Shown in pieces: positions 1 through 64,000 of a DNA stretch of 64,000 bases. Within the stretch, counting starts at the first letter, position 1. Each line of letters starts with the position of its first letter. Made by a program: the position numbers and the translations under genes. Source of the DNA: Patescibacteria group bacterium. Its GTDB lineage: Bacteria > Patescibacteriota > Patescibacteriia > XYB2-FULL-38-15. Location of the stretch: assembly GCA_041737355.1 (NCBI GenBank), contig JBGSRW010000006.1, forward strand, positions 83,734-147,733, in the 5' to 3' direction. Under the pieces are notes generated by a model that saw nothing but the letters and a program-made list of their open reading frames with translations, ran no database searches and was not told where the DNA came from.

Positions 1-295
1 GGCCATTTTTATTTCATAATCTTGATCCAGATTGGAAATAATAATGACCGGAATTCCGCGTGTCTCAGGATTTTTTTTCAGGTCGGCTAAAACCGAAAAT
101 CCCTCTTTCATGGGCAAAACTATGTCGAGAAGAATCAAATCCGGCTTCTCCTTCTCCGCCGAAATAATTCCTCCTGTCCCCGAATCGGCCGTCACAACCC
201 TATACCCCTCTTTCGCGAGTTTGGTTTTATAAATTTCCCGGATGTCCTCTTCGTCCTCCACGATTAGGACTGTCTGTTTGTTGCTCAAGGCCATA
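1..295 (-). CDS. Response regulator receiver domain protein (3' end truncated by window edge)
   Basis: Reverse-strand translation from ATG at 295-293 gives MALSNKQTVLIVEDEEDIREIYKTKLAKEGYRVVTADSG...PDLILLDIVLPMKEGFSVLADLKKNPETRGIPVIIISN, a CheY-like receiver with the phospho-acceptor Asp in LLDI; it sits directly downstream of the histidine kinase. No stop inside the window. Confidence 0.6.
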
Positions 296-320
296 TTTTT
301 AATGCTAATCTTCAAACTAT

Positions 321-2039
321 TTAGGCGACAGGCAGAGTAAAATAAAACGCTGTTCCTTTGTTTTCCTCGGATTCAAACCAGATTGCCCCGCCATGAATTT
401 TAATAATTTCAAAGGTGATAAACATTCCTAAACCGGTTCCCTCGATATTCGCCCGCTTAACATTAGAGCCGCGGAAAAATCTGCTGAAAATCTTTTCTTG
501 TTCGCCTTCGGGAATGCCAAGACCTTCATCGGCTATCTTAACCTGAATATATTTTCCGCCCTTCCCGGTAAAGCCGTAGCGGGGAATTATCTCCTCGGGA
601 GCGACCCGGTTCGCCGCCGAAACGGTTATTTCTATTTTTTTGCCCGATGGAGTAAATTTTACCGCATTGCTCAAAAGGTTCAAAACAACTTGGAGAATCC
701 TGTCTTTATCGGCTAAAACTTTTGGCATGGCCGGCGAAGGTTTATTCCAGACAAAATCAATATCTTGACTTTTTATACTGACGGCTGAATTTCCCGCCGC
801 CTCGTCAACAATATCCTCAATCTGACAGGGCGCCGGCTGAACCTTCAATCTCGCCTCATCAAGCCTTGAAACATCGAGCAGATCATTTACGAGAGAAAGC
901 AGGCGGTCGTTCGAGGTATAAAGTTGTTCGACAATTTCTCTTTGTTTCAGATTAATTTTACCCAGATCCTCATTCCTTAACATTTCAAGCGACCAGCGGA
1001 AAACATTAAGCGGATTTTTCAGCTCATGAGCGGTGTAGCTCACAAAATTTTTCCTCATCTGGTTAAGTTCTTGAAGTTTAAGGTTATTTTTGCTCAACTC
1101 CTTGTTGGCTGTATTCAGATCCTTGGTCCTCTTGGCTATCTGAATTTCTAGTCCCCGGTGCGAAGCGGCTACCTCGCCTGCCATTTCATTAAATTGATTG
1201 GCGATTTTCTCAAATTCATCGCCCGTTTCAAGCTCGACCCGGGAATCGAGGTCTTTGGAAAAATTTTCTATTCCTTTTTCCAGCACCAGCAAAGGTTCGA
1301 TAAAAAATATTTTGACGAGCATGAAGATAAATACGATGAGGAGAACAAAAAATAATAAAATAACCGGCATCAGATCCTTCAGTTCCCTTTCTACGTCTGT
1401 AACGCTTTCGGCCGACATATCTACCCCGACTATCCCGACAATTTGCCCCTGGATATTCTTTAGCGGAGCGTAAGCGGAAAGAAAACATCCCCATTTATCG
1501 CAGGCAATATCCTCGTCCGCCCCGACCGTTCCGGAAAAAGCCGCGAGCATGGCGGGATATTCGGACAAAATATATTCTTCACCAACGTGCGCCCTGTCTT
1601 CTTCGGGATCGATTACCCCGTTTCTGTTTGAATCCTCGGGAATTGTGCTATCGAGAACAAAAATTCCGACCCCCCCCTGCCCGGAAAGCCGCAGGGTATA
1701 AATACTATTGACTAGAAGGGTAGCCGCCTGGATTTTATGTAACGGCGCGACTAATCTCTCGTATATCGCGGACGACTCGTCGGCCGGAGAAACGATTGTT
1801 TCGTGGCTGGCTACGTCAATACTGGCGGAAGACACTTGGGCTAAAGTTATGAGCTCCCTTTTCAAGCTACCGCGAACGTCTTTCATGATCTCCCGGTAGA
1901 TAAAATACCCTCCAAAGATAAAAACTGTCAGGGCAATTATCCCCAAAGATAAACCAAATTTAAAGGATAGGTTGATTTTTTTTAAAAACTTCTTTTCCCC
2001 CATAGATTTAAATATCCTCTTGAATCTATTATACCACAA
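321..2039 (-). CDS. Sensor histidine kinase (TM, extracellular sensor domain, HAMP, HisKA, HATPase_c)
   Basis: 572-aa ORF with an N-terminal TM segment, a second TM (LLFFVLLIVFIFMLV), an H-box YTAHELKNPL and a C-terminal GTGLGM...GGAIWFESEENKGTAFYFTLP ATPase G-boxes. Confidence 0.85.
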   Translation of the reverse strand: MWYNRFKRIFKSMGEKKFLKKINLSFKFGLSLGIIALTVFIFGGYFIYREIMKDVRGSLKRELITLAQVSSASIDVASHETIVSPADESSAIYERLVAPLHKIQAATLLVNSIYTLRLSGQGGVGIFVLDSTIPEDSNRNGVIDPEEDRAHVGEEYILSEYPAMLAAFSGTVGADEDIACDKWGCFLSAYAPLKNIQGQIVGIVGVDMSAESVTDVERELKDLMPVILLFFVLLIVFIFMLVKIFFIEPLLVLEKGIENFSKDLDSRVELETGDEFEKIANQFNEMAGEVAASHRGLEIQIAKRTKDLNTANKELSKNNLKLQELNQMRKNFVSYTAHELKNPLNVFRWSLEMLRNEDLGKINLKQREIVEQLYTSNDRLLSLVNDLLDVSRLDEARLKVQPAPCQIEDIVDEAAGNSAVSIKSQDIDFVWNKPSPAMPKVLADKDRILQVVLNLLSNAVKFTPSGKKIEITVSAANRVAPEEIIPRYGFTGKGGKYIQVKIADEGLGIPEGEQEKIFSRFFRGSNVKRANIEGTGLGMFITFEIIKIHGGAIWFESEENKGTAFYFTLPVA

Positions 2040-2084
2040 AATCGGACATTTTTCACTTTTTATCAGTTTTTCCGATAACTAAAA

Positions 2085-2157
2085 TGCGCCCAGAAGGATT
2101 CGAACCTTCGACCGTTCGCTTAAGAGGCGACTGCTCTGCCAACTGAGCTATGGGCGC
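2085..2157 (-). tRNA. tRNA-Lys (anticodon CTT)
   Basis: The reverse complement folds as a cloverleaf with GCGCCCA/TGGGCGC acceptor, GCTCAGTTGGCAGAGC D-arm, anticodon loop CTCTTAA and GGTTCGAATCC T-arm. Confidence 0.8.
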
Positions 2158-2189
2158 ATATTTATTTTTTTGTATAAAAAACGGCTTTT

Positions 2190-2261
2190 TGCGCCCGGCA
2201 GGAATCGAACCCACATTACTGGTTCCGAAGACCAGTGCTCTGTCCATTGAGCTACGGGCGC
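2190..2261 (-). tRNA. tRNA-Arg (anticodon TCG)
   Basis: The reverse complement GCGCCCGTAGCTCAATGGACAGAGCACTGGTCTTCGGAACCAG...GGGTTCGATTCC...CGGGCGCA has a 7-bp acceptor and anticodon loop CTTCGGA. Confidence 0.8.
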
Positions 2262-2318
2262 CAATCAAACCATAACTTACCATATCCTAAAAAATTTATC
2301 AAAGCCCGGAGGTTCATT

Positions 2319-3143
2319 CTACGGAGTACCCGACGTTCCCCTGTCTTCCGGCCTAATCTTAACCTCTATCGCAACCTGGTTGGCTTCCGCCACGGACAAT
2401 TCCCCGCCTTGCGTTTCCGCCCCGCTAAACGAAGCGCTTGCCAAACTGATAATCCTGAAATCGGTTATCTCCCACGCCGCCACTTCCGAGAAAGGCTTAA
2501 GATTGATTGTAAAATCTATTTTTCCCTCTTCCCCCGGCAAAAGTTTAGCGAGCCGGCTGATTTCCCGGCTGGTCCAGGTAATAGTCCCGCGTCGCAGTTC
2601 CGGAGAAAGCTGAACTCCGACAATTTTTCCGCCGTTTTGATCGACAAGAGTCGTCCAGTCCAAAAGCATCTTGTTGTTCCGCGAAGTAGAATCAAAATTT
2701 ATTTTTATTACCAGCCCTTCCAGATTTTGTTCGCTCATGTTTTTGTAAAAAATGGAATAGCCGAGCGTATCCCTGAAGCCGGCGCTCGCGAATTGTCCCT
2801 GGCCGTTTACCGCCAGACCGAGATCCAGCAAAGAATTACTTATTTCCGGAATAACCTCTTCCTCGACCCCCTTCCTTGAACCAAAAATGTCTGGAACTAC
2901 GGCCGGATCTATCTCCTTGGCGCTCGATCTCTTATCTTGGCCGGCGATTATCTTTTCGGCCGACAGGAGACGCCTCGGATAAGCGCTGGATTCTTTCTGA
3001 AACATGGCGATAAATTGGATGTCTCCCAGAGGATCAAGAAGATAAAAATAAGAAAAAACGGAAAATCCCAGCAATAAAACTAAAATGATAAAAGAAGCCA
3101 CCTTCAAAAGATTTTTCTCAAAATGACTGACCGCTTTTTCCAT
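2319..3143 (-). CDS. Hypothetical membrane-anchored protein, terminal gene of the pilus cluster
   Basis: 274-aa ORF with a single N-terminal TM (VASFIILVLLLGFSVFSYFYLL), co-directional with and immediately downstream of pilMNO. No recognizable domain. Confidence 0.45.
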   Translation of the reverse strand: MEKAVSHFEKNLLKVASFIILVLLLGFSVFSYFYLLDPLGDIQFIAMFQKESSAYPRRLLSAEKIIAGQDKRSSAKEIDPAVVPDIFGSRKGVEEEVIPEISNSLLDLGLAVNGQGQFASAGFRDTLGYSIFYKNMSEQNLEGLVIKINFDSTSRNNKMLLDWTTLVDQNGGKIVGVQLSPELRRGTITWTSREISRLAKLLPGEEGKIDFTINLKPFSEVAAWEITDFRIISLASASFSGAETQGGELSVAEANQVAIEVKIRPEDRGTSGTP

Positions 3144-3155
3144 AAACTTAAAAAT

Positions 3156-3689
3156 TTATAACCAATAAACCGCACCGCGCACTGCAGTTTCTATTCTTGA
3201 AGGCCCAGAATCCGCCGCCTCCAGATCAATGATGTCGATCGAATCAATCTCAAAAAAATAATTTAATTTTTCCAATTTCTCCAGATAACCGAGGGTTGCG
3301 GAAAAATTCCCTTCCGCGGTTATCTCGAGAGGAACCTTAAAATAATTTCCTTCTTCAACTTTCTTATTGATATCAAATTTTATTTTTTGTTTTATGTCTT
3401 TACCGGCTAAAGTTTCCAAAAATTTTACGAATTCGAATTCATCGCTTACCTCGGAAAAAAATTCTTTTGAAACTTCCCCGACTTCGGCCTCGCGCTTCTC
3501 GATATTTCTCGTAACTTCCTCGAGCGACGGCTGCCTCAGATAATCCTCGGAAATCCTTTCTGCATCAGTCCGCAGGGCGTTTCTTTGTTCCACGATGTCG
3601 GAAACCGTTATAGACAAAAGTAAAACCGTGCTGCCAAATAAAACCGCCAGGAGGGAGAGATAAGCCAAATTTGCTTTATTAAAAATCAT
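3156..3689 (-). CDS. pilO: PilO-like type IV pilus biogenesis protein
   Basis: 177 aa with an N-terminal TM (LAYLSLLAVLFGSTVLLLSI), a coiled-coil and a C-terminal alpha/beta domain, directly following pilN; size and topology are typical of PilO. Confidence 0.5.
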   Translation of the reverse strand: MIFNKANLAYLSLLAVLFGSTVLLLSITVSDIVEQRNALRTDAERISEDYLRQPSLEEVTRNIEKREAEVGEVSKEFFSEVSDEFEFVKFLETLAGKDIKQKIKFDINKKVEEGNYFKVPLEITAEGNFSATLGYLEKLEKLNYFFEIDSIDIIDLEAADSGPSRIETAVRGAVYWL

Positions 3690-3696
3690 ACGCGTC

Positions 3697-4212
3697 CTAA
3701 AGTTTGGAAAAATTAACGACGGCCGTTATTTCAAAACTCACCAGCTCTTTACTCGAAATATCTTCCATTGAAATTTCCACCTCGGAAAACCTCCCCTCCA
3801 CTTCAAGATTTTTTTTGAAATTAATCAGGTCTTCGCGGGTAGCCGCCACTCCTCTGACCGTTGCTCCCTTCCCTTCCTTTGAAAAAACCAGCTCACTTAC
3901 TTTGACTCCGACCGGAACGGTTTTGACCAAATCAGCCAAGCTGTCGGAAAAAAAGGTAAATTTGTCCTGAAGTTTGCCCATGACGGAAATTTTGTCGTTT
4001 AAAATTTTTGTCCGGTCAAGAATCTCCCCCGTTCTTCCGGCTATCCCCGCTTCGCTTATCTTTTCAGCCAAACCGACATTGGCCAAGATCATCGTGACAG
4101 CGGCCGTAAAAAGAAAAAGAGAGATGGCAGCAAAAAACACAACCACCCTCCGGCCCCGCTGGATTTCTACCTCTCTTCTTCTCTCGTATGAAAGTAGGTT
4201 AAGAGTAATCAT
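3697..4212 (-). CDS. pilN: PilN-like type IV pilus biogenesis protein
   Basis: Trimmed from the 3697..4404 ORF to the ATG at 4212 (MITLNLLSYERRREV..., the typical PilN start MI.INLLP) 3 nt after the pilM stop, followed by a TM (VVVFFAAISLFLFTAAV). Confidence 0.6.
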   Translation of the reverse strand: MITLNLLSYERRREVEIQRGRRVVVFFAAISLFLFTAAVTMILANVGLAEKISEAGIAGRTGEILDRTKILNDKISVMGKLQDKFTFFSDSLADLVKTVPVGVKVSELVFSKEGKGATVRGVAATREDLINFKKNLEVEGRFSEVEISMEDISSKELVSFEITAVVNFSKL

Positions 4213-4214
4213 AT

Positions 4215-5267
4215 TCAGTCTGTTTTCAGCCCCGCCAGGGCCAATCCGATGGCCGTAGCGAAAGCGACCGGCGATCCCGGCAATTTGATGCGTTGTTTCC
4301 TTTCCGGCCGGATATTGGCAAATGGATTGCCGAGCGAAACTGCCAATTTTGTTTTTGAGGCGAGATATTCCGGCAATTTTTTCGTCTGGGCAACTCCGCC
4401 GCAAATAAATAATTCCCTAACTTCCCCGCCGCCCCTTTGACCTTCAAATTTCAAAACTTGTTTTATTTCTTTTATAATCAACGAAAAGTTTTTCTCAATA
4501 ATTTTATATTCCTTGGATTTATTGTCTTCTAAGCCGCACTCTATTTTTCTGGTTTCGGCTTCGGCTAAAGAAATTTTTAACCCCGACGCGATCTCTTCGG
4601 CGATTCCCGAGCCGGAAACCGGGATACTTATACTAAACTGTATCGCCCCCTTATCATACAAGATAAGGCTGGAACGATTGGCCCCGAGATCAAGCACCAA
4701 TTTGGGCGCTTCTTCTGATTTTTTATCTTTTTTTTCCGGGATCAGACAATTGATGATTGCCCCCGCTTCTATTTCCAGCGTTTCGGTTTGCAGGCCGGCC
4801 GCGGCTAAAACCTCAAGGTAATCGTCAACAATTTTTCTGGGAGCTACACCGACCATTACCTCCATAAGATCGTTATCCGGTTTCTCCGGCTGAAACGGCT
4901 GCCAGTCTATATAAACTTCTTCAGCTTTGAGGGGAAAATGGTGTTGTATGCCCTCAAGAATAAAATCGTTAACTCTTTTGGCTTCCATGGTTGCCGGTAT
5001 CTCAATGACTTTGATAAAAGTTTTTAGTTCGGGCAAACAAACGGAAACTTTCTTGGTCCTGATTTTTCTTCCCTTGGCGGAGGATACCAATTTTTTGATG
5101 GCCTTGGCAGCCTTGTCCTTATCCTTGATAACCCCTTTCTCCATCAAGCCCGGCGGCAACACCAGTTCGTTCCACGACCTGATGTTTTTTTGTCCGTCAA
5201 GCCAAACCAATCTGAGCGATGTGTCGCTGATATCAAGGCCGAAAGAATTTTTTGAAAAAAAAGACAT
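4215..5267 (-). CDS. pilM: Type IV pilus assembly protein PilM (actin-like ATPase fold)
   Basis: 350 aa beginning MSFFSKNSFGLDISDTSLRLVWLDGQ, with GLDIGAN/LDLGANRSSL-type motifs of the PilM/FtsA actin-like family; located upstream of pilN/pilO. Confidence 0.8.
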   Translation of the reverse strand: MSFFSKNSFGLDISDTSLRLVWLDGQKNIRSWNELVLPPGLMEKGVIKDKDKAAKAIKKLVSSAKGRKIRTKKVSVCLPELKTFIKVIEIPATMEAKRVNDFILEGIQHHFPLKAEEVYIDWQPFQPEKPDNDLMEVMVGVAPRKIVDDYLEVLAAAGLQTETLEIEAGAIINCLIPEKKDKKSEEAPKLVLDLGANRSSLILYDKGAIQFSISIPVSGSGIAEEIASGLKISLAEAETRKIECGLEDNKSKEYKIIEKNFSLIIKEIKQVLKFEGQRGGGEVRELFICGGVAQTKKLPEYLASKTKLAVSLGNPFANIRPERKQRIKLPGSPVAFATAIGLALAGLKTD

Positions 5268-5274
5268 AAAAATT

Positions 5275-6597
5275 TTATTCGCTTCTCGTTCCCTTAACTT
5301 TTCTCCAGGTTCCGGCCGCGGTAGAAGCGACGGTCATATTGGCTGGCGTCACTCCGGCGCTGTCGTAATTAATAGTCGCGTTATTATTTAGAAAAACACG
5401 ATAACCGGCAGCGGCCATGGCATTGCCGTTGTTATTTATAGTCACACTTCCGTTCGGGGCGTAAAAAACTCCTCCGTCGACGTTGTTGGCGACATTAATC
5501 GCCGGCGACGAGTCGCTAGTTTTTGTATTTGTACTTACAAACATAATATAGCTTCCATCAATTCCGGAACGCTCCAGAACGGCATTGTTGGAAATAGTAA
5601 TCGTCCCGGAATTTGCCATGTCGCTTGGTTTGTCGGCCAGAATCAGGCCACTAGCCGGCCCGAAAGCGGTGCTAAGTTTCAAGACGGAATTATTAGTCAG
5701 GAGAACATTGCCCAAAACCCAGACTGGCCCGGTAATAGTGACTGTGGTGCTATCAATCGTCAGGTTTCCATTAATTTTTTTTGGGCCAATAGTGCTGCCG
5801 TTCGGCGCGGTATAGTTCCCGCTGATTGTTCCGCCAGCTTCGGCTGCCTGATGCCAGAAATTAAAATCGAAAGACGGAAGAGCCCGGGGCGCCGGGGTCG
5901 AACTATTCGGGTGTTTTGTGCCGGTAACCGTTGAACCGGAAATATCAGCCGGATTATTTTTATAATAAGCGTCGCGGTTAACTTGCGAATTTAAAACCCT
6001 GTCGGCATAAGCATCACGGATATTGTCGCAATTATCAATTTTCCCGCCAACCCTTGAAACATAAACATCTCTTTCCGTTTCGGCATTATTGCTGCAAGTA
6101 ACATCTGCTGCGGAATATAAAGGGCCGTTCTGCACCTCGGCATTATTGGAAAGGCCGACTCCTCCCCCCGTAGCCTGGACCGCGAAATCAAAACCTGACT
6201 GGGTAACAGTCTGGGGCGCTGTCGAGGTCTGAATTTTCACCGTCTTGGTTTCCCCTCCGGGAGTAGTCCCGACCGAAGTTACCGTTTTCAGAGTGCTTGT
6301 TCCGCTCACGGTCGTGGTAAAAGTTCCGTTGCCCATATTAATATTACTTTCCCCGACGTAGCCGGAACCGAAAGTTCCCCCGCAATTTGTCCCGACAGTC
6401 TGGTTCAGGCACCAAACCGCTTTATTGGCGCCAGCCTCGGCAAACCAAAGAGCCTGGGAATTATCGTTAATCGCCTTGTTAAGTTTTGTCGCGTGGACCG
6501 ACTTGTCAATTACCACTACCGCGTACGCCGAAACCAAGGCCATTATCATGGCGGCAATCAAGAGAACCTGCCCACGGTTGTCCGGCATTTTTTTCAT
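5275..6597 (-). CDS. PilX-like large pseudopilin with a predicted beta-helix-like C-terminal domain
   Basis: 440 aa. The N-terminus MKKMPDNRGQVLLIAAMIMALVSAYAVVV resembles the PilX N-domain (RG-xx-L-[VI], hydrophobic helix, no Glu at +5). The remainder is Gly/Asn/Thr-rich repeats (NNNATINYDSAG, GNVLLTNNSVLK). Confidence 0.5.
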   Translation of the reverse strand: MKKMPDNRGQVLLIAAMIMALVSAYAVVVIDKSVHATKLNKAINDNSQALWFAEAGANKAVWCLNQTVGTNCGGTFGSGYVGESNINMGNGTFTTTVSGTSTLKTVTSVGTTPGGETKTVKIQTSTAPQTVTQSGFDFAVQATGGGVGLSNNAEVQNGPLYSAADVTCSNNAETERDVYVSRVGGKIDNCDNIRDAYADRVLNSQVNRDAYYKNNPADISGSTVTGTKHPNSSTPAPRALPSFDFNFWHQAAEAGGTISGNYTAPNGSTIGPKKINGNLTIDSTTVTITGPVWVLGNVLLTNNSVLKLSTAFGPASGLILADKPSDMANSGTITISNNAVLERSGIDGSYIMFVSTNTKTSDSSPAINVANNVDGGVFYAPNGSVTINNNGNAMAAAGYRVFLNNNATINYDSAGVTPANMTVASTAAGTWRKVKGTRSE

Positions 6598-7184
6598 TTA
6601 TTTTTCAAGTTAAATTTCTTGTCTATAGCCAAAGTTTTTGTTTTTCCGGAAATGTTTTTTGACATTGATAATTGGACCAAAACCGAACTAACGCTGTCAT
6701 AGCTGCTATTATCATATATAAACTGAAGCCGGCTGACCGAATCGGACAAGGCCCTGGCGAGCGTTGCCCTGCTGCTCGCCGGATCGGCTTGCTGCGAAAT
6801 AAAAATTTTATTATTTGATAAATACACCGCGGCGTAATCGTATTTCCCGGATATTACCTTTCCGGCCGAATCAATTGAAGGAATTTCCAAAACCAATGTC
6901 CCGGCCGAAGCGGTGTAATTTATTGAATTGATTGTCCTTGAGGAAAGCGCCTTGTCGGCTACCCTGACTACCCGGCCGACGGCTTCCACGGCCTCGGCCC
7001 CCTGAAGCTGAAAATCCGAACCCGCTGAATTAAGATTAAAAATTCTTCCGTGCGTGATAAAAAGATCCATGATGACAATTGAAATAAGGGAAACCAGGGT
7101 AATCACGACAATCGCCTCAACAATGCTTATCCCTTTATTTTTCAAAAAAATTTTTCGGAACGGCCAAACGGAAAATTTATTCAT
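6594..7184 (-). CDS. Prepilin-type N-terminal cleavage/methylation domain pseudopilin
   Basis: 196 aa. The N-terminus NKG|ISIVEAIVVITLVSLISIV has Gly at -1 and Glu at +5, the class III signal. Confidence 0.65.
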   Translation of the reverse strand: MNKFSVWPFRKIFLKNKGISIVEAIVVITLVSLISIVIMDLFITHGRIFNLNSAGSDFQLQGAEAVEAVGRVVRVADKALSSRTINSINYTASAGTLVLEIPSIDSAGKVISGKYDYAAVYLSNNKIFISQQADPASSRATLARALSDSVSRLQFIYDNSSYDSVSSVLVQLSMSKNISGKTKTLAIDKKFNLKNK

Positions 7185-8172
7185 ATACTTTGCTTCTTAA
7201 AGTAGATAATTGGATTTCTTTAGCCGAGCCTCTTTCCTGCCAGACAACCTTGGCGGTTATTTTTTTTATTTCCGTTCCGCTGTAATTTTGGATAGTCAGT
7301 TTGCCAGCTAAACCGGCAAGTTCTCCCGGGCTGATTTTCAGAAAACCCTCGGGAAAATTGCCCACCGTCTCCGTGTCGAAAAACCAATCGTTGTTTTTTA
7401 TGGAACTTTCCAGATGGATATTATCAATGTAGTAATAGGTACTATTTTGTCCCAAAAAACCAACATAACCATTCGCAAAAGTACTGTCGCTTTGGTCAAC
7501 TTTCAAAACATCATCCAGATAAACCTTCAGGGATGTCCCGAGGGTTAATACTTTGAGTTTATACCATGTTCCCGTGTTGTGTGCCTGGCTCGCTGTCCAA
7601 AGAACGGTCGGAGTCCCTGCCAAAAATTTTACGAGCTTTATTGAGCTGCTCGTAATGCTCCAGTAATAATAATTTTCAATATCCTGATAACGGAAAACAA
7701 TTCCTGTCTGCCAGTTTGCCGCGGAAGACGGCAAAACTTTCAAATAAGCGCTAAAGGTAAAATCGCTGTAATAACTTTCCGGCATAAGGCCGGCGCTCGA
7801 AATACTGCTTCCTACCATTATTGAGGCGGGCGCCACGCTTTGTACCTGCGTCGGGCTCTGAGCCCCGGCGTCGCTTATGATTTTTTGCTCGCCGATATTG
7901 TAAGCCAATCCGACAAAATTTCCGTCAGTCCGCTCGGTCAAATTGTCAAAGGGATAATTGCTCAGGGCGGCCAGCTCCGCTTCGGCAAAACTATAAGCCA
8001 AATTTCTGTTTTGGTTGCTTTGATTAACTCTAAAACTTATTAATGAAGCGGAGAAAACGGATAAAACGAGAACGAGGATAAAAAGACTAACCACCACCTC
8101 TATCAGAGACGTTCCGGCTCCGTCTCTTTTCCTCCGGAAAATTTTGTCTTTTAATTTTTTTTTAAAAATCAT
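7177..8172 (-). CDS. Prepilin-type minor pilin with a large C-terminal beta-sandwich (lectin/LamG-like) domain
   Basis: 331 aa. The N-terminus DGAG|TSLIEVVVSLFILVLVL has Glu at +5; the C-terminal ~200 aa are rich in aromatic/Ser/Thr beta-strand patterns (YVGFLGQNSTYYYIDNIHL). Confidence 0.6.
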   Translation of the reverse strand: MIFKKKLKDKIFRRKRDGAGTSLIEVVVSLFILVLVLSVFSASLISFRVNQSNQNRNLAYSFAEAELAALSNYPFDNLTERTDGNFVGLAYNIGEQKIISDAGAQSPTQVQSVAPASIMVGSSISSAGLMPESYYSDFTFSAYLKVLPSSAANWQTGIVFRYQDIENYYYWSITSSSIKLVKFLAGTPTVLWTASQAHNTGTWYKLKVLTLGTSLKVYLDDVLKVDQSDSTFANGYVGFLGQNSTYYYIDNIHLESSIKNNDWFFDTETVGNFPEGFLKISPGELAGLAGKLTIQNYSGTEIKKITAKVVWQERGSAKEIQLSTLRSKVYE

Positions 8173-8173
8173 G

Positions 8174-9241
8174 CTAAATCTGGGCTAGCGAATAAATTGG
8201 CAACAAAATTGAAACCGCCATAAAGGCGACCCCCAAACCCAAAACTAAAATTAAAATCGGCTCAATGATGGCGGACATCGAATCAAAGGTATTCGTTACC
8301 CTCGTTTCGTAAAAAGACGATATTTCTGAAAGAACCTCGTCGAGCACCCCCGCTTCTTCTCCGACGATAATAATTTGGATAATCAGATTCGGGTAAATAT
8401 TTTTATATTTTCCGAGGGCCGTATGGACAAAGTTCCCTTTGTTGACCTCGTCTCTCGCCTCAAGAAGAGACTGTTTGTATAAAACGTTGTCCAACCCGTT
8501 CGCCGTTGCGAGGAATGCCTCGGAAATGGGAACGCCGGCCTTAAGAAGGATACCGAGATTTCTCGAAAGGCGAGCCAGATTTTGCTCTTTGATAATCCCT
8601 GAAATAACCGGGAGCTTGAGAAGGAACGCCATCCACAAAAATTTTCCGCGCCGGGTTTTTTTCCAAACGAGAAAAAAGACAACCAAAGCTACGAGCGAGG
8701 CCAAAACAAGAATGCCGTAATTTACAACTACATCGGAAATACCGATCAAAATACGCGTTGGCAAAGGTAATTTCAAATCGGCTTCTTCAAAAATTTCGGC
8801 AATGCGCGGGAAGATATAAAAAACAACGACTATTCCAAGAAGAACCATGGCGCTCGCCACGACGATCGGGTAAGCCATGGCAGATTTTAGTTTTCTCTTG
8901 AGCGCTTCTTCTTTCCGCGACAATTCAAAGAATTTTTCCAAAACCATTACCAGATCGCCTTTCATCTCGCCGATTCTTACCATACTGATCAGGGCCGCCC
9001 CAAAAACATCCTTGTGTTTAGACAAACTCTTCTCCAGGGAATTTCCCTTGATCAGATCATTTCTTATATCCCCTAGTACTTCCTTCCAATATTTATTTTT
9101 GCTTTGCTCGGAAAGAATTTCGATCGCCCTGGGCAGAGAAACTCCGGCCCGGATCATTAATGACAGATGCTGGATAAAATAAAGTTTTTCTTCCGATTTG
9201 ATGGAATGACCTTTGAAAAAAGTTGAAATCCGATCCAGCAT
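8174..9241 (-). CDS. pilC: Type IV pilus platform protein PilC (GspF family)
   Basis: 355 aa with duplicated GspF-type modules and three TM segments (ISLMIRAGVSLPRAIEIL ... NLGILLKAGVPISEAF). Confidence 0.85.
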   Translation of the reverse strand: MLDRISTFFKGHSIKSEEKLYFIQHLSLMIRAGVSLPRAIEILSEQSKNKYWKEVLGDIRNDLIKGNSLEKSLSKHKDVFGAALISMVRIGEMKGDLVMVLEKFFELSRKEEALKRKLKSAMAYPIVVASAMVLLGIVVVFYIFPRIAEIFEEADLKLPLPTRILIGISDVVVNYGILVLASLVALVVFFLVWKKTRRGKFLWMAFLLKLPVISGIIKEQNLARLSRNLGILLKAGVPISEAFLATANGLDNVLYKQSLLEARDEVNKGNFVHTALGKYKNIYPNLIIQIIIVGEEAGVLDEVLSEISSFYETRVTNTFDSMSAIIEPILILVLGLGVAFMAVSILLPIYSLAQI

Positions 9242-9279
9242 AAATATATTTATAAAAATTAAAAAATCCCCTCCCGCCC

Positions 9280-10941
9280 TTAAATAACCCTTATTAACTC
9301 CTCGAGAGTCGTATCGCCGCGGAGTACCTTCGCCACTCCGTCTTCGGCCAAAGAAAGCATCCCTTGCCCGCGGGCGGCCTTGTCTATTTCTTTCAGGGAA
9401 GCACCTTCAAGAATTTTGGAATATATCTCCGGAGTATTTCTCAAAACTTCATATAATCCTATTCTGCCGTGCAACCCCTCGGAACGGCACATTTTGCAAC
9501 CTTCGCCGCGATACAAAAAAATATTTTTTGAGGATAGGTCTAGCAGAGCGGTTATTTTTTTTAAATCAACGCCAAGCTGTTTTTCAATCAAATCTATCTC
9601 TTTCGAGCGGGCGGCAAATTTTGTCTTGCAGTGCGGGCATATTTTTCTGACCAAGCGCTGCGCTAGGACAACATTGACCGTCGAAGCTACGAGATACGAC
9701 GGGATACCCATTTCCGTAATTCTCGGCAGTGTTGTAACCGCGTCATTCGTGTGCAAAGTCGAGAGAACCAAATGCCCGGTAAGCGCCGCGTGCAGGGCGA
9801 TTTCCGCCGTTTCCTGATCCCGAATTTCTCCGACCATAATGACGTTCGGATCCTGCCTTAAAAAAGCTCTGAGACCCGCGGCAAAAGTATAACCGATTTG
9901 CGGATTAACCTGGCTCTGATTGATTCCGGTCACACTGTACTCGATCGGATCCTCAATGGTTGAAATATTAATTCCCGGCCTGTTGATCATGCCAAGCAAA
10001 GTGTAAAGAGTCGTAGTTTTTCCGCAGCCCGTCGGGCCGACCGCCAAAATCATTCCCTGAGCCCTCTTAATTTCCTCTTTTACAATTTTTGCGAAATTAG
10101 GAAGAAAACCGAGCTCTTCCAAGGACAACTGTTTTAATTCCTGGTGAAGAATACGCAGCACAACCTTCTCCCCCTCAAGGACCGGAACAATGGAAACGCG
10201 GAGAGAAACCCGGTAGTCCGGACCAGCCATGGTGAAACGGCCGTCCTGGGGCAGACGGTGCTCATCGATCTTCAGATGCGACAAAATTTTTAATCTCGAG
10301 AGAACGCCGGCGTGTAATTCCTTCGGCAAAAAAATAACCTCTCGCAAAATTCCATCAACCCTGTAACGAACCAGTGATTTTTCTTCCGTCGGTTCTATAT
10401 GGACATCTGACGCCCCTTCTTTAATCGCGTTCTCAATCAACCCCTGAACTATCTTAATAACGTTAATTTCCTTTCCTTCCTGAACTTTAATTTTTTCTAC
10501 TTCCTGCTCGATGTCCTTGCGATATTGGCCGATGACCGTTTTCAATCCGGAGGGAGCGGTAAAAAATAATTTAATCTTTACGTCTTCCTTTCTCCTGATA
10601 AATTCCACCATCTGCAGGTCGGGCGGCGCGGCCGTCGCTACCCTGACTTCATCCCCGACTTTTTCAAAAGGCGCGATTTGATATTTGATCGCCAGATTAT
10701 GAGGAATAAAATTAAGAATATCTGCCGTGACAATCTTTTTTTCGAGAGAAACAAAAGGCAAACCGTAATATTCGGCCGCCTCTTTATAAAGTTTTTCTTC
10801 GGATATTAAATTTTTCGCAAACAAAAAATCTTCAAGCGGCAAATCCGCTTTTGACGAATCCAAGACGGCCTGGTCAATCACCGTTTCTTTAATCAGATCG
10901 TCGGAAGCGATAATTTTTTTTAAATCGGCCAGCGGGATCAT
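9280..10941 (-). CDS. pilB: Type IV pilus assembly ATPase PilB (GspE family)
   Basis: 553 aa with an N-terminal GSPII_E_N-like domain, Walker A GPTGCGKTTT, Asp box, Walker B VIMVGEIRD and the tetracysteine motif CPHC...CKMC. Confidence 0.9.
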   Translation of the reverse strand: MIPLADLKKIIASDDLIKETVIDQAVLDSSKADLPLEDFLFAKNLISEEKLYKEAAEYYGLPFVSLEKKIVTADILNFIPHNLAIKYQIAPFEKVGDEVRVATAAPPDLQMVEFIRRKEDVKIKLFFTAPSGLKTVIGQYRKDIEQEVEKIKVQEGKEINVIKIVQGLIENAIKEGASDVHIEPTEEKSLVRYRVDGILREVIFLPKELHAGVLSRLKILSHLKIDEHRLPQDGRFTMAGPDYRVSLRVSIVPVLEGEKVVLRILHQELKQLSLEELGFLPNFAKIVKEEIKRAQGMILAVGPTGCGKTTTLYTLLGMINRPGINISTIEDPIEYSVTGINQSQVNPQIGYTFAAGLRAFLRQDPNVIMVGEIRDQETAEIALHAALTGHLVLSTLHTNDAVTTLPRITEMGIPSYLVASTVNVVLAQRLVRKICPHCKTKFAARSKEIDLIEKQLGVDLKKITALLDLSSKNIFLYRGEGCKMCRSEGLHGRIGLYEVLRNTPEIYSKILEGASLKEIDKAARGQGMLSLAEDGVAKVLRGDTTLEELIRVI

Positions 10942-10980
10942 CGGACGAAAAATTATATAATATTTTTTATTGTTTCCCCC

Positions 10981-11997
10981 TTATAGATAGGCTTCGGCGA
11001 CTTCTTCGGTAATCAACCCTTCTTTAACCATACGCCTCAAATCCTGAGCCAAGGTGAACATCCCGAGCCCCGCGCTTGTCTGAATAACGGTATTGATCTG
11101 GGCTGACTTGTTTTCTCTGATAAGGTTGGCAACCGCCGAATTATTAATCATTATCTCTTTGGCGGAAATCCGACCACCTCCGGCTTTAGGAAGAAGGCGC
11201 TGGGAAATAACCCCGGCCAAGGTCATGGATAATTGAAGGCGGATTTGATTCTGCTGATGCGGCGGAAAAACGTCGATAATGCGGTCAACCGTCTGAGCCG
11301 CGCTGTAGGTATGCAGGGTTGCCAAAACCAAATGTCCTGTTTCCGCGAGAGTCAGAGTCGATGCGATCGTCTCGAGATCACGCATTTCGCCGACCATGAT
11401 AACGTTCGGATCCTGACGCAAAACGTGTTTTAGTCCTTCGGCAAAAGAGTTTATGTCAAAACCGAGCTCTCTCTGTTTAATAATACTGCGGTCGGCGGAA
11501 AACAAAAATTCTATTGGATCTTCCAGGGTAACAATATTGCAAAGTCTTTCCTCATTTATCTGGTTGATCATCGCCGCGAGAGTTGTAGATTTTCCGTGTC
11601 CGGTCGGGCCGGTCACGAGAATCAATCCTTGCGGAAGTTTAACGAGATCAAAAACAACCTGGGGTAAATCTAGCTCGGTCATGGTCGGAATTTCGGAAGG
11701 AATAACGCGGGCGACCATTCCGATGTTTCCTTTTTCCCAGTGTAGGTTCACCCTAAATCGGGTGCCTTTCACTTCGTGGGAAAAATCCAACTCCCGCCGG
11801 CTTATAAATTTTTCCTTCTCTACTTCTGAAAGAATTTCAAAAATTATTTTTTCCAGTTCTTTCGGTTTTAAAACAGCCTCGTCTTCCATCTCCGTCAACT
11901 GCCCGTCGATCCGGAGAAACGGCCGGCGGCCGGAAGCCAAATGCAAGTCGGAAGCTTTTCTTTCAGCGGCAGCTTGAAAAAGAGAATTCAAAACCAT
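10981..11997 (-). CDS. pilT: Twitching motility retraction ATPase PilT
   Basis: 338 aa with Walker A GPTGHGKSTT and VIMVGEMRD, and no N-terminal extension; PilT-size hexameric ATPase. Confidence 0.9.
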   Translation of the reverse strand: MVLNSLFQAAAERKASDLHLASGRRPFLRIDGQLTEMEDEAVLKPKELEKIIFEILSEVEKEKFISRRELDFSHEVKGTRFRVNLHWEKGNIGMVARVIPSEIPTMTELDLPQVVFDLVKLPQGLILVTGPTGHGKSTTLAAMINQINEERLCNIVTLEDPIEFLFSADRSIIKQRELGFDINSFAEGLKHVLRQDPNVIMVGEMRDLETIASTLTLAETGHLVLATLHTYSAAQTVDRIIDVFPPHQQNQIRLQLSMTLAGVISQRLLPKAGGGRISAKEIMINNSAVANLIRENKSAQINTVIQTSAGLGMFTLAQDLRRMVKEGLITEEVAEAYL

Positions 11998-12016
11998 ATT
12001 TTTTTTAAATTAAAAT

Positions 12017-12730
12017 TTATACCCATTTTTTAGCTTTTAACCCGGCCAAAGCCGCCTCTACCTGTGCTTCCTGCTTACTCCCCCCTTCTCCTGAGGCAAC
12101 CAATTCTTTTTCAAGATAAATCCCTACCTTGAAACGTTTGGCATGATCCGGACCGACCTCTTCCAAAACTTTGTAAGTCGGAGTAACGCCGTTTTTTTCC
12201 TGGGCCATCTCCTGAAATCTGCTTTTGGGGTCGAGATACAATTCGTTCTCAAGAATGTAGGGCAATTTAACAATCAAAAAATTCCTGGTAAAATCTCTTG
12301 CTACAATATACCCCTGGTCCAAATAAATTGCCCCGGCCAAGGCCTCGAAGGCGTTGGCCAAAATATATTGCCTGGCCTTAGAATCGGAAGACTCCTTCGC
12401 TTCCCCTTTGCTCAAATAAAGATACTTGTCCAAATCCAGTTCTTTGGCGATCTCGGAAAGCATCTTGGCATTAACCAGACTCGCCCGCCAGTTTGTAAGC
12501 TCTCCCTCGGGATTGGGATAATTTTGATAGAGATATTCGGTGACAATCAGTTCCAAAACCGCGTCTCCTAAAAATTCCAGCCTTTCGTTGTGCGCCAGTT
12601 TAAAGCCGGGATTTTCATTCAGATAAGACCGGTGGACCACCGATTGGGCGAGGAGATCGCGATTTTTAAATTTTATGCCTATTTTTTCCTCCAGAGTGGC
12701 GAGATCCTTCATTGTTCTCGTGCGGAGCAC
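12017..12730 (-). CDS. rnc: Ribonuclease III
   Basis: Carries the RNase III signature ERLEFLGDAVLELIVTEYLY and a C-terminal dsRBD (GEGGSKQEAQVEAALAGL). Start ambiguous: GTG at 12730 or ATG at 12712 (MKDLATLEE). Confidence 0.9.
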   Translation of the reverse strand: MLRTRTMKDLATLEEKIGIKFKNRDLLAQSVVHRSYLNENPGFKLAHNERLEFLGDAVLELIVTEYLYQNYPNPEGELTNWRASLVNAKMLSEIAKELDLDKYLYLSKGEAKESSDSKARQYILANAFEALAGAIYLDQGYIVARDFTRNFLIVKLPYILENELYLDPKSRFQEMAQEKNGVTPTYKVLEEVGPDHAKRFKVGIYLEKELVASGEGGSKQEAQVEAALAGLKAKKWV

Positions 12731-12790
12731 GAATGAGTACGAATAACACTAATGATTTACGTCAATTCGTGCTATTCGTAAAGATTCGTA
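12726..12790 (-). promoter_or_regulatory. Interleaved inverted repeats (pseudoknot-capable) overlapping the rnc start/5' leader
   Basis: AGCACGAAT (12726-34) pairs with ATTCGTGCT (12765-73); TACGAATA (12738-45) pairs with TATTCGTA (12773-80); a third ATTCGTA lies at 12784-90. The order A,B,A',B' gives two mutually interleaved helices. Confidence 0.3.
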
Positions 12791-12800
12791 GCCCGCAAAA

Positions 12801-13277
12801 TTATTTTTCTTTATCCTTGTCTTTTTTTTCATCTTTAATTTCTCCGGCAGCAATCATATCCTTGTAAATCGCCCCGAGTACCCCGTTTATAAATTTTCCG
12901 GAAGAACCGCTGCCGAAAGTTTTGGCCAGTTCTATCGCCTCGTTGATAACGACGCGCGGAGGAACCGGTTTTTCCCCTTTCGCTCCGGAAAATTTCAATT
13001 CAAAAATTCCCAGACGTAAAACGTTGCGGTCAACCAGGGTAATTTTTTCGATCGGCCATTCCGGGGCGTATTTTTTTATATATTTGTCTATTTCTTTTTT
13101 ATTTTCGGAAACGCCCCCGACCAATTCCACGACAAAATCGCTCTCGTCAAGCTTGGGAGCGAATTCTTTGATATTTTTGCTGGCGGCAGAAAGAACTTCC
13201 TCCTCCTTCTGGCCCATAAAATCCCACTGGTACAAGGTCTGCAGGGCAATTGTTCTCGCGAGATGCCGGCTAGCCAT
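12801..13277 (-). CDS. nusB: Transcription antitermination factor NusB
   Basis: 158 aa starting [20 protein letters not shown]; NusB-family helical protein with a Lys/Glu-rich C-terminal tail. Confidence 0.8.
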
Positions 13278-13290
13278 GGCTAAACCTTAA

Positions 13291-13488
13291 TTATTTTTTC
13301 TTTTTCTTCGGCGCGCTGATTTTAAGCGCTACCCGGCCCGAGTATGTGCCGCAAAATTTGCAGGCATGATGCGACAGGACGGGTTTTTTGCACTTGGAGC
13401 AAATCGAATATTGCACTTTTTTCAAGGCAAAATGAGAAGCCCTTCTTCTCTTGTGCGAACTTGTCCTTCTGTGTCCTGGTAAACCCAT
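13291..13488 (-). CDS. rpmF: 50S ribosomal protein L32
   Basis: 65 aa: GHRRTSSHKRRRASHFAL...CSKCKKPVLSHHACKFCGTY matches the L32 basic N-terminus plus CxxC...CxxC zinc ribbon. Confidence 0.75.
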   Translation of the reverse strand: MGLPGHRRTSSHKRRRASHFALKKVQYSICSKCKKPVLSHHACKFCGTYSGRVALKISAPKKKKK

Positions 13489-13513
13489 AGTTTTAATTTA
13501 TATTTTATATTTT

Positions 13514-16027
13514 TTAAACAAACGTTACGCTGGCAGCCCGGTCTTCGGTTTCTTTGAACCTCATTAATCTCACTCCTTGCGTCGCCCGGCCCAGAGTGGA
13601 AATGCTCTTGAAAGGCATTCTGATAACCTGGCCGAATTTGGAAATAATAATCAGATCCCTTTCATCCTTGCTCGAGGCGACTTGAGCGGAGATAATTTTT
13701 CCCGTCTTTGGGGTAACCTTGGCTGTTTTAATGCCGGAACCGCCGCGGCCCTGGACTTTATAATTTTTGAGATTGGTTCTTTTGCCAAAACCGTTTTCCA
13801 TTACCACCAGAAGTTCAAGCAAATTTTTGGAAATAAGGTTAGGATCGATCACGTCCATGCCGACGACCGAATCTTTTCCCTTGATTCTTACGCCGCGGAC
13901 TCCGCTTGCCGCCCGACCCATCGGCCTGACGTTTTTTTCTTTGAATCTGATGGCCTGACCCTGGGCGGTGATCAAAATTATTTCGTCGTTGCCGGTTGAA
14001 GGTTTAACCCATTCCAAACGGTCGCCGTCGTGGAGCTTTATGGAAATAAGGCCGGAACGGCGGACGTTTTCAAAATCTTTAAGTTCAACTTTCTTGATGA
14101 CGCCTTCTCTTGTAACCATGACGAGGTACTTGAAATCTCCCTCGCCAAGTTCTTTGGCGGAGAGAATGGCGGAAATTTTTTCCTCCGGCGCGAGTTGCAG
14201 GAAATTCACGATCGCCTGACCCTTCGAGGTGCGGGAGGCCGCGGGAACATCGTAGGCTTTGAGCTGGAAGACGCGGCCGCGGGTTGTGAAGAAAAGCAGG
14301 TCGAGATGGGTTGTCGTGGAAATCAGATGTTCAACGGTATCCTCTTCTTTGGTAGTAAGACCCATCACTCCTTTGCCGCCTCTGCTTTGGGTCCGGAAAG
14401 TTTCCGGGGAAAGACGTTTGATATATCCGTCAGCGGTCACGACGATAATAGTCGCTTCGTCGGGAATCAAATCTTCAACTGAAAAATCCTTGACCGCGTG
14501 GGCAATAATCTGGGTTTTTCTTTCGTCTCCGTACTTCTCTTTCAGCCCGTCTATATCTTTTTTGATCAAACCCAAAATTCTTTTCGGCGAAGCGAGAATC
14601 GTTTCGAGTTCCTTTATCAGGGCCATTTTTTCTTTGAGCTCCTCTTCAATTCTCATCCGCTCGAGGTTGGCGAGCTGTTGCAATTTCATTTCGAGGATTG
14701 CCACTGCCTGAACCTCGGTCAATTTGAACCGCTGCATCAAGTTGACCCTGGCTTCGTCCTTGTCTTTGGACTTCTTTATCAATTTTATGACCGCGTCGAT
14801 ATTGTCGACGGCAATCTTCAATCCTTTCAAAATATGCGCCCGCTCCTTGGCTTTTTTCAATTCGAATTCTGTCCGCCGGCGGATGACTTCCTTACGGTGA
14901 GCCAAATAATATTCCAAAATCATTTTCAGATTCAAAACTTTCGGCTGGATACCGTCGACCAAAGCCAGCATGTTCACGTGGAAAGAATCTTGAAGCTGAG
15001 TAAGATCAAAAAGCTGGTTTAAAATCTTTTTAGGGTAGGAATCTTTTTTAAGTTCAATAACAATCCGGACGCCTTCCTTGTTTGACTCGTCGCGGAGATC
15101 TTTAATGCCTTCGATTTTTTTATCCTTGACCAGAAGAGCAATCTTCTCGAGCAAGGTGGCTTTATTAACCTGGAAAGGTATTTCCGAAACGATAATTTTG
15201 AAATGTCCGGCTTTATCCTCCATAATTTCCGTTTTGCCGCGCATGACGATTGAGCCTTTGCCGGTCGCGTATGTCTGCTTGATGGCGTTTATATCATATA
15301 TAATCCCGCCGGTCGGAAAATCCGGACCTTTAACGAATTGAACAAGTTCCTCGACGTCGCAATCGGGATGCTCAATAAGATGGCTAATCCCGTCGCAAAT
15401 TTCCGAAAGATTGTGGGGAGGAATACTGGTCGCCATACCCACGGCGATACCCATGGTCCCGTTCAAAAGCAAGTTCGGAAGACGGGCCGGCATTACCTGG
15501 GGTTCCTTGTGAGAACCGTCGTAGTTGGGAATAAAATTAACCGTTTCTTTTTCTATATCCAAAATCATTTCCTCGGCGATGTGCGCCAATTTCGCTTCGG
15601 TATAACGCATGGCTGCCGGAGAATCTCCGTCCATCGAACCGAAGTTTCCCTGACCCCAGACCAAGGGGTAGCGCATGGCAAAATCCTGAGCCATTCTGAC
15701 CATCGAATCGTAAACCGCCACGTCGCCGTGCGGATGATATTTGCCCAAAACTTCGCCGACCACGGTCGCCGACTTCCTGAATTTGGCTCCCGGTTTCAAA
15801 CCGACATCCCACATGGCGTAAAGAATCCGGCGATGGACCGGCTTCAAACCGTCCCGGACGTCCGGAAGGGCGCGGGCAATAATAACCGACATGGCATAAT
15901 CCAAATAAGACTCCTGCGCTTCTTTTTCAATAAGGCAGGGCTCTATTTTACCCATGTAATCCTTCTTCGGTTGTTCTCCTTCGGCCTCGGGCTTTGCCTG
16001 ACCGAAAGGTTTTTTCGCTTTAGCCAT
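13514..16027 (-). CDS. gyrA: DNA gyrase subunit A
   Basis: 837 aa with [22 protein letters not shown], the active-site Tyr region, the GyrA-box-like motif and C-terminal beta-pinwheel repeats. Confidence 0.95.
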
Positions 16028-16053
16028 TTTGTCTTTTATCTTTATATCGGAAA

Positions 16054-16680
16054 TTATTTATTTTCTATTTTATTTTTCATTTCCTCAACCAAAATTTTTT
16101 CTTTAAGTTTTTCCAATGTTTCGGCGTCGGCTCCTTCCGCGGCCTTGCCCGCCAGATATTCTTCGAGATTGGTCCATTCCGTCTGTAAATTTTGGAAAGA
16201 ATTCTCAAGTTCGGGATTGGAAACCGCCTCCCTGAAATATGTATAACTGTTCGATCCGAGATTTAGGGAAAGGTTTTTTCCAAAAACCGCGAGCCAAACA
16301 AAAAATATTATTGCGGTAACCGCCGCCACGCTCGCCCACATCACGGTTTTCTTTTTTCCCGGAGACCAGGATTTCCCGACGTCTTGGACAACATTTTTTT
16401 TCGGAGGAATGGGCGCCGTTTTCTCTTCCGGCCCGCTATCCCGCTCGGCCGGTTCTGCCATGACCGGAGAAATATTTTCTAAAACAGGCAGACCGCTTTC
16501 GTCTTTAACTATTTGCGGAAAAACTTTCTTGTTTTCCTCGGTCGCGGGAGCGGTTTCCGCAACAACCGGCGCAGGTTTTTCCTTTTTCCGCCGGCTGACG
16601 ACGTAAACCGGTATTTCAACTTCTTTTTTCAGAGATCGCCTCCTGGTTATTTTTTTATTACCAACGGCTTTTGGAGCCAT
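16054..16680 (-). CDS. Hypothetical single-pass membrane protein
   Basis: 208 aa with a Pro/Lys-rich N-terminal half and one TM ([19 protein letters not shown]); 4 nt after the MBL gene stop, in the same operon. Confidence 0.5.
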
Positions 16681-16684
16681 ATTC

Positions 16685-17335
16685 TTAGTCTTTATCTAAA
16701 ATAATAACTTTTGTTTCTTCCTGGGGCAAATCCTTTTTCAAAATTTTCAGCTTAGGGAGATGTTCTGCCTTTCCGGCGCCCATCTCTTTAAGAAATTTAT
16801 CCACCGGATCAATATCCATTTTAAGCCCGGGAATTTTATAATGCATCGGGATAACTATCCTCGGTTCTATCTCGTTGATTATTTCCGCCGCCTCGCGGGC
16901 CCCGATTGTCCATTTATCTCCGACCGGGATAAGAAGAATATCAACGCCGTCGAGTTTGGCGACCTGCTCCTCGTTCAAGGTATGCCCTAAATCGCCAAGG
17001 TGGGCGATGGAAATCCCTTCCATTTCTATTCTGTAGGCAACGCTTTGCCCCCGTTCTTTTCCTTCGCTCTTGTCATGCCAGAAGGGAATACCGTAAACAA
17101 AAACCCCTTTTACTTCGTATTCGCCCGGGCTGCTGATTAAAAACGGTGTTTCTCCCTTTTCTCCGCGGACCGCATCGACATTATTATGGTCGTCGTGGTC
17201 GTGGCTCACGGTAACAATATCGGCGCTAAGACGCGATAACTTTAAACCGACCTCTCCTCCGTATGGATCGGTTACAAAAGCCACGTCTTTTCCCTGAATT
17301 TTGAAACACGATTGTCCAAGCCACGATATCGTCAT
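16685..17335 (-). CDS. Metallo-beta-lactamase fold metal-dependent hydrolase (UPF0173-like)
   Basis: 216 aa starting MTISWLGQSCFKIQGKDVAFVTDPY with an HDHDDHNN metal-binding motif. Confidence 0.8.
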   Translation of the reverse strand: MTISWLGQSCFKIQGKDVAFVTDPYGGEVGLKLSRLSADIVTVSHDHDDHNNVDAVRGEKGETPFLISSPGEYEVKGVFVYGIPFWHDKSEGKERGQSVAYRIEMEGISIAHLGDLGHTLNEEQVAKLDGVDILLIPVGDKWTIGAREAAEIINEIEPRIVIPMHYKIPGLKMDIDPVDKFLKEMGAGKAEHLPKLKILKKDLPQEETKVIILDKD

Positions 17336-17591
17336 AAATTTAAAATTATTTTCTAATACGCTCCGTGATTTCCGACCGCTCCTCCATAAAAAGAGTCGGA
17401 ACCAAAGACTGCTCGCCTTCGGCGGAAAATTAAAAAATCATTAACTTATCATAACATAATTTTATAAAAAGGCAAACCCCCAAGCCGGGGCTATTTTGAC
17501 TTAATCCTATATACATTATATATGCTTGACATTTTGGGCGGTTTTGCCAAGATAGAATATCTGGCCCGAATGGATTTGGGCGAGAAAAGGG

Positions 17592-17620
17592 GTCCCGCGG
17601 TATTGCGGGACGGAGGAGGA
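17592..17620 (+). promoter_or_regulatory. Perfect 7-bp hairpin (GTCCCGC-GGTATT-GCGGGAC) directly abutting the GGAGGAGGA ribosome-binding site of the islet gene
   Basis: The hairpin at 17592-17611 and SD at 17612-17620 sit 5 nt before the ATG at 17626; a possible translational control element. Confidence 0.35.
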
Positions 17621-17625
17621 TCAAA

Positions 17626-18303
17626 ATGGGAGACGGACAAACAAAGCCGCACCTTGTCGTGCCGGAACCGAAGAAATGGATGGCACGGGTCATGAAGCAG
17701 CTTTCCGGGGGCGAAGTAACGGGCGGATCCGTCATCGGAGTACGGGAAGCATCTTGCCTGAACGGCAGGCTCGCCTTCACTCTTCTCCGGCAGGGCGGCT
17801 CGTGCGTCGTTGTTTACGGCGACATGAGCGATCCGCTCGAGAGACTGACGAAGAGCGAACCTTTCCGCCAAGTCCTCGGCCTCCGGCTCGCGAACGGCCG
17901 GCCGCTCTACGTCGCCTGGCCGGATGATCCCAAGGACAACCGGCCCTGCGTCTTCTGGGGCAAAACCAAAGAAGGACCGCCCTGCGACGCCATTGACCAC
18001 GAGAGGCTCTCGGTGTGGGACAACGCGCTCCCGCTCTACCCCGGCTGGAGAGACGGCAAGGTTTGCATCTTCCGCGGTAGGGACTATGGCAAACCCTACG
18101 ATGATATCGTAGGCCCGATCTCCATCGTGGGTAACCGCGAACTCTACCGCGCCCGGCTCGGCAAGGAAATGCTTCTTGTCTGGAGCAAACAAGAAAGCGA
18201 GACCTACGAGCACGTTTCGCCGCCCGAGTTCGACGGCAAAGAAGTCACCGCCTGGGCGACAAGATCCGTCAGGTTCTACAAGCTGGCGATCAAGGTCGCC
18301 TAG
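17626..18303 (+). CDS. Hypothetical protein, GC-rich islet gene A
   Basis: 225 aa with the strong SD GGAGGAGGA. Codon third positions are strongly G/C-biased, unlike neighbours; no recognizable domain. The overlapping antisense ORF 17491..18405 is judged spurious. Confidence 0.6.
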   Translation: MGDGQTKPHLVVPEPKKWMARVMKQLSGGEVTGGSVIGVREASCLNGRLAFTLLRQGGSCVVVYGDMSDPLERLTKSEPFRQVLGLRLANGRPLYVAWPDDPKDNRPCVFWGKTKEGPPCDAIDHERLSVWDNALPLYPGWRDGKVCIFRGRDYGKPYDDIVGPISIVGNRELYRARLGKEMLLVWSKQESETYEHVSPPEFDGKEVTAWATRSVRFYKLAIKVA

Positions 18304-18313
18304 GAGACAAGCC

Positions 18314-18847
18314 ATGACGGACGAAAATGAGAAGATGGCTTGTCCGAACTGCGGCTCGGAAGACGTCAAATGCTTCCACCAGCCGAAAAACGGCTTCGTC
18401 ACCATCTGGGACGAGTACGTCTTGCTCTGCCCGAAGTGCCGTCACCACGAAACGCGGCAGGAGCAGGCCGGCTTTTTCTTCTTCCTGCTCTTCTGGTCCC
18501 GCGACACGGTCTGCCCTTTCTGCGGCAAACCGCCCGCGAAACATCAGAAGGGACGGCTTCTCACGGAGATGGCTTCCTTTCTCGATGAAACCGGGGACAA
18601 GGCGAAGGAACTCGATCCGGCCGCCGAGATCTGCCCGGAGTGCGGCAAGGGTGAAATCGTCTGCACTTATCTTGGCGAGAGCGGCACGCCGAGAAATTAC
18701 AACTACGTCTGGGAGCATACCTGCACCCGCTGCGGTTACAACCGCAACTTCACCGAATTCAGCGAGTGCGATGATCCCGATCACGCCGAATTCGTTGACC
18801 GGCACGGTCCCGGCAAAGACGGCGGCTGTCCCGGCCCGCACAAGTAG
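18314..18847 (+). CDS. Cys-rich multi-zinc-ribbon protein, GC-rich islet gene B
   Basis: ATG at 18314 with AGGAG 8 nt upstream, 11 nt after the gene A stop. 177 aa with CPNCGSE, CPKCRHHE, CPFCGK, CPECGKGE, CTRCGY motifs (five CxxC pairs). Confidence 0.6.
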   Translation: MTDENEKMACPNCGSEDVKCFHQPKNGFVTIWDEYVLLCPKCRHHETRQEQAGFFFFLLFWSRDTVCPFCGKPPAKHQKGRLLTEMASFLDETGDKAKELDPAAEICPECGKGEIVCTYLGESGTPRNYNYVWEHTCTRCGYNRNFTEFSECDDPDHAEFVDRHGPGKDGGCPGPHK

Positions 18848-18868
18848 CAGTCAAGGAGGAAATCAACC

Positions 18869-18902
18869 CACCGCAAGGTCCACACTTTGCGGTTTTTTTT
18901 GT
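18869..18902 (+). terminator. Rho-independent terminator after the islet operon
   Basis: CCGCAAGGTCCACACTTTGCGG stem followed by TTTTTTTT. Confidence 0.6.
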
Positions 18903-18908
18903 TTAAAT

Positions 18909-18934
18909 ATAAAAATCCGCCATCAAAGCGGATT
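18909..18934 (-). terminator. Rho-independent terminator of the convergent minus-strand operon
   Basis: ATCCGC-catcaaa-GCGGAT hairpin with a U-run on the minus strand (plus-strand ATAAAAA). Confidence 0.5.
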
Positions 18935-18955
18935 CTATTATACTATTTTAAATTA

Positions 18956-19477
18956 TTAATCAATCGCTAAGTCAATTGCCTGCGGTTTTTCTTCGGCGGC
19001 CGGCTTTCCCGCCGAATTGCCGTTCGTGCTCCGCAGGGCCGAAGTTGTCGCCCGCGGACCGGTAACTTTTTTCGGAGTGAGCGCCGAAGTTTTTGCCGTC
19101 GTCTTTAGCGCCGCGGTTGTCGCGTTCTCCGGTTTTCCGGCCGAAGTCGCTTCGCGCTCGCGCGAGTAAAGTCCGACCATCTTTTTTTGCATCGCCTCCC
19201 TTTGTTTTCTCATGTCGGCCATCGTCAGCTTTGGTTTATCCTCGTCGGCAATTTCTTTTTCCGTGCCGCGGATAACTTCGCCGGTTGATTTATGGACAAT
19301 CCCTTCGCTCCGCAGGGCGCCGACCGCTTTCCTGAATTGGTCCTTACTCACCGACTGTTGATGCAGTAAATTCCCCATCCCGGCTTTTTGTAAAGCTTTC
19401 TCAACCTTAAAAGACGGCTTGCCCGAAGCCTGATGCAAAGCGCTTTTAAATTGTCCCGAAGTAAATCGTAAAGCCAT
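18956..19477 (-). CDS. Hypothetical protein with a low-complexity Ala/Thr/Lys-rich C-terminus
   Basis: Trimmed to ATG at 19477 (MALRFTSGQFKSALHQ...), 11 nt after the kinase-like gene stop; 173 aa; no recognizable domain. Confidence 0.45.
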   Translation of the reverse strand: MALRFTSGQFKSALHQASGKPSFKVEKALQKAGMGNLLHQQSVSKDQFRKAVGALRSEGIVHKSTGEVIRGTEKEIADEDKPKLTMADMRKQREAMQKKMVGLYSREREATSAGKPENATTAALKTTAKTSALTPKKVTGPRATTSALRSTNGNSAGKPAAEEKPQAIDLAID

Positions 19478-19487
19478 AAAAAATATT

Positions 19488-20624
19488 TTAAGCCGCTTTT
19501 TCTTTTGCTTCTTCCGGAAAAAGATAAACCCCGTTGAAGGCCGCTTCAATCTCCCGGCGCGCCTCTTTCTCGTCGTAATTATCCGGCAATTTCTGCGTGG
19601 TGATCATTTCCTCAACTCTGGCCGTAAAATGCTGCCAAATAACTTCCGCGTCTTCGCCCAAAACATTAAAGCATTCGCGGAGAGCTGTTTTGGTTTTGTT
19701 GGATTGCAAAAAATCCTGTAATTTTTTCCCTATTTCCGGAGACAGCGTCGGGTCAAAAGCCTGATCCCCGAGCTTTTCCTTGTTGAACAGTTCCAGCGGC
19801 TCGGACCGCACGGCCAAAGTCGGAAATCTGTCTTTAATTCCAAAGGTGTCGTAAGTCAAACCGCGGCCGAAACTCAAACCGTTATCAATCGCGTGAGCCT
19901 TGCCGGCTTTGTCAACCATAAAATTTCCGCCATGCCGATCCTGACTCCCAATCAGGTAATCGAACAGGGCGATTTTTTGCGCTTCTTCTTCGCTAAGCCC
20001 GGCCTCCGGCCCTCCTTCGTCGTAAGTTTTGGCGTCCGGGATCCAAGCTTGGAACGAACCAACCCCCTGCTCGCCTTTTCGGACAACCGTCGGCGGGGTC
20101 ACATCCAGCCCCAAAGCCCGGTCGGCCATAAATGCCAGCCATTCTCTTTTAAAACTGCTCTTTGGCTCAATCCCCGGCCGCGGACTCAATTCTCCCTTTT
20201 CTCCCAAAACCACTTCCCCGTCAGCCGGCTTAAAAATTCCTTTTCTTTCCCCTTTTTCACCCAGACGCAAAATATATGATGCATTAATACCTTTGTGTTC
20301 GTCGCCCAACGCTTCAATCGGTTTACACGGCGGTTCGCAAGGTTTTGCTTCTTTCAATTCTTGAAGTTTATCCAGCTCTTCGGCAACCTGTTCCGCCGTC
20401 TCCGGCCCGCCCTCCATAATTTTCGCGCCGTAAAGAGCGCTCGTCAGCTGATCCATCCTTGAGAGAAGTCTGTCTTCTTCAATTCTTTTTTCCCGCTCCT
20501 TGGTTTCAGCTTCCTGCTTCCCGATATCCGAAACTTCCGGTTTTTTCTCCGGCACTTCCTTCCCTTCCGGCATTTTCATTTCTTCTATAAAAGCTTCAGG
20601 ATAGCTTGATTCTCTGTCAGCCAT
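19488..20624 (-). CDS. PI3/PI4-kinase-like atypical protein/lipid kinase domain protein
   Basis: 378 aa. An acidic coiled-coil N-terminus, then GIFKPADGE (beta3 Lys region), catalytic loop DRHGGNFMV (PI3/4K DRHxxN) and an IDNGLSF DFG-like activation segment. Confidence 0.55.
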   Translation of the reverse strand: MADRESSYPEAFIEEMKMPEGKEVPEKKPEVSDIGKQEAETKEREKRIEEDRLLSRMDQLTSALYGAKIMEGGPETAEQVAEELDKLQELKEAKPCEPPCKPIEALGDEHKGINASYILRLGEKGERKGIFKPADGEVVLGEKGELSPRPGIEPKSSFKREWLAFMADRALGLDVTPPTVVRKGEQGVGSFQAWIPDAKTYDEGGPEAGLSEEEAQKIALFDYLIGSQDRHGGNFMVDKAGKAHAIDNGLSFGRGLTYDTFGIKDRFPTLAVRSEPLELFNKEKLGDQAFDPTLSPEIGKKLQDFLQSNKTKTALRECFNVLGEDAEVIWQHFTARVEEMITTQKLPDNYDEKEARREIEAAFNGVYLFPEEAKEKAA

Positions 20625-20629
20625 ATGAT

Positions 20630-20965
20630 TTATTCTTTATTTTTTTCGCGGGCGTAGCAATAAGGCGTCCGGAAATTCAAACGAAGAGCCTCAAAAAATT
20701 TCTGCCCGTCTTTTGGAAAAACCGTTTTGTTGTCGAGCCCGGTAATCCCCTCTTCGGAAATTTTCTTCGCCAAAATTTTCCCATCCTCCGCGGTTTCAAC
20801 TATTACCACCCCGCCCCGTAATTCGCAGCGGACCAAAACCTTGAATCCTTCTTCGTCTGAAACAAAACGCCCGATCTCAATTGCCTTGGGTTCGTTTTCC
20901 TTCCCTTCTTCCGGCATTTCCGCGCCGCCGTGGGGAAATTCTATGATTTTTCCTGATTCTCCCAT
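20630..20965 (-). CDS. Hypothetical small acidic protein, first gene of the kinase-like operon
   Basis: 111 aa; stop 5 nt before the kinase-like start; no recognizable domain. Confidence 0.45.
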   Translation of the reverse strand: MGESGKIIEFPHGGAEMPEEGKENEPKAIEIGRFVSDEEGFKVLVRCELRGGVVIVETAEDGKILAKKISEEGITGLDNKTVFPKDGQKFFEALRLNFRTPYCYAREKNKE

Positions 20966-21146
20966 ATATTTTTATATATTAAACAGGCCTCCTTCCCCCA
21001 ATTTTACCTCCTCTTGCCAAAAATTTCAAGATGGGGTAAGATTGATTTTGCCCTTCGTCTTCGAAAGAAAATGGAGGGATATCTTAAAAAAGAAAGGAGT
21101 CTGGAATTGCCGCCTAAAACGGAGGCCATTCCGCTAATTATTAACT

Positions 21147-22370
21147 ATGGATCTAACTAATCTAACCGAAAACAAAAACAAAGACGAAAAACAGACGATG
21201 GAATCCCTGCTTGCCGATGCGACTTTTTTGAAAATTCCGAAAGTCGGCGATGTTATTAAGGGAAAAGTTTTGACCGCGAGCAAAAATGAGGTTCATCTCG
21301 ATGTTGAGGGTTTTAAAACCGGAGTTGTCCGGGGCCGCGAGCTCTGCGACGAGTCAAGCGATTATTCTGATCTGAAACCGGGCGACGAAATCGAGGCGAC
21401 TGTCATGGAACTGGAAAACGAAAAAGGCGAAGTTGAACTTTCCTTCCGTTTTGCCGGCCATAAAAAGGTCTGGGACAAGCTCTCAGAAATGCAGAAAGTC
21501 GGAGAAATTATTATTGCCACGGTTGTTGACGCGAACAAAGGCGGCCTGATGATGAACGTGAATAAAATTATCGGATTTCTGCCTGTCTCGCAATTGGCGC
21601 CCGAACATTATCCGCGCGTTCCCGGCGGCGAGAAAACCAAAATTTTGGAAAAATTAAAAACATACGTCGGCATACAGATGGAAGTTAAAATCATCGATGT
21701 CGGCGAACAGGACGACAAACTGATCGTTTCGGAAAAAGCGGCCTGGGAAGAAAAGCAGAAAAATATTATTTCCGCCTACAAAGTCGGGGATATTGTTGAG
21801 GGAACTGTTTCCGCCCTGGCCGATTTCGGGATTTTCGTGAAATTCGACAATCTTGAAGGTCTGGTCCATATTTCCGAACTCGCCTGGCAGAGAATCGACC
21901 ATCCCCAAGATGTCGTCAAAGCCGGAGAGAAGATAAAAGCGGAAATCATCGGAGTTGAGGGTTCGAAGATTTTCCTCTCCATGAAAAAACTGATTGAAGA
22001 TCCCTGGAAAAAAATCAACGATAAATACAATATCGGACAAATTGTCGAAGGCAAGGTTTTGAAAATCAATCCTTTCGGCCTCTTCGTAGAACTTGATCCG
22101 GAAATCCACGGCCTGGCCCACATTTCCGAACTCTCCAGCAAACAAATCCAGTCCCCGACCGAAGTTGCCAATATCGGCGACACCTTGAAATTCAAAATCA
22201 TTTCCATCGAACCGGTTGACCACAGATTAGGTTTAAGTTTGAAAGGGGCCAAGGAAAAATCTCCGGAAAAAACCGAGGAAAAACCGTCCGAGGAAAAAAC
22301 CGAAGCGCCGAAAGAGGAAGTAAAAGAAGAAAAAGCTGAAGAGAAAAAAGAAGAAGCAAAAAAAGAGTAA
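21147..22370 (+). CDS. rpsA: 30S ribosomal protein S1 (four S1 repeats, Lys/Glu-rich tail)
   Basis: 407 aa with repeated S1 OB-fold motifs (GDVIKGKV, GDIVEGTV, GQIVEGKV) and a C-terminal EEKKEEAKKE tail. Confidence 0.9.
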   Translation: MDLTNLTENKNKDEKQTMESLLADATFLKIPKVGDVIKGKVLTASKNEVHLDVEGFKTGVVRGRELCDESSDYSDLKPGDEIEATVMELENEKGEVELSFRFAGHKKVWDKLSEMQKVGEIIIATVVDANKGGLMMNVNKIIGFLPVSQLAPEHYPRVPGGEKTKILEKLKTYVGIQMEVKIIDVGEQDDKLIVSEKAAWEEKQKNIISAYKVGDIVEGTVSALADFGIFVKFDNLEGLVHISELAWQRIDHPQDVVKAGEKIKAEIIGVEGSKIFLSMKKLIEDPWKKINDKYNIGQIVEGKVLKINPFGLFVELDPEIHGLAHISELSSKQIQSPTEVANIGDTLKFKIISIEPVDHRLGLSLKGAKEKSPEKTEEKPSEEKTEAPKEEVKEEKAEEKKEEAKKE

Positions 22371-22385
22371 GCAGCATCAAATACA

Positions 22386-22410
22386 AAAACGGGCTTGCGC
22401 CCGTTTTTGG
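22386..22410 (+). terminator. Rho-independent terminator after rpsA
   Basis: AACGGGC-ttgc-GCCCGTT followed by TTTTGG. Confidence 0.8.
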
Positions 22411-22518
22411 TTTTAAAAATACAACCCCATTAGAAGCCCAACCTAACCCGTTTGTCATTAATTATAAGTTATGATATATTTTATCTAACAAATACAAATT
22501 AAATTTCTACTGCCCGGT

Positions 22519-24333
22519 ATGAAAAATCTCACAAAAAATTTTATTATCTTTTTACTCATCTTCCTCGTCGTCTCGGCGCTTTTTGGCATGTTTAATCTTT
22601 CCGCGGAAAAGGTGGAAACCATAACTCTGCAAAAATTCACCGAACAGGTTGAGGCCGAAGCGATAAAAAAAATCACGGTTGAGGGCGACAAGCTTTCCAT
22701 TACCCTGAACGACGGAACACTTGAGAGCCTGAAGAAAGAACCGGCGGAAACTTTGGGCGAATTGCTAAAAAACTACAACGCCTCTCCGGAAAAAATTAAA
22801 AAAATAGATATTGAAGTCAAGGAAGATACCGGCTGGAGTTTCTGGCTGAATACTTTACTGCCGTTTTTGATTCCTTTCGTTCTGGTCGTTGTCGTAATTT
22901 ATTTTATGATGCGCCAGGTCCAGGGAGCGAACAGCCGGGCAATGATGTTCGGACAGTCGGGTGCCCGCGAAGCGCCAAAAAACGCCAAACATAAAATTAC
23001 TTTCAAAGATGTTGCCGGAGTCAAAGAAGCCAAAGAAGAACTTTGGGAAGTGGTTGAATTTTTGAAAAGCCCGAAAAAATTTACGACCCTCGGGGCGAAA
23101 ATCCCCAAAGGCGTATTGCTGATGGGCTCTCCGGGCACCGGTAAGACACTTTTGGCCAAAGCGGTGGCCGGCGAAGCCAATGTTCCCTTCTTTTCCATTT
23201 CCGGTTCGGAATTCGTGGAAATGTTTGTCGGGGTCGGGGCGGCCCGCGTCCGCGATCTTTTCCAGAAAGCAAAAAAGAGCGCTCCCTGCATAATTTTTGT
23301 CGATGAATTGGACGCCGTCGGCCGCCAGCGCGGAACGGGCTTGGGCGGATCCCACGACGAGCGCGAACAAACTTTAAACCAAATTTTGGTTGAGATGGAC
23401 GGCTTTGATCCGAACTCCGGAGTAATAGTTTTGGCGGCAACCAACCGGCCCGATGTTTTGGATCCTGCGTTGCTTCGCCCCGGACGCTTTGACCGGCGGG
23501 TAATTTTGGACGAGCCTGACATGCGCGACCGCGAGGCGATTTTGAAAATTCATTCAAAGGGAAAACCGTTAGCCGAAGGCGTTGATTTGAAAAAAATTGC
23601 CGAACGGACCCCGGGTTTTTCCGGCGCCGATTTAGCCAATCTCCTGAACGAAGCGGCGATCTTTACCGCCCGGCGCAACAAACAAAAAATCGGGATGGAA
23701 GAAATCCGCGAATCGGTGGAAAAAGTTCTCTTGGGCCCCGAACGGAAAAGCCATATCCTTTCCGACCACGAGAAAAAAATTACCGCCTACCACGAAGCGG
23801 CCCATGCCCTGGTTTCCCATGAACTGCCGCACGCCGATCCGGTCCATAAAGTTTCCATCGTCTCCCGCGGCCGGGCTGCCGGATATACTCTGAAATTACC
23901 GACCGAAGACAAATATCTCCACACTAAGTCGGAATTCATCGACGATCTGGCCGTATTTCTTGCCGGGCATACCGCGGAAAAAGAAATTTTCGGCGAAGTA
24001 ACGACTGGCGCCTCAAACGATCTCCGCCAGGCGACCGGCTTGGCCAAAAGACTGATTACCGAATTCGGGATGAGTGAAAAACTTGGTGCCCGGACTTTCG
24101 GCGAAAAAGAAGAAATGATTTTCTTGGGTAAGGAAATCCACGGACAGCGCGACTATAGCGAAAAAGTCGCCGAAATTATCGATCAGGAAGTAAGCCGCCT
24201 GATTGCCGAAGGGGCCAAGACCGCCCTTGATATTATCCGGCATAAAAAAGACAAAATGGAAGAAATCGTAAAAATGCTTTTGGAAAAAGAAACCATCGAG
24301 AAAGAAGAATTCGATTCGTTATTTACAAAATAA
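22519..24333 (+). CDS. ftsH: ATP-dependent zinc metalloprotease FtsH
   Basis: 604 aa with two TMs, AAA Walker [18 protein letters not shown], an SRH region and the zinc motif HEAAHAL. Confidence 0.95.
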
Positions 24334-24370
24334 CATAAACTCCGCTTCGGCGGAGACATAAGGGGGAAAT

Positions 24371-25375
24371 ATGTTAAAAAAACACGGGCCGTTTTACCGG
24401 CCAATGTTGAAAAAGGCTTGGGAAATAACCAGCAAAAATCGGTTTCTCTGGGTCTTCGGACTTTTTGCCGCGCTGGCCGGCAACGGAGGTATTTATGAAA
24501 TTTTAGTAAAAGGATTCAACCGCGTCGTCTCGCAGGGAGAAATCCTGTCTCCGCTTTCGGGCGGAATATACGGCTGGGGAATGTTTGCCCTCCCCCGCCT
24601 CGAGGATATCTACGCGGCCTCTCCTCTTTTTGTAAATTTTTTCTGGCTGATTGTTTTTATCGCCATGATCGCGCTCGGCATTCTGATCTGCCTTAACATC
24701 GTCGGGAGAGGCGCCCTGATAAGCTCCGTCAAAAAAATAACCGGCCGGCGGAAAACAAATCTGAAAGACGGCTGGGAGACGGGGAAAAAATATTTTTGGC
24801 CGGTTCTTGGCCTGAACGCCCTGGCCAAAGCCGCGATATTCAGCCTCTTGGTTTTAATCACCGTCCCGGTAATGTTTTTTATCACCGGAGGAAGCGGCGG
24901 TTTCGGATGGAATATCCTCCTCTATATCGGCTCGTTCGTTGTTTTCACCCTGCTCGCCCTCTTTGTTTCCTTTATGGCAATTTACGCTTCGTGTTTCGCC
25001 GTACTTGAAAATCTTCCCTTTGTCGAAGCAATCCGCGCCAGCTGGAATTTGTTTATAAAAAACTGGCTTGTCTCGCTCGAGATGTCTTTGATTCTTTTCG
25101 GAACGGTAATCCTGGCCGGTCTTGCCCTGATTCTCTTCTCCGTCTTTTATCTGATCCCTGTTTCCCTCCTTCTTCTCGCTTTCGCCTATCTCCAGCTCGA
25201 GGTCGGCTTCTGGATTATTATCTTTCTGGCTTTTCTCGGATGGCTTGTCCTTGTCGGGTTCCTCGGTTCGGTTCTTTCCGCTTTCCAATTTTCCGCCTGG
25301 ACCCTGCTTTTCTCCGAAATAAATAAAAAAAGAATTTGGAGCAAACTTTTAAGATTTGTCGGGATAACAAGATAA
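24371..25375 (+). CDS. Polytopic integral membrane protein, unknown function
   Basis: 334 aa with about 7-8 hydrophobic helices; RBS AAGGGGGAAAT; immediately upstream of the second GspE ATPase. Confidence 0.55.
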   Translation: MLKKHGPFYRPMLKKAWEITSKNRFLWVFGLFAALAGNGGIYEILVKGFNRVVSQGEILSPLSGGIYGWGMFALPRLEDIYAASPLFVNFFWLIVFIAMIALGILICLNIVGRGALISSVKKITGRRKTNLKDGWETGKKYFWPVLGLNALAKAAIFSLLVLITVPVMFFITGGSGGFGWNILLYIGSFVVFTLLALFVSFMAIYASCFAVLENLPFVEAIRASWNLFIKNWLVSLEMSLILFGTVILAGLALILFSVFYLIPVSLLLLAFAYLQLEVGFWIIIFLAFLGWLVLVGFLGSVLSAFQFSAWTLLFSEINKKRIWSKLLRFVGITR

Positions 25376-25393
25376 AAAAATAAATTTAGGCGT

Positions 25394-27121
25394 ATGGCCA
25401 ACCAATCGATTGAAGATCTCCTCAAGGGCTACACCAACAATAAATCTTCTTCGCCTGAAATCGCCTCCGAAGGTACCAAGGAAAAATTCGAGGAAAAAAT
25501 GGAGACGATCGCCTTGAAAGAAAAAGAAAAAATAGCCGCCGGCAGGGCGGCGGATATTGGTTTTCCCTATATCAATCTCAAGGGTTTTCCGATCAGTCCG
25601 GAAACCCTGACTTCAATCCCCAAAGAAATTTCCGAAACGCTCAAGGTCATTTGTTTTCTGAATACCGGAACGGAAATAAGAATCGGAGCGGTTGACCCGG
25701 CTCAGGATCAAATTAAGGAAATGCTTTTAAGCCTGGAAGATAAATTCCATTCCCACGGAGTTCTCTATCTTATCTCTGAAAATAGTTTCAGCTCGGCTTT
25801 CAAGCTTTACGCTTCCCTGCCGACCATAAAAAAAATAGTGAGCGGCGTGGAAATTACCGAAAAGGATCTGACAAAATATTCCGAGGAAATAAAAAATTTC
25901 AAACAGCTGAACGAGAAAATCCAGAAAGCCAACATCACCGACATTGTTACCATGGTTATTGCCGCCTCGATTACCGGCCGCTCCTCCGATATCCATATTG
26001 AGGCCGAAGAAAAAGATATCAAAATAAGGTTCAGGATCGACGGCATTCTCCAAGATGCCGCTTCGTTGCCAAAAGATCTCTGGTCAAAAGTTATTTCCCG
26101 TATCAAACTTATTTCCGGCCTGAAAATAAATGTCACCAATATCCCCCAGGACGGCCGTTTCACTATTTTCGTGAAAAGCGGAAAAATCGACGTCCGCGTT
26201 TCCTGTCTGCCGACCTCTTACGGCGAATCGGTAGTTATGCGCTTGCTCATGCCTTCCGCCGCCGGGCTTGGTTTCGACGGACTTGGTCTCTGGGAACCGG
26301 CTTATTCGCAACTTAAAGTCCAAACCGAACGGCCGAACGGAATGATTATCACGACCGGCCCGACCGGTTCAGGTAAAACCACGACACTTTATTCCATTTT
26401 AAACAAACTTAACGAACCGGGCGTAAAAATTATTACTCTTGAAGACCCGGTCGAGTACAAATTGGCCGGCATCAACCAAAGCCAGGTTGATTATTCCCGC
26501 GACTATACTTTTGCCAAAGGCCTGCGCTCGATTCTGCGCCAAGATCCCGATGTCGTCATGGTCGGCGAAATCCGCGATCTGGAAACGGCCGATATTGCCA
26601 TCCAGGCGGCCTTAACCGGACATTTGGTTATTTCGACCATTCATACGAACAGTGCCTCGGGCGCGATTCCCCGCTTTATGTCCATGGGTGTAAAACCGTT
26701 TTTGCTTGCCCCGGCCCTGAACGCCGTAATCGGCCAACGCTTGGTCCGCCGGATTTGCGAAGAATGCAAGGTCGAAGACAAAATGGATGCGGAAACCACG
26801 GAACGGGTTAAAAAAATTCTTGACGAACTGCCTCCCGCGGTCAAGGAAAAATACCAAAAAGATCTGGCCAATCTGAAATTTCATAAAGGCGCCGGCTGCG
26901 AGGCCTGCAATGGGATAGGCTACAAAGGCCGGCTCGGCATTTACGAAGTAATGGCTATGAACGCCGACATTGAAAAAATAATCTTATCCGAGCAGGTTTC
27001 CGAATATCAAATGCAGGATATCGCCACCAAGGCCGGGATGGTAACCATGGTTCAGGACGGATTATTAAAAGCCCTCTCCGGCGTCACCTCCGTTTCCGAA
27101 GTCTTCTCCGCGGCGGAATAA
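25394..27121 (+). CDS. Second GspE/PilB-family secretion ATPase
   Basis: 575 aa with an N-terminal GSPII_E_N-like domain, Walker A GPTGSGKTTT, VVMVGEIRD and CEECK...CEACNG tetracysteine. Confidence 0.85.
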   Translation: MANQSIEDLLKGYTNNKSSSPEIASEGTKEKFEEKMETIALKEKEKIAAGRAADIGFPYINLKGFPISPETLTSIPKEISETLKVICFLNTGTEIRIGAVDPAQDQIKEMLLSLEDKFHSHGVLYLISENSFSSAFKLYASLPTIKKIVSGVEITEKDLTKYSEEIKNFKQLNEKIQKANITDIVTMVIAASITGRSSDIHIEAEEKDIKIRFRIDGILQDAASLPKDLWSKVISRIKLISGLKINVTNIPQDGRFTIFVKSGKIDVRVSCLPTSYGESVVMRLLMPSAAGLGFDGLGLWEPAYSQLKVQTERPNGMIITTGPTGSGKTTTLYSILNKLNEPGVKIITLEDPVEYKLAGINQSQVDYSRDYTFAKGLRSILRQDPDVVMVGEIRDLETADIAIQAALTGHLVISTIHTNSASGAIPRFMSMGVKPFLLAPALNAVIGQRLVRRICEECKVEDKMDAETTERVKKILDELPPAVKEKYQKDLANLKFHKGAGCEACNGIGYKGRLGIYEVMAMNADIEKIILSEQVSEYQMQDIATKAGMVTMVQDGLLKALSGVTSVSEVFSAAE

Positions 27122-27184
27122 ATATTTGCTTTTTAAAAAAATAAAAGACAGCCGTATAGGCTGCTCTTTTTTATTAAAATAAAT

Positions 27185-27625
27185 TTAAATGCTGGAAATT
27201 TCTGCCGTCCTCTCTTCTTCTTTTTCTCCCAACTCCATTTTTATTTTTATTACCTTTCTCCCGCTATAAAGTTCCGGAACTTTATCCGCCCATTCTATAA
27301 CCGTTACCGTATCCGCCCGGCCGAGCCAGTCGAGCAAGCCAATATCCTCCAGCTCCCCCGCTCCACTTAACCGGTATGCGTCAACATGAACCAGATTTCG
27401 TATCTTATGTTTTGTACCTGATATTTTGTATATTTTCATCAATAAAAACGTCGGGCTTTGGACCCGGTTTTTTATTCCAAGCCCGCGCGCCAGACCTTTC
27501 GTAAAAACCGTTTTCCCGGCGCCAAGTTCTCCGATAAGGGCAATCGCTTCTCCACCGCGAAGTCCGCTGGAAAATTTTTCCGCAAAGGCCAAGGTTTCTT
27601 TTTCATTTTTAAAAAATTTTTTCAT
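27185..27625 (-). CDS. tsaE: tRNA threonylcarbamoyladenosine biosynthesis ATPase TsaE
   Basis: 146 aa with the P-loop LIGELGAGKTVFTKGLARGLGI, characteristic of YjeE/TsaE. Confidence 0.8.
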   Translation of the reverse strand: MKKFFKNEKETLAFAEKFSSGLRGGEAIALIGELGAGKTVFTKGLARGLGIKNRVQSPTFLLMKIYKISGTKHKIRNLVHVDAYRLSGAGELEDIGLLDWLGRADTVTVIEWADKVPELYSGRKVIKIKMELGEKEEERTAEISSI

Positions 27626-27699
27626 ATATCTTTATATAATCTAACCATAAATCTACAAAAAAATAAAACCCGCCGCGTCCGACGGGTAATCCCTCTTTG

Positions 27700-28494
27700 T
27701 TATTTTCCTCCGTCTTCTTTGGCTAGCCTTTGCAATTTTCTAATGGCCCTCCCCGCAATTTCCTTCACGCCAGACGAACTGAGACCGTAAGCTTGCTTAA
27801 CGGCGCTTATCTCTGGCTGGCCGTAAAACAGACTCCGCAGAACATCTTGCTCTCGAGAAGAAAGCCGGCCGAGCAAGCGCTCAGCCAAATTGACTGTTTC
27901 CCTGCCTGAAAGTTGGGCTGAGGGATCCCACTCTCTTCCTTTTGCGGGAACAGCCGATTCGCTGATTTCCCCTCTTTTCTCTTCGCGCTTGACCGCCAAC
28001 CTCAGAGCTTCTCTCGTCGGAAAATCAAGAAAATCACGTAACCTGTCTTTCTTGATCTCCGTGATTTCTTCCAATTCTTTCTCTGTTGGCTCTCGGTCTT
28101 CTTTCGAGCGGAAAACATCTCTCGCGTGGCAAATTTCCCGATAAAGTCTCGCTGCTCCGGGTGGAACATTGAGCCTGTTTGCCCACGCTTCGAGAATTGC
28201 CAGAGACATTTCTTTCTTTATCCACCAAACGCTGTAGGTGCTGAACCTGGCTCCCCTTGTCCAGTCAAAACGCCTAATGGCTTTGAGTAAGCCGATTTGC
28301 CCCTCCTGAATCAGGTCTTTCACCGAAAGACCTTTACCAAAATACGGCCTAGCCCAAAAATTGACCAGCCCGAGATTGGCTTCGAATATAATCGCCTCAG
28401 CCGCTCTGTCTCCTACCCTGGCTTTCTGGAAAAGACTAACTTGATCCTTTCTGGAAAGCACCTTGCTTTTAAAGATCTTCTTTTCTTCCGCCAC
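27700..28494 (-). CDS. RNA polymerase sigma-70 family factor (compact)
   Basis: 264 aa. Region 2 is FSTYSVWWIKKEMSLAILE; the region 4 HTH is AYGLSSSGVKEIAGRAIRKLQ. Confidence 0.85.
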   Translation of the reverse strand: MAEEKKIFKSKVLSRKDQVSLFQKARVGDRAAEAIIFEANLGLVNFWARPYFGKGLSVKDLIQEGQIGLLKAIRRFDWTRGARFSTYSVWWIKKEMSLAILEAWANRLNVPPGAARLYREICHARDVFRSKEDREPTEKELEEITEIKKDRLRDFLDFPTREALRLAVKREEKRGEISESAVPAKGREWDPSAQLSGRETVNLAERLLGRLSSREQDVLRSLFYGQPEISAVKQAYGLSSSGVKEIAGRAIRKLQRLAKEDGGK

Positions 28495-28530
28495 TTTCCA
28501 CCTCTCTTGATTTATATTATGCCTCGATCT

Positions 28531-29559
28531 TTACAACTCCCAGTTCGGATCAACCCTTAATTTTTGCCATGGGGTGAAATCTTTTTTTATCGCATGAAAA
28601 TATCCGGCCGCGGCTATCATCGCCGCGTTGTCGGTGCAATATTCAAACGGCGGAATGTTCCATCCCACCTCAGGCAATTCTTTTTTCATCACATCGACGA
28701 AGCATTCCCGCAATCTCTTGTTCGCGGATACCCCGCCGGCCAGCATCACGGTTTTTACTTTATATTTTTTGGCCGCCCGGAGAGTTTTCGCGATAAGTAC
28801 GTCAACAATCGCCTCCTGGATTTCATAGGCCATTGCCGGCCTGATTTTTTCTATTTTATATTTATTTTTTAAATCTCGGACGGCATAAAGCACGGCTGTC
28901 TTCAGCCCTGAAAAAGAAAAATCAAAATTTGGCGAATCAATCATCGGCCGCGGCAGTTTATCCATGGAGCATGAACTGCCAACCGAAAACCTCGCCGCCT
29001 CTGTTGCAATCGCCGGACCGCCCGGGTATCCCAATCCCAGAATCTTGGCCGCCTTGTCAAAGCATTCCCCGGCCGCGTCGTCGCGCGTCTCTCCGATTAT
29101 TTTATATTTTCCGTGGCCGCGCATCAAAATCAATGCCGTATGCCCTCCGCTCACCACAAGACAGAGAGCGGGAAATTCTATTTTTTCATCCGTAAGCCAA
29201 TTGGCGTAAATATGCGCCTCAATATGATTAATCCGCACCAACGGTTTTTTGGAGAGATAAGACAAAATCCTCGCCATTTCATTGCCGACCAAAAGCGAGG
29301 TTATAAGACCCGGGCCCGAGGCGATAGCAATGGCATCAATTTCCTTCCAGCTATCTTTTCCGACCGCCTCCTGAAACACCGGCAAAATCGCCTCAAGATG
29401 TTTCCGGGCTGCCACTTCGGGAACGACTCCGCCGTATTTGGCATGAATTTTTATTTGCGAGGAAACAATATTGCTTTTGATATTAAAACTCCGACCGTCG
29501 CCGATAACGACTGCCGCGCTTGTCTCGTCGCAAGATGTTTCGATGCCTAAAATTTTCAT
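28531..29559 (-). CDS. tsaD: tRNA N6-adenosine threonylcarbamoyltransferase TsaD
   Basis: 342 aa starting MKILGIETSCDETSAAVV; Kae1/Gcp family with metal-binding His/Tyr motifs. Confidence 0.9.
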   Translation of the reverse strand: MKILGIETSCDETSAAVVIGDGRSFNIKSNIVSSQIKIHAKYGGVVPEVAARKHLEAILPVFQEAVGKDSWKEIDAIAIASGPGLITSLLVGNEMARILSYLSKKPLVRINHIEAHIYANWLTDEKIEFPALCLVVSGGHTALILMRGHGKYKIIGETRDDAAGECFDKAAKILGLGYPGGPAIATEAARFSVGSSCSMDKLPRPMIDSPNFDFSFSGLKTAVLYAVRDLKNKYKIEKIRPAMAYEIQEAIVDVLIAKTLRAAKKYKVKTVMLAGGVSANKRLRECFVDVMKKELPEVGWNIPPFEYCTDNAAMIAAAGYFHAIKKDFTPWQKLRVDPNWEL

Positions 29560-29772
29560 AAATAAACTTCGTATCGTTAATCTAATATATCCTATCTTTG
29601 TTATCTTGACCTCGCACTTTCTTTTAAAGAAACTGTATTCTTATCTTACCATCATATCAAATTAAAAGACAAGAAAGTACGGGGTTGACAAAGAAAAGCT
29701 CTCGTGTTAAGCTCCAACGTTGCTACCATCCGGGTCTTTTGACCTCGGAGGGGAAGGCAAGGGAGGAACATA

Positions 29773-30234
29773 ATGGAAGGAACGAGCGGGAGCGGCCCGA
29801 AGCCGCAAAGAACCCGAGAAGATGTTATTCGTTCCCGTGGCGTAGCCATTCTGATGCAGATTGCCATGCCTGTGCTTCACGACCGGGGAAGCGACGACGA
29901 TCGTGGCCGGGCCACGAGATGCAAGCTCTTCGACGTCTACGCTGATCCCGAAGGCCGGATGGTCTTCGTTCTGGATATCGCCGACGACGACGAACGGGAT
30001 AGGATCATCGGCGGGGAACACCGACTTCATCTCTCGGCTCTCCAGATTCTCTTTTCCGTGTCGGTCCGTGACACTTTTCCGGTCGAAGAAAGGCAAAACG
30101 TTAACGTAATTGCCGGCATCCGCAATCCCGGCGACGGCTTGATCGTTTTCCCCCAGGAACTCGTCCCGGAGAGCGAGCTCGATCCGCTCGATCCGGAAGA
30201 CGAAGATGACGGGGAGGAAGACGGCGACGCGTAG
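29773..30234 (+). CDS. Hypothetical protein with an acidic C-terminal tail, GC-rich islet 2
   Basis: 153 aa with RBS GGGAGG and a candidate promoter TTGACA-17-TAAGCT at 29686. It is GC-rich unlike the flanks, and ends with EDEDDGEEDGDA. The antisense ORF 29707..30240 is judged spurious. Confidence 0.5.
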   Translation: MEGTSGSGPKPQRTREDVIRSRGVAILMQIAMPVLHDRGSDDDRGRATRCKLFDVYADPEGRMVFVLDIADDDERDRIIGGEHRLHLSALQILFSVSVRDTFPVEERQNVNVIAGIRNPGDGLIVFPQELVPESELDPLDPEDEDDGEEDGDA

Positions 30235-30243
30235 CAACAACGA

Positions 30244-30294
30244 CCCCTCGGTTTGCGCTTCACCACATGTGAACGCCGCGAACCGGGGTTTTTA
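30244..30294 (+). terminator. Candidate terminator: imperfect long hairpin plus U-run
   Basis: CCCCTCGGTTTGCG ... CGCGAACCGGGG followed by TTTTT. Confidence 0.4.
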
Positions 30295-30368
30295 TTATCA
30301 AGCGAGCAAGAGAAATGAAATAAGTTTCATTTCCGAGCGAGCGCGGATAACACGGAGTATTTTAAACC

Positions 30369-30397
30369 TTGACCAAATTTTAAATTAAGGATAAAAT
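30369..30397 (+). promoter_or_regulatory. Sigma-70-like promoter for tRNA-Glu
   Basis: TTGACC-17 nt-TAAAAT, about 20 nt upstream of the tRNA 5' end; preceded by a 9-bp perfect palindrome GAAATGAAA-taag-TTTCATTTC (30312-30337). Confidence 0.4.
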
Positions 30398-30418
30398 ATT
30401 TTCAAGCGACGTTTTTAT

Positions 30419-30494
30419 GGCCCTATCGTCTAGTCCGGTCTAGGACACCACGCTTTCAATGTGGTAACCCGGGTTCGAATCCCGGTGGGGCTAC
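30419..30494 (+). tRNA. tRNA-Glu (anticodon TTC), CCA encoded
   Basis: Aligns position-by-position with canonical bacterial tRNA-Glu: GGCCCTA TC GTCTAG ... ACCAC GCTTTCAAT GTGGT AAC CCGGGTTCGAATCCCGG TGGGGCT A CCA. Confidence 0.85.
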
Positions 30495-30557
30495 CAAAAT
30501 AGTGCATTACTTCTTTAAAAGAGATATAATAGAGTAATAACTTGTAATCTCTTAATA

Positions 30558-30986
30558 ATGTTCAACCTCTTCCCTGCTAAGAATCAAAAATCCGAAGAGG
30601 AAAATTTCTTTCCGGTTCAGGCTGGTCAGGAAGATAAAAGTTGGCTGTCCAAAGACTATGAGGGCCAGCTCTCCGTTGATGTTTACCATACAGAAAAAGA
30701 TATTGTCGTAAAATCAACCATCGCCGGCGTCAGGCCCGAGGACTTGAATATTGTCGTAAACAACGATCTCTTAACTATCCGCGGCAAACGCGAAGCCTCG
30801 CCGGATATCAACCCTTCGGATTACCTTTACCGCGAATGCTATTGGGGCGGTTTTTCGAGAACTATTGTTCTGCCTCAGGACGTAAAAGCCGACAAGATAA
30901 AAGCTATTTTAAAAAACGGCTTGCTGACGGTTATTCTACCCAAGGCGAGCTCCAACGCGGAGGTTAAAGTCAGGGAGGAATTTTAA
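30558..30986 (+). CDS. Hsp20/alpha-crystallin family small heat shock protein
   Basis: 142 aa with an alpha-crystallin domain (LSVDVYHTEKDIVVKSTIAGVRPEDLNIVVNNDLLTIRGKRE ... GLLTVILPK). Confidence 0.85.
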   Translation: MFNLFPAKNQKSEEENFFPVQAGQEDKSWLSKDYEGQLSVDVYHTEKDIVVKSTIAGVRPEDLNIVVNNDLLTIRGKREASPDINPSDYLYRECYWGGFSRTIVLPQDVKADKIKAILKNGLLTVILPKASSNAEVKVREEF

Positions 30987-30988
30987 AT

Positions 30989-31225
30989 ATGAATTTCCTC
31001 AAAGCAATCATTGACCGGCTCGAAGGAGAATCGGCGGTTATCAAAACCGAAAATGGCCAGGAAATAATCTGGCCCAAAAACAATCTTCCGGAAGACGCCA
31101 AGGAAGGCACAGCTATCCGCTTAAACTTATCAACCAGCAAAACCGACGAAGAGGAACGGGCCAAGCTGGCCAAGACTCTCCTCAACGAAATTTTGCAGAC
31201 CAAAAAAGAAGATGGGCAAAAATAA
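30989..31225 (+). CDS. DUF3006-like small protein
   Basis: 78 aa: MNFLKAIIDRLEGESAVIKTENGQEIIWPKNNLPEDAKEGTAIRLNL matches the DUF3006 pattern (AIIDRFEG..AV.E......IP...LPEGAKEGDVL). Confidence 0.5.
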   Translation: MNFLKAIIDRLEGESAVIKTENGQEIIWPKNNLPEDAKEGTAIRLNLSTSKTDEEERAKLAKTLLNEILQTKKEDGQK

Positions 31226-33209
31226 ATCAAAGCAAACACCCGAACTACTTCAAGAACAACAGGCAACGAATGCTGCGCCTGCGGTTGCCGACCTAAAAAA
31301 TAAAAAGCTAAAAAAATGGCACAAAACAGTGATTGCCATTTTTTTGTTGATTTTTATACCGGCTGGGGCGGTTTTTGCCTTCGAAGAAATTTTTTCCCGC
31401 AGAATTTATCCGGGGATTGAAGTCGGCGGAATCGACCTCGGAGGAAAAACAAAAGCCAAAGCCCTGGAGGAGCTCAACCGGGCTACCAAAGATTTTTTGG
31501 AGAAAGGACTTGTATTTACCTACCAAAATAAAACCGCGGCGGTCATGCCTATAGTTACCGCGGCAAACGACCCCGATCTTTCCCGGACCGCTTTTAGTTT
31601 GGAAAATGAGAAAACGGTTGAATCGGCTTTTTCCCTCGGACGCGGCGGAGATTTATTCGATAATTTGAAAAGCCAGTTTACGATTGCCTTCTGGGGAACG
31701 AAAATAAACCTCTTGTCCCAGTCCAACCCGGAAGAAATAAAAAAAATTCTTCAGGAAAATTTCGGAGATCTCGAGAAGCCGGCTCTCGATGCGAAGCTTG
31801 GCATCACGGCTAATAACGGCATCGTTGACGTCGAAGTTTATCCGGAAAAATCCGGCCAAGTCTTCAACTATGACAATGCCATTACCAATGCCTTTGCCAA
31901 AGTCGCCGATCTCCAGATGGAACCGACCGTCCTTGATCTTGTATTTGCCGAACCTAAAATAACTAAATCGGAAGCTTCCCTAGCCTTGGAACGGGCAAAA
32001 AAGATTACTCAGCTTTGTCCTGTTGTTGTAAGCGAAGGAAGAAAAACTTGGACGATTTCCCAAAACCAGATAAGGGAATGGCTTGAATTTCAGCAAACCT
32101 CGTCCGGAGTCGGGATCGGCTTGAACCAGGAAAAAATAGAAAGTTATCTGCAAAATTTCGCGAAAGAAATAAATGTCCCGCCGCAAAACGCCAAATTTAA
32201 AATTGAAAACGGCATCGTCAAGGAATTCCAGTTGCACCAGGGCGGAAAAGAACTCAATCTCGAGGCCAGCTACCAGGCAATAAATAATTATGTTTTAAAT
32301 TTTGATACGGCAAAAATTTCTTCAAAATGTCCCGCGAGTCCTCCGTCCGAAGAAGTTATCCAGCTTGTCGTAACAATTACCGCACCTCAAATTCCGATAG
32401 GCAGCCTGAATAATCTCGGTATTAAGGAATTGGTCGGAGTCGGAGAATCTGATTTTTCCGGAAGCCCGGTAAACCGCCGGCATAATATCAAAACCGGAGC
32501 GGCGAAACTGAACGGTACCCTTATTTCCCCCGGAGAAGAATTTTCCATTAATAAAGCTCTGGGCGAAGTTAACGGCGCGACCGGCTATTTGCAGGAGCTT
32601 GTCATTAAAGGCGACAAAACAATTCCCGAATACGGCGGCGGTCTTTGCCAAATCGGAACAACCATGTTCCGAGTCGCCCTTTACGCCGGGCTGCCAATAA
32701 CCGAACGCCGGCCCCATTCTTACCGGGTGGTTTATTATGAACCGGCCGGGATGGATGCGACAATTTACAGCCCCAAACCTGATTTAAAGTTTATTAACGA
32801 TACCCCTTCTTACCTGCTCCTCCAAACAAAAATCGACGGTAATATTCTGACTTTTGAACTTTGGGGGACATCCGACGGAAGAAAAATCGAAATAAGCAAA
32901 CCGAAAGTTTATAATTTCAGAAGCCCCGGTCCGACCAAAATTGTGGAAACCGAAGAACTGAAACCGGGAGAAAAAAAGTGCACTGAACGGGCTCATACAG
33001 GAGCCGACGCCGAATTTGACCGAACTATTACCAACGCGGCGGGCGAAGTTAAAACCGAAACCTGGACAAGCCATTATGTTCCTTGGAGCGCAGTTTGCCT
33101 GATTGGCAAAACCCCCGGCACGACTCCCTCGCCCGATTCCGGAACGCCTCCGGCCGATGGTGTACCCGCCGCTCCCTCCGATCCCGCGCTGCAAAATACT
33201 TCTTTTTAA
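31212..33209 (+). CDS. VanW-family protein with N-terminal TM and repeat/linker domains, Pro/Thr-rich C-terminus
   Basis: 665 aa. The VanW core is IPEYGGGLCQIGTTMFRVALYAGLPITERRPHSYRVVYYEP; one TM (VIAIFLLIFIPAGAVFAF); the C-terminus is GTTPSPDSGTPPADGVPAAPSDP. It overlaps the preceding ORF by 14 nt. Confidence 0.8.
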   Translation: MGKNKSKQTPELLQEQQATNAAPAVADLKNKKLKKWHKTVIAIFLLIFIPAGAVFAFEEIFSRRIYPGIEVGGIDLGGKTKAKALEELNRATKDFLEKGLVFTYQNKTAAVMPIVTAANDPDLSRTAFSLENEKTVESAFSLGRGGDLFDNLKSQFTIAFWGTKINLLSQSNPEEIKKILQENFGDLEKPALDAKLGITANNGIVDVEVYPEKSGQVFNYDNAITNAFAKVADLQMEPTVLDLVFAEPKITKSEASLALERAKKITQLCPVVVSEGRKTWTISQNQIREWLEFQQTSSGVGIGLNQEKIESYLQNFAKEINVPPQNAKFKIENGIVKEFQLHQGGKELNLEASYQAINNYVLNFDTAKISSKCPASPPSEEVIQLVVTITAPQIPIGSLNNLGIKELVGVGESDFSGSPVNRRHNIKTGAAKLNGTLISPGEEFSINKALGEVNGATGYLQELVIKGDKTIPEYGGGLCQIGTTMFRVALYAGLPITERRPHSYRVVYYEPAGMDATIYSPKPDLKFINDTPSYLLLQTKIDGNILTFELWGTSDGRKIEISKPKVYNFRSPGPTKIVETEELKPGEKKCTERAHTGADAEFDRTITNAAGEVKTETWTSHYVPWSAVCLIGKTPGTTPSPDSGTPPADGVPAAPSDPALQNTSF

Positions 33210-33211
33210 AT

Positions 33212-33336
33212 AAAAAAACTGCCAGGAATCTGCAGACAAGAGAGTTAGTTCCGCGACTTTGCCGAGCCAAGGCCAGGCAGGCGCAGAATTAACCCCCGTG
33301 CTTGTCGTGTCTGCAGGTTTCTGGCAGTTTTTTTTA
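33212..33336. terminator. Large (~22-bp arm) inverted repeat flanked by A-run and U-run: bidirectional terminator
   Basis: CTGCCAGGAATCTGCAGACAAG (33219-40) pairs with CTTGTCGTGTCTGCAGGTTTCTGGCAG (33301-27); A7 upstream, T9 downstream. Confidence 0.55.
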
Positions 33337-33509
33337 CTAACAGGTTATCATATCATACGGGATAAATTTGTCAAGAGAACAAAAACCCCTTTTAAAATTT
33401 ACCGAATAGACACAAGACTAAGGGAACTCAAAAGTCTCTTTTTTTATCCTGATCTGTTTTGGTTAAAAATAAAACCCCGTACATTTTGGCACGAGGTTCT
33501 TCTCCACTT

Positions 33510-33929
33510 TTAAAGCAGAGAATCGAGACAACGCAGGTAAATCATCCTAATCTCCTGACGCGAGATAAGCTGGTTCGCGGTCATTCCCGGACCGATGGCG
33601 TGATACCAGCGCAATTCCAAATCACCGCATTTGAAATTGGGCCGTTTGATGGCGCACAATCCGTGGTGCAGGCCGGTCCCCACGCCGCAGGTGCATTTGC
33701 CCCAATGGTAAGGGCGCATTTCGAAAACGCCGTTCTCAAAGTCAATACCTCCGGTGACTCCGCTTTCTTCGTCGGGAATGCCCTTTCCGAGTTCGGCAAG
33801 AAGAAAAGCAATATCCTTAATAGTAGCGCTCGCGAACTCGCCAGCCTCGTCGCCAAATTCCCATTCGCCGTGGAAATTCCGGGCCATCTCGGTGGGCCAT
33901 TCGCTTGATCGGATGCCCCTGCCCTCCAT
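33510..33929 (-). CDS. Hypothetical Cys/His-containing protein, GC-rich islet 3 gene D
   Basis: 139 aa with RBS GGGAGG 7 nt before the ATG; contains HWGKCTCGVGTGLHHGLC; GC-rich. The antisense ORF 33459..33908 is judged spurious. Confidence 0.55.
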   Translation of the reverse strand: MEGRGIRSSEWPTEMARNFHGEWEFGDEAGEFASATIKDIAFLLAELGKGIPDEESGVTGGIDFENGVFEMRPYHWGKCTCGVGTGLHHGLCAIKRPNFKCGDLELRWYHAIGPGMTANQLISRQEIRMIYLRCLDSLL

Positions 33930-34063
33930 AATTCTACCTCCCTTTCCCGGATATCTTACAAAAAATTAGTAACAAATTCAAGAGTAAAAAAAGAGGGCAA
34001 GCTGCCGAAGCAACTTACCCGAAGAACATCAGGAGATTTTTTCTATCTCTCGGCTCTTACCCC

Positions 34064-34690
34064 CTATCGCCGCGGCGCAACCGGGGGAACCCGGATACCG
34101 CGCCGGTCGCGCTGACTCAGGCCGCCGATCTCCTCGTCATCGGCCCGATTTCCTCCGCGCATCATCCATTCGAGGCCCCGCATGGCCATCACTTCTTCGA
34201 CCGAAACCTTCTTGTGCTCGGGACATCCACGTCTAGAGCAGACTTGGATCATCCCGGAAGAGCCGTCCCGGACGTAGAGCGACTTGATACCGACCATCTT
34301 GGCGTTGCAGGTACAGTACGCCACGGTCGGCAGACTTGCACCGCACCACGGACAGAAGAGATCGAGCACTTCACCTTCCCTGATCTCGGGCTCGGAGCGA
34401 ACCGTGCGGCCGCCCCAAGCGGCCGAAACGTGGAGAACGTGATCGCCATCCCGCAGCGCCTCGTTCATGTAACGCCAGCCGATCTTGATTGCCGGATGGC
34501 CGTCGATCTCGCGGACCGGATCGACTAGCCCAATCCCGCAGGCCGGCAAGGGGCAGGCGGCAATGATAATGTTGCCCTGCTGTCCCAAGCGCGCGCACTC
34601 CTTGCAGTGAAGGCCGTCCGGACGAAGTTCCAGAAGACCGCCATGCAAGACGCAAACCCTCGTCTCCTCCCTTTTTCCCTGCATTTCCAC
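34064..34690 (-). CDS. Cys-rich (multi-CxxC) protein, GC-rich islet 3 gene C
   Basis: 208 aa with the perfect SD AAGGAGGTG 5 nt before the ATG; motifs CKECARLG, CPLPACG, CPWCGAS, CTCNAKM, CSRRGCPEH; Arg-rich C-terminus. Confidence 0.6.
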   Translation of the reverse strand: MEMQGKREETRVCVLHGGLLELRPDGLHCKECARLGQQGNIIIAACPLPACGIGLVDPVREIDGHPAIKIGWRYMNEALRDGDHVLHVSAAWGGRTVRSEPEIREGEVLDLFCPWCGASLPTVAYCTCNAKMVGIKSLYVRDGSSGMIQVCSRRGCPEHKKVSVEEVMAMRGLEWMMRGGNRADDEEIGGLSQRDRRGIRVPPVAPRR

Positions 34691-34770
34691 CTCCTTGGCG
34701 ACTCTGCGCCCTTTTCCCTCCCCAAAATAACCGTAAATTTTTTTACAGATATTCCGGAAAGATAAACACC

Positions 34771-34812
34771 GAAAAAAATTAACTACCGCCGGCGGTTGGC
34801 CGGCGGTAGTTA
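34771..34812 (-). terminator. Rho-independent terminator of hppA (13-bp perfect palindrome)
   Basis: AACTACCGCCGGC-ggttg-GCCGGCGGTAGTT, followed on the minus strand by a U7 run. Confidence 0.7.
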
Positions 34813-34822
34813 ATTTGTAAAA

Positions 34823-36859
34823 CTAAATTAACAGACCAATAATTAATAAAGCCACAATATTCAATACCTTAATCATCGGGTTAATCGCCGGACCGGCCGT
34901 ATCTTTGTAAGGATCACCGACCGTGTCGCCGGTGACTGCCGCCTGATGGGCAAACGAGCCCTTGCCGCCAAAATTTCCTTCCTCAATGAATTTCTTGGCG
35001 TTGTCCCAGGCCGCCCCGCCCGAAGTCATGGAAATACCAACGAATATTCCAGTAACGATTGAGCCAACAAGCAAACCGCCGAGCGCCTTTGGCCCCAAAA
35101 GCAAACCAACCGCAATCGGCGCGACAACCGGTAAAAGAGCTGGAATTATCATCTGCCTAATCGCCGACTTGGTAACAATATCAACGCAGGCTGCGTAATC
35201 GGCTTTGGCTGTACCTTCCATCAAGCCAGGAATTTCTTTCCACTGGCGACGGACCTCGTCAACCACTTTTCCGCCGGCTTTACCGACCGCACGCATGGCC
35301 ATTGAACCGAACAAATACGGAAGTAAACCGCCGATAAACAAACCGGCAATAATTTTTGGGTCCGACAAATCAAAAACGCTGTCTTCAAAACCGAGCGCCG
35401 TAATTTCGTGGACGTAAGAAGCAAAAAGCACCAATGCCGCGAGTCCCGCCGAAGCAATAGCATAGGCCTTGGTTACCGCTTTCGTGGTATTTCCGACCGC
35501 ATCCAAGGGGTCGGTAACATCGCGGACTTCTTTCGGGAGTCCGGCCATTTCGGCAATTCCTCCGGCATTATCGGTAATCGGCCCGAAAGCATCAATCGCC
35601 ACAATAATTCCGGTCATTGATAACATGGACATGACGGCAATCGCTACGCCGTAAATTCCCGCCAGCCAAAAAGAAAGTAAAATTCCCCCGACGATCAGAA
35701 GAACCGGCATGGCGGTTGACTCCATGGACATGGCGAGCCCTGTAATAATGTTTGTCCCGTGCCCAGTAGTTGAGGCCTTGGCAATTTCTTTTACCGGCCG
35801 GAATTTTTTTGAAGTGTAGTACTCGGTAATCGCCATCATGCCAAAAGTTATCGCAATACCGACGAGCGAAACAAGATATAATTTCCAGATCGGATAGACG
35901 CCGTTGTCTTTCATGAGCCAGGCAGTTAAGGGATAAAAAGCTCCGGCCGATAAAACCGCCGCAACCGCTAAACCTTTGTAAAGAGCGGCCATAATTCCCT
36001 GCTTTTTTCCCAAACGGACAAAAAATGTTCCGATAATTGAGGTGATAACCGCTACGCCGCCAAGCGCCAAAGGATAAATAATCGAACCGGTGAAACCCGG
36101 TAAAAGCAAAACGCCGAGCAACATTGCGGCGATGGCCGAGACGGCATAAGTCTCAAACAAGTCCGCGGCCATGCCGGCGCAGTCGCCGACGTTATCGCCG
36201 ACATTGTCGGCGATTACCGCCGGATTTCTCGGATCGTCTTCCGGAATCCCGGCTTCAACTTTTCCAACAAGATCCGCTCCGACATCGGCGCCTTTGGTAT
36301 AGATTCCTCCGCCCAAACGGGCAAAAACCGAAATCAAACTGCCGCCGAATCCCAAACCGACCAAAGCCTTAACCGCCGAAGTCGGGTCAAGTTTGAAAAC
36401 GTAAACCAAAATCATGAAAAATCCGGTTACGGAAAAAAGGGCGAGACCAACGACAAGCAGGCCTGTCACCGTTCCCCCGCGGAAAGCCACGGCCAGAGCT
36501 TTTTTCAAACCGCTCTTGGCCGCTTCGGTAGTTCTGACATTAGCCCGCACGGAAATGTACATGCCGATATAGCCGGCTAAAGCCGAGGCCGCCGCCCCGA
36601 CCAAAAATCCGAGCGAGGCGTAAATTCCCAGGAAGAGAAGCAGGCCGAACAATATCACCGCGACAATTGCCACGGTTTTGTACTGCCGGTTCAAGTACGC
36701 CTTGGCTCCTTCCTGAATAGCCTTGGCAATCGATTGCATTTTTTCGTCTCCGGCCGGCAGCTTCAGAATCCATCTGGCGAGAATAAAGCCAAAAACAATG
36801 GCCAAAAGCGCGGTGCAGAGAGCGAAAAGCAGAGAATAAAACATAGTTTCTCTTTTCAA
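34823..36859 (-). CDS. hppA: Membrane-bound proton/sodium-translocating pyrophosphatase
   Basis: 678 aa with about 15 TMs and the signature motifs [41 protein letters not shown]. Confidence 0.9.
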
Positions 36860-37032
36860 TTATTAAGATTTAATTAAAAAACCTCTCGGCTTTTAATTTA
36901 CCTCAAAATCATTAGATTGTAAAGGGTATAAAAAGACTCCTACCCAGGTTGTAATACCATAGATAGGAGTCAGCTAGTCCGTTCCACCCGACGCTCTCAG
37001 CTTACGCCGAAAGCATCAGGATGAAGTTCGAA

Positions 37033-37527
37033 CTACGCAGCGTCCTTGCGGACGGCAAGGATTCTCTCGGGCCGAGGGCCTAGGTCGACCCCAGAGAAAT
37101 CTGGCGGATCGATCCCGCCGCCGGTGAAATCATCACCGTTGAGGATCCGCTCGCCTTCGTGGTATGAGAGAAAAGGGAAGACGTGTCCGCCGTCAGGATC
37201 CGCCCAACGCGAGCCGATAACCACGATTTGGAACTCTCGCTGAAGTCCGGGATAGCGAGCACCAAGAGCTAGAAGATCTTCGATCTTGGCAGGTCGGAGG
37301 CCGTGGCGGTCAAGTTCGGCAATGACCTCACTAGCCGAACGGGGAGAGTACTTGGGGTCATCGGGAACGCGGGCAAGGAGGAGCTCACGCTCCACCTTGC
37401 CCTCACCCGTGATGGGGAAGCGGTCGGAGGAGACGCTGGGGAACACGTCATCGTAATTGCCAGCAGCGACCATCGCTTCGAACGTCTGGCCGTAGTCCAC
37501 CGTGACCTTGTAGGTCCTCTTCTTCAT
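37033..37527 (-). CDS. Hypothetical protein, GC-rich islet 4
   Basis: Trimmed to ATG at 37527 (MKKRTYKVTVDYGQTF...) with RBS GGGAAGG; 164 aa; GC-rich versus flanks; no recognizable domain. Confidence 0.5.
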   Translation of the reverse strand: MKKRTYKVTVDYGQTFEAMVAAGNYDDVFPSVSSDRFPITGEGKVERELLLARVPDDPKYSPRSASEVIAELDRHGLRPAKIEDLLALGARYPGLQREFQIVVIGSRWADPDGGHVFPFLSYHEGERILNGDDFTGGGIDPPDFSGVDLGPRPERILAVRKDAA

Positions 37528-37684
37528 CCTTCCCTTTCTAACCAAAGGTTTTCGATCGCTCGCCAATAGGCAGGACCATTCCTGGCCTTATTTTGAGGGT
37601 TATAAAACCGCCAAAATAAAGGCAGGAACGATAAATCAGCTTATCATGGCTTTAATATTTTGTCAAGATCTTATAACATCTTTA

Positions 37685-37713
37685 TTGACGCCCGGCCGCC
37701 TTTCTGGTATGAT
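37685..37713 (+). promoter_or_regulatory. Sigma-70-like promoter upstream of the LysM-M23 peptidase gene
   Basis: TTGACG-17 nt-TATGAT; the predicted TSS is near 37720, so the ATG at 37731 would be nearly leaderless. Confidence 0.4.
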
Positions 37714-37730
37714 AAGTATTGAGTTTTTAT

Positions 37731-39080
37731 ATGGCTCAAAACCTTTTATTCAACCTAAAAAAGCTGGGTATCAAGATTTTGGTTGCGGTTTTGGACGGGC
37801 TCGTGTACTTCAAAAAAATATCAATCATTGTCTTGACTTGGACAGTCTGGAAGCCGCTATGCTGGCTTGGCAAAACTGTCCTTTTTTCATTTATAATAAA
37901 ATTCTACCGGCTTGGCCTTTTCGCGAAAATTCAGTGGTGGGACAAAATCTATGCACCGGTTAAGGTCAAAATAATTCATCCCCTGACCCGCCGCTATGTA
38001 ACCCATATTGTTATTGCCCTGATAACCATTTTTTCCATTACCTCAAACATTAGTGCCAAGGAAGCCTCGCTTGAAAATGCCGAAGAGGTCGGCCGAAAGA
38101 GCATCCTCTTTTCTTTGGCTTACCGCGATGGGATGGAAGACTTTGTCCAGGAAACATCGGAGCTTACGGGAGTAAAGGTGGCAACAACTTATCTATCCTC
38201 CGATATCGGAGGGACTTTCTTGGGAGGTGGAACGAGCAACGAAACCGAAGAAAATCTGCCGATTATCGACGACAGTACTCTTTGGAACCCCAACCTGCCA
38301 TCAACTTCTCTGAACATGAATGCCAGGTCTAAATCCGTAGATTATATTGTTGCCGAAGGAGACGCTATAAGCACCATTGCCGAAAAATTTGGACTCAAGG
38401 TCAACACGATTCTCTGGGCCAATAATCTTTCCTCCGGCAGTACCATCCGCCCGGGCGATAAACTAACCATTCTCCCGACCGACGGAGTTTTGCATAAAGT
38501 AAAAACTAATGACACCCTGGATAAAATCGCCAAATATTACAATACGACAAGCGACAAAATTACCGAATTTAACGCCTTAGCCGATGCCAACGACCTCATA
38601 GTCGGAGAATTTCTGATTGTCCCCGACGGAAAAGTTCCGCCGCCCCCGCCTCCGACCCCAAAGCCAGTTTCCCGCCTTGCTTCAAAAAATGTTTTCAAAA
38701 TTCCCTCTTCGAGTTCTTCCTCCAGCAAGGGCATGATTTGGCCGACTTCAGGACATGTTATTACCCAATATTTCGGCTGGCGCCACACGGGACTTGATAT
38801 TGATGGCGACCTGACTTCTCCGATCTATGCGGCGGAATCAGGAACGGTTATTCTTGCCGGCTGGGGAACCGGCTATGGCTTACATGCAAGAATTTCTCAT
38901 GGCAACGGCGTGGAGACCGTTTATGGACACCTCAGCAAACTTTTTGTTGAAAAAGGAGAAACGGTAGAAAAAGGCCAGACTATCGGGATGATGGGTTCAA
39001 CCGGCTGGTCAACCGGATCGCACCTCCACTTCGAAGTCCGTTTGGGCAGCAAACGCGTCAATCCTCTCGACTATCTATAA
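37731..39080 (+). CDS. LysM domain-containing M23 family metallopeptidase (peptidoglycan endopeptidase)
   Basis: The ORF track starts at TTG 37719; the first ATG is at 37731. An N-terminal TM, two LysM repeats (DYIVAEGDAISTIAEKFGLKVNTILWANNL; HKVKTNDTLDKIAKYYNT), a Pro-rich linker PPPPPTPKP, and an M23 core (HTGLDIDG ... YGHLS ... GSTGWSTGSHLHFEV). Confidence 0.85.
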   Translation: MAQNLLFNLKKLGIKILVAVLDGLVYFKKISIIVLTWTVWKPLCWLGKTVLFSFIIKFYRLGLFAKIQWWDKIYAPVKVKIIHPLTRRYVTHIVIALITIFSITSNISAKEASLENAEEVGRKSILFSLAYRDGMEDFVQETSELTGVKVATTYLSSDIGGTFLGGGTSNETEENLPIIDDSTLWNPNLPSTSLNMNARSKSVDYIVAEGDAISTIAEKFGLKVNTILWANNLSSGSTIRPGDKLTILPTDGVLHKVKTNDTLDKIAKYYNTTSDKITEFNALADANDLIVGEFLIVPDGKVPPPPPPTPKPVSRLASKNVFKIPSSSSSSSKGMIWPTSGHVITQYFGWRHTGLDIDGDLTSPIYAAESGTVILAGWGTGYGLHARISHGNGVETVYGHLSKLFVEKGETVEKGQTIGMMGSTGWSTGSHLHFEVRLGSKRVNPLDYL

Positions 39081-39095
39081 AAAATAAAAGAGATT

Positions 39096-39130
39096 CAAAA
39101 ACGAGCCGATAATTTCCGGCTCGTTTTTTG
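39096..39130. terminator. Bidirectional rho-independent terminator between the M23 peptidase and comM
   Basis: AAAACGAGCCG-ataatttc-CGGCTCGTTTTTTG with an A-run on the other side. Confidence 0.7.
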
Positions 39131-39135
39131 TTTGA

Positions 39136-40737
39136 TTATTCGGAGGCTTTTGCCCGATATTGCAACGCCTCGGCAACATGAGGCAAAGAAATTCTTTCTT
39201 CGCCGCCGAGATCGGCAATCGTCCGGGAAATCTTGAGCAGCCGGTAATAGGCGCGGGCCGACAAATGCATTTGGGTTACGGCATTTTTCAAAAACTCCTG
39301 ACTCGCTTCGTCAATCCGGCAAAACTCCTTGATTAACTTAGAGGGAATCTCGGCGTTGGTCATCACTTTTAATTTTTTATATCGCTCGCGCTGGAGTTTT
39401 CTCGCCCCCTCGACTCTTTTTTTAATATTTTCCGAACTTTCCGCCACCTGCGTTTCGGCCAATTTTTCAAATTTCACCCGCGGTACTTCGATGTGAAGGT
39501 CTATTCTGTCCAGGAGCGGGCCGGAAATTTTTTTCTGATAACGCAAAATCGCCTGGGGCGAGCAGGTGCAAAATTTTTCCGGATCGGTATGATATCCGCA
39601 AGGACAAGGATTTCTCGCCGCTACCAAAATAAATTTTGCCGGAAACTGCAAACTCCCGGAAGCCCGGGAAATTGTAACCAGTCCGTCCTCGAGCGGCTGG
39701 CGCAAGCTTTCAAGCACGGCCCGGCTGAATTCGGGAAGTTCGTCCAAAAATAGAACGCCGCGATGCGCCAAGCTAACTTCCCCCGGCCGCGGCCAGGTCC
39801 CGCCGCCGACCAAGGAAACGTTTGAAGCGGTATGATGCGGACTGCGGAAGGGCCGGCGGATAACAAGCGGCTGACCCGAGGGTAAAACTCCGGCAACGCT
39901 GTAAATCCGCGTTACTTCAAGCGCTTCATCGATCGAAAGAGCCGGCAAAATAGAGGGCAATGTTTTTGAGAGCAAAGTCTTCCCAGAACCCGGCGGACCG
40001 GACATGAGGAGGTTGTGCCCGCCGGCCGCGACAATCTCCAGGGCGCGCTTGGCGTACTCTTGACCGCGGACATAAGCCATATCGTAATTTTCCTCATCGG
40101 ATGTTTCTCCCTGATTAAAGTCAAAGGGTTCGGTCCGGGAAAACGGCGCTATCTGATTTTTCCCGGCAAGATGCCCGACCAGTTCGAAAAGATTTTTTAC
40201 CGAGATAATTTCCACTCCCTCGATCAGGCTTGCTTCCGGTGCGTTGGCCTCCGGAACATAAATATTTTTGATTCCCCTCGCCCTGGCCGCCGAAGCGATG
40301 GCCAGCATCCCGTTCACCGGACGGAGCATCCCGTCCAGGGCAAGCTCCCCGACAAAAAGAGAATCGGGACAAAATAAATTGGCCACCGGTTTGGCCTCCG
40401 GCAAAATTTCCATATTAACTCCGGCCGGCGCCGCTTCCACTTGCGGTAATTTTAAAAAACCCGAAGCCAAAAGAATACTTATGGCAATCGGCAAATCGTA
40501 AGAAGGCCCTTCTTTTTTCAAATCTGCCGGAGCGAGATTGACCGTTACTCTGGTTCTCGGAAAGGGAAGATTGCTGTTTTTTATGGCGGCCCGCACTCGT
40601 TCGCGCGATTCCTGAACGGCCATGTCCGGAAGGCCGACCACGGTAAAATGGCTTAATCCCCCGGAAATATCGGCTTCCACCTCAACCAATTCGGCATCCA
40701 GGCCGACGATTGCCGCGGATAATATTTTTGAGGACAT
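39136..40737 (-). CDS. comM: Mg-chelatase-like AAA+ ATPase ComM/YifB
   Basis: 533 aa starting MSSKILSAAIVGLDAELVEVEADIS (Lon-like N-domain), Walker A GPPGSGKTLL, and the C-terminal Mg_chelatase_C region. Confidence 0.9.
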   Translation of the reverse strand: MSSKILSAAIVGLDAELVEVEADISGGLSHFTVVGLPDMAVQESRERVRAAIKNSNLPFPRTRVTVNLAPADLKKEGPSYDLPIAISILLASGFLKLPQVEAAPAGVNMEILPEAKPVANLFCPDSLFVGELALDGMLRPVNGMLAIASAARARGIKNIYVPEANAPEASLIEGVEIISVKNLFELVGHLAGKNQIAPFSRTEPFDFNQGETSDEENYDMAYVRGQEYAKRALEIVAAGGHNLLMSGPPGSGKTLLSKTLPSILPALSIDEALEVTRIYSVAGVLPSGQPLVIRRPFRSPHHTASNVSLVGGGTWPRPGEVSLAHRGVLFLDELPEFSRAVLESLRQPLEDGLVTISRASGSLQFPAKFILVAARNPCPCGYHTDPEKFCTCSPQAILRYQKKISGPLLDRIDLHIEVPRVKFEKLAETQVAESSENIKKRVEGARKLQRERYKKLKVMTNAEIPSKLIKEFCRIDEASQEFLKNAVTQMHLSARAYYRLLKISRTIADLGGEERISLPHVAEALQYRAKASE

Positions 40738-40757
40738 ATTTTGAAAACTTAAAAATG

Positions 40758-41234
40758 CTAATTTCCAGTGCCTAAACTTTTTTGCTTGGAATAAAAAATT
40801 TCAAAAATTAAAGTCAGGCCGACTCCGGCCACGATATAAACATCCGCCAGATTAAAAATGGAATAATCAAAAAAACTTATAAAATCGACAACATAGCCGA
40901 AAAATAGCCGGTCAATCAAATTGCTGATTGCCCCAACAACGATCAGACTAAGGCAGGCAACCAAAAAATAATTTTTCTTCCGGTAATTTTTGAAAAGAAG
41001 CCAAATAATTACCGCCAAAACCGCCCCTATCAGGCCGTAAAGCAGACCGGCGGAAAGTTCAAGATTGAAAATCATATTAAAATTTCTGTAAAAAAGCAAA
41101 CCGCAAAATTTTTTTGACCATAAAAAAATCCCTTCTTCGGGAATTTTCAAGGCCAGCCATTTAGTCAACCGGTCGACCAAAAACAAAATGCTTATCAAAA
41201 AATTGATAAGCATTGTTTTCCGAATAAAAGACAT
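40758..41234 (-). CDS. lspA: Lipoprotein signal peptidase II
   Basis: 158 aa with 4 TMs and the conserved GAISNLIDR and FNLADVYI motifs. Confidence 0.8.
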   Translation of the reverse strand: MSFIRKTMLINFLISILFLVDRLTKWLALKIPEEGIFLWSKKFCGLLFYRNFNMIFNLELSAGLLYGLIGAVLAVIIWLLFKNYRKKNYFLVACLSLIVVGAISNLIDRLFFGYVVDFISFFDYSIFNLADVYIVAGVGLTLIFEIFYSKQKSLGTGN

Positions 41235-41235
41235 T

Positions 41236-41622
41236 TTATTTACCGCTTAGCTTCTTTTTACAATCCATACAGGCGGAAGAAACCGGACGAGCCTCGAGCC
41301 GTTTCGGGTCAATCGGCTTGCCACAGTAACGGCAAATCCCGTAAGTTCCTTCTTCTACCCTCTTTAGGGCATCATTAACGTCGCGCAGGGAGGATTCGAG
41401 GGTTCTCTCAAGAGTAAGATTATCGCTGTAAGCCGCAACTTCAGCCGCATTCTCGTCTTCGGCATCACCGAGAGACGGAAAGTCGGCATCGTAATCCGAG
41501 GCGTTATGCGGATTTTTTTTGGTAAATTGGGCCAATTCCGTTTCCAGCTTTTTCTTTTCTTCCAAAAGCTGATCCTCGATTTTCTTCAAAAAGTCTTTAT
41601 CAAGAGTGTTTTTTACTACCAT
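41236..41622 (-). CDS. DksA/TraR-family C4 zinc-finger transcription factor
   Basis: 128 aa with a coiled-coil N-terminus and a C-terminal CRYCGKPI...CMDCKK finger. Confidence 0.8.
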   Translation of the reverse strand: MVVKNTLDKDFLKKIEDQLLEEKKKLETELAQFTKKNPHNASDYDADFPSLGDAEDENAAEVAAYSDNLTLERTLESSLRDVNDALKRVEEGTYGICRYCGKPIDPKRLEARPVSSACMDCKKKLSGK

Positions 41623-41724
41623 ATAATTATCAATTTATGGCTTTTCGCATTTATTTAATAATAACCTCTTAGAATTAAGTATATATTAAGAACGGTTTTC
41701 CATCAACCCCCGGCCAAAAGACAA

Positions 41725-42084
41725 ACTTAAAAGGGCGCAACTGCGCCCTTATATAATATAATTAATAAATGGCCGTTGCGCCCTTATGACCCCGCGACAC
41801 ACCCTTTTGTCCTCCGGAGAGGATTAAAGAGATACCGGTCTTGGGGTAAGGAACGCTTCTTGCTGACTTCTAAAGCGAAGCTCCTCTACCGTTCTTATGG
41901 TGAGTCCAAAGGTGAACCCACCGAAAAGTCATTTTTGTTTTTGTTTTTGGTTCAGGTCCTGCCAGCTAAAGACCTTGACGAAGAGTAGAGAAGAGAGAAA
42001 TTTTGCCGAAACTTCCACCGGTGTCCGTTTGCCTCCGTGCTTTTACCGGGGTTTTCACCAAAACGTCTCCGATTTCAATGTTCT
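41725..42084 (-). ncRNA. Candidate ~350-nt non-coding RNA or long structured leader of dksA (identity unresolved)
   Basis: No ORF of at least 60 aa on the minus strand. A near-consensus promoter is immediately upstream (next feature). A 3' hairpin AAGGGCGCA-gt-TGCGCCCTT (41731-52) plus UUUU lies about 100 nt before dksA, and a GCGCCCTTAT motif repeats twice. Confidence 0.3.
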
Positions 42085-42090
42085 ATAAAT

Positions 42091-42120
42091 ATTATACCAC
42101 GAAAAAGCGGTTCTTGTCAA
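42091..42120 (-). promoter_or_regulatory. Near-consensus sigma-70 promoter (TTGACA-18 nt-TATAAT) firing toward lower coordinates
   Basis: Minus strand: TTGACA (42120-42115) + AGAACCGCTTTTTCGTGG + TATAAT (42096-42091). Confidence 0.5.
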
Positions 42121-42292
42121 TCCTCAAACTTTGGCTTATTTGAGAGAAAAAGGTTTTTATATCCACTCCGAGCCACGAGTTATCCCCAGAATAGACAACT
42201 TTATGTTCACAACTTATCCACATTTACTCATTTTTATTAACTTTTCCCGAAAAATATCAGCCGCTGCTCCGAATATTGAAAAAAACAGCCCC

Positions 42293-43381
42293 TTATTTCT
42301 TAGCGGCGGGTAAACTTATCCCAAAAATCGCTCCTTCAAAGTCGGAAGTCAGCCACTTGGCCCCTTTTTTAGCCAGATCTATAATATTTTCCCCATAATA
42401 ATCGGGCTGCCGTCCCAGGCGAACTAAAAAATTTGCCAACAAATCCTTGGATGTGGACAAAATCGTCTGCTTGCCCGAGGACGACAGAAAAAACTCCCGT
42501 TTCAGGTCCGGTACAGAGAGATACTCAACCTCTCGCCCGGATATTTTGGTCTTTCCGAAGACAAAGGCATCGGGGTTAGCGACAATTTCCCTGACTATAA
42601 CTCCGTCGGGCAATTTTTTTTCTCTGGTTTCCGGCAAGATGACGGCCAAAACGTTTTTGAGATAATCGCCGGCCTTTTTGGACAAGTAGCCGTTATCTGT
42701 CGCCAGAAGATACAGATATCCTGTTTCGTTTTTGGTTATTTTAAGCTGGTTTATTTCCCAAAAATCAGCTTTAAGTCCCGGAGCGGACAAATTTTCCCAT
42801 TTAAAACCGTTTCCGAGATAAAGCTGGACCGGAAAACGGCGGGAAGCCCGGTTCCAGGCAGCCAGTCTCCCTTTTTGGTCGGCCAAAGAAAAATTTTTCT
42901 GACTTAAGGCCGCCAAAACCTCTTTCAAGGCAAACTTGGTGTTGGTAATCGCAACTTTTCCCTCGTCTTCGACAATATAGTTGAAATTCTCTTCTTCCAG
43001 CTGGCCCTTCAATGTGTTGAAATCGGCCGGACTGAGCTTCCCCCAAAAAATAAAATCCTCAAAACCGGGCAAAACGGCAAAAGAAGTTTCAGAAGACTTC
43101 GGCGCGACGCTCCTGAAAAGCGTTTCGGCCTGTCCGGACGCCTCTTTGGAAAGCATCCTCTCGGAGATATCACGGAGCCAGGTTTCGTCAACCGATCCGC
43201 CGGCCGAACGGTGCCAAAAAATAACCGCTTGGGCCGGTGCCATATCCAAAAAATCATCATGGCTCACGAGAAAGCTGAAATAAACCCAGGCGGTTGCCGC
43301 CGCAACCGAACCGACAACCAAAAACCCTGCTGCAATTAGCAAGGTTTTTGTTTTATGTTTTTTGAAAAAGTCTAAAAGCAT
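42293..43381 (-). CDS. Hypothetical N-terminally membrane-anchored protein
   Basis: Trimmed to ATG 43381 (MLLDFFKKHKTKTLLIAAGFLVVGSVAAATAWVYFSFLV) with RBS AGGAGGAG; the longer ORF would overlap the pnp 3' end; 362 aa; no recognizable domain. Confidence 0.55.
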   Translation of the reverse strand: MLLDFFKKHKTKTLLIAAGFLVVGSVAAATAWVYFSFLVSHDDFLDMAPAQAVIFWHRSAGGSVDETWLRDISERMLSKEASGQAETLFRSVAPKSSETSFAVLPGFEDFIFWGKLSPADFNTLKGQLEEENFNYIVEDEGKVAITNTKFALKEVLAALSQKNFSLADQKGRLAAWNRASRRFPVQLYLGNGFKWENLSAPGLKADFWEINQLKITKNETGYLYLLATDNGYLSKKAGDYLKNVLAVILPETREKKLPDGVIVREIVANPDAFVFGKTKISGREVEYLSVPDLKREFFLSSSGKQTILSTSKDLLANFLVRLGRQPDYYGENIIDLAKKGAKWLTSDFEGAIFGISLPAAKK

Positions 43382-43397
43382 TTTTTGACTCCTCCTC

Positions 43398-45614
43398 TTA
43401 TCTTCTCGGCCTGTCGTGGTGCGGCCTGTCTGATCTTGGCCGGTCAAAACGCCTTTCTCCCCTGTCGCCGCCGTTGTCACCTTCAATCAGGCGTCTGATA
43501 GAAAGATCGACCCTGCCTTGTTCGTCCACCTTAATAACTTTTACTTTGACGACGTCGCCGATATTCACAATGTCGGTTACTTTGCCGACGCGGTAAGGCG
43601 CCAGTTCGGAAATATGGACCAATCCTTCTTTATGCGGCAAAATCTCAACAAACGCCCCGAAATCAAGGATGCGCGTTACCGGACCCTGGAAAATTTCCCC
43701 GACCTCGGCTTCCTGGACCAAGCTTTTTATCCAAGCAACGGCTTTCTCAAGCGCCGTAGGAACAGCGGAACATACCGTAACCATACCGTCGTTGGCTATA
43801 TCAATCGTCACGCCGGTATTATCAATAATTTCGTTGATAATTTTGCCGCCGGGACCGATGACATCGCGGATTTTATCGGGATTAATCTTGAAAGTAATAA
43901 TGCGCGGAGCATAAGGAGAAAGTTCCGGACGCGGCACGGCGATAGCCTGTCCCATGACGCCCAAAATCTCCATCCTCGCCTCTTTCCCCTGTATTAGGGT
44001 TTTTTCCACTATCTCAAAAGTCAGCCCGGATGTTTTTGTATCCATTTGAATGGCGGTAATGCCATTTTTTGTTCCAGCGATCTTGAAATCCATCCCACCC
44101 TTGCTGTCTTCCAAATCCTGAAGGTCGGTTAAAATTTTATATTTTCCCTTTTCGTCCGAAGCCAAGCCCATAGCAATCCCGGCAACCGGCTCTTTAATCG
44201 GCACACCGGCATCCATCAGGGCCAAAGTCGAAGCGCAGGTTGAAGCCATTGAAGACGAGCCGTTGGAACTCAAAACTTCGGAAACAACCCGGATGGTGTA
44301 AGGAAACAAATCTGTCTTCGGCAAAACCGCCAAGAGAGCGCGTTCCGCCAAGGCACCGTGTCCGATTTCCCGCCGGCCCGGACCGCGCAGAGGCCCTGCC
44401 TCGCCGACCGAGAAAGGAGGAAAATTATAATGATGCATGAATCTCTTCTTGCCGCTTACTTCCATTCCGTCCAAAGTCTGCTCATCGGCCGGAGAGCCGA
44501 GTGTCACGGCGGAAAGAACGTGCGTATCGCCGCGGGTAAAATATCCCGAACCATGAGTTCTCGGCAGCAAAGCCACTTCCGAGGAAAGAGGCCTTATTTC
44601 GGTTAGAGACCGCCCGTCAACCCTGATTCCTTTTTCCAAAATAGCCCGGCTGACTTCCTCTTCAACCAAACCATAGAAAAACTCCAGGGCATCTTTTCTC
44701 TTATCCTTGCCAATGCTCTCGGATTTTAAATACTCTTCGAGATCTTTCTCTATTTTATTTAGAACTTCCTGCCGCGAAGCCTTGGTTGATTTTTTTCCTT
44801 CAAAAAACTTTTCTGCCAATTCTTTCTGTATAAAATCTTTTACTTTTTTCTTCAGCCCGGCTTTTTCCGCGGCTTCTTCCGGATCTTCCTCGGCAATAGC
44901 CATTTTTTCCTTACCAACTTCGTCGCGGATAGTTTCAATCAACTTTATAATCGGTTTAAGATGTTTTTGCCCAAAAGCTATCGCCTCAAGAACGGTGGTT
45001 TCCAAAACCTCGCTCGCCCCGGCTTCAAGCATACAAACTTTTTCCGGAGTTCCGGCTACAACTACGTCCAGCAAACTTTTTACTCTCGCTTCATAGCTCG
45101 GATTAATGACCCATTCCCCGCCGACTTGTCCGATTCTGATACCGGCAATCGGCCCGTTCCAGGGAATATCGGAAATCGAAAGAGCGACCGAAGCGGCAAC
45201 CATGGCCGGAATATCCGAATCATTCTCCTGGTCCCAAGACAAGGTAGAGGTAACAACCTGAATATCGTTTCTGATTCGCTCATCAAAAAGCGGCCTAATC
45301 GCACGATCAATCAGGCGCGCAGTTAAAATTGCCTCGTCCGTCGGACGACCTTCGCGTTTGATAAAACGCGAACCTTTAATTTTTCCGGCGGCATAAAGTT
45401 TTTCTTCGTAGTCAACCATCAAAGGAAAGTAATCAATGCCTTCCCTGATGTTTCCCGACATGACGGCCGTGCCCAAAACCAAGGTGTCTCCGTAACGGAC
45501 CGTACAGCTGCCGTTGGCTTGGCCGGCAAATTTCCCCGTTTCCACAATTAAATTCTTGCCTCCCCACTCGATCTCAAATTTTTTTACCATAAAATACCTT
45601 TCTACGCTGACCAT
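43398..45614 (-). CDS. pnp: Polynucleotide phosphorylase
   Basis: 738 aa with two RNase PH domains, KH (IRDVIGPGGKIINEI), S1 (GEIFQGPVTRILDFGAFVEI) and an extra Arg/Asp-rich C-terminal tail (GDRGERRFDRPRSDRPHHDRPRR). Confidence 0.95.
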   Translation of the reverse strand: MVSVERYFMVKKFEIEWGGKNLIVETGKFAGQANGSCTVRYGDTLVLGTAVMSGNIREGIDYFPLMVDYEEKLYAAGKIKGSRFIKREGRPTDEAILTARLIDRAIRPLFDERIRNDIQVVTSTLSWDQENDSDIPAMVAASVALSISDIPWNGPIAGIRIGQVGGEWVINPSYEARVKSLLDVVVAGTPEKVCMLEAGASEVLETTVLEAIAFGQKHLKPIIKLIETIRDEVGKEKMAIAEEDPEEAAEKAGLKKKVKDFIQKELAEKFFEGKKSTKASRQEVLNKIEKDLEEYLKSESIGKDKRKDALEFFYGLVEEEVSRAILEKGIRVDGRSLTEIRPLSSEVALLPRTHGSGYFTRGDTHVLSAVTLGSPADEQTLDGMEVSGKKRFMHHYNFPPFSVGEAGPLRGPGRREIGHGALAERALLAVLPKTDLFPYTIRVVSEVLSSNGSSSMASTCASTLALMDAGVPIKEPVAGIAMGLASDEKGKYKILTDLQDLEDSKGGMDFKIAGTKNGITAIQMDTKTSGLTFEIVEKTLIQGKEARMEILGVMGQAIAVPRPELSPYAPRIITFKINPDKIRDVIGPGGKIINEIIDNTGVTIDIANDGMVTVCSAVPTALEKAVAWIKSLVQEAEVGEIFQGPVTRILDFGAFVEILPHKEGLVHISELAPYRVGKVTDIVNIGDVVKVKVIKVDEQGRVDLSIRRLIEGDNGGDRGERRFDRPRSDRPHHDRPRR

Positions 45615-45694
45615 CAGATTTTAGACTAGGTAGAATTAACTTAGCCTACCTATCCGACGGCCAAACTTTAGTTAGTTATTATTTATTTTTTATA

Positions 45695-46216
45695 TTATAT
45701 AATTGTTCTTTTTGTCCGCTGACTGATAAGATATTTTCTCTTATCACCAGAAAGATCGATAAAATTATCGACTGTTTCGGTCAATTTTGTCGAAGTCGTT
45801 TCGCGGAAAGCCATTGACTCGACCCGGCAACCTTTATTCATTTTTAAATACTGAACAAGCGGAATAAAATCCCCATCGCCGGAAACAAGAACGATTACGT
45901 CAAGCCTCTCGGCCAAAGCAATCGCGTCAATACAAATACCGACATCCCAGTCGGCTTTTTTCGCTCCGTCGTAAACCATCAGTTCTTTTTCTCTTGTTTC
46001 AAGCCCCAATTTTTCCAACGCATCAAAGAAAACTTTCTCTTCTCCGGTTTTTGTTTTAACAACGTAGGCAACGGCCCTGATTAATTTCCGATTTCCGACC
46101 GCCGTTTCCAGGATATTTCCGAAATTTACTTTTGCATTATACAAATTCTTGGCGGAGTAATACATGTTTTGCACGTCAATAAAAACTCCGACCCTTTGTT
46201 CTTTGTAGGTAACCAT
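45695..46216 (-). CDS. NYN-domain (LabA-like, PIN-related) protein
   Basis: 173 aa: GVFIDVQNMYYSAK ... IVLVSGDGDFIPL matches the NYN nuclease fold motifs. Confidence 0.75.
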   Translation of the reverse strand: MVTYKEQRVGVFIDVQNMYYSAKNLYNAKVNFGNILETAVGNRKLIRAVAYVVKTKTGEEKVFFDALEKLGLETREKELMVYDGAKKADWDVGICIDAIALAERLDVIVLVSGDGDFIPLVQYLKMNKGCRVESMAFRETTSTKLTETVDNFIDLSGDKRKYLISQRTKRTII

Positions 46217-46250
46217 TTTAAATGTTCAAAAAAATTAAAAAATACTTTGT

Positions 46251-46520
46251 TTAAATTTTGAGCTTTTCCAGAAGTTCGGTATGCGCTTTTTTGTCCTCGC
46301 GCTCGAGGTATTTCAGGAGTTTTCTGCGCTCACCGACTTTTTTTAAGAGACCGCGGCGTGAAGAAAAATCTTTTTTGTGCTCTTTCAGATGCTCAACGAG
46401 CTCTTTGATTTCCGCAGTCAAAATAGCGACCTGCACCTGGGGTGAACCGGTGTCGGTCGGATGAATCCGGAACTTCTCAATAATTTTGTCTTTTGCTTTT
46501 TTGTCTAACATACTTGTCAC
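46251..46520 (-). CDS. rpsO: 30S ribosomal protein S15
   Basis: 89 aa: TGSPQVQVAILTAEIKELVEHLKEHKKDFSSRRGLLKKVGERRKLLKYL is the S15 signature; conserved pnp-rpsO adjacency. Confidence 0.9.
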   Translation of the reverse strand: MTSMLDKKAKDKIIEKFRIHPTDTGSPQVQVAILTAEIKELVEHLKEHKKDFSSRRGLLKKVGERRKLLKYLEREDKKAHTELLEKLKI

Positions 46521-46667
46521 GGGTTGCCGAGTCCATCCTCCTTGGCCCAGCCAACCGTCAAATTAACAGGGCTTAATGCCCTTAAATGTAATAACATATT
46601 AGCATGCCCTTTCTAATTTGGCAAGCCTGCCCTATAATATAATTGTACGACGCTAATTAACCAGCCT

Positions 46668-47585
46668 ATGCCAGATTTGAATACTTTAACCACCGAATTC
46701 CTCGAATACCTGGAAATAGAGAAAAACCGATCCAACCAGACCGTGCGGAATTATAATTTCTATCTGAAACGCTTTGCCCAATGGGCCGGAAACGTCTCGG
46801 CCGCCGGGATTACCCAGGACATGGTCCGCCAATACCGCCTCTGGCTGAACCGTTTTGCCGACGACAAGGGCCGAACGCTCAAAAAAAACACCCAAAACTA
46901 TCATCTGATCGCCCTGCGCGCCTTCTTGAAATATCTTGCCAAGCGCGACATCAAAACCTTATCGGCGGAAAAGATAGAATTAGGCAAAATGCCGGAAAGA
47001 ATCGTTGATTTTTTGGAAGGGCCCGACCTTGAACGGCTGCTTGAAACCCCGACCCTTGCCGACTCCCCGGAAATTATCAAAAAAAGAGACAAGGCAATCC
47101 TCGAAATGCTGTTTTCCACCGGATTACGCGTTTCGGAACTGGCCAATTTGAAAAAAGAACAGGTAAATTTGAAAAAAGAAGAATTTACGGTCCGCGGCAA
47201 AGGTGACAAACCCCGGGTTGTCTTCCTCTCAAACCAATCAAAATACTGGCTCGGACAATATCTGGCCGCCCGACGCGACATGTCACCGTATTTATTCGTT
47301 TCCCACGACCGGGCACACGAAAGCGAGGGGGCCCTCACTCCCAGAAGCGTGGAACGGCTCGTCAAAAAATACTCCAAGGCCGCCGGCATCACCAAAAAAG
47401 TTACGCCGCATACCATGAGGCATTCTTATGCCACTGATTTACTGATGAACGGCGCCGATATCCGCTCGGTCCAGGCAATGCTTGGTCACTCTTCAATTAC
47501 TACCACTCAAATTTACACCCATATTACCAATCAGCAGCTTCGCGATGTCCACAAAGCCTTTCACGGACGGAAACGAAACAAATAA
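46668..47585 (+). CDS. Tyrosine recombinase, XerC/XerD family
   Basis: 305 aa with an N-terminal SAM-like core-binding domain (FLEYLEIEKNRSNQTVRNYNFYLKRF) and a catalytic domain with the R...HxxR...Y motifs (HTMRHSYATDLLMNGADIRSVQAMLGHSSITTTQIYTH). Confidence 0.85.
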   Translation: MPDLNTLTTEFLEYLEIEKNRSNQTVRNYNFYLKRFAQWAGNVSAAGITQDMVRQYRLWLNRFADDKGRTLKKNTQNYHLIALRAFLKYLAKRDIKTLSAEKIELGKMPERIVDFLEGPDLERLLETPTLADSPEIIKKRDKAILEMLFSTGLRVSELANLKKEQVNLKKEEFTVRGKGDKPRVVFLSNQSKYWLGQYLAARRDMSPYLFVSHDRAHESEGALTPRSVERLVKKYSKAAGITKKVTPHTMRHSYATDLLMNGADIRSVQAMLGHSSITTTQIYTHITNQQLRDVHKAFHGRKRNK

Positions 47586-47590
47586 CCGGG

Positions 47591-47619
47591 TTGACAATTA
47601 AAAATTTCCTTGGTAAACT
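47591..47619 (+). promoter_or_regulatory. Sigma-70-like promoter for the tRNA-Arg/tRNA-His operon
   Basis: TTGACA-17 nt-TAAACT, about 15 nt upstream of tRNA-Arg. Confidence 0.4.
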
Positions 47620-47633
47620 GAAAAATACTTTTC

Positions 47634-47708
47634 GGCCCCGTAGTTTAATGGATAGAACACTAGCCTTCTAAGCTGGATATCGAGGTTCGATTCCTCGCGG
47701 GGTCACCA
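47634..47708 (+). tRNA. tRNA-Arg (anticodon TCT), CCA encoded
   Basis: GGCCCCG TA GTTTAATGGATAGAAC A CTAGC CTTCTAA GCTGG ... GAGGTTCGATTCCTC GCGGGGTC A CCA. Confidence 0.85.
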
Positions 47709-47709
47709 T

Positions 47710-47781
47710 GGTGGCTATAGTTTAACGGTAGAACAGTGGGTTGTGGTCCCACTAGCCTGGGTTCAACTCCCAGTAGCCACC
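47710..47781 (+). tRNA. tRNA-His (anticodon GTG) with encoded G-1 and C73 discriminator
   Basis: G(-1)GTGGCTA ... anticodon stem GTGGG/CCCAC with loop TTGTGGT ... T-arm GGGTTCAACTCCC ... TAGCCAC C. It starts 2 nt after the CCA of tRNA-Arg; no CCA encoded. Confidence 0.85.
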
Positions 47782-47789
47782 CCTCAAAG

Positions 47790-47818
47790 CACTCTGCCCA
47801 TCGGCAGGGTGTTTTGTA
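47790..47818 (+). terminator. Candidate terminator after the tRNA pair
   Basis: CTGCC-catc-GGCAG(GG) hairpin followed by GTTTTG. Confidence 0.4.
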
Positions 47819-47905
47819 TTATAGGAAAATAATATATCAAAAAATGAACTATAAAATCCGCTCGGCTGAGCGGATTTTTAATATATTAGCACTGAGTTCT
47901 TCGGC

Positions 47906-50338
47906 TTATCCAGCCACGGGCAGCTCAAACCAGAACGTGCTTCCCTTACCCTCTTCCGAGGTGAGGCCTATTTTGCCGCCGTGAGTCTCGATGATACTCT
48001 TAGACAGGTACAGGCCAAGGCCGACTCCGTTAGGCTTCATGGCCACGGCGTTCGAGCCGCGAGAGAAGCGACTAAAAATATGCGCCTGCTCGGCCTTCGG
48101 TACGCCGACGCCGTTATCACTAACCTCATAGCGCACCCTGCCGTCGGTCTTGAATATCCTGGCGGTAATCCACCCACCCTCTTTAGTATATGCGATGGCA
48201 TTATCGAGCAGACGGACAATTACTTCTCTGATGCGGGCTACGTCAATGTTCACCATTGTCCTTTGGTCACCGGGGAAATCATGGTTATGTTTCAGTTTCT
48301 TGATTTTGTAGCGCGGTTCGAGCGACAAGCAGGCGGAGCGGGCAATATCCTCAAAAACGGCCGGCCCTTTTTCCAATCGCATTTGGCCCTCTTCAATATC
48401 CATGGCCGTGAGTAAGTCGTCGATGCTTGTCACAACCTCGATATTCGCCTCATAAGCCATCCGAAGCATGTCTTGTTGCGCCTTTGTCAGTTTGCCAACC
48501 TTCTTACCCAACAACTCGTCTATGCTCCAACGAATCGCGCTCAAAGGCGTTCTTAATTGATGAGAAACGGTTTGGATAAACTTATTTTTGAGTACGTCCA
48601 GAGCCCGGACTTGTTCCTCGGCCTTTTGACGCCGAGAAATGTCACGAAAAACCCCGAGGAGATATTGCTTGCCGGCTGACATGAATTGCGCGGCATTGAC
48701 CTCCACAGGGACCCTCGATCCGTTCTTGGATAATACTTCCGTATTGAAGATGCCGATCTCTTTTTTAACCTGACTTTCGAAGCCCCTCATAGTATCTTCA
48801 ACACGGTCTTTCGGATGCAGCTCGTCGGCGGTCATTGTGAGAATCTTTTCCTTGGAAAATCCGATCAATTTAACGGCATTTCTGTTGCAATCGACCAATT
48901 TGCGCGTTTCAGAGTCGGCGACGAACACCGCGTCGGGAACATTCTCAAACAATTGTTCAAACCTTACCAATGCCTCTATTTTCTTCTCTTTCTGCTCTTC
49001 AACCAGCGCCTCATTCCTCCTGAGTTCGGTAATATTGCGCAGAGACGCGAGAAGGACCTTTCTGCCTCCCCAGTCCAAGGGAGTAAACATAACCGTGGTG
49101 AAGATGTCCGAACCGTCAACATGCCGGCACGTCCAATCAAAGTACGCCCCGCCCTCTCTTCGGACTTTAGCCACAAACTCTTTCAGGGCCTTCTCTGATG
49201 GCCGGCCGTCCAGTTGGATCGGGGCGGAAAAATCGAGGGGGTTCTTGCCGATAAGGTCTTCTTTTTTAGGATAACCAATCCTCCTCCATGCGGCGCCGTT
49301 GCTTTCAAGGATTTGCAGACTCGACGCGTCAAGTATCACTATGGAATCGTTCGATCCCTCAAAAAGAGACTTAAAATTCTCCTTTTCTTTTTCCAGATCA
49401 GCGGTCCTGACTTTGACGAGCGAATCAAGCCGTCGCCGGATGCCTCGCAAAACAAGGATATAGATTAAAACGACCGCGAAAAAGATAAATGATCCAGAAA
49501 TGAGATATCTCAACCAGCTCGGGAAAACCTCAACTCGCTCAACCAGACCGCCGAGGTGCCGCACAATAGCATTGTGATAAGCGCTGTTGCTGTCGTTTTT
49601 CATCTGCCGTAAATCGGCGTCGATGCGGCCGATCAAAATATCGTTCTTCTGGGCGCCCTTCGTAAACGCAAACCTGAGCTCCGCGGGATCAAAAATTATA
49701 TTCGAACGCTTGACGGCGTAATTCTTTTCGCTCGAAATACCGAACACCATGTTGACAACGCCGATATCCGCCTCCTTCTTATCCAATAGATCGAACACCT
49801 CGGCATATTCCTTGACACCAATAATCTCCGCCTTTATGCCAAAGGTGTCGATCAGGTTCTTGACCCCCAAGGGACCGTTGTAATGAATCCCGCTCTTCAG
49901 TATGGCGATACGCTTTCCCTCCAAGTCCGTCATGGACGCGATACTGATACCTTGCCGGGTATAGACCATCCCCCAATTAACCAATACCGTTTCTGAGTTG
50001 AAGTCGTATTTTTGCTTGCGCTCGTCGGACAAGGCAACGTCGGGCATGATATCTATCTCGTTCGCTTCAAGCCGCTTCAACCCCTCGTCCCAGGTACCTT
50101 GAACATATTCTAGTTTCCATCCTTCCGTGGCGGCAATCGCGTTCAAAATATCCGGAAAAAGTCCCTGGGCCACGCCGTTTCCGTCCATCCAAATTTTGGG
50201 GCTGTTGTCATAGGAGCCGACCCGTATCGTCAACTGTTCCCTGACTACCTGCGCGAACATTTTTGACGGCATAAAAAATCCTCCCAACAATAAAAGGAGG
50301 AACAATAAAATCCCGCTCTTTCTAAACAAATTAGACAT
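47906..50338 (-). CDS. Sensor histidine kinase with periplasmic solute-binding (SBP_bac_3-like) domain, PAS domains, HisKA and HATPase_c
   Basis: 810 aa with a signal/TM, an SBP-like domain (TIRVGSYDNSPKIWMDGNGVAQGLFPDILNAIAATEGWKLEYVQGTWDE), a TM, at least 2 PAS-like segments, the H-box VSHQLRTPL and G-boxes GVGLGLYLSKSIIETHGGKIGLTSEEGKGSTFWFELP; no adjacent response regulator. Confidence 0.85.
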   Translation of the reverse strand: MSNLFRKSGILLFLLLLLGGFFMPSKMFAQVVREQLTIRVGSYDNSPKIWMDGNGVAQGLFPDILNAIAATEGWKLEYVQGTWDEGLKRLEANEIDIMPDVALSDERKQKYDFNSETVLVNWGMVYTRQGISIASMTDLEGKRIAILKSGIHYNGPLGVKNLIDTFGIKAEIIGVKEYAEVFDLLDKKEADIGVVNMVFGISSEKNYAVKRSNIIFDPAELRFAFTKGAQKNDILIGRIDADLRQMKNDSNSAYHNAIVRHLGGLVERVEVFPSWLRYLISGSFIFFAVVLIYILVLRGIRRRLDSLVKVRTADLEKEKENFKSLFEGSNDSIVILDASSLQILESNGAAWRRIGYPKKEDLIGKNPLDFSAPIQLDGRPSEKALKEFVAKVRREGGAYFDWTCRHVDGSDIFTTVMFTPLDWGGRKVLLASLRNITELRRNEALVEEQKEKKIEALVRFEQLFENVPDAVFVADSETRKLVDCNRNAVKLIGFSKEKILTMTADELHPKDRVEDTMRGFESQVKKEIGIFNTEVLSKNGSRVPVEVNAAQFMSAGKQYLLGVFRDISRRQKAEEQVRALDVLKNKFIQTVSHQLRTPLSAIRWSIDELLGKKVGKLTKAQQDMLRMAYEANIEVVTSIDDLLTAMDIEEGQMRLEKGPAVFEDIARSACLSLEPRYKIKKLKHNHDFPGDQRTMVNIDVARIREVIVRLLDNAIAYTKEGGWITARIFKTDGRVRYEVSDNGVGVPKAEQAHIFSRFSRGSNAVAMKPNGVGLGLYLSKSIIETHGGKIGLTSEEGKGSTFWFELPVAG

Positions 50339-50426
50339 ATTACAATCTATTTTTTATTACAATAATTATATCATATTTCCTAATTTTATTTAAATAGGGT
50401 TATGCCATAACTCACAAGCCGACTCA

Positions 50427-50464
50427 TAAAAAATACCCCGCTTTTCCAGCGGGGTATTTTTTGT
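50427..50464. terminator. Bidirectional rho-independent terminator
   Basis: AAAAAATACCCCGC-ttttccag-GCGGGGTATTTTTTG. Confidence 0.7.
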
Positions 50465-50478
50465 TCTTCAAAAATATT

Positions 50479-51258
50479 TTATTGCTGCTCTTTATCTTTG
50501 TCTTTTCTCCCCAATCTTTCAAAAGCTCTTAAGACTTCGAGCGGGATGGCAAAAACAATCGTGTTGGACTGGTCTGAACTGACATCGTTAATCGTACTCA
50601 AGGTGCGCAGATGAAGAGCGCCGTCAGAAGAAGACAAAGTATTCGCGGCCTTGGCTAAATTTTCCGCGGCAATAACTTCGCCTTCCGCCTTGATAATGAC
50701 TGATCTCTTTTCCCGTTCTGCCTCAGCCTGCTTGCCGATTACGCGCTTCATCTCTTCCGGTAAAGTTACGTCCTTCAACTCAACTGAACTGACTTCAATC
50801 CCCCAAGGGTCGGACGCCTTGTCAACGATTGCCCTGATTTTATTGGCGACCGCTTCGCGGCTGGAAAGAAGTTCATCCAGATTGACTTCGCCGACCGCGT
50901 TTCTCATGGTTGTCTGGGCAAGCTGAGAAACGGCATAATAAAAATTTTCTACTTCAATAATCACCTTGTCCGCTTCCCTGACTTTGTAATAAATCACCGC
51001 ATTTACTTTGACGGAAATGTTGTCTTTGGTAATCGCTTCCTGGTCGGGAACATCAACCGCCTTGATTCTCATATCGACTTTTTTGGCGGTTTGGAAAATC
51101 GGGATAACCAAACGCCAGCCCGGCATCATGATTTTGGTAAAACGTCCCATCGTGAACTTTACCCCCCGCTGGTATTGATTGATCTGGCGGATTGAGGCCA
51201 AAACAAGGGCCACGATGATGGACGCAACGGTAATAAGCGTGTTTACGTAAACTTCCAT
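50479..51258 (-). CDS. SPFH/band-7 (stomatin/prohibitin-like) membrane protein
   Basis: 259 aa with an N-terminal TM (LITVASIIVALVLASI), then QYQRGVKFTMGRF and an SPFH core with a coiled-coil C-terminus. Confidence 0.85.
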   Translation of the reverse strand: MEVYVNTLITVASIIVALVLASIRQINQYQRGVKFTMGRFTKIMMPGWRLVIPIFQTAKKVDMRIKAVDVPDQEAITKDNISVKVNAVIYYKVREADKVIIEVENFYYAVSQLAQTTMRNAVGEVNLDELLSSREAVANKIRAIVDKASDPWGIEVSSVELKDVTLPEEMKRVIGKQAEAEREKRSVIIKAEGEVIAAENLAKAANTLSSSDGALHLRTLSTINDVSSDQSNTIVFAIPLEVLRAFERLGRKDKDKEQQ

Positions 51259-51326
51259 AATTTTTTTGGTTAATGATTAGCAAAAGAATTGTAGCTTATT
51301 TATCCAAATAAATCAAGATAAAAAAG

Positions 51327-51360
51327 CCCCGGCAACGCGTGGCGCGGCCGGGACGGATTC
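51327..51360 (-). terminator. Candidate terminator downstream of the HD-domain gene
   Basis: Minus strand: GTCCCGGCCGCGCCACGCGTTGCCGGGGC followed by TTTTTTAT. Confidence 0.45.
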
Positions 51361-51367
51361 ATTCCTC

Positions 51368-52183
51368 CTACGCTTCGATCGCTTTCTTGATCTTCCTCGC
51401 GAACTCGCGCCGAACCGCCGCCGGATCGGAACTCCGGGAGGCCAGCTTACCAACAGCGCTCCGCAAGGCGCGGACCATGGCTTCGAGATCGGTTTCGGAG
51501 AGATGCCGGATCTTGCCTTCGGAAGCTTCCAGCGCCCAGGAATTGACCTTGAGCGTTCCCTCGATCCAGCTTTGAAGCTCGGCGTTGTAGATTTCTCCGA
51601 CCGAAGGGAATTCCCCGGCGTACTTCACGAGCGTCTCGTGGTGCCGGGCGAAAACCGAGATGAATTTCTCGTTACCGTGCCCGACGAACTCGAATAGGGC
51701 GTAAAGCACGTAATCGAGCTTTTCCATCGCGTCGAAAAATTTCGCCTCGACGCTTTCCGCCGGCAGGCAGTAGACCCGCCGCAGGAAGGATGCAAGGAAA
51801 CCGAGCCGGTCCATCTGGATCAGGGTTTCCTCGTGCTCGATCTGCTCGTAGACCTCCTCGATCCGCGGATCATGCTTGAAGACGTAGCGGATGTCACCGA
51901 TCGCCCCTTCCGAGAACTCGTGAATCACTGCGTGCGTCATGACCAAGAGCTCGTCGATCTTGTTCTTGCCGGCCTTCCGCTCAAGCTCAAGACAATAGGC
52001 CGCAAGCAGGGCAATGGAAAGCGAATGGTGTGCCGAGGTCTGCCGCTGGTGGCGGTTCGGGTAGCCCTCCCACCTTCCGCAGCGCAGCAGACGGTCGAAG
52101 ACGTCGAAGACGCCGCCGACGAACTTGGCCATCTCAAGACGCCTCTCCAGGGCGGGGTCTTTGTTCTTGCCGCAATCATCCAT
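51368..52183 (-). CDS. HD-superfamily phosphohydrolase, YfbR-like (5'-deoxynucleotidase-like); GC-rich
   Basis: 271 aa: YPNRHQRQTSAHHSLSIALLAAY and VMTHAVIHEFSEGAIGDI align with the YfbR His...HD motifs, but the usual HD reads HE here; GC-rich codon usage. Confidence 0.55.
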   Translation of the reverse strand: MDDCGKNKDPALERRLEMAKFVGGVFDVFDRLLRCGRWEGYPNRHQRQTSAHHSLSIALLAAYCLELERKAGKNKIDELLVMTHAVIHEFSEGAIGDIRYVFKHDPRIEEVYEQIEHEETLIQMDRLGFLASFLRRVYCLPAESVEAKFFDAMEKLDYVLYALFEFVGHGNEKFISVFARHHETLVKYAGEFPSVGEIYNAELQSWIEGTLKVNSWALEASEGKIRHLSETDLEAMVRALRSAVGKLASRSSDPAAVRREFARKIKKAIEA

Positions 52184-52286
52184 CTTTCTCCTCCCTTTCC
52201 TGGTTTTGTTTTTCCCAATATCTCTTTCGGGTTTGGATAAGTTTAGGAAATAAAGAAACTAATGTCAAACAAAGTCATCCACACCT

Positions 52287-52315
52287 TTGACATGGCTAAA
52301 AATCTTTGGTATATT
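52287..52315 (+). promoter_or_regulatory. Near-consensus sigma-70 promoter TTGACA-17 nt-TATATT
   Basis: TTGACA at 52287-92, a 17-nt spacer, TATATT at 52310-15. Confidence 0.45.
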
Positions 52316-52347
52316 TAAAATACTTTAATCACTAATCCAATAAAAAT

Positions 52348-52464
52348 ATGGGACAAAATAGCGCGGCGAAAGCCAGAACAAAACACGCTCTCAAAAATAC
52401 CAAAAAGGGCAAACAATTGCGCAAACACACCAAGAGATTAAAGCCTTGTACCTGCTGTTCTTAA
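52348..52464 (+). CDS. Candidate 38-aa highly basic small protein (MGQNSAAKARTKHALKNTKKGKQLRKHTKRLKPCTCCS)
   Basis: A small ORF between the strong promoter (52287-315) and a strong terminator (52481-509); no SD; ends in CTCC; below the ORF-track length cutoff. Confidence 0.25.
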   Translation: MGQNSAAKARTKHALKNTKKGKQLRKHTKRLKPCTCCS

Positions 52465-52480
52465 TAAAAAATAGCTCAAG

Positions 52481-52509
52481 AAAAAAAGAGGCCGCTTGGC
52501 CTCTTTTTG
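52481..52509 (+). terminator. Rho-independent terminator
   Basis: A7-AGAGGCC-gctt-GGCCTCT-TTTTT. Confidence 0.65.
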
Positions 52510-52605
52510 TTTCTGCTCTACTCCCAGGCACTTGACGGACGGCCTGATTTTATTTAAACTTAATTTTCGTTCTGATAAAATATAGGTGAGGAAGGGAGGA
52601 CCGGA

Positions 52606-53364
52606 ATGAAGACAAAAATGACGTACCTGGCCATTTTTGCCGTGCTTTGCGGCTGCCGCAACGAATTCATTGACCTGACTCGGGAGGAATACGGGGTCGT
52701 TACCCAAATCATGATCCGTCCCGACTTCCCCGAGGGAGACGGCTCAATCGCCGTCCCCAAGGGGGACCAATCAAACACGGCGAATTACAAACTGAGGGCG
52801 TACGTCTACAACCACGACGGCATGCCCTTGTACCGGCCGATCGATTGGCGGGTTTCCGACCCGGCCCTGGTCGAACTCATGCCGGAAACCGACGACCCTC
52901 CGACCCACGAAGCCAGAGCCGCCATCCGGACTCTCCAAGACGTCTTCGACGCGGAAGGCGAAACCGAACCGGAAGCCACGATCACGGCCTGCGTCACGAA
53001 CGACTGCGAAGGATACGGCGGAGAAGTCGTCTGCGAACCGGAAATTTGCAGCGCGCCGATTACCGTGAAAGGCGTCGTGAATGCCGAAGGGGCTTGGGAA
53101 CTCTCGGGCGCGACTTTCCCCTTCACGGTGGCAATCTACACCAGCCAGACCGGACGGACGCTCGACGCAATCTCGAGCTATTACGAGCCGGAAATCCACG
53201 GCAACCAGATCAATTTCTCGGCTGGCAGCACAAGCTACGTCGGCCACTTCACCGACCGGACGCGCGTCACGGGCGAAGCGATTGTCTCCCCGAGCGGCGA
53301 CAATCTCGGAACCTGGACAGCGGTAAAGTGTCCGGACACCGGCTGCACCGGCGCCGGGCCATAG
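52606..53364 (+). CDS. Predicted lipoprotein, GC-rich
   Basis: 252 aa with the lipobox FAVLCGC at residues 12-18 and RBS GGAAGGGAGG; many Cys in the mature part (CVTNDCEGYGGEVVCEPEICS, CPDTGCTG). The overlapping ORFs 52771..53400(-) and 52845..53441(+) are judged spurious GC-driven frames. Confidence 0.55.
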   Translation: MKTKMTYLAIFAVLCGCRNEFIDLTREEYGVVTQIMIRPDFPEGDGSIAVPKGDQSNTANYKLRAYVYNHDGMPLYRPIDWRVSDPALVELMPETDDPPTHEARAAIRTLQDVFDAEGETEPEATITACVTNDCEGYGGEVVCEPEICSAPITVKGVVNAEGAWELSGATFPFTVAIYTSQTGRTLDAISSYYEPEIHGNQINFSAGSTSYVGHFTDRTRVTGEAIVSPSGDNLGTWTAVKCPDTGCTGAGP

Positions 53365-53411
53365 CTGACTTCCATCGTGCCGGAACATCGGTTCCGGCAA
53401 CCCACATCACG

Positions 53412-53445
53412 CTTTGGTGTGGGTATTTTTTTATAAAATAAAAAA
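53412..53445 (+). terminator. Candidate terminator after the lipoprotein gene
   Basis: CCCACA-tcacgctttgg-TGTGGG followed by TATTTTTTT; preceded by an 8-bp perfect hairpin GCCGGAAC-atcg-GTTCCGGC (53378-97). Confidence 0.45.
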
Positions 53446-53479
53446 AGCCGGGCACGCAAGGTGTCCGGCGAACTGAAAA

Positions 53480-54343
53480 CTACAAAGGCTTCAAGCTGAC
53501 CACGGTGTTCTCACGCCGCGTCACGGCATCCTCCAGCCGTTTCTTGAAAGCCATCAACTCCCCGTTTTTCTCGAGAGCCGGATTTTTCTGGATGATCTGG
53601 CGAAACTCGTCGAGCATCGCCGCCAGTTCCTTATCTCGCCGCTCCATCAGGCGTACGAGCGACTGGTTGCTCGAACGTTCGGTCTGAAGCCTAGCCCTCA
53701 AATCTACTGGATCCAGGACGGGCGCCACGCCTTTCCGCAAAGGCGGCGGCGGAGCCGCGGCGGGACGCGGCGGAAATTTGGACAGCAGTTCTTTAGCTGC
53801 CAGTTCTTCCTGCGTCTCTCGCAGCGCCCGGCGCAGTTGGTTGGTAGTTGTATCAACCCGATCAATCTCCATCTTGGTACGCTTGAGCGCTTCCGAAGTC
53901 TGTTTGGCCACTCTGGCCTGAAGGCGCAAAAACCCTGTCAGGCTCCCTCGCCCCATGATGGAAATTAGCCCGTCTTCGTCGAGCCAGACAAGATTGGTCG
54001 GCTCAACGACTCTGGCGGCCTTTGTGTAGATGGGATGCTCTCTACGCAGAAGCAGCTCGTCTACGCCCAAGAGTTCCTGGGATATCGCCGTGGCAACCAC
54101 CTCGCCGGCAACGATAATTTCTACCTTGCCGAGAACGATATAGCAGCAACGATTGACTTCCTCGCCCTCCTGGAAAATCCAAGTCCCTGGCTGCTTTTCC
54201 ACGACAACGAGATGCTGATCGAGGAGCTTTATGAGATGCGGCCGGCCTTTGGTCAAATCTTCCAAAGTGTCGCGGCCGTCCTCGCTTCCCCCTCCGTTCT
54301 CCCCGGCACTTTCGCCGCAATCTTTGGTTTCCTCTCCCATCAC
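53480..54343 (-). CDS. Cyclic-nucleotide-binding (cNMP/CAP-like) domain protein with C-terminal coiled-coil and Pro-rich segment; GC-rich
   Basis: Trimmed to ATG at 54343 (MGEETKDCGES...) with RBS GAGGAGGG 6 nt upstream. The cNMP-binding beta-roll is WIFQEGEEVNRCCYIVLGKVEIIVAGEVVATAISQELLGVDELLL; then a long coiled-coil and PPRPAAAPPPPL. Confidence 0.6.
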   Translation of the reverse strand: MMGEETKDCGESAGENGGGSEDGRDTLEDLTKGRPHLIKLLDQHLVVVEKQPGTWIFQEGEEVNRCCYIVLGKVEIIVAGEVVATAISQELLGVDELLLRREHPIYTKAARVVEPTNLVWLDEDGLISIMGRGSLTGFLRLQARVAKQTSEALKRTKMEIDRVDTTTNQLRRALRETQEELAAKELLSKFPPRPAAAPPPPLRKGVAPVLDPVDLRARLQTERSSNQSLVRLMERRDKELAAMLDEFRQIIQKNPALEKNGELMAFKKRLEDAVTRRENTVVSLKPL

Positions 54344-54419
54344 CAACCCTCCTCGAAAAGACGATTTACTATTTTGTAGCAAAAAACCTTTTTTGTCAAG
54401 CGTCTTTATCTTACTACCG

Positions 54420-54448
54420 TTGACAAAAATAAAATTTTTTGTTATATT
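54420..54448 (+). promoter_or_regulatory. Sigma-70-like promoter upstream of uvrB
   Basis: TTGACA-17 nt-TATATT, about 85 nt before the uvrB ATG. Confidence 0.35.
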
Positions 54449-54534
54449 AACTCTACAATAAGTAACGGTCAAATCACCATTACTCTACATATCTGCCCCA
54501 CTCCCGCCTAAGCGGGACGGCTTTTGGGGGCTTT

Positions 54535-56547
54535 TTGGCATATATGGATAAATTTAAACTCAAGGCAAAATTCAAAACGGCCGGCGACCAGCCTAAAGCA
54601 GTGGCCGAGCTTGTTAATGGTTTGGAAAAAAATTATAAACACCAGACTCTTTTAGGCGTAACCGGTTCGGGCAAAACTTTTACCGTGGCAAATGTTATTG
54701 AAAAAATCAACAAACCGACTCTGGTGATCGCCCACAACAAAACTCTGGCTGCCCAGCTTTGCAACGAGTTCCGCGAATTTTTCCCGGACAATGCCGTGGA
54801 ATATTTTGTTTCCTATTATGATTATTACCAACCGGAAGCATATCTCCCTCGCACCGATACCTACATTGAAAAAGAAGCAATGATCAACGACGAGATCGAC
54901 CGCCTGCGCCATGCCGCGACACAGGCCCTCTTAACCCGCCGCGACGTGATTATTGTCGCCTCCGTTTCCTGCATCTACGGTTTGGGCGCGCCGGAAACCT
55001 ACGAAAAAATTGTTTTGCATCTGGCTAAAGGGCAAACCATCACCCGTTCGGATCTTTTAGAGCAACTTGTAACCATGCAATTTAACCGGACCAATTCCAG
55101 TCTGAAACGCGGCGAGTTCCGCTTACGCGGAGAAACTTTGGAAATAATGCCAGTGAGCCAAGAAACGATTTACCGGATCGAGATGGCAAACCAAAAAGTT
55201 AAAAAAATTATTGAACTTGATCCGGTGACAAGAAAAATTAAAAAAGAGATGAATGACGTCTGGGTTTACCCGGCCAAACATTTTGTCACTCTGGGTCCGG
55301 AACGGGAACGGGCTTTCAAATCAATCAAAGCCGAACTTAAAGACCGCCTGGAATATTTTAATAAAAACGGAAAACTGCTTGAAGCCGAGCGCTTGGAACG
55401 CCGAACCAATTATGATTTGGAAATGATAAAAGAAGTCGGCTACTGCCATGGGATTGAAAATTATTCGCGGCATCTTTCCGGCCGGGCCGCCGGCGAGCCG
55501 CCTGAAACCCTGCTCGATTATTTTGGAAAGGGCAAGGATTGGCTAATGGTGATAGACGAATCGCATGTTACCGTTCCGCAACTTTCCGGCATGTACGAAG
55601 GCGACGCCTCCCGAAAACGCGCGCTGATTGAATTTGGCTTCAGATTACCAAGCGCCGCCGACAACCGGCCGCTGAAATTCCCCGAGTTTGAAACGCGGAT
55701 GCCCCAGACAATTTATACCTCGGCCACTCCAAGCCAGTACGAGTTCGGTAAAAGCCAACAGGTTGTTGAGCAAATTATCCGCCCGACCGGCCTGATTGAT
55801 CCGGAAATTATCGTCCAACCGATTACCCCGAAAAATAAAAACGAAAAATCTCAGGTTGACGATCTGATGGAAAGAATTGACGATCGGGTGGAACGCGGCG
55901 AACGAGTGCTTGTCACAACTCTAACCAAAAAAATGGCTGAAGATCTGTCCGATTATCTTGAAGAAAAAAAATTCAAAGTTAAATATCTCCATAGCGAAGT
56001 GGAAACCCTGGACCGCATTAAAATTTTAACCGAGTTCAGGCAGGGAAAATTCGATATTTTGGTCGGTGTCAACCTCCTGCGCGAAGGATTGGATTTGCCC
56101 GAAGTGACGCTCGTCGCGATTTTGGACGCCGACAAAGAGGGATTTTTGCGCAGTGAAACGTCGCTCATACAAACAATTGGACGAGCAGCCCGCAACGTCC
56201 GCGGCCAGGTTGTTCTTTATGCCGACCAGATGACCGGCTCAATGGACCGGGCAATAAACGAAACTTTACGCCGGCGCAAATTACAAATTGAATATAATGA
56301 AAAACACGGCATTACTCCGAAAACAATCAAAAAAGCAATTAAGGATATTATCGGCCAATTGACTAAAAAACAAGATGCCAAGGAAAAAAGAATTTTGGAA
56401 CTGGATTTACTCGGAGAAAAAGGAAAAAGCACCGAAGAAATTATTGCTGAAAAAGAAAAAGAAATGAAAGCCGCGGCCAAGGATTTACAGTTCGAACTGG
56501 CCGCGCTTCTTCGCGACGAAATCCGGGAATTAAAAAATAAAAAATAA
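54535..56547 (+). CDS. uvrB: Excinuclease ABC subunit B
   Basis: 670 aa: [24 protein letters not shown], Walker [11 protein letters not shown], helicase motifs and a C-terminal UVR domain ([17 protein letters not shown]). Confidence 0.95.
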
Positions 56548-56551
56548 AGAT

Positions 56552-59149
56552 ATGCAAGATAAAATAATTATAAAAGGCGCTCGGGAACATAATCTGAAAA
56601 ATGTTTCTTTGGAAATTCCAAGAAACAAATTAACCGTTTTTACCGGACTTTCCGGCTCGGGAAAATCGAGCCTGGCTTTTGATACCATTTTTGCCGAAGG
56701 CCAACGACGTTATGTTGAATCCCTTTCAGCTTATGCCCGGCAATTTTTGGGCCAGATGGATAAACCCGACGTCGACGAAATCGAAGGATTGTCGCCGGCC
56801 ATTTCCATTGACCAGAAAGCCCACAGCGCCAATCCCCGCTCCACGGTTGCAACTATTACGGAAATTTATGATTACCTCCGCGTTCTTTTTGCGAGAATTG
56901 GAAAACCACACTGCCCAATCTGTGGCAAGGAAATAAGAAAAATGACTGTTGAAGAAATGGTTGATTTAATTTTGAGAAAAACTACAGAGATTCATAATTC
57001 AAAAAAGAGCCATCTTTCCGTTACAAATGCTTCCGACCATATCACAATCCTGGCTCCGGTTGTCCGGGGAAGAAAAGGCGAATATTACCAGATGCTCTAC
57101 GATTTTTATAACAATGGTTTTTCCGAAGTCCGGGTCAACGGAAAATTCCGGGAATTAAAAAATAAAATCGTTCTCCCCCGCTACCAGCAGCACAACATCG
57201 ATCTTGTCGTCGACAAAGTTACTCTTGGCTGGCCGCTCGAAAATAATAAAGGTTTAAGGGCCCGTCTCGCCGAAGCGGTTGAGGCCGCCCTGAAATACGG
57301 GCAGGATGTCGTAACAGTTATTTTGGACAACGGCCAGGAAATGGTCATGTCTTCCAAGTTTTCCTGCCCGGAAGATGAATTTTCCTTCCCTGAAATCGAA
57401 CCGCGCCTTTTCTCTTTCAATAGTCCGTATGGCGCCTGCCAGACCTGCCACGGCTTGGGCACGGAATTTTTATTCTCCGAAACTCCCTGCCCGGACTGCC
57501 ACGGCGACCGTTTGCGCAAAGAAAGCTTGCATGTCTTCGTCGCCGGAAAAAATATCGTCGAAGTAACGAAAATGCCGGTTGAAAACGCGCAAAAATTTTT
57601 CGACCTCATCTCTTCTCCAACAAACAAAAAAAATTCTCTGAGTAAAGTCGATCTGGAAATTGCGAGTACCGTCTTAAAAGAAATAAAAAGTCGGCTTCAG
57701 TTTATGCTTGATGTCGGTTTAGGATATCTTACTTTGAACCGAACGGCTGGGACTCTTTCCGGCGGCGAAGCGCAAAGAATCCGCCTCGCTTCGCAAGTTG
57801 GCTCAAGACTGGTCGGCGCAACTTATATTTTGGACGAGCCGACAATCGGCCTGCATCCGAAAGATAATGAAAAATTATTGGCTACTTTGAAAAACATCAA
57901 AGACATCGGCAATACCGTCATTGTCGTTGAGCACGACCCAGAGACAATCTGGATGGCCGACTATTTGGTTGATCTTGGACCCGGAGCCGGCACCCACGGC
58001 GGAGAAATTGTCGCGGCTGGTCCGATGCCCGACGTCCTGGAAAATAAAAAATCCCTGACCGCAGCTTATTTACGTGGCGACAAAGAAATTGCCATACCGG
58101 AAAAACGCCGCCATGTCGACGGGAAAAGTAAATCCTTCCCTTCCGGCCAGATGAAAATCGTCGGCGCTACGGAAAATAATTTAAAAAATATTGATGTCAA
58201 AATTCCGCTCAAGAGATTTGTTTGCGTGACTGGCGTTTCCGGATCGGGAAAAAGTACTTTGGTAAATGATATTCTCTGGAAAGCCCTTTCCAACAAACTT
58301 AACCACACAAATTATCAGGTCGGGAAACACGCCCGGGTTGAGGGGCTGGATTATTTGGATAAAGTTATTGTTATTGACCAGTCACCCATCGGCCGAACAC
58401 CAAGGTCAAATCCGGTTACCTATACCGGTGCCTGGACGCATATCCGCGAGCTCTTTACCGCGCTTCCCGAATCGCGGGCCCGTGGCTACCAACCCGGCCG
58501 TTTCAGTTTTAATGTTCCAAACCAACGTGGTGGCGGACGCTGTGAAAATTGCGAAGGCGGCGGCATGATTAAAATTGAAATGCATTTTCTCCCGGCCGTT
58601 TATGTTACCTGCCCGGTTTGCAAAGGCACGAGATTCGACCGCGAAACTCTAGCGATTCAATATAAAGGAAAAAATATCCATGATGTCCTGGCGATGACTA
58701 TTGAGGAGGCGGAAGAATTTTTCAAAAATATTCCTCCTGTCAACGACCGGCTGAAAATTTTACGCGAAGTCGGCTTGCAATATTTGACTCTTGGCCAAAG
58801 CGCTACAACATTGTCCGGCGGCGAGGCACAGCGCATTAAACTGGGCGCCGAACTGGCCCGCCGTTCCACGGGACGGACAATTTATATTTTGGATGAGCCG
58901 ACCGTAGGTTTACATTACGCCGATGTGGAAAAACTGCTTGAGGTTCTGCACCGCCTGGTAAGTTTGGGTAATACCGTCATTGTCATTGAGCACAATCTTG
59001 ATTTTATAAAAACGGCCGACTGGATTATCGATCTCGGGCCGGACGGCGGAGACGCCGGCGGGCAGCTGATTGCGGCTGGCACCCCGGAAGATTTGGCAAA
59101 AAATCAAAAATCTTACACCGGGCAATACCTGAAGAAAACTTTGAAATAA
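56552..59149 (+). CDS. uvrA: Excinuclease ABC subunit A (compact, 865 aa)
   Basis: Two ABC ATPase modules ([12 protein letters not shown]; [12 protein letters not shown]), zinc fingers (CPICGKE; CQTCHGLG...CPDCHG; CENCEGGG...CPVCKG) and LSGGEAQRI signatures twice. Confidence 0.95.
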
Positions 59150-59186
59150 AATAAATATATAAAAAGAGCCCGAAAAATTTCCGAGC

Positions 59187-59459
59187 TCATTTCCTGGTCT
59201 GGTAGGAATTCCATCCCGCCGGCAAGGAGATGCCACACTGGGTAAAAATAGCCGCTACTTCGTCGGTTACGCCAGCGCACTGTTTCGAGGAAAAATACTT
59301 GATCGCCGCCTGGATTCTCGCAGCCGCTGCCTGTTTGTTATCTGAAGCATGGACGATCCATTCGACATCAGGAACGAAGCAACCGGCCGCCGCGTCCCAA
59401 ACCACCAGGAAAAACCTGGTCGGGTTGAAAAGTGCCTCTTTGAGGCAGACAATTCTCAC
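59187..59459 (-). CDS. Hypothetical small protein, GC-rich islet 5
   Basis: 90 aa with a GTG start and RBS GGAGGTGA 5 nt upstream; GC-rich, inserted between uvrA and uvrC; no recognizable domain. Confidence 0.45.
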   Translation of the reverse strand: MRIVCLKEALFNPTRFFLVVWDAAAGCFVPDVEWIVHASDNKQAAAARIQAAIKYFSSKQCAGVTDEVAAIFTQCGISLPAGWNSYQTRK

Positions 59460-59516
59460 CTCTCACCTCCTTTCGTGGCTTTATCTTAAAACAAAAACAA
59501 ACCAATTGTCAATCGT

Positions 59517-60767
59517 ATGGAAAATGTAAAAGAAAAAATTAAAAAATTTCCTAAAACCCCCGGCGTATATTTGATGAAAAACGCCGAGGGGAAGATTGTT
59601 TATGTCGGAAAAGCTACTTCTCTCCGCGACCGGGTAGCGAGTTATTTTGCCAGACCGCACGAACGACGGATGGAAAACCTAGTCCGGGAAATTGCTAATA
59701 TTGAATACCAGAAAACCCCGACGGTTATTGAAGCACTGGTTTTGGAAGCCAACTTAATCAAAAAATATTCTCCAAAATACAACGTCAAAGAAAAGGATGA
59801 CAAATCATTTCTCTATGTCGCGTTCAGCAAGGATAAATTCCCGAAAATATTTTTGATCCGCGGTCTGGAGATAAAAAGATTATCCCCACAATCCAAAAAA
59901 CAAATTACCAAGCTTTTCGGGCCGTATACAAGCGCCGCTTCGCTCCGGGCCGCCCTGGATATTTTAAGAAAAATTTTTCCTTACCGCGACTGCCAAACTT
60001 TTCCCAAACGGCCCTGCCTGCAGTATCACTTAAAACGCTGTAGTGCTCCGTGCACCGGCCTGATCACCGGGCCGGACTACCGAAAAAATATTAAAAATAT
60101 AATTTTATTTTTTGAAGGCAGAAAAGAAAAAATTTTAAAAAACCTGAGGAAAGAAATGAACGGAGCGAGCCGTCAAGAAAACTTCGAACTAGCCGGAAAA
60201 CTACGGAATAAAATTTTCTCTCTCGAACACATCCAAGATGTTGCCGTCATCAAAAGCGATATCTCCCGCGATCTGGGCGACCGCGCCGGTATAAATATTT
60301 TCGGCCGGATTGAGGGTTATGACATTTCCAACATCAGCGGCACATCGGCAACCGGCAGTATGGTCGTTTTTGGAGACGGCAAACCGAATAAAAAAGAATA
60401 CCGCAAATTTAAAATTAAAACTGTCACCGGGGCAAACGATGTCGGGATGATAAGGGAGGTAATCAGCCGGCGGCTGAAACACGCCGAGTGGCCATTGCCT
60501 GATTTAATTTTAGTTGATGGAGGATGGGGACAGATTAACGCCGTCAGAGAAATTCTAACCGAACATAAAATAGAAATCTCCGTAATTGGCATTGCCAAGG
60601 GTTTTGACCGCAAGCAGGACCGCCTGCTCTATGGAGAAGAAAATCCGGAACTCGGCCGTCTGGCCGGACAATACAAAGATATTCTCCTCCGCGTCCGCGA
60701 CGAAGCCCACCGTTTTGCCATTGGCTACCACAAAATTTTACGAAAAAATAAATTGTTAAATAAATAA
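59517..60767 (+). CDS. uvrC: Excinuclease ABC subunit C, short form (GIY-YIG + Cys motif + RNase H-like endonuclease domain; no C-terminal HhH)
   Basis: 416 aa with GIY-YIG (PGVYLMKNAEGKIVYVGKATSLRDRVASYF), a Cys cluster (CQTFPKRPCLQYHLKRCSAPC), and a C-terminal RIEGYDISNISGTSATGSMVVF RNase H-like domain. It ends without the (HhH)2 seen in canonical ~600-aa UvrC. Confidence 0.8.
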   Translation: MENVKEKIKKFPKTPGVYLMKNAEGKIVYVGKATSLRDRVASYFARPHERRMENLVREIANIEYQKTPTVIEALVLEANLIKKYSPKYNVKEKDDKSFLYVAFSKDKFPKIFLIRGLEIKRLSPQSKKQITKLFGPYTSAASLRAALDILRKIFPYRDCQTFPKRPCLQYHLKRCSAPCTGLITGPDYRKNIKNIILFFEGRKEKILKNLRKEMNGASRQENFELAGKLRNKIFSLEHIQDVAVIKSDISRDLGDRAGINIFGRIEGYDISNISGTSATGSMVVFGDGKPNKKEYRKFKIKTVTGANDVGMIREVISRRLKHAEWPLPDLILVDGGWGQINAVREILTEHKIEISVIGIAKGFDRKQDRLLYGEENPELGRLAGQYKDILLRVRDEAHRFAIGYHKILRKNKLLNK

Positions 60768-60849
60768 TTAAAATTTTATTTTTCGGCCCGGCCTAACGGA
60801 TGGGCTTTTTTATTTGGCTTAAAGATGGTAAAATAAGGAAATAAAAACA

Positions 60850-61896
60850 ATGACATTAACAAACATGATCACCCCTCAACTAATCAAAAAATTAGACAAA
60901 TCAAACCTGCTCGGATCGATTGAGCTTTTAGGCCGGCAGTGCGAGCAAACATGGAAAGAAATTAAAAAAATAAAAATTCCGGCCAATTACCGCCAAGCGG
61001 AAAATGTTGTCATTTCCGGAATGGGCGGCTCTGCCTTGGGCGGACATATTATACAAACGCTTTTCGCCGCCGAACTCAAGGTGTCGATTGAAGTTGTCCG
61101 CGGCTATACGCTTCCGGCTTATGTCGGACCAAAAACCCTTTTGATTCTTTCAAGCTATTCCGGCAATACGGAAGAAACTTTGGCGGCAGCTAAAGAAGGT
61201 CAAAAGAGGAAAGCTAAAATCATTGGTCTGGCAGCCGGCGGAAAACTGTCGGACTTTTTGCGCCGCAACAATTACCCGGCTTATATCTTTAAACCAAATT
61301 ATAATCCTTCCGGCCAGCCGCGCATGGGCTTGGGATATTCGGTTCTCGGCCAGCTCGGCCTCCTAAAACAATGCGGCCTCATAAAAATTGATGAAAAAGA
61401 AATCCTTGAAACAATCAGACTGCTCGACCGGAAAAATAACGCGGCAAAAAATTTAGCCGAAAAATTAAAAAATAAAACTCCGGTCATTGTTGCTTCGGAA
61501 TTTTTGCTTGGCAACGGCCATGCGATGGCAAATCAAATAAACGAAAATGCTAAGTGTTTTGCCGCATATTTCGAACTGCCGGAGTTAAACCATCATTTGA
61601 TGGAGGGGTTAAAGAACCCGATGTCCAACCGAAAAAATCTCGCCTTCATACTGCTAAACTCCTCCCTTTATCTCCCCCGCAACCAGAAAAGATACAAAAT
61701 TTTAAAAACCGTGCTCGCTAAAAATAAAATAAAATTTTTCGAATACCGGCCGGCGGCTAAAACAAGATTCCAGCAATCGTGGGAAACTCTACTTTTCGGC
61801 AGCTACATGAGTTTTTATCTGGCTATGGGTTATAATCTTGATCCCTCACCGGTTCCCTGGGTAAACTTTTTTAAAAAAGATCTTGAAAGGAATTAA
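60850..61896 (+). CDS. SIS-domain bifunctional phosphoglucose/phosphomannose isomerase-like protein
   Basis: 348 aa with the SIS motif VVISGMGGSALGGHII and a second SIS-like half. Confidence 0.7.
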   Translation: MTLTNMITPQLIKKLDKSNLLGSIELLGRQCEQTWKEIKKIKIPANYRQAENVVISGMGGSALGGHIIQTLFAAELKVSIEVVRGYTLPAYVGPKTLLILSSYSGNTEETLAAAKEGQKRKAKIIGLAAGGKLSDFLRRNNYPAYIFKPNYNPSGQPRMGLGYSVLGQLGLLKQCGLIKIDEKEILETIRLLDRKNNAAKNLAEKLKNKTPVIVASEFLLGNGHAMANQINENAKCFAAYFELPELNHHLMEGLKNPMSNRKNLAFILLNSSLYLPRNQKRYKILKTVLAKNKIKFFEYRPAAKTRFQQSWETLLFGSYMSFYLAMGYNLDPSPVPWVNFFKKDLERN

Positions 61897-61923
61897 ATCC
61901 CGGCATAAGGAGGAAAATTCCCA

Positions 61924-63540
61924 ATGAAAAATATTGCGTTTCTCAAATATTTCGGTTTGTTTATAATCGCTTTCGCGATTTTTTCTTTTTTCCAATATTC
62001 ACCGACTTTCCCGGATCCTGATTCTTTCTACCATGCCAAAATAGCTGTCCTAATCCGCGACCAGGGTGTTGTAAAAGATTTCCCCTGGCTACAATTTACC
62101 GTCTTGAAAGATTATTATATTGATCACCATTTTCTTTACCACATTTCCCTCGTTCCTTTCGTCACCTTTCTTGACCCGCTGGTCGGCATAAAATTGGCTA
62201 CGGCACTTTTCGGAGCGCTTTTGATTTTGACTTTTTATTGGTTTCTTCAAAAATTTAAAATCAGGGGCGCCTTTTTTTATTCCTTGTTTCTTCTCATCTC
62301 GGGACCGTTCATTTTCAGGATCAACCTCGCAAAGGCTTCCTCCTTGTCTCTTATTTTTCTGTTTTTCGGTTTTTACTTTATCGCGCGTCGCAAACTTTGG
62401 CCGCTTTTTTTTCTGTCTTTTTTCTATGTCTGGACCTATGGCGGCTGGCCGCTCATGCTCGTTTTAACTTCCTTTTATATTCTTGCCGAAACCATCTCTG
62501 ATTTTGTTGAAAAATTTAAAAAAGAAAATTCGGAAATAAAAAATCCTGGAGCGGCGATAAAAATTTTTTTCAGGACGCTCTTCTCAAGAGAAAATATCAA
62601 ACTTTTCTCTGCCTGCTTCGGGGGGTTGCTTGCCGGACTGGTTATCAACCTGTACTTTCCAAAAAATCTCACTTTTTACTGGCACCAAATTATCAAAATT
62701 GCGGTTATCAATTACCAAAATAAAATCGGCGTCGGCGCGGAGTGGTATCCTTACGGTTTAGGAGATTTAATTTCAAACACCTCGCTGGTTTTCGTTCTCC
62801 TGATCGTTTCGTTGGCCGTTTTCTTTGTAAATTTCATCAAAAATTTTACCAATGATAAAAAAATCCTGCCGCCGGAAAACAAAAACAGGCCAATGATTTT
62901 AGCGACAACCTTTTGCGCCGTTTTTTTTCTGCTCCTAACCTTGCGGGCTCGCCGCAATGTTGAATATTTTATCCCTTTTGCCGTCTTAATGGGGGCTTTT
63001 GCCCTGGATCAACCTTTCTCTTTTTTGGGAAAATATTGGCTGACTTTTAAAAATTGGTGGCAAAAAAGAAAAGTATTAGCCAGCCTCCTCTGCCTTTATT
63101 TTATCCTGATGGTCCCGTTTACCGCCGCGCGGAATATCCTGTCGGTCAAACAGCAATTTCTGAATGGAGGATCGACCCAAAAATACCGCGGAGTGGCCGA
63201 ATGGCTGAAAAATAACACACCGGAAGGAGCTATAATTTTCCATAATGACTGGGACGACTTTCCGGCTCTTTTCTACTACAATACTCATGACTATTACATC
63301 GCCGGGCTTGACCCAACCTTTATGTATGATTATGATAAAAATCTGCACAAACAATGGGTTGATATCACTACCGGAAAACAGGACAATATTTCCGAAATTG
63401 TTAAAAATAATTTTAGGTCAGAGTATGTATTCGTCGACAAAGATCATGTCGCCCTGGAAAATAATTTAAAGCGCGATGGCCATTTTAAAATGGTCTATAA
63501 AGACGACGAGGGTAAAATTTACGAGCTGACCGCAAAATAG
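61924..63540 (+). CDS. Polytopic membrane protein, GT-C-fold (family 39-like) glycosyltransferase candidate
   Basis: 538 aa with about 11 TMs and an N-terminal FPDPDSFYHAKIAVLIRDQG loop motif typical of PMT/ArnT-like GT-C enzymes; followed by a GT2 gene. Confidence 0.5.
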   Translation: MKNIAFLKYFGLFIIAFAIFSFFQYSPTFPDPDSFYHAKIAVLIRDQGVVKDFPWLQFTVLKDYYIDHHFLYHISLVPFVTFLDPLVGIKLATALFGALLILTFYWFLQKFKIRGAFFYSLFLLISGPFIFRINLAKASSLSLIFLFFGFYFIARRKLWPLFFLSFFYVWTYGGWPLMLVLTSFYILAETISDFVEKFKKENSEIKNPGAAIKIFFRTLFSRENIKLFSACFGGLLAGLVINLYFPKNLTFYWHQIIKIAVINYQNKIGVGAEWYPYGLGDLISNTSLVFVLLIVSLAVFFVNFIKNFTNDKKILPPENKNRPMILATTFCAVFFLLLTLRARRNVEYFIPFAVLMGAFALDQPFSFLGKYWLTFKNWWQKRKVLASLLCLYFILMVPFTAARNILSVKQQFLNGGSTQKYRGVAEWLKNNTPEGAIIFHNDWDDFPALFYYNTHDYYIAGLDPTFMYDYDKNLHKQWVDITTGKQDNISEIVKNNFRSEYVFVDKDHVALENNLKRDGHFKMVYKDDEGKIYELTAK

Positions 63541-63542
63541 TT

Positions 63543-64000
63543 ATGAAAATTACAATAGCTATACCGGCCTACAACGAAGAAATTATCCTGAAAAATAATA
63601 TTCTTATTCTTTATAATTTTCTAAAAAACAATATTTCCGATGACTGGAAAATCGTGATTACCGATAATAATTCTTCGGACAGAACTGGGGAAATCGGAAA
63701 GGATCTGGAAAAAGAATACTTAAAAATAAAATATCTGTTTGTTTCGCGGAAGGGCAAGGGGCTGGCAATCCGGACCGCCTGGGAAAACTCCGATGTTGAT
63801 GTATGTTGTTTTATGGATGCCGACTTGGCTACCGATCTCTCCGCGCTCCCGGCTCTTATTTCCGCTATAAGCAAGAATAATTACGATATCGCCGCCGGTT
63901 CACGCTTTCTGCCGGAATCAAAGGTGGAAAGATCCTTAATCAGAAAATTTGTTTCGCAAAATTACCGCCTTGCCCTGCATTGGCTTCTGGGCCTAAAAAT
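63543..64000 (+). CDS. GT2-family glycosyltransferase (polyprenol-phosphate sugar transferase-like), 3' truncated by window edge
   Basis: MKITIAIPAYNEE ... VITDNNSSDRTGEI ... CCFMDADLATDL: GT-A fold with a DxD-type motif; no stop in the window. Confidence 0.75.
   Translation, partial: MKITIAIPAYNEEIILKNNILILYNFLKNNISDDWKIVITDNNSSDRTGEIGKDLEKEYLKIKYLFVSRKGKGLAIRTAWENSDVDVCCFMDADLATDLSALPALISAISKNNYDIAAGSRFLPESKVERSLIRKFVSQNYRLALHWLLGLK

What the first reader, a model, noticed from the sequence alone, without database searches (positions are those of the whole stretch)
41725..42120. ORF-free ~350-nt transcription unit with a textbook promoter: candidate structured ncRNA or long regulatory leader upstream of dksA
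On the minus strand a TTGACA-18-TATAAT promoter (42120-42091) initiates a region with no ORF of at least 60 aa. It ends in an AAGGGCGCA-nn-TGCGCCCTT hairpin with a short U-run about 100 nt before the dksA-lspA-comM genes. By eye I could not find the conserved cores of tmRNA, SRP RNA or 6S RNA. There is only weak resemblance to RNase P RNA P4-region motifs (GGAAGUUUCGGC). Its length and position fit a divergent CPR rnpB, another sRNA, or a riboswitch-like leader controlling dksA.
Basis: partly seen in the sequence, partly recalled or inferred. Interest (0 to 1): 0.6.

Follow-up and report, generated by a model that had tools for sequence, protein, structure and literature searches.

The report
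New structured RNA gene in CPR bacteria
The flagged interval is a self-contained gene for a roughly 360-nucleotide, intricately folded non-coding RNA that matches no catalogued RNA family, is conserved in one clade of the tiny-genome Patescibacteria (CPR), and always sits behind a strong promoter with DnaA-binding sites; its function is unknown.

Summary
A perfect extended -10 promoter (42120-42091, minus strand) is followed by about 358 nt with no conserved ORF, and the unit ends in a terminator hairpin (41750-41731).

I found 27 homologous loci in Patescibacteria genomes and metagenomes (Uhrbacteria and Magasanikbacteria relatives). All have the same promoter-RNA-terminator layout.

The shared fold is supported by covariation. 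It comprises hairpin P1, long-range helix P2 closing a junction that holds an A-rich single strand, a P2a-P3 loop-loop pseudoknot, P4, and a two-tier 3' hairpin P5.

None of Rfam 15's 4227 families matches, at gathering score or at E<=10. One member contig also carries a canonical tmRNA.

It is not a dksA leader. A separate promoter follows the terminator, four members sit in unrelated contexts, and one relative has a 2-kb gene inserted between the RNA and dksA.

Unexpectedly, 24 of the 25 perfect DnaA boxes in 267 kb of family loci lie within 300 nt upstream of this RNA's promoter.

Best reading: a new, independently transcribed, probably trans-acting structured RNA class whose expression may be tied to DnaA. 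The mechanism is inferred, not shown.

The parts
42214..42222 (-). Perfect DnaA box (TGTGGATAA on the RNA's sense strand), about 100 nt upstream of the -35. It is followed 2 nt later by a weaker box-like 9-mer (TGTGAACAT).
   Evidence: It is the only perfect TTATCCACA in the 64-kb window. Its position and orientation are conserved: 24 of 25 perfect boxes in 267 kb of family loci lie within 300 nt upstream of the RNA promoter. Binding by DnaA is inferred.
42180..42188 (-). Second DnaA-box-like site (TGGGGATAA, 1 mismatch).
   Evidence: The same site at -68/-69 is conserved in L134, L183, L201 and L202.
42091..42120 (-). Sigma-70-type promoter: -35 TTGACA (42120-42115), 18-nt spacer, TG-extended -10 TGgTATAAT (42099-42091).
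   Evidence: 12/12 match. An equivalent TTGAC-17/18-TAnnnT promoter is present in 16 of the 17 homologues examined and is visible in the fuller 25-locus display.
41727..42084 (-). Predicted RNA transcript, about 358 nt. The 5' end is inferred from -10 spacing and the 3' end from the U-tract.
   Evidence: z = -5.4 fold. CM R1 hit 41850-42001 at 110 bits. CM R2 hit 41725-41789 at 62.8 bits. RNAalifold consensus. The ends are not mapped experimentally.
41994..42070 (-). P1 hairpin.
   Evidence: pairs at columns 16-27 with 87-98, including compensatory changes. The distal segment is absent in L183, L201 and L202.
41980..41993 (-). P2 5' strand: CUUCUCUACU, then one mismatch, then UUC.
   Evidence: Pairs with 41881-41894. 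The helix is 92% paired in 19 sequences, with 9 of 15 pairs changing on both sides.
41955..41974 (-). P2a hairpin. Its loop GCUGGC (41966-41961) is the 5' strand of the pseudoknot.
   Evidence: P2a is 97% paired, and all 6 pairs show changes on both sides.
41932..41948 (-). A-rich single strand AAAAACAAAAACAAAAA in the P2 junction.
   Evidence: It is unpaired in both subfamily consensus folds. It is present as an A-rich tract with pyrimidines about every 6 nt in 5 of 6 members sampled without bias, and absent in L206 and L004.
41899..41922 (-). P2b hairpin (GGUGGGUUCA / UGGACUCACC).
   Evidence: columns 172-181 with 187-196. The GGUU...RACC frame is conserved across subfamilies.
41881..41894 (-). 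P2 3' strand: GAA, then GGUAGAGGAG.
   Evidence: helix 1. The U-G pair at columns 18/201 occurs in 18 of 19 sequences, which fixes the transcribed strand.
41855..41880 (-). P3 hairpin. Its loop GUCAGC (41867-41862) is the 3' strand of the pseudoknot with the P2a loop.
   Evidence: The pseudoknot is 88.7% paired even though it was not part of the CM. Covarying versions: CUGAC/GUCAG, GCUGGC/GUCAGC, CCGAU/AUCGG (L125), CCGGC/GCCGG (L155), AUUGG/CCAAU (L006).
41789..41847 (-). P4 hairpin domain. It is length-variable and is longer in the L001-type subfamily.
   Evidence: columns 249-276 with 285-309, with compensatory changes.
41721..41785 (-). P5 two-tier 3' hairpin: outer stem AAGGGCGCAAC/GUUGCGCCCUU, inner stem, and a 22-nt AU-rich apical loop.
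   Evidence: CM R2 alignment is 89.4% paired against 73.6% in shuffles; covariation score 0.528 against 0.235 (0 of 500 shuffles as high). All 22 homologues fold this way as their MFE. Terminator scan.
41678..41706 (-). Separate promoter-like site (TTGATG-17-TATACT) between the RNA terminator and the DksA/TraR-family gene. This is context, not part of the RNA.
   Evidence: 9/12 match. Matches of 9-12/12 occur in the equivalent gap in most dksA-linked loci.
41236..41622 (-). Downstream neighbour: a DksA/TraR C4 zinc-finger protein of 128 aa. This is context.
   Evidence: Pfam PF01258. It scores below the NCBIfam DksA and YteA cut-offs.

Best explanation
The interval is a stand-alone gene for a previously uncatalogued, ~360-nt, highly structured non-coding RNA. 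It is conserved in one clade of Patescibacteria/CPR, among relatives of Uhrbacteria and Magasanikbacteria.

Shown here:
- It has its own consensus extended -10 sigma-70 promoter.
- It has no conserved ORF.
- It ends in a two-tier hairpin that doubles as an intrinsic terminator.
- Its conserved fold comprises hairpin P1, a pyrimidine/purine long-range helix P2 (CUUCUCUACU/GGUAGAGGAG) closing a multi-helix junction, an A-rich single strand in that junction, a P2a-P3 loop-loop pseudoknot, P4 and P5. This fold is kept by compensatory changes.
- The unit also occurs away from dksA.
- DnaA-box 9-mers sit about 100 nt upstream of the promoter in about 80% of members.

Inferred:
- The RNA is abundantly transcribed, because the promoter is very strong.
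- It acts in trans, most plausibly as the RNA scaffold of a ribonucleoprotein. Sequence-conserved P2 and the exposed A-rich strand would be the recognition surfaces.
- Its synthesis is modulated by DnaA, so it would report or feed back on replication and growth status.

Its frequent position (pnp, unknown membrane protein, RNA, dksA-like, lspA, comM) is read as conserved synteny rather than cis-regulation.
For: Promoter and terminator:
- Promoter 12/12 with TG; conserved in homologues.
- Terminator.

Structure:
- Fold z = -5.4 in the window and -3.5 in L003.
- On the core alignment of 19 sequences, 82.9% of cells are paired against 70.7% in shuffles and about 46% when the partner is slid. 34 of 42 pairs change on both sides against 18.7 +/- 2.2 in shuffles (0 of 500 shuffles as high).
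- The pseudoknot was not in the CM and is still 88.7% paired. At least five different complementary loop pairs are seen.
- P5 is 89.4% paired with covariation score 0.528 against 0.235.
- Conserved U-G pairs fix the strand.

Family:
- 28 loci including the window were found by three routes: pnp synteny, an RNA pattern scan of metagenomes, and unbiased dksA anchoring, where 6 of 7 loci have the RNA.
- No Rfam family matches.

Independence from dksA:
- A second promoter follows the terminator.
- L006, L082, L179 and L189 lie in other contexts.
- L134 carries an insertion between RNA and dksA.

DnaA boxes.
Against: - No transcription data exist. The 5' and 3' ends, abundance and any processing are all inferred.
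- No partner protein is identified, and no gene co-varies in position with the RNA in all members.
- Invariance of the A-rich 13-mer and of CUCUACU in the metagenome members is partly ascertainment, because they were the search pattern. In unbiased members the tract is only A-rich, and two Magasanikbacteria-type members (L004, L206) lack it.
- The core alignment was fitted to the modelled structure, which inflates pairing for P2, P2a, P2b and P3. P2b and P3 pair poorly (58-75%) in divergent members.
- The DnaA boxes lie about 140 nt from the predicted start, which is far for classical repression. Their role could instead be DnaA titration, or could concern the upstream gene's 3' end.
- The association with dksA in 22 of 27 loci is still strong.
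Confidence: 0.6

Rival explanations
1. It is a long cis-regulatory leader (riboswitch or attenuator) of the DksA/TraR-family gene. The RNA would sense a signal, and P5 would be the expression platform deciding read-through into dksA-lspA-comM.
For: - The RNA is co-directional with, and immediately upstream of, a DksA/TraR gene in 22 of 27 informative loci, including members found by RNA pattern alone and by dksA anchoring.
- The window's U-tract is short, so some read-through is conceivable.
- P5 contains a duplicated GGGCGC segment that allows two alternative foldings.
Against: - Both P5 conformations keep a terminator hairpin next to the U-tract, so there is no obvious ON state.
- A promoter-like site of 9-12/12 lies between the terminator and dksA in most loci.
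- Four members lie beside Hsp20, gmk/ssb or cmk/rnhB instead.
- In the closest relative a 666-aa ORF separates RNA and dksA, and the RNA is unchanged.
- One dksA locus has no RNA (L204).
- At 360-420 nt with five domains it is far larger than known leaders.
Confidence: 0.1
2. It is an extremely divergent version of a universal housekeeping RNA (RNase P RNA, 6S RNA or SRP RNA) that covariance models fail to recognise in this CPR clade.
For: - The size (~360 nt), very strong promoter, apparent single copy and variable genomic context resemble housekeeping RNA genes.
- No RNase P, 6S or SRP gene was seen in the 64-kb window or in the loci held, so their presence elsewhere in these genomes is untested.
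Against: - These families give no hit even at E<=10 with relaxed filters on three separate short inputs and 17 loci.
- The same Rfam library recognises this clade's tmRNA at 120 bits.
- The P4-like motif lies in a P1 segment that is deleted in close relatives.
- The topology does not fit. The 5' and 3' ends do not pair, and the 3' end is a terminator hairpin. There is no rod with a central bubble and no domain-IV-like hairpin.
- tmRNA is excluded outright by the co-resident tmRNA in L125.
Confidence: 0.07
3. It is a self-sufficient functional RNA (a ribozyme or an RNA-only assembly) rather than a protein scaffold. The pseudoknotted junction would form an active site or a multimerisation interface.
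For: - There are two long-range tertiary pairings: the P2a-P3 pseudoknot, and a possible pairing of the 5' leader with the junction.
- The junction nucleotides are highly sequence-conserved.
- From general knowledge, large, ornate, lineage-restricted bacterial RNAs have repeatedly turned out to be ribozymes or RNA-only complexes.
Against: - No cleavage-site signature, substrate or co-located gene suggests a reaction.
- The primary-sequence conservation of P2 and the A-rich strand is equally what protein recognition predicts.
- Nothing here tests catalysis.
Confidence: 0.1
4. It is not an RNA gene at all. It would be a DNA-level element (a DnaA-binding or origin-like region) or an unannotated small protein gene on either strand.
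For: - DnaA boxes are tightly linked to the unit.
- Mechanical ORFs of 63-70 aa exist on the plus strand.
Against: - Compensatory changes and strand-specific U-G pairs indicate selection on a folded transcript of the minus strand.
- No ORF is conserved in frame or length across homologues.
- GC skew does not change sign across the window, and flanking genes are co-directional, so this is not oriC.
- The promoter and terminator bracket the element precisely in every locus.
Confidence: 0.03

Closest known systems
Orphan large structured bacterial ncRNAs (raiA motif RNA, OLE, ROOL/GOLLD)
   Same: - The size class is several hundred nucleotides.
- The fold is a multi-domain pseudoknotted structure kept by covariation.
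- Distribution is lineage-restricted.
- The gene neighbourhood is conserved but not obligatory.
- Function is unknown at discovery.
The comparison itself rests on general knowledge of these classes.
   Different: - There is no sequence or structure match to any of them; all are in Rfam 15, which gave no hit.
- The host clade differs (Patescibacteria).
- No members were found on viral contigs.
- It has a DnaA-box-bearing promoter.
- Its 3' terminator hairpin is itself a conserved two-tier module.
tmRNA (SsrA)
   Same: It is about 360 nt, has a strong promoter, contains pseudoknots and carries an exposed A-rich single strand.
   Different: - It has no tRNA-like domain (ARAGORN, RF00023).
- It has no conserved tag reading frame.
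- It ends in a terminator hairpin rather than CCA.
- A canonical tmRNA (120 bits) lies 2.8 kb away on the same contig in L125.
Bacterial RNase P RNA
   Same: The length is similar, it has long-range pairing, and CPR genomes need one.
   Different: - There is no RF00010 or RF00011 match at E<=10.
- There is no CR-I/CR-V P4 helix; the look-alike motif lies in a dispensable part of P1.
- The ends do not pair to form the family's P1.
6S RNA
   Same: It would be an abundant RNA from a strong sigma-70 promoter. It neighbours a DksA-family (RNA-polymerase-binding) gene, which would suit an RNA-polymerase-directed RNA.
   Different: - It is twice the size.
- It has a branched five-domain fold rather than a rod with a central bubble.
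- No 6S model matches.
Hfq class II sRNAs ((ARN)n tract plus intrinsic terminator)
   Same: AAAAACAAAAACAAAA reads as five or six A-R-N triplets, and the RNA ends in a hairpin plus U-tract. This is the bipartite signature of such sRNAs (general knowledge).
   Different: - It is far larger and more structured.
- No Hfq, CsrA or ProQ homologue was found in the window or in any held locus (not a whole-genome test).
- The pyrimidine positions are more conserved than an 'N' position should be.

Membership tests
Bacterial RNase P RNA (RF00010/RF00011) | Scores against the family covariance model. | tested here: not met
   No hit at gathering score nor at E<=10 on short inputs.
Bacterial RNase P RNA (RF00010/RF00011) | P4 helix formed by conserved regions CR-I (GGAAAGUCCGG-like) and CR-V. 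| tested here: not met
   The only look-alike (GGAAGUUUCGGC, 42017-42006) lies in distal P1, which is deleted in L183, L201 and L202. No CR-V partner exists.
Bacterial RNase P RNA (RF00010/RF00011) | The 5' and 3' ends pair (P1) and enclose the whole molecule. | tested here: not met
   The consensus folds end in an independent 3' hairpin-terminator.
tmRNA (RF00023) | tRNA-like domain with acceptor stem, T-arm and CCA end. | tested here: not met
   ARAGORN and Rfam find none at the site in the window or in 20 loci.
tmRNA (RF00023) | It is the genome's tmRNA (one per genome). | tested here: not met
   Contig L125 carries a canonical tmRNA (42-448, 120 bits, tag ...PSFVPVVA) in addition to the family RNA at about 3234-3647.
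6S RNA | Match to a 6S covariance model. | tested here: not met
6S RNA | Rod-like fold with a closing stem of the 5' and 3' ends and a large central bubble. | tested here: not met
   RNAalifold on two subfamilies gives a branched P1-P5 architecture.
6S RNA | Binds the sigma-70 RNA polymerase holoenzyme. | not testable with these tools
   This needs biochemistry.
SRP RNA (RF00169/RF01854) | Domain IV hairpin recognised by the family covariance model. | tested here: not met
   No hit at E<=10.
Riboswitch / cis-regulatory leader | Lies in the 5' UTR of the regulated gene, with no promoter in between. | tested here: not met
   Terminator, then a 9-12/12 promoter-like site, then the gene, in most loci. 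L134 has a 2-kb insertion.
Riboswitch / cis-regulatory leader | Always associated with one functional gene class. | tested here: not met
   22 of 27 members are upstream of a DksA/TraR gene. L006, L082, L179 and L189 are not. The dksA locus L204 lacks the RNA.
Riboswitch / cis-regulatory leader | Binds a ligand that switches the expression platform. | not testable with these tools
   Alternative P5 pairings exist, but both retain a terminator.
Stand-alone structured ncRNA gene (new family) | Secondary structure conserved through compensatory changes. | tested here: met
   (0 of 500 shuffles reach the observed covariation score; slid controls pair in about 26-63% of cells). The pseudoknot is supported independently of the CM.
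Stand-alone structured ncRNA gene (new family) | Own promoter and terminator, conserved across homologues. | tested here: met
Stand-alone structured ncRNA gene (new family) | No conserved protein-coding frame. | tested here: met
Stand-alone structured ncRNA gene (new family) | A discrete transcript exists in cells. | not testable with these tools
   No transcriptome data are accessible.
DnaA-regulated promoter / DnaA-box cluster | Consensus 9-mer TTATCCACA present and positionally conserved. | tested here: met
   (24 of 25 perfect boxes lie within 300 nt upstream of the -35; 20 of 25 loci have at least one).
DnaA-regulated promoter / DnaA-box cluster | DnaA binds and changes transcription. | not testable with these tools
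   This needs EMSA, ChIP or a reporter.
Chromosomal origin (oriC) | GC-skew sign change and divergent gene orientation at a DnaA-box cluster. | tested here: not met
   GC skew is negative throughout the window. pnp through comM are co-directional across the site. There are only one or two good boxes.

The most novel reading that the evidence does not exclude
This would be a new class of large, pseudoknotted bacterial RNA, specific to a Patescibacteria clade. Its transcription would be wired to the replication initiator DnaA, making it a replication- or growth-coupled ribonucleoprotein or ribozyme in organisms with about 1-Mb genomes and very few regulators. It might act on RNA polymerase or on SD-independent translation.
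Probability: 0.25. Interest if true: 0.85.

Novelty: categorically new. Interest (0 to 1): 0.68.

Why it matters
CPR/Patescibacteria make up a large share of bacterial diversity, yet they have minimal genomes and almost no characterised regulatory RNAs. A ~360-nt RNA with five conserved domains and a pseudoknot is costly for a 1-Mb genome to keep, which argues for an important job. The consensus promoter and the conserved DnaA boxes point the same way.

Large, ornate, lineage-restricted RNAs have historically led to new ribozymes, new RNPs or new regulatory principles.

The finding also supplies concrete tools:
- a seed alignment and two covariance models that would let anyone annotate the family;
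- defined coordinates for transcript mapping;
- a testable link between DnaA and an ncRNA.

I rate the novelty at the level of RNA family. The general kind, a promoter-to-terminator sRNA gene, is ordinary. The fold matches nothing catalogued. My literature search was limited to open-access text, so prior description elsewhere cannot be excluded.

Tried and rejected
1. RNase P, tmRNA, 6S or SRP identity. Rejected by Rfam at two thresholds on the window and 18 loci, by ARAGORN, and by the co-resident tmRNA.

2. The A-rich strand as a mimic of the ribosomal-protein-S1 mRNA leader. The same 13-mer occurs at 21170-21182 at the 5' end of the S1 gene. However, the S1 N-terminus MDLTNLT... is conserved in homologues, so the 13-mer is coding, and those codons are not conserved. 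The idea is dropped. The third copy, 16 nt upstream of uvrC (59489-59501), is unexplained and may be chance in a genome whose leaders are A-rich.

3. Base-pairing of the RNA with the dksA translation-initiation region. Duplex energies are no better than shuffled controls (z from -1.2 to 0) and the predicted sites are inconsistent.

4. oriC. Rejected by GC skew and gene orientation.

5. Hfq, CsrA or ProQ partners. No homologue was found in any held sequence. This is uninformative genome-wide.

6. Phage association. The 12 pattern matches in IMG/VR are all chance, and none matches the CM.

7. Short promoter-to-terminator units (150-170 nt) upstream of dksA in more distant CPR loci (L026, L050) looked like truncated relatives because their 3' hairpins resemble P5. 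The P5 CM does not detect them, so homology is unsupported.

8. MAFFT plus RNAalifold on P5 from all members gave no structure because the stems were out of register. This was solved with a CM built from a well-aligned subset.

9. A pairing between the 5' leader and the segment after the A-rich strand is convincing in L163, L133, L154 and L005. In the window it is weak and competes with P2b (read by eye). RNAalifold instead pairs GAAC (42083-42080) with GUUC after P3, but that pairing is invariant and therefore untested. This is left open.

10. Literature searches for the motifs, for CPR ncRNAs and for DnaA-box/CPR links found nothing relevant.
Full report
**What is at the coordinates**

On the minus strand, TTGACA (42120-42115), an 18-nt spacer and TGgTATAAT (42099-42091) form a 12/12 extended -10 promoter. 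It is the only perfect match in the surrounding 3.1 kb.

About 358 nt follow with no sense-strand ORF above 31 aa. The unit ends in the hairpin AAGGGCGCAGUUGCGCCCUU (41750-41731) plus a short U-tract, 108 nt before a 128-aa DksA/TraR zinc-finger ORF.

Three mechanical ORFs of 63-70 aa lie on the opposite strand. No frame or length is conserved in ten homologues.

The transcript folds at -123.1 kcal/mol against -96.9 +/- 4.9 for shuffles, z = -5.4.

**Known families**

Rfam 15 at gathering scores finds only five tRNAs in the window. With relaxed filters and E<=10 on 801 nt, the only matches are terminator look-alikes far below threshold. Nothing appears for RNase P, tmRNA, 6S, SRP or any riboswitch.

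The same holds for six small homologous loci, eleven larger ones and a 451-nt slice of L133. ARAGORN finds no tmRNA at the site.

Contig L125 carries the family RNA and also a canonical tmRNA 2.8 kb away (ARAGORN, and RF00023 at 120 bits). So tmRNAs of this clade are detectable, and this RNA is not one.

**Organism and homologues**

The PNPase encoded 1.3 kb upstream finds its best relatives, at 51-60% identity, in Patescibacteria MAGs (Uhrbacteria, Magasanikbacteria, Falkowbacteria and others). The order pnp, unknown ~400-aa protein, gap, DksA-like, lspA, comM recurs there.

The gap in L001, L003, L005 and L004 holds a homologous promoter-RNA-terminator unit.

I then scanned metagenomes with an RNA pattern taken from two conserved blocks. 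Filtering with nhmmer and a covariance model added 17 distinct members.

To remove the bias of that pattern, I anchored on DksA-like homologues spanning 59-84% identity. Six of the seven loci with DNA carry the RNA.

In total there are 28 loci including the window. No members occur on IMG/VR viral contigs.

**Structure**

Two subfamily RNAalifold runs and a CM-based alignment of 19 core sequences agree on these elements:

| Element | Description |
|---|---|
| P1 | hairpin |
| P2 | long-range helix, CUUCUCUACU-n-UUC with GAA-n-GGUAGAGGAG |
| Inside P2 | hairpin P2a, an A-rich single strand, and hairpin P2b |
| P3 | hairpin |
| P4 | variable hairpin domain |
| P5 | two-tier 3' hairpin with a 15-22-nt AU-rich apical loop, ending at the U-tract |

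On the core alignment:
- 82.9% of cells pair, against 70.7% in shuffles and about 46% when the partner is slid.
- 34 of 42 pairs change on both sides, against 18.7 +/- 2.2 in shuffles; 0 of 500 shuffles reach this.
- P2 is 92% paired and P2a is 97% paired.

The loops of P2a and P3 are complementary. This pseudoknot was not in the model and is still 88.7% paired. It also covaries outright:
- CUGAC/GUCAG in the L001 type;
- GCUGGC/GUCAGC in the window;
- CCGAU/AUCGG in L125;
- CCGGC/GCCGG in L155;
- AUUGG/CCAAU in L006.

P5, modelled separately, is 89.4% paired with covariation score 0.528 against 0.235; 0 of 500 shuffles reach this. It is the MFE fold in all 22 sequences examined. In L189 it is not followed by a U-run, so it is a conserved module and not merely a terminator.

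Near-invariant U-G pairs in P2 fix the transcribed strand.

Two caveats apply. CM-fitted alignments favour the modelled helices. P2b and P3 align poorly in divergent members.

**Leader or independent gene?**

In the window a promoter-like site (41706-41678, 9/12) lies between the terminator and the DksA-like gene. Sites of 9-12/12 occupy the same gap in most dksA-linked loci.

Members L006, L082, L179 and L189 sit next to cmk/rnhB, an Hsp20-like gene, gmk/ssb and other genes. The closest relative, L134, has a 666-aa ORF with no Pfam hit inserted between an unchanged RNA and dksA. One dksA locus, L204, has no RNA.

Predicted duplexes between the RNA and the dksA start region are no better than shuffled controls.

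I therefore read the frequent adjacency (22 of 27) as conserved synteny. The 'dksA' itself falls below the NCBIfam DksA and YteA cut-offs.

**An unexpected feature: DnaA boxes**

The only perfect DnaA box in the window (42214-42222) lies about 100 nt upstream of the -35, and a one-mismatch box lies at 42180-42188.

Across 25 family loci (267 kb), 24 of the 25 perfect boxes fall within 300 nt upstream of the RNA promoter. They typically sit at -102 to -111, in the same orientation, and are followed 2 nt later by a weaker box. This includes members not linked to dksA.

GC skew does not change sign and the flanking genes are co-directional, so this is not oriC. The simplest inference, which is not shown, is that DnaA modulates transcription of the RNA or that the site titrates DnaA.

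**Function**

Nothing here demonstrates a function. The very strong promoter, the sequence-conserved P2, the exposed A-rich strand with pyrimidines about every six nucleotides, and the variable gene context all point to an abundant trans-acting RNA. It is most plausibly a protein scaffold.

The A-rich tract is exact in the four members found through pnp synteny that have it, and in two of the unbiased set. It is degenerate in three others and absent in two. Its apparent invariance in the metagenome set is ascertainment.

A tempting link to ribosomal protein S1 failed. The same 13-mer at the 5' end of the S1 gene is coding, and those codons are not conserved.

Only 11 of 46 window ORFs have an SD-like motif, so A-rich leaders are the norm in this genome. 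That keeps a mimic of an initiation region conceivable, but it is untested.

**Verdict**

This is a real, conserved, independently transcribed structured RNA of a family absent from Rfam 15. I also found no trace of it in the open literature.

Noticed in passing
window 42170-42230; the equivalent regions of 25 family loci: DnaA-box 9-mers (TGTGGATAA plus a weaker tandem box) are positionally conserved about 100 nt upstream of the RNA promoter. 24 of the 25 perfect boxes in 267 kb lie there. It is not an origin, judging by GC skew and gene orientation.
   Followed up: yes
L134 5102-7102 (minus strand): In the closest relative, a 666-aa, high-GC ORF with no Pfam hit is inserted between the RNA terminator and the DksA-like gene. 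It looks like a recent foreign insertion.
   Followed up: partly
L125 42-448 (minus strand): This is a canonical tmRNA (RF00023, 120 bits) with an unusual predicted tag, AKTTLANAKAAFTWKMPSFVPVVA. It sits beside a cluster of five tRNA genes and 2.8 kb from the family RNA.
   Followed up: partly
window 59489-59501 and 21170-21182: The exact 13-mer AAACAAAAACAAA of the RNA's junction strand recurs twice more in the window. Including a one-mismatch site overlapping the RNA's own copy, that is 4 matches at up to 1 mismatch, against 0.77 expected. One copy lies 16 nt upstream of the uvrC start, which has no SD. The other lies inside the conserved N-terminal extension of the S1 gene, where it is coding and not conserved in homologues.
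   Followed up: partly
window, all 46 long ORFs: Only 11 of 46 ORFs have an SD-like motif within 20 nt of the start, and leaders are A/U-rich. This suggests mostly SD-independent initiation in this genome.
   Followed up: no
window 42293-43486 (minus strand); L003 12270-13553: A fast-evolving protein of about 360-490 aa, with an N-terminal membrane helix and no Pfam domain, sits between pnp and the RNA in most loci. It is a possible but untested partner.
   Followed up: partly
L026 ~4300-4650; L050 ~14450-14840: More distant CPR loci have shorter (150-170 nt) promoter-to-terminator units directly upstream of their DksA-like genes. Their two-tier 3' hairpins resemble P5. The P5 covariance model does not detect them, so the relationship is unresolved.
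   Followed up: partly
window 41731-41785 and the homologous P5 modules: P5 contains a duplicated GGGCGC-type segment, so the 3' half alone can form a small terminator hairpin instead of the long two-tier hairpin. In the L001-type subfamily the 3' strand of P4 can also pair with the 5' strand of P5. A conformational switch is possible, but both forms keep a terminator.
   Followed up: partly
window 41236-41622 (minus strand): The gene called dksA has the DksA/TraR zinc finger (PF01258). It scores below the NCBIfam cut-offs for DksA (59 against 115.5 bits) and YteA (77 against 134 bits). It should be called a DksA/TraR-family protein, not DksA.
   Followed up: yes

What the first reader, a model, noticed from the sequence alone, without database searches (positions are those of the whole stretch)
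51360..54480. 3-kb GC-rich block: YfbR-like HD phosphohydrolase, Cys-rich lipoprotein and cNMP-binding coiled-coil protein, each with its own terminator
Three adjacent genes in -,+,- orientation all show GC-rich composition unlike the SPFH and uvrB flanks. Two of them suggest a nucleotide-signalling theme: an HD-domain nucleotidase-like enzyme, and a CAP/cNMP-binding domain fused to a long coiled-coil. That is unexpected for a reduced genome and may be an imported sensing/effector module. The lipoprotein mature domain is rich in paired Cys (likely disulfide-stabilised extracellular protein).
Basis: partly seen in the sequence, partly recalled or inferred. Interest (0 to 1): 0.5.

Follow-up and report, generated by a model that had tools for sequence, protein, structure and literature searches.

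The report
Old, hypervariable GC-rich gene islet
Three unusually GC-rich genes next to uvrB in a tiny-genome (Patescibacteria) bacterium are not a recent import but an old, fixed-position accessory islet whose proteins change far faster than their neighbours while keeping their odd composition, for reasons still unknown.

Summary
Three monocistronic genes in -,+,- order each have their own promoter, RBS and terminator: a YfbR-like HD hydrolase, a Cys-paired lipoprotein, and a CNB-fold/coiled-coil protein. Their GC3 is 0.66-0.78 against 0.51 +/- 0.045 for 42 other window genes.

- The GC excess is confined to the CDSs. Spacers are 38-40 % GC, and a fourth, highly conserved 38-aa basic protein gene of normal composition sits inside the block.
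- The lipoprotein + CNB pair occupies the same Band_7/uvrB site in at least 9 related lineages. It is always about 0.2 GC3 above its flanks, so it is not a recent import.
- The HD gene is present in only 3 lineages. One relative lacks the whole islet.
- Block proteins are 21-81 % identical where the flanks are 83-96 % identical.
- One CNB allele has dN greater than flank dS, which implies allele replacement.
- The CNB domain lacks the canonical cNMP-contact Glu and Arg. No cyclase or effector domain was found, so the nucleotide-signalling theme is unsupported.

I could not determine the cause of the persistent GC-richness. An ancient import still decaying and active maintenance fit the data equally well.

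The parts
51368..52183 (-). YfbR/OxsA-like HD-domain phosphohydrolase gene (271 aa). It is the add-on present only in a subclade.
   Evidence: PF12917 at E 4.9e-13. PDB relatives are Lin2634 3mzo, OxsA 5tk6 and YfbR 2paq. H52/H53, H88, [D/E]89, E92, D97 and D157 are conserved in 9 family members. GC3 is 0.78. The gene is present in W, L003 and L005 only.
51320..51354 (-). Intrinsic terminator of the HD gene
   Evidence: Hairpin of -23.1 kcal/mol, z -3.7, followed by UUUUUU.
52240..52268 (-). Sigma-70-like promoter of the HD gene; a GGAGG RBS lies at about 52192
   Evidence: TTGACA-17-TAAACT, 10 of 12 matches; sequence read.
52287..52315 (+). Promoter of the 38-aa ORF
   Evidence: TTGACA-17-TATATT with an extended -10 TG, 11 of 12 matches.
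52348..52464 (+). Conserved 38-aa basic protein gene with a Cys-rich tail (MGQNSAAKARTKHALKNTKKGKQLRKHTKRLKPCTCCS); host-like composition
   Evidence: Present in all 9 long loci at 81-100 % aa identity. Variable nucleotide columns by codon position are 5/1/17, which indicates a coding sequence under purifying selection. No Pfam or NCBIfam hit.
52483..52508 (.). Bidirectional hairpin terminator after the 38-aa ORF
   Evidence: -18.6 and -17.8 kcal/mol on the two strands, with T-runs on both sides.
52553..52581 (+). Promoter-like site of the lipoprotein gene; a GGGAGG RBS lies at about 52593
   Evidence: TTTAAA-17-TAAAAT with TG; sequence read.
52606..53364 (+). Lipoprotein gene (252 aa): signal peptide and lipobox, an Ig-like domain, a disulfide-rich loop, and an 8-stranded beta-barrel
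53378..53433 (+). Tandem hairpins and U-tract terminating the lipoprotein gene
   Evidence: -31.3 kcal/mol, z -6.6; also reported.
53440..53469 (-). Intrinsic terminator of the CNB-coiled-coil gene
   Evidence: Hairpin of -13 kcal/mol, z -3.1, followed by UUUUUUU.
53480..54340 (-). CNB-fold (CRP/FNR-like sensor) and coiled-coil protein gene (286 aa)
   Evidence: PF00027 at 27.8 bits. AF2 model: barrel at residues 46-120, helix 132-186, Pro-rich disordered linker, helical hairpin 211-278. Foldseek E about 3e-8 to CRP, HCN and CNG CNB domains. No HTH or other effector domain. Only about 10 full-length relatives among 1.84 billion representatives.
54371..54399 (-). Promoter of the CNB gene; a GGAGG RBS lies at about 54350
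   Evidence: TTGACA-17-CAAAAT; sequence read.
51310..54412 (.). Approximate extent of the islet relative to the empty site in relative L009
   Evidence: In L009 the Band_7 start and the uvrB promoter are about 220 bp apart. Its sequence matches the window up to about 51305 on the left and again from about 54415 on the right.

Best explanation
This is a clade-specific accessory islet, inherited in place but hypervariable. It lies between the Band_7 (SPFH) gene and uvrB in a genus-level group of Patescibacteria.

It consists of four independent single-gene transcription units:
1. A surface lipoprotein, built from a variable Ig-like domain and a more conserved disulfide-braced beta-barrel. It most likely acts as an exposed binding protein at the cell's interface with a host or phage (inferred).
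2. A cytoplasmic protein with a CNB-fold sensor domain followed by a long coiled coil. It has no DNA-binding or enzymatic output and lacks the canonical cNMP-contact residues. It is most likely a dimeric sensor or scaffold for a non-cNMP ligand (inferred).
3. A strongly conserved 38-aa basic protein with a Cys-rich tail.
4. In one subclade only, a YfbR/OxsA-type HD phosphohydrolase with an intact metal site. It most likely dephosphorylates (deoxy)nucleotides for salvage or house-cleaning (inferred).

The lipoprotein and CNB genes always occur together, and their allele classes match each other. Both evolve 3- to 25-fold faster at the protein level than the flanking core genes. At least one CNB allele was swapped in by recombination.

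The GC-richness is restricted to the coding sequences and shared by all lineages and alleles. It is therefore a long-standing property of these genes, and of six other lineage-specific genes in the window, not a mark of recent transfer. What sustains it is unresolved.
For: Shown:
- Synteny Band_7 - (HD) - 38-aa ORF - lipoprotein - CNB - uvrB in 9 long loci from independent assemblies.
- GC3 of the lipoprotein and CNB genes is 0.58-0.77 against flank GC3 of 0.38-0.56 in every lineage.
- Spacers are 38-40 % GC, and the GC excess sits at third codon positions.
- Core proteins are 83-100 % identical, while the lipoprotein is 44-98 % and the CNB protein 21-99 %. The allele classes of the two genes are congruent.
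- dN is 3-10 times that of the flanks at similar dS.
- Lipoprotein 4-fold-site divergence equals the flanks in several pairs, indicating fast protein evolution in situ.
- For the L026 allele, CNB dN divided by flank dS is 1.24-1.45, implying replacement.
- L009 has an empty site.
- Separate promoters and terminators.
- The HD metal/catalytic residues are conserved.
- CNB fold without the PBC Glu and Arg.
- Lipoprotein fold.
- The families are tiny and clade-restricted: 8, 12 and 24 clusters out of 5.8 billion, and about 10 full-length CNB relatives out of 1.84 billion.
- No phage, plasmid or viral homologues.
Against: - All functional assignments rest on fold or family resemblance only. There are no expression or biochemical data.
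- No domain reaches dN/dS above 1 (maximum 0.52), so relaxed constraint could explain much of the variability without diversifying selection.
- The congruence of lipoprotein and CNB alleles may reflect physical linkage only.
- The claim that the composition is a stable property is not proven. My polarised-substitution test could not separate maintenance from slow decay of a very GC-rich ancestral import.
- The empty site rests on a single co-assembled MAG contig (L009).
- The other GC-rich window genes could not be compared across relatives.
Confidence: 0.55

Rival explanations
1. Recent horizontal import of a three-gene nucleotide-signalling (sensing/effector) module.
For: Atypical GC and GC3. 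HD and CNB domains are present. The islet is absent from L009.
Against: - Same site and same GC3 excess in at least 9 lineages whose synonymous sites differ by dS 0.75-1.8.
- The HD gene is missing in 6 of 9 lineages that carry the CNB gene.
- The genes are separate, oppositely oriented units.
- The PBC Glu and Arg are absent.
- No cyclase among the scanned window ORFs.
- No border repeats or mobility genes.
- No homologues on phages, plasmids or viral contigs.
Confidence: 0.04
2. Ancient single import. The genes entered the clade's ancestor from a very GC-rich donor (GC3 about 0.9) and are still ameliorating. The present excess is a relic and nothing maintains it.
For: A simulation of this null on the flank-calibrated tree gives apparent W->S 0.41, S->W 0.23 and present GC3 0.67. 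The observed values are 0.44, 0.20 and about 0.7. S->W changes outnumber W->S, 75 against 41. Block GC3 tracks flank GC3 with a slope of about 0.6 (my estimate from the GC3 values), close to what decay predicts.
Against: - It requires an ancestral GC3 of about 0.9, and the same for six other scattered single genes.
- CNB allele classes whose synonymous sites are near saturation all keep GC3 of 0.61-0.69.
- The internal spacers and the embedded 38-aa gene are host-like.
- No donor homologues were found in 5.8 billion or 1.84 billion proteins beyond the clade.
Confidence: 0.25
3. Recombination hot spot with GC-biased gene conversion. Frequent allele exchange at this locus raises both divergence and GC3.
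For: There is evidence for allele replacement in the CNB gene, and its synonymous divergence is elevated (46/73 and 52/97 against about 0.40-0.44 in the flanks). Bacterial genes that recombine tend to have higher GC3 (Lassalle et al. 2015, PMC4450053).
Against: - The 38-aa gene and the spacers embedded in the islet are not GC-enriched (GC3 0.34-0.47).
- The lipoprotein has flank-like dS in several pairs yet a GC3 of 0.6-0.76.
- To my recollection (not checked here), the effect reported in bacteria is only a few GC3 points, not +20.
Confidence: 0.1
4. An anti-phage defence cassette, for example a Pycsar-like CNB effector plus an HD dNTP- or nucleotide-degrading enzyme. Defence loci are typically variable and prone to loss.
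For: Weak PADLOC hits of the CNB region to Pycsar TIR effectors and PycC (E 1e-4 to 6e-4). PycTIR appears in the PDB hit lists. A weak PHROG hit of the HD protein to dATP triphosphohydrolase (E 0.006). The locus is hypervariable and shows presence/absence variation.
Against: - The hits cover only the generic CNB fold.
- There is no TIR, TM or nuclease effector domain and no cyclase.
- The HD gene is absent in most lineages.
- The HD protein and the lipoprotein have no PADLOC hits.
- The PBC residues are missing.
Confidence: 0.05

Closest known systems
YfbR-like HD phosphohydrolases (Pfam PF12917; E. coli YfbR 2PAQ, Listeria Lin2634 3MZO, Bacillus OxsA 5TK6)
   Same: The HD-domain core aligns over about 160 residues. 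The His, His-Asp/Glu, Glu, Asp and Asp metal/catalytic positions are conserved.
   Different: Only 22.7 bits against the NCBIfam YfbR equivalog cut-off of 122, so it is not an orthologue. It carries an 80-residue C-terminal extension. The window copy reads H-E instead of H-D. The family has only 8 clusters, all in this clade.
CRP/FNR-superfamily sensor domains and other CNB-fold domains (DNR 2Z69/3DKW, M. tuberculosis CRP 3D0S, the KCNH CNB-homology domain 4F8A)
   Same: An eight-stranded beta-barrel followed by a dimerisation-type helix. Foldseek E about 3e-8; profile E 2e-7 to DNR.
   Different: There is no C-terminal HTH. Instead the protein has a 55-residue helix, a Pro-rich linker and a helical hairpin. 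The canonical PBC Glu and Arg are absent, which is also a known feature of KCNH CNB-homology domains and, to my knowledge, of DNR. A conserved N-terminal SEDGRDTLEDLTxGRP motif is present. The protein is hypervariable.
Replacement-type flexible genomic islands (Lopez-Perez et al. 2014, PMC4033161)
   Same: The chromosomal site is fixed and bounded by conserved core genes. Closely related genomes carry highly divergent versions at the same site. There is evidence for allele replacement by homologous recombination, and one product is surface-exposed.
   Different: This islet is tiny (2-4 genes, about 3 kb). The versions are homologous genes of the same architecture, not different gene sets. One of the two hypervariable products is cytoplasmic. 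All versions share the GC3 excess.
Bacterial Ig-like (Big_2 / invasin / S-layer SbsC) surface proteins and avidin/calycin-type beta-barrels
   Different: No Pfam Big_2 or other sequence-family match. The particular two-domain combination with three conserved disulfides is restricted to this clade (24 clusters).

Membership tests
YfbR-like HD phosphohydrolase (PF12917) | Profile score above the Pfam gathering threshold | tested here: met
   49.6 bits against 25.9, E 4.9e-13.
YfbR-like HD phosphohydrolase (PF12917) | H...HD...D metal-binding and catalytic residues | tested here: met
   H52/H53, H88, E92, D97 and D157 are invariant. Position 89 is D in 7 of 9 sequences and E in the window copy and one other.
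E. coli-type 5'-deoxynucleotidase YfbR (NCBIfam NF003009 equivalog) | Equivalog-level score | tested here: not met
   22.7 bits against a cut-off of 122.
YfbR-like HD phosphohydrolase (PF12917) | Metal-dependent (d)NMP/NTP phosphohydrolase activity | not testable with these tools
   Needs an enzyme assay.
Cyclic-nucleotide-binding domain (PF00027) | CNB beta-barrel fold / profile score | tested here: met
   27.8 bits against 27.5, which is marginal. Alleles at the same site in L020 and L023 score 40-51 bits. Foldseek E about 3e-8.
Cyclic-nucleotide-binding domain (PF00027) | Phosphate-binding cassette with a conserved Glu (ribose 2'-OH) and Arg (cyclic phosphate) | tested here: not met
   G-E aligns to G-V, and P-R-[ST]-A aligns to P-x-Y-T (W class) or P-H-T-T (L020 class). 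Neither residue is conserved in any allele class.
CRP/FNR transcription factors | C-terminal helix-turn-helix DNA-binding domain | tested here: not met
   No HTH family in Pfam. The model shows only a long helix, a disordered Pro-rich linker and a helical hairpin.
Pycsar / cyclic-nucleotide defence effectors | CNB domain fused to a TIR or TM effector, with an adjacent cyclase | tested here: not met
   Only weak CNB-region hits (E at or above 1e-4). No effector domain. No cyclase among the neighbours or the 10 scanned window ORFs.
Bacterial lipoprotein | Signal peptide ending in a lipobox with an invariant Cys | tested here: met
   Hydrophobic N-terminus and invariant G16-C17 in 24 sequences. 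Lipidation itself was not testable.
Recently acquired genomic island | Atypical composition | tested here: met
   GC3 z-scores of 3.5-6.2.
Recently acquired genomic island | Absent from close relatives, with mobility genes, a tRNA or direct repeats at the borders | tested here: not met
   Present at the same site in at least 9 lineages and absent only in L009. No border repeats. The nearest integrase-family gene and tRNAs lie beyond the histidine kinase and Band_7; the integrase-family gene is itself conserved at 80-91 %.
Replacement flexible genomic island | Same site in all genomes, conserved flanks, highly divergent versions exchanged by recombination | tested here: met
   Identity matrices. 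CNB dN exceeds flank dS for the L026 allele. The lipoprotein mostly looks like in-situ divergence, so this feature is met for the CNB gene only.
Operon / co-transcribed functional module | Co-orientation and shared transcription signals | tested here: not met
   -,+,+,- orientation, with four promoter-like sites and four terminators.

The most novel reading that the evidence does not exclude
These Patescibacteria may carry a distinct class of lineage-specific genes whose coding sequences alone are held at about +0.2 GC3 above the genome by a gene-specific force. Candidates are selection on codons or mRNA, or targeted recombination or conversion. Within this class, the lipoprotein and CNB-coiled-coil pair would be a co-diversifying 'specificity cassette', analogous to pherotype or agr-type hypervariable loci, that sets host or kin recognition in an episymbiont.
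Probability: 0.15. Interest if true: 0.7.

Novelty: new variant of a known kind. Interest (0 to 1): 0.42.

Why it matters
Atypical GC content is routinely read as recent horizontal transfer. Here that inference fails. The same genes keep the same compositional offset at the same site across many lineages whose synonymous sites are heavily turned over, and the offset stops at the CDS boundaries.

If the offset is actively maintained, it points to an unrecognised gene-specific compositional force in ultra-small bacteria. It would also mark a set of fast-evolving genes, which are surface-exposed, sensor-like or Zn-ribbon proteins, as prime candidates for host or phage interaction in organisms that cannot yet be cultured.

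If it is a decaying relic, it gives a calibrated example of how slowly amelioration proceeds.

In either case, the HD/CNB 'signalling module' should not be annotated as such.

Tried and rejected
1. Polarised synonymous substitutions with outgroups suggested a block equilibrium GC3 of 0.69 against 0.44 for the flanks. A simulation then showed that a decaying GC3 = 0.9 import gives the same apparent counts. The test is inconclusive, so I do not use it as evidence.
2. Regressing block GC3 on flank GC3 across lineages gives a slope of about 0.6 (values). Both models fit this.
3. Domain-wise and sliding-window dN/dS in the lipoprotein never exceeds 1, so positive selection is not demonstrated.
4. 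Four-fold-site saturation between CNB allele classes is confounded by poor alignment at 22-30 % identity. I relied only on the well-aligned pairs and on dN compared with flank dS.
5. Searches for a donor or vehicle found nothing: IMG/VR viral contigs with the lipoprotein and HD profiles, INPHARED phages and PLSDB plasmids with the HD protein, and the BFVD fold library with the CNB model.
6. PADLOC and PHROGs gave only weak, domain-level hits.
7. The Rfam scan of 51000-54800 gave nothing above noise.
8. The repeat search found no direct or inverted repeats bounding the islet. The similar promoter hits at 52.3 kb and 54.4 kb are independent consensus promoters, not a repeat.
9. There is no paralogy among the nine GC-rich ORFs.
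11. Literature searches on CPR, GC-rich or hypervariable genes, CNB coiled-coil proteins and YfbR returned nothing relevant.
12. A cyclase could only be sought among 10 unidentified window ORFs.

Full report
**1. The observation**

The window is 47.1 % GC. ORF listing and reading of the sequence show three genes at the reported place:
- an HD-domain gene at 51368-52183 (-)
- a lipoprotein gene at 52606-53364 (+)
- a CNB-domain gene (-) whose RBS-preceded start is at 54340, giving 286 aa. The public gene call on an identical Logan contig agrees.

Pfam confirms YfbR-like/HD_3 for the first gene (E 4.9e-13). It confirms cNMP_binding for the third only marginally, at 27.8 bits against a gathering threshold of 27.5. 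The lipoprotein has no family.

The three genes have GC3 of 0.78, 0.76 and 0.66. The 42 other genes average 0.506 +/- 0.045 with a maximum of 0.607, so z = 3.5-6.2.

Each gene has a sigma-70-like promoter, a GGAGG-type RBS and a stable hairpin/U-tract terminator.

The lipoprotein family has an invariant G-C lipobox and six invariant mature-domain cysteines.

The description is therefore confirmed, with two corrections.
- The GC excess is confined to the coding sequences, mainly third codon positions (for example TTC 0.82 against 0.40, TAC 0.86 against 0.40). The spacers are 38-49 % GC.
- The 422-bp 'gap' contains a fourth gene.

**2. The fourth gene**

At 52348-52464 (+) there is a 38-aa ORF, MGQNSAAKARTKHALKNTKKGKQLRKHTKRLKPCTCCS. 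It lies between a near-consensus promoter (52287-52315) and a bidirectional terminator (52483-52508). It is found in every relative at 81-100 % identity. Variable nucleotide columns fall 5/1/17 on codon positions 1/2/3, so it is a protein under purifying selection. Its GC3 is host-like (0.34-0.47). It has no Pfam or NCBIfam match.

**3. Who carries the locus**

A scan of GTDB species representatives with UvrB places the window in Patescibacteria. The nearest named relative is 'Candidatus Liptonbacteria' at 67 % UvrB identity.

Homologue searches find only 8 (HD), 12 (CNB) and 24 (lipoprotein) clusters among 5.8 billion proteins. An exhaustive profile search of 1.84 billion representatives finds about 10 full-length CNB relatives. 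After those there is a cliff to generic CNB-domain-only matches.

Context look-ups and a metagenome scan give nine long loci from independent assemblies: W, L003, L005/6, L020, L023, L026, L027, L031 and L032. All have the order Band_7 - (HD) - 38-aa ORF - lipoprotein - CNB - uvrB - uvrA - uvrC.

The HD gene is present only in W, L003 and L005. One MAG contig (L009; UvrB 92 %, Band_7 90 %) has Band_7 and uvrB about 220 bp apart, which is a clean empty site.

**4. Composition in relatives**

In every lineage the lipoprotein and CNB genes have GC3 of 0.58-0.77, while UvrA, UvrB and Band_7 have 0.38-0.56. This holds even in genomes of 41-45 % GC. Flank synonymous divergence between lineages is dS 0.75-1.8.

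The block is ancestral at this site with the same compositional offset, and it is not a recent acquisition.

No border repeats, no adjacent mobility genes, and no phage, plasmid or viral homologues were found.

**5. Hypervariability**

Core proteins are 83-100 % identical among the nine lineages. The lipoprotein is 44-98 % identical and the CNB protein 21-99 %. There are at least four CNB allele classes, and they coincide with the lipoprotein groupings. For example, L026 against L027 gives UvrA 96 %, Band_7 96 %, lipoprotein 62 % and CNB 22 %. Every other window gene that can be compared is 67-95 % identical.

dN is 3-10 times that of the flanks, giving dN/dS of 0.15-0.46 against 0.04-0.11.

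For the lipoprotein, 4-fold-site divergence equals the flanks in several pairs (0.36-0.43). The protein has therefore diverged quickly in situ. The Ig-like domain is more variable than the barrel (mean identity 0.53 against 0.70). No domain reaches dN/dS above 1 (maximum 0.52).

For the CNB gene, synonymous divergence exceeds the flanks even in well-aligned pairs (46/73 and 52/97 against about 0.40-0.44). For the L026 allele, dN is 1.24-1.45 times the flank dS of the same genome pairs. That is incompatible with constrained in-situ divergence and implies allele replacement, or less plausibly whole-protein positive selection.

**6. What the proteins are**

*HD protein.* The closest solved relatives are Lin2634, OxsA and YfbR. 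H52/H53, H88, E92, D97 and D157 are invariant, and position 89 is D or E. An active metal-dependent nucleotide phosphohydrolase is likely. It is not a YfbR orthologue, scoring 22.7 bits against an NCBIfam cut-off of 122. It also has an 80-residue C-terminal extension.

*CNB protein.* The AF2 model (pLDDT 76) shows:
- a disordered acidic N-terminus
- a conserved SEDGRDTLEDLTxGRP motif
- a CNB barrel at residues 46-120
- a 55-residue helix
- a disordered Pro-rich linker
- a helical hairpin.

Foldseek matches the CNB domains of CRP, HCN and CNG proteins at E about 3e-8. There is no HTH or other output domain.

The canonical PBC G-E and P-R-[ST]-A are replaced by G-V and P-x-Y-T (P-H-T-T in the other allele class). 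The best full-domain PDB match is the DNR sensor domain, which to my knowledge does not bind cNMP. The domain is therefore a CNB-fold sensor of unknown ligand.

*Defence and cyclase checks.* PADLOC gives only weak CNB-region hits to Pycsar components. No cyclase-type domain occurs among 10 unidentified window ORFs.

**7. Why GC-rich?**

The window contains six more RBS-preceded, GC3-rich (0.63-0.78) ORFs: 17626-18303, 18314-18847, 29773-30234, 33510-33929, 34064-34684 and 37033-37527. None matches a family above threshold, and they are not paralogous to each other. The block therefore belongs to a class that makes up about 9 % of the window.

I tested whether the GC excess is decaying or maintained. 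Parsimony-polarised synonymous changes give, for the block, W->S 41/94 and S->W 75/374. For the flanks they give 469/2211 and 548/2041. That implies very different equilibria.

I then ran a simulation on a flank-calibrated tree. An unmaintained import with ancestral GC3 of about 0.9 reproduces these apparent numbers. The test is therefore inconclusive.

Arguments for maintenance:
- The offset stops at the CDS boundaries, and the embedded 38-aa gene is not enriched.
- Deeply diverged CNB alleles all keep GC3 of 0.61-0.69.
- The relic model needs an ancestral GC3 of about 0.9 in several unlinked genes, with no detectable donor.

Arguments for a relic:
- There is a net excess of S->W changes.
- Block GC3 tracks flank GC3 with a slope of about 0.6 (values).

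GC-biased gene conversion (Lassalle et al. 2015, PMC4450053) fits the recombination signal in the CNB gene. It does not fit the unenriched embedded gene or the flank-like dS of the lipoprotein.

**8. Comparison with known systems, and verdict**

At the domain level these are new, clade-restricted members of known folds.

At the locus level the closest concept is a replacement-type flexible genomic island (Lopez-Perez et al. 2014, PMC4033161). The match is a fixed site, conserved flanks, divergent versions and a surface-exposed product. This islet is miniature, and its versions are homologous genes that share a persistent compositional offset.

The 'imported nucleotide-signalling module' reading is not supported. 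The genes are better described as an old, hypervariable accessory islet of independent genes. The cause of the composition, and the function of the lipoprotein/CNB pair, remain open. I rate interest as moderate.

Noticed in passing
window 52348-52464 (+): A 38-aa, very basic protein with a C-terminal Cys cluster, carrying its own strong promoter and bidirectional terminator. It is 81-100 % conserved in all relatives and sits amid hypervariable neighbours. It has no family match. It could be a ribosome- or nucleic-acid-associated or metal-binding micro-protein.
   Followed up: partly
window 17626-18303 (+), 18314-18847 (+), 29773-30234 (+), 33510-33929 (-), 34064-34684 (-), 37033-37527 (-): Six further RBS-preceded ORFs with GC3 of 0.63-0.78 (z 2.7-6.0). 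None reaches a Pfam or NCBIfam threshold. Two are Cys/Zn-ribbon-rich. They are not paralogous to each other or to the block. Together with the block they form a genome-wide class of GC-rich lineage-specific genes.
   Followed up: partly
window 54449-54543 (+); L009 560-655: The uvrB leader downstream of its consensus promoter contains a hairpin-forming element (CCCACTCCCGCCTAAGCGGGACGG...GGGGGCTTTTTGG). It is conserved in L009. It may be a regulatory leader.
   Followed up: no
window 46668-50338; L003 11774-20129; L005 13369-18364: The segment between Band_7 and a conserved XerC-like recombinase/S15/NYN block differs between relatives. The window has tRNA-Arg/His plus a SBP-PAS histidine kinase. 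L003 has hemerythrin, MsrAB, PAP2 and a sigma factor. L005 has DUF333 and others. This is a second variable region adjacent to the islet.
   Followed up: no
L005 10412-10984 (+) (= L006 11772-12344); L020 9601-9819 (-): Extra lineage-specific ORFs, of 190 aa and of 72 aa with GC3 0.74, lie in the spacer between the lipoprotein/38-aa gene and HD/Band_7. The spacer appears to be an insertion hot spot.
   Followed up: no
L032 5775-6519: The lipoprotein gene matches in two frames, with the shift at about 6112-6122. This is either a frameshifted pseudogene or an assembly error.
   Followed up: no
window 19488-20624 (-): A 378-aa protein with a PI3_PI4_kinase-family catalytic-loop match (E 1.8e-8, 35 bits against a cut-off of 27). 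This is unusual for a bacterium.
   Followed up: no
window ~59187-59459 (-) (L002 11511-11783): A 90-aa ORF without a family lies antisense between uvrA and uvrC. It is called at the same position in L003, L005 and L020. L020 and L023 also have a 98-aa ORF between uvrB and uvrA that the window lacks.
   Followed up: no
L009 (CAYZNO010000006.1), L010: The closest GTDB representatives are titled 'uncultured Gammaproteobacteria bacterium', although their UvrB, UvrA and Band_7 are 64-93 % identical to this Patescibacteria window. The record titles are probably placeholder mislabels.
   Followed up: no

What the first reader, a model, noticed from the sequence alone, without database searches (positions are those of the whole stretch)
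52287..52509. Self-contained ~190-nt transcription unit (consensus promoter to strong terminator) encoding a 38-aa highly basic peptide
TTGACA-17-TATATT and an A7-hairpin-U5 terminator bracket a small ORF, MGQNSAAKARTKHALKNTKKGKQLRKHTKRLKPCTCCS. It is 34 percent Lys/Arg/His, has a C-terminal CTCC, and is missed by the ORF track cutoff. It could be an unannotated ribosomal-protein-like or nucleic-acid-binding micro-protein, or the unit could be an sRNA. It lies inside the GC-rich block but is itself AT-rich.
Basis: seen in the sequence. Interest (0 to 1): 0.5.

Follow-up and report, generated by a model that had tools for sequence, protein, structure and literature searches.

The report
Conserved tiny basic protein of Patescibacteria
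The small unit is a real, strongly conserved gene for a 38-residue, highly positively charged protein of a previously unnamed family found only in Parcubacteria-type Patescibacteria; it probably binds RNA or DNA, perhaps as an extra ribosomal protein, but this is untested.

Summary
A near-consensus promoter (TTGACA-17-TGgTATATT) and an A7-hairpin-U5 terminator bracket ORF 52348-52464 in an AT-rich gap between GC-rich genes.

It is a protein gene, not an sRNA.
- About 70 related loci and about 173 protein clusters, all from Patescibacteria, encode the same 31-48 aa protein.
- Variable alignment columns by codon position are 11/9/30. dN is 0-0.05, against about 0.09-0.10 for the neighbouring SPFH and uvrB genes.
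- Nucleotide identity is 81-96% in the ORF and 24-61% in the flanks.
- Rfam gives nothing.

The conserved core is about 33 aa: M(Gx)NSAxKARxKHAKKNTKKGKxLxKxTKxLRK. AlphaFold2 predicts a helix-loop-helix hairpin (pLDDT 85). The Cys-rich tail (CTCCS here) occurs only in the clade that shares this window's gene order.

No Pfam, NCBIfam, PDB-sequence or fold match was found, and there is no relation to bS21 or bS22.

Gene context varies. In one clade the gene ends an rpsF-ssb-rpsR-efp cluster. Elsewhere it sits beside uvrB, recA, tyrS, trxB or a ZIP transporter.

Best reading: a housekeeping polycationic nucleic-acid-binding protein, most likely a lineage-specific ribosomal or ribosome-associated protein. 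A nucleoid-binding role is the main rival. The function is inferred, not shown.

The parts
52287..52292 (+). -35 hexamer TTGACA
   Evidence: One of only four sites with 11 of 12 or more promoter matches in the 64-kb window. A TTGAC(A/G/T/C) -35 with 17-nt spacing recurs upstream of the gene in related loci.
52307..52315 (+). Extended -10 element TGgTATATT
   Evidence: An extended -10 TG is present in many relatives.
52322..52347 (+). Inferred 5' UTR of about 26 nt, A/T-rich, without a Shine-Dalgarno motif. The transcription start is inferred from the -10 position, not mapped.
   Evidence: None of 56 family loci has an SD-like motif. The host genome is also largely SD-less, with 10 of 52 genes carrying one.
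52348..52467 (+). Coding sequence for the 38-aa protein, plus tandem stop codons TAA TAA
   Evidence: Coding status is shown by the codon-position pattern 11/9/30 and dN/dS of about 0.05-0.2, and by dN of 0-0.05 against 0.09-0.10 for the neighbouring genes.
52348..52446 (+). Conserved family core, residues 1-33: a predicted helix (5-14), loop, helix (19-27) hairpin
   Evidence: Alignments A2-A6; invariant residues N4, A6, R10, K16, T18, T28. AlphaFold2 mean pLDDT 85, and 92-94 over residues 11-30.
52447..52461 (+). Clade-specific Cys-rich tail CTCCS, residues 34-38
   Evidence: Present in variable forms (GCSCCS, GCTCCSC, CSCCCC, EYCCKCCK, GCCYCK and others) only in loci that share the SPFH/uvrB gene order. 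Absent from most of the family. Lower-confidence coil in the model.
52481..52512 (+). Intrinsic terminator: A7, GAGGCC-GCTT-GGCCTC, T5 g TTT. Its symmetry makes it potentially bidirectional.
   Evidence: dG -14.7 kcal/mol. A hairpin plus T-run follows the gene in 40 of 56 related loci.

Best explanation
The unit is a genuine stand-alone gene, with a strong sigma-70-type promoter and an intrinsic terminator. It encodes a 38-aa polycationic protein of a previously unnamed family restricted to Parcubacteria-type Patescibacteria.

The functional part is the core of about 33 residues. It folds into a small helix-loop-helix hairpin. A narrow Ala/Leu/Thr seam (A6, A9, A14 against L24, T28, L31) holds the two helices together, and every other face carries Lys or Arg.

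The most likely role is binding a conserved structured nucleic acid. My preferred target is ribosomal RNA, which would make this a lineage-specific small ribosomal or ribosome-associated protein, comparable in kind to bS22, bL37 and bTHX. The ribosomes of these bacteria are known to lack several standard proteins.

The Cys-rich tail in this clade is an add-on. It may be a metal-binding or redox-sensitive site.

Shown: the transcription signals, coding status, family distribution, strength of purifying selection and gene contexts. Predicted: the hairpin fold. Inferred only: nucleic-acid binding, ribosome association and the role of the tail.
For: - Coding status: about 70 loci keep the ORF. Variable columns by codon position are 11/9/30, and there are 753 synonymous against 379 non-synonymous pairwise codon differences.
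- Constraint: dN is 0-0.05, against 0.09-0.10 for the adjacent SPFH and uvrB genes in the same genome pairs. The ORF is 81-96% identical at the nucleotide level, the flanks 24-61%.
- Family: 9 GTDB species genomes, 59 metagenome loci and 151-173 protein clusters of 31-48 aa. All are labelled 'hypothetical', and every named source is Patescibacteria.
- Fold: AlphaFold2 predicts a helical hairpin with pLDDT 85.
- Expression signals: the promoter is one of the four best in 64 kb, and there are tandem stop codons. Synonymous-site identity exceeds that of the neighbouring genes in several pairs, for example 28/31 against 367/665, p = 4e-5. That fits high expression.
- Translation link: in 8-9 loci of one clade the gene is the last co-directional member of rpsF-ssb-rpsR-efp-X. 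The spacers are 15-130 nt with no G+C-rich terminator hairpin evident, and a hairpin plus T-run follows X in most of these loci. In another clade rplU lies two genes downstream.
- Published background: CPR ribosomes lack uL1, bL9 and/or uL30, and bS21 is frequently absent from Parcubacteria (PMC9297842).
Against: - There is no sequence, profile or fold similarity to any known ribosomal protein or to any solved structure.
- Profile scores against bS21 and bS22 are no better than composition-matched shuffles.
- Gene context is not consistently translational. It includes SPFH (11 loci), uvrB (10), recA (8), a response regulator plus tyrS (7), trxB (3) and a ZIP transporter (2). In small genomes dominated by housekeeping genes, the rpsF-cluster linkage in one clade could be chance.
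- There is no transcript, proteomic or ribosome-composition evidence.
- I could not test whether the family's presence complements the absence of a standard ribosomal protein.
Confidence: 0.45

Rival explanations
1. A nucleoid-associated, protamine-like DNA-compacting protein. The polycationic hairpin coats DNA, and in this clade the Cys tail cross-links molecules through disulfides or metal, helping to pack the chromosome in ultra-small cells.
For: - The protein is polycationic with no acidic residues.
- DNA-metabolism genes recur nearby: uvrB in 10 loci across several clades, recA convergent in 8, and ssb in the upstream cluster.
- Variants with a single C-terminal Cys sit directly upstream of thioredoxin reductase (L027, 16-nt gap; L036). 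This hints that the thiols are redox-relevant.
Against: - Non-specific DNA condensers are typically low-complexity and fast-evolving. Here specific polar residues (N4, T18, T28) are invariant, and dN is lower than in uvrB.
- ssb belongs to the standard rpsF-ssb-rpsR operon, and recA is on the opposite strand.
- Most family members have no Cys at all.
Confidence: 0.2
2. A small accessory subunit or regulator that binds another conserved protein machine, such as RNA polymerase, a repair complex or the SPFH membrane scaffold, rather than nucleic acid.
For: Strong conservation implies a conserved partner. The gene is divergently arranged with SPFH in 11 loci and lies near uvrB.
Against: The SPFH and uvrB linkage is clade-limited, and context varies across the family. 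A net charge of about +12 on 33-38 residues, with almost no hydrophobic surface, is more typical of nucleic-acid binders.
Confidence: 0.12
3. The transcript acts as a small regulatory RNA, possibly dual-function, and the ORF is incidental.
For: The unit is compact, running from promoter to terminator in about 190 nt. The transcript folds better than shuffles (z = -3.1), partly because of the terminator. Synonymous-site identity is elevated in some pairs.
Against: There is no Rfam match, even at E up to 10. Substitutions are three-periodic and the protein is nearly invariant. The UTRs are poorly conserved (24-61%) against 81-96% for the ORF. The gene moves between contexts as an ORF with different flanks.
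Confidence: 0.03
4. A RiPP precursor or an attenuation leader peptide. In the first case a conserved N-terminal leader is followed by a variable Cys/Ser/Thr-rich core that is modified after translation. In the second, a Lys- or Cys-codon-rich leader controls the downstream gene through the terminator.
For: Within the clade the tail is hypervariable and rich in Cys, Ser and Thr (CTCCS, GCSCCS, CSYCSDCSC). A terminator follows directly.
Against: No YcaO, lanthipeptide or radical-SAM enzyme is found in any neighbourhood. Most family members end at residue 33 with no Cys, so the 'leader' is itself the conserved product. Downstream genes differ or lie on the opposite strand, and no alternative antiterminator structure is apparent.
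Confidence: 0.03
5. A secreted cationic antimicrobial or host-directed peptide of an episymbiont.
For: It is small and cationic, and Patescibacteria live attached to hosts (own knowledge).
Against: There is no signal peptide, no amphipathic hydrophobic face (the only non-polar residues are Ala and 3 Leu), and no linkage to a transporter or immunity gene. Conservation is far above that usual for such peptides.
Confidence: 0.02

Closest known systems
bS22 (33-aa small-subunit protein of mycobacteria, Cutibacterium, Borrelia and Bacteroidota; Pfam DUF1713/AURKAIP1-COX24)
   Same: Same size class (33 aa), begins with MG, is extremely basic, is lineage-restricted, is often missed by annotation, and was discovered only through ribosome structures.
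   Different: There is no sequence relationship. hhalign aligned 1 column, and the HMM score is worse than 76% of shuffles. Pfam gives no hit. bS22 is Arg-rich. X has a conserved NSAxKAR...KNTKxGK motif and a predicted hairpin.
bS21 (PF01165)
   Same: It is a basic helical small-subunit protein whose C-terminal half contains KRHAKK...RRTRL, resembling X's TKHAKK...KTRRL. bS21 is reported as frequently absent from Parcubacteria (PMC9297842).
   Different: The resemblance is not significant. hhalign aligned 5 columns (P = 0.22), and 11-34% of composition-matched shuffles score as well. X lacks the whole N-terminal half of bS21. Complementary distribution was not tested.
bL37 and bTHX (24-26-aa lineage-specific ribosomal proteins; own knowledge)
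   Same: They are tiny, polycationic and restricted to particular phyla, and they fill rRNA crevices.
   Different: They were not compared directly. The Pfam and PDB-sequence searches, which include ribosome entries, returned nothing.
Zinc-binding (C+) and zinc-free (C-) forms of small ribosomal proteins (L31, L33, L36, S14, S18; own knowledge, and PMC6094098 listed)
   Same: The family occurs with and without a Cys cluster. Two Cys-less members lie directly downstream of a ZIP zinc transporter.
   Different: The tail has vicinal cysteines (CxCC, CCxCC), not paired CxxC knuckles. The forms are orthologues in different clades, not paralogues in one genome. Metal binding is untested.
Protamines and Hc1-type histone-like proteins (own knowledge)
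   Same: They are short and polycationic. Mammalian protamines also carry cysteines used for cross-linking.
   Different: X has a defined, strongly conserved, non-repetitive sequence and a predicted fold.

Membership tests
bS22 (DUF1713 / AURKAIP1-COX24) | Sequence or profile similarity to the bS22/mS38 motif | tested here: not met
   The bS22 sequence was verified against PDB. hhalign of A5 against bS22 aligned 1 column. The HMM score was -1.7, and 1524 of 2000 shuffles scored as well or better. Pfam gave no hit at E up to 10.
bS22 (DUF1713 / AURKAIP1-COX24) | Located in the 30S subunit in a ribosome structure | not testable with these tools
   My literature searches turned up no ribosome structure from any Patescibacteria.
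bS21 (PF01165) | Profile similarity, including the N-terminal domain | tested here: not met
   The E. coli bS21 sequence was verified. hhalign aligned 5 columns, P = 0.22. The tail scored 0.7-2.3 bits, matched or beaten by 11-34% of shuffles. X is only 31-48 aa and has no equivalent of the N-terminal half.
Ribosomal protein (generic) | Stoichiometric presence in purified ribosomes | not testable with these tools
   This needs biochemistry, mass spectrometry or cryo-EM.
Ribosomal protein (generic) | Genomic linkage to ribosomal-protein or translation genes | tested here: inconclusive
   An rpsF-ssb-rpsR-efp-X cluster occurs in 8-9 loci of one clade, and rplU lies nearby in another. Other clades have unrelated neighbours.
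Ribosomal protein (generic) | Small, very basic, under very strong purifying selection, single copy | tested here: met
   pI 10.8-12. dN is below that of the neighbouring housekeeping genes. There is one copy in the window and one per locus.
Sigma-70 promoter with extended -10 plus intrinsic terminator (stand-alone transcription unit) | Two hexamers at 17-nt spacing with TGn; a GC stem followed by a U-tract | tested here: met
   A promoter with 9 of 12 or more matches is found in 28 of 56 relatives, and a terminator in 40 of 56.
Non-coding sRNA | Conservation pattern without codon periodicity, or membership of an RNA family | tested here: not met
   Codon-position variability is 11/9/30. Rfam gives no hit. 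The UTRs are much less conserved than the ORF.
RiPP precursor | A co-located modifying enzyme, with the core peptide as the functional part | tested here: not met
   No modifying enzymes occur in any neighbourhood. The Cys tail is absent from most members.
Attenuation leader peptide | A conserved regulated gene downstream on the same strand, with alternative terminator and antiterminator folds | tested here: not met
   Downstream genes vary in identity and strand. The peptide sequence itself is conserved.
Protamine/Hc1-like nucleoid condensers | Binds and compacts DNA | not testable with these tools
   Only the composition is comparable. The conservation pattern argues against non-specific binding.

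The most novel reading that the evidence does not exclude
X is a previously unrecognised ribosomal protein specific to Parcubacteria-type Patescibacteria. A 33-residue cationic helical hairpin would occupy an rRNA site left open in their reduced ribosomes. That site could be on the small-subunit platform near bS6 and bS18, with whose genes X is clustered in one clade, and in lineages reported to lack bS21. In the window's clade a vicinal-cysteine tail would add a metal- or redox-responsive element to the ribosome.
Probability: 0.3. Interest if true: 0.7.

Novelty: new member of a known kind. Interest (0 to 1): 0.5.

Why it matters
Patescibacteria make up a large share of bacterial diversity. 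They have reduced ribosomes that lack several standard proteins, and none of the Parcubacteria-type lineages has a solved ribosome structure.

This family is a 31-48-aa protein more constrained than uvrB. It is present across Falkow-, Buchanan- and Magasanikbacteria and other Parcubacteria. It has no Pfam or NCBIfam model and is frequently not called as a gene. That makes it a concrete candidate for a missing housekeeping component, either ribosomal or nucleoid.

It gives a defined target for metaproteomics, peptide biochemistry and density assignment in future cryo-EM or cryo-ET maps. It also shows that ORF-length cut-offs hide conserved core genes in these genomes.

Tried and rejected
- **Rfam:** the whole window at gathering threshold, and 52150-52650 at E up to 10, gave only sub-threshold noise.
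- **Pfam and NCBIfam:** nothing for the peptide or for 12 family members at E up to 10.
- **Exhaustive phmmer against 1.84 billion representatives:** only one true relative was found, because such short ORFs are rarely called. The second hit, P0004, is an unrelated 553-aa tandem-repeat protein and was dismissed.
- **PDB sequence searches:** three successively broader profiles gave zero hits at E up to 10.
- **Resemblances recalled from memory:** bS22, yeast eL29, the bS20 N-terminus and the bS21 C-terminus were all tested by hhalign and rejected. The shuffle test also rejected bS21 and bS22. Only the bS21 and bS22 sequences were verified against PDB. The eL29 and bS20 sequences came from memory.
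- **bS21 in the fetched DNA:** none was found in 476 kb. The weak top hits were X itself at E above 3, so this says nothing about complementarity.
- **Viral contigs:** no relatives.
- **Missing Shine-Dalgarno as a special feature:** rejected, because the host genome is largely SD-less.
- **Longer 'fusion' homologues of 57-86 aa:** these are upstream mis-called starts, or in L004 read-through into the terminator, not domain fusions.
- **N-myristoylation or prenylation-like reading (MGxxxS/A start, CCx end):** set aside. The MGx prefix and the Cys tail are each absent from large parts of the family.

Full report
**1. Observation**

- The promoter is TTGACA (52287-52292), a 17-nt spacer, and TATATT (52310-52315) preceded by TG. 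This is an extended -10 element with 11 of 12 consensus matches.
- The ORF starts at ATG 52348 and encodes 38 residues, MGQNSAAKARTKHALKNTKKGKQLRKHTKRLKPCTCCS. It ends in two consecutive TAA codons (52462-52467).
- The terminator is A7 / GAGGCC-GCTT-GGCCTC / T5gTTT (52481-52512), with a hairpin dG of -14.7 kcal/mol.
- Only four sites in the whole 64-kb window reach 11 of 12 or better, so the promoter is not a chance match.
- The unit is AT-rich (GC 0.37) and lies between genes of GC 0.59-0.62.
- Lys+Arg+His is 37% rather than 34%. There are no acidic residues.

**2. It is a protein-coding gene**

Short ORFs are poorly represented in protein databases. An exhaustive phmmer run found only one relative. 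Word-indexed and DNA-level searches found many more:
- three proteins at first;
- 9 loci in GTDB species genomes, all but one titled Patescibacteria (Falkowbacteria, Buchananbacteria, Parcubacteria); the exception is an 886-kb chromosome deposited as 'uncultured Gammaproteobacteria', probably mislabelled;
- 59 metagenome loci;
- with profiles, 151-173 clusters of 31-48 aa, all unnamed or labelled 'hypothetical', with no Pfam domain.

No relatives were found in viral contigs.

Across 12 diverse loci the first 33 codons show variable columns of 11/9/30 by codon position. There are 753 synonymous against 379 non-synonymous pairwise codon differences. dN/dS is about 0.05-0.2, with dS often saturated.

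Within the window's own clade the ORF is 81-96% identical at the DNA level, while 62 nt upstream and 55 nt downstream are only 24-61% identical.

In the same genome pairs dN of X is 0-0.05. For the adjacent SPFH and uvrB genes it is 0.09-0.10 (0.04-0.06 in the closest relative, L017). X is therefore more constrained than well-conserved housekeeping genes.

Rfam finds nothing. The sRNA reading is rejected.

**3. Anatomy of the family**

The consensus is M(Gx)NSA(A/L)(K/R)AR(T/I/L)K(H/Q)AKKNTK(K/I)GKxLxKxTKxLRK.
- In the 104-sequence alignment N4, A6, R10, K16, T18 and T28 are invariant. A9, A14, G21 and L24 are nearly so.
- Many members end at residue 33 (...RRLRK).
- AlphaFold2 with this alignment gives mean pLDDT 85 (92-94 for residues 11-30). 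It predicts helix 5-14, a short loop around KNT, and helix 19-27.
- By inspection the small and hydrophobic residues (A6, A9, A14; L24, T28, L31) form the only possible inter-helix seam. Everything else is Lys, Arg or polar. This part is inference.

C-terminal appendages are clade-specific:
- none;
- a K/R-rich extension;
- a conserved ...RRNNYWTKPK... tail (Magasanikbacteria and relatives);
- the Cys-rich tail seen here (PCTCCS, GCSCCS, GCTCCSC, GCSCCCC, EYCCKCCK, GCCYCK and others).

**4. Transcription unit**

A TTGACx-17-(TGn)NANNNT promoter with 9 of 12 or more matches lies upstream in 28 of 56 loci. Its end is typically 27-34 nt from the ATG. A hairpin plus T-run follows the stop codon in 40 of 56 loci.

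None of the 56 loci has a Shine-Dalgarno-like motif. This is not special to the gene. In the window only 10 of 52 larger genes have one, and the clearest (GGGAGG) belong to the GC-rich, apparently acquired genes flanking X.

The mRNA folds somewhat better than shuffles (z = -3.1), largely because of the terminator.

In several close pairs synonymous-site identity in X exceeds that of the neighbouring genes: 25/30 against 454/779, and 28/31 against 367/665 (p = 0.004 and 4e-5). In other pairs it does not (L005, L001). This fits codon selection in a highly expressed gene, but it remains unexplained.

**5. Gene context**

Context is not conserved across the family, but several arrangements recur.
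- (a) The window's clade has hemerythrin, then SPFH/Band-7 divergent from X, then a 252-aa lipoprotein, a cNMP-binding protein and uvrB-uvrA (11 loci).
- (b) rpsF-ssb-rpsR-efp-X, all co-directional, followed by convergent recA (8-9 loci). The efp-X spacers are 15-130 nt with no G+C-rich terminator hairpin evident, and a hairpin plus T-run follows X in most of them. X is probably the last gene of that cluster.
- (c) X convergent with a response regulator and tyrS (7 loci).
- (d) X directly followed by uvrB (L023, L053).
- (e) X followed by DUF192 and rplU (the L002 group).
- (f) X followed by thioredoxin reductase (L027 with a 16-nt gap, L036, L061). The first two carry a single C-terminal Cys.
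- (g) A ZIP zinc transporter directly upstream (L012 with a 16-nt gap, L055 with 75 nt).

The picture is 'housekeeping'. One clear translational linkage (b) is mixed with DNA-repair neighbours.

**6. Comparison with known families**

I tested four resemblances recalled from memory.
- bS22 (33 aa, MG start; sequence verified): hhalign aligned one column, and the HMM score is worse than most shuffles.
- bS21 (sequence verified): its C-terminal KRHAKK...RRTRL resembles X's TKHAKK...KTRRL. hhalign aligns only 5 columns (P = 0.22), and 11-34% of composition-matched shuffles score as well.
- Yeast eL29 and the bS20 N-terminus: nothing. These two sequences came from memory and were not verified.

X is therefore not a member of any known family. 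It resembles lineage-specific mini ribosomal proteins in kind only.

Published work states that CPR bacteria often lack uL1, bL9 and/or uL30, and that bS21 is frequently absent from Parcubacteria (PMC9297842). No ribosome structure from these lineages turned up in the literature searches.

**7. Interpretation**

- Settled: this is a real gene of a new family, highly constrained and restricted to Patescibacteria.
- Predicted: a cationic helical hairpin.
- Inferred: it binds a conserved structured nucleic acid.

I favour rRNA, meaning a ribosomal or ribosome-associated protein, for four reasons:
- specific polar positions are invariant;
- constraint exceeds that on uvrB;
- the size and charge match known mini ribosomal proteins;
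- it terminates an rpsF-ssb-rpsR-efp cluster in one clade.

I put this at roughly 0.3-0.35. The broader statement, a nucleic-acid-binding housekeeping protein that is most probably ribosomal, I put at 0.45.

The main rival is a nucleoid or DNA-repair-associated DNA binder (0.2). Next is a small subunit of another protein machine (0.12).

The sRNA, RiPP-precursor, attenuator-leader and secreted-peptide readings are each at or below 0.03. They fail on codon pattern, absence of modifying enzymes, variable downstream genes, and lack of any hydrophobic face or signal peptide.

The role of the Cys tail is open. It could be metal-binding or redox-related. The trxB and ZIP adjacencies in other clades are weak hints only.

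**8. Verdict**

This is an unannotated, clade-wide, strongly conserved small-protein family. It is a new member of the known kind 'lineage-specific polycationic mini-protein' and is worth a targeted experiment, but its function is not established here. Interest 0.5.

Noticed in passing
window 41733-42120 (- strand): A perfect 12 of 12 promoter (TTGACA-18-TGgTATAAT, 42120..42091) drives an ORF-less transcript of about 350 nt. It ends at a terminator (aagggcgcagttgcgccctttt, near 41740). MFE is -120 kcal/mol and z = -5.6 against shuffles. Rfam gives no match at gathering threshold or at E up to 1. It is probably an unclassified, highly expressed structured RNA.
   Followed up: partly
window 33205-33374 (- strand): An 11 of 12 promoter (TTGACA-16-TGaTATGAT) is followed by a rod-like hairpin RNA of about 120 nt, flanked by A8 and U7 runs. 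z = -7.2 and Rfam gives no match. Its lower arm (about 33209 and below) overlaps the last few bases of the + strand 665-aa gene. The shape recalls a small SRP-type RNA, but it is unclassified.
   Followed up: partly
window 51368-52183 (-), 52606-53364 (+), 53480-54472 (-): The GC-rich block is really separate insertions around the native AT-rich gene. These are an HD/YfbR-like hydrolase between SPFH and X (shared only with L017), and a 252-aa lipoprotein plus a cNMP-binding protein between X and uvrB. In other clades X is followed directly by uvrB (L023, L053). The HD and lipoprotein genes carry strong GGGAGG Shine-Dalgarno sites. Most native genes in the window have none (10 of 52).
   Followed up: partly
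window 54420-54448 (+): The uvrB promoter has the same hexamers and spacing as the X promoter (TTGACA-17-TGtTATATT).
   Followed up: no
L027, L036 (trxB downstream); L012, L055 (ZIP upstream): Family members ending in a single C-terminal Cys (KGHRLC, TGKPSC) sit directly upstream of thioredoxin reductase. Two Cys-less members sit 16 and 75 nt downstream of a ZIP zinc transporter. These are possible hints to thiol or metal chemistry, or they may be coincidence.
   Followed up: partly
P0081, P0086, P0096, P0121, P0125, P0127, P0129, P0132, P0135; loci L063-L066, L069, L071: A subfamily that includes Magasanikbacteria carries a conserved aromatic C-terminal extension...(K/R)FRRNNYWTKPK(S/G)..., in place of the Cys tail. 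This is a second conserved module of unknown role.
   Followed up: no
window 52348-52443 compared with L006, L016, L008: Synonymous-site identity in X (83-90%) is well above that of the neighbouring SPFH and uvrB genes (55-58%) in some genome pairs, but not in others (L005, L001). Codon selection, an mRNA-level constraint or lateral exchange could each explain it.
   Followed up: partly
L004 2151-2345: In one relative the stop codon is lost. The ORF reads through the terminator hairpin to give a 64-aa product with an extended CSYCSDCSC... tail. This may be a real extension or an assembly or mutational artefact.
   Followed up: no
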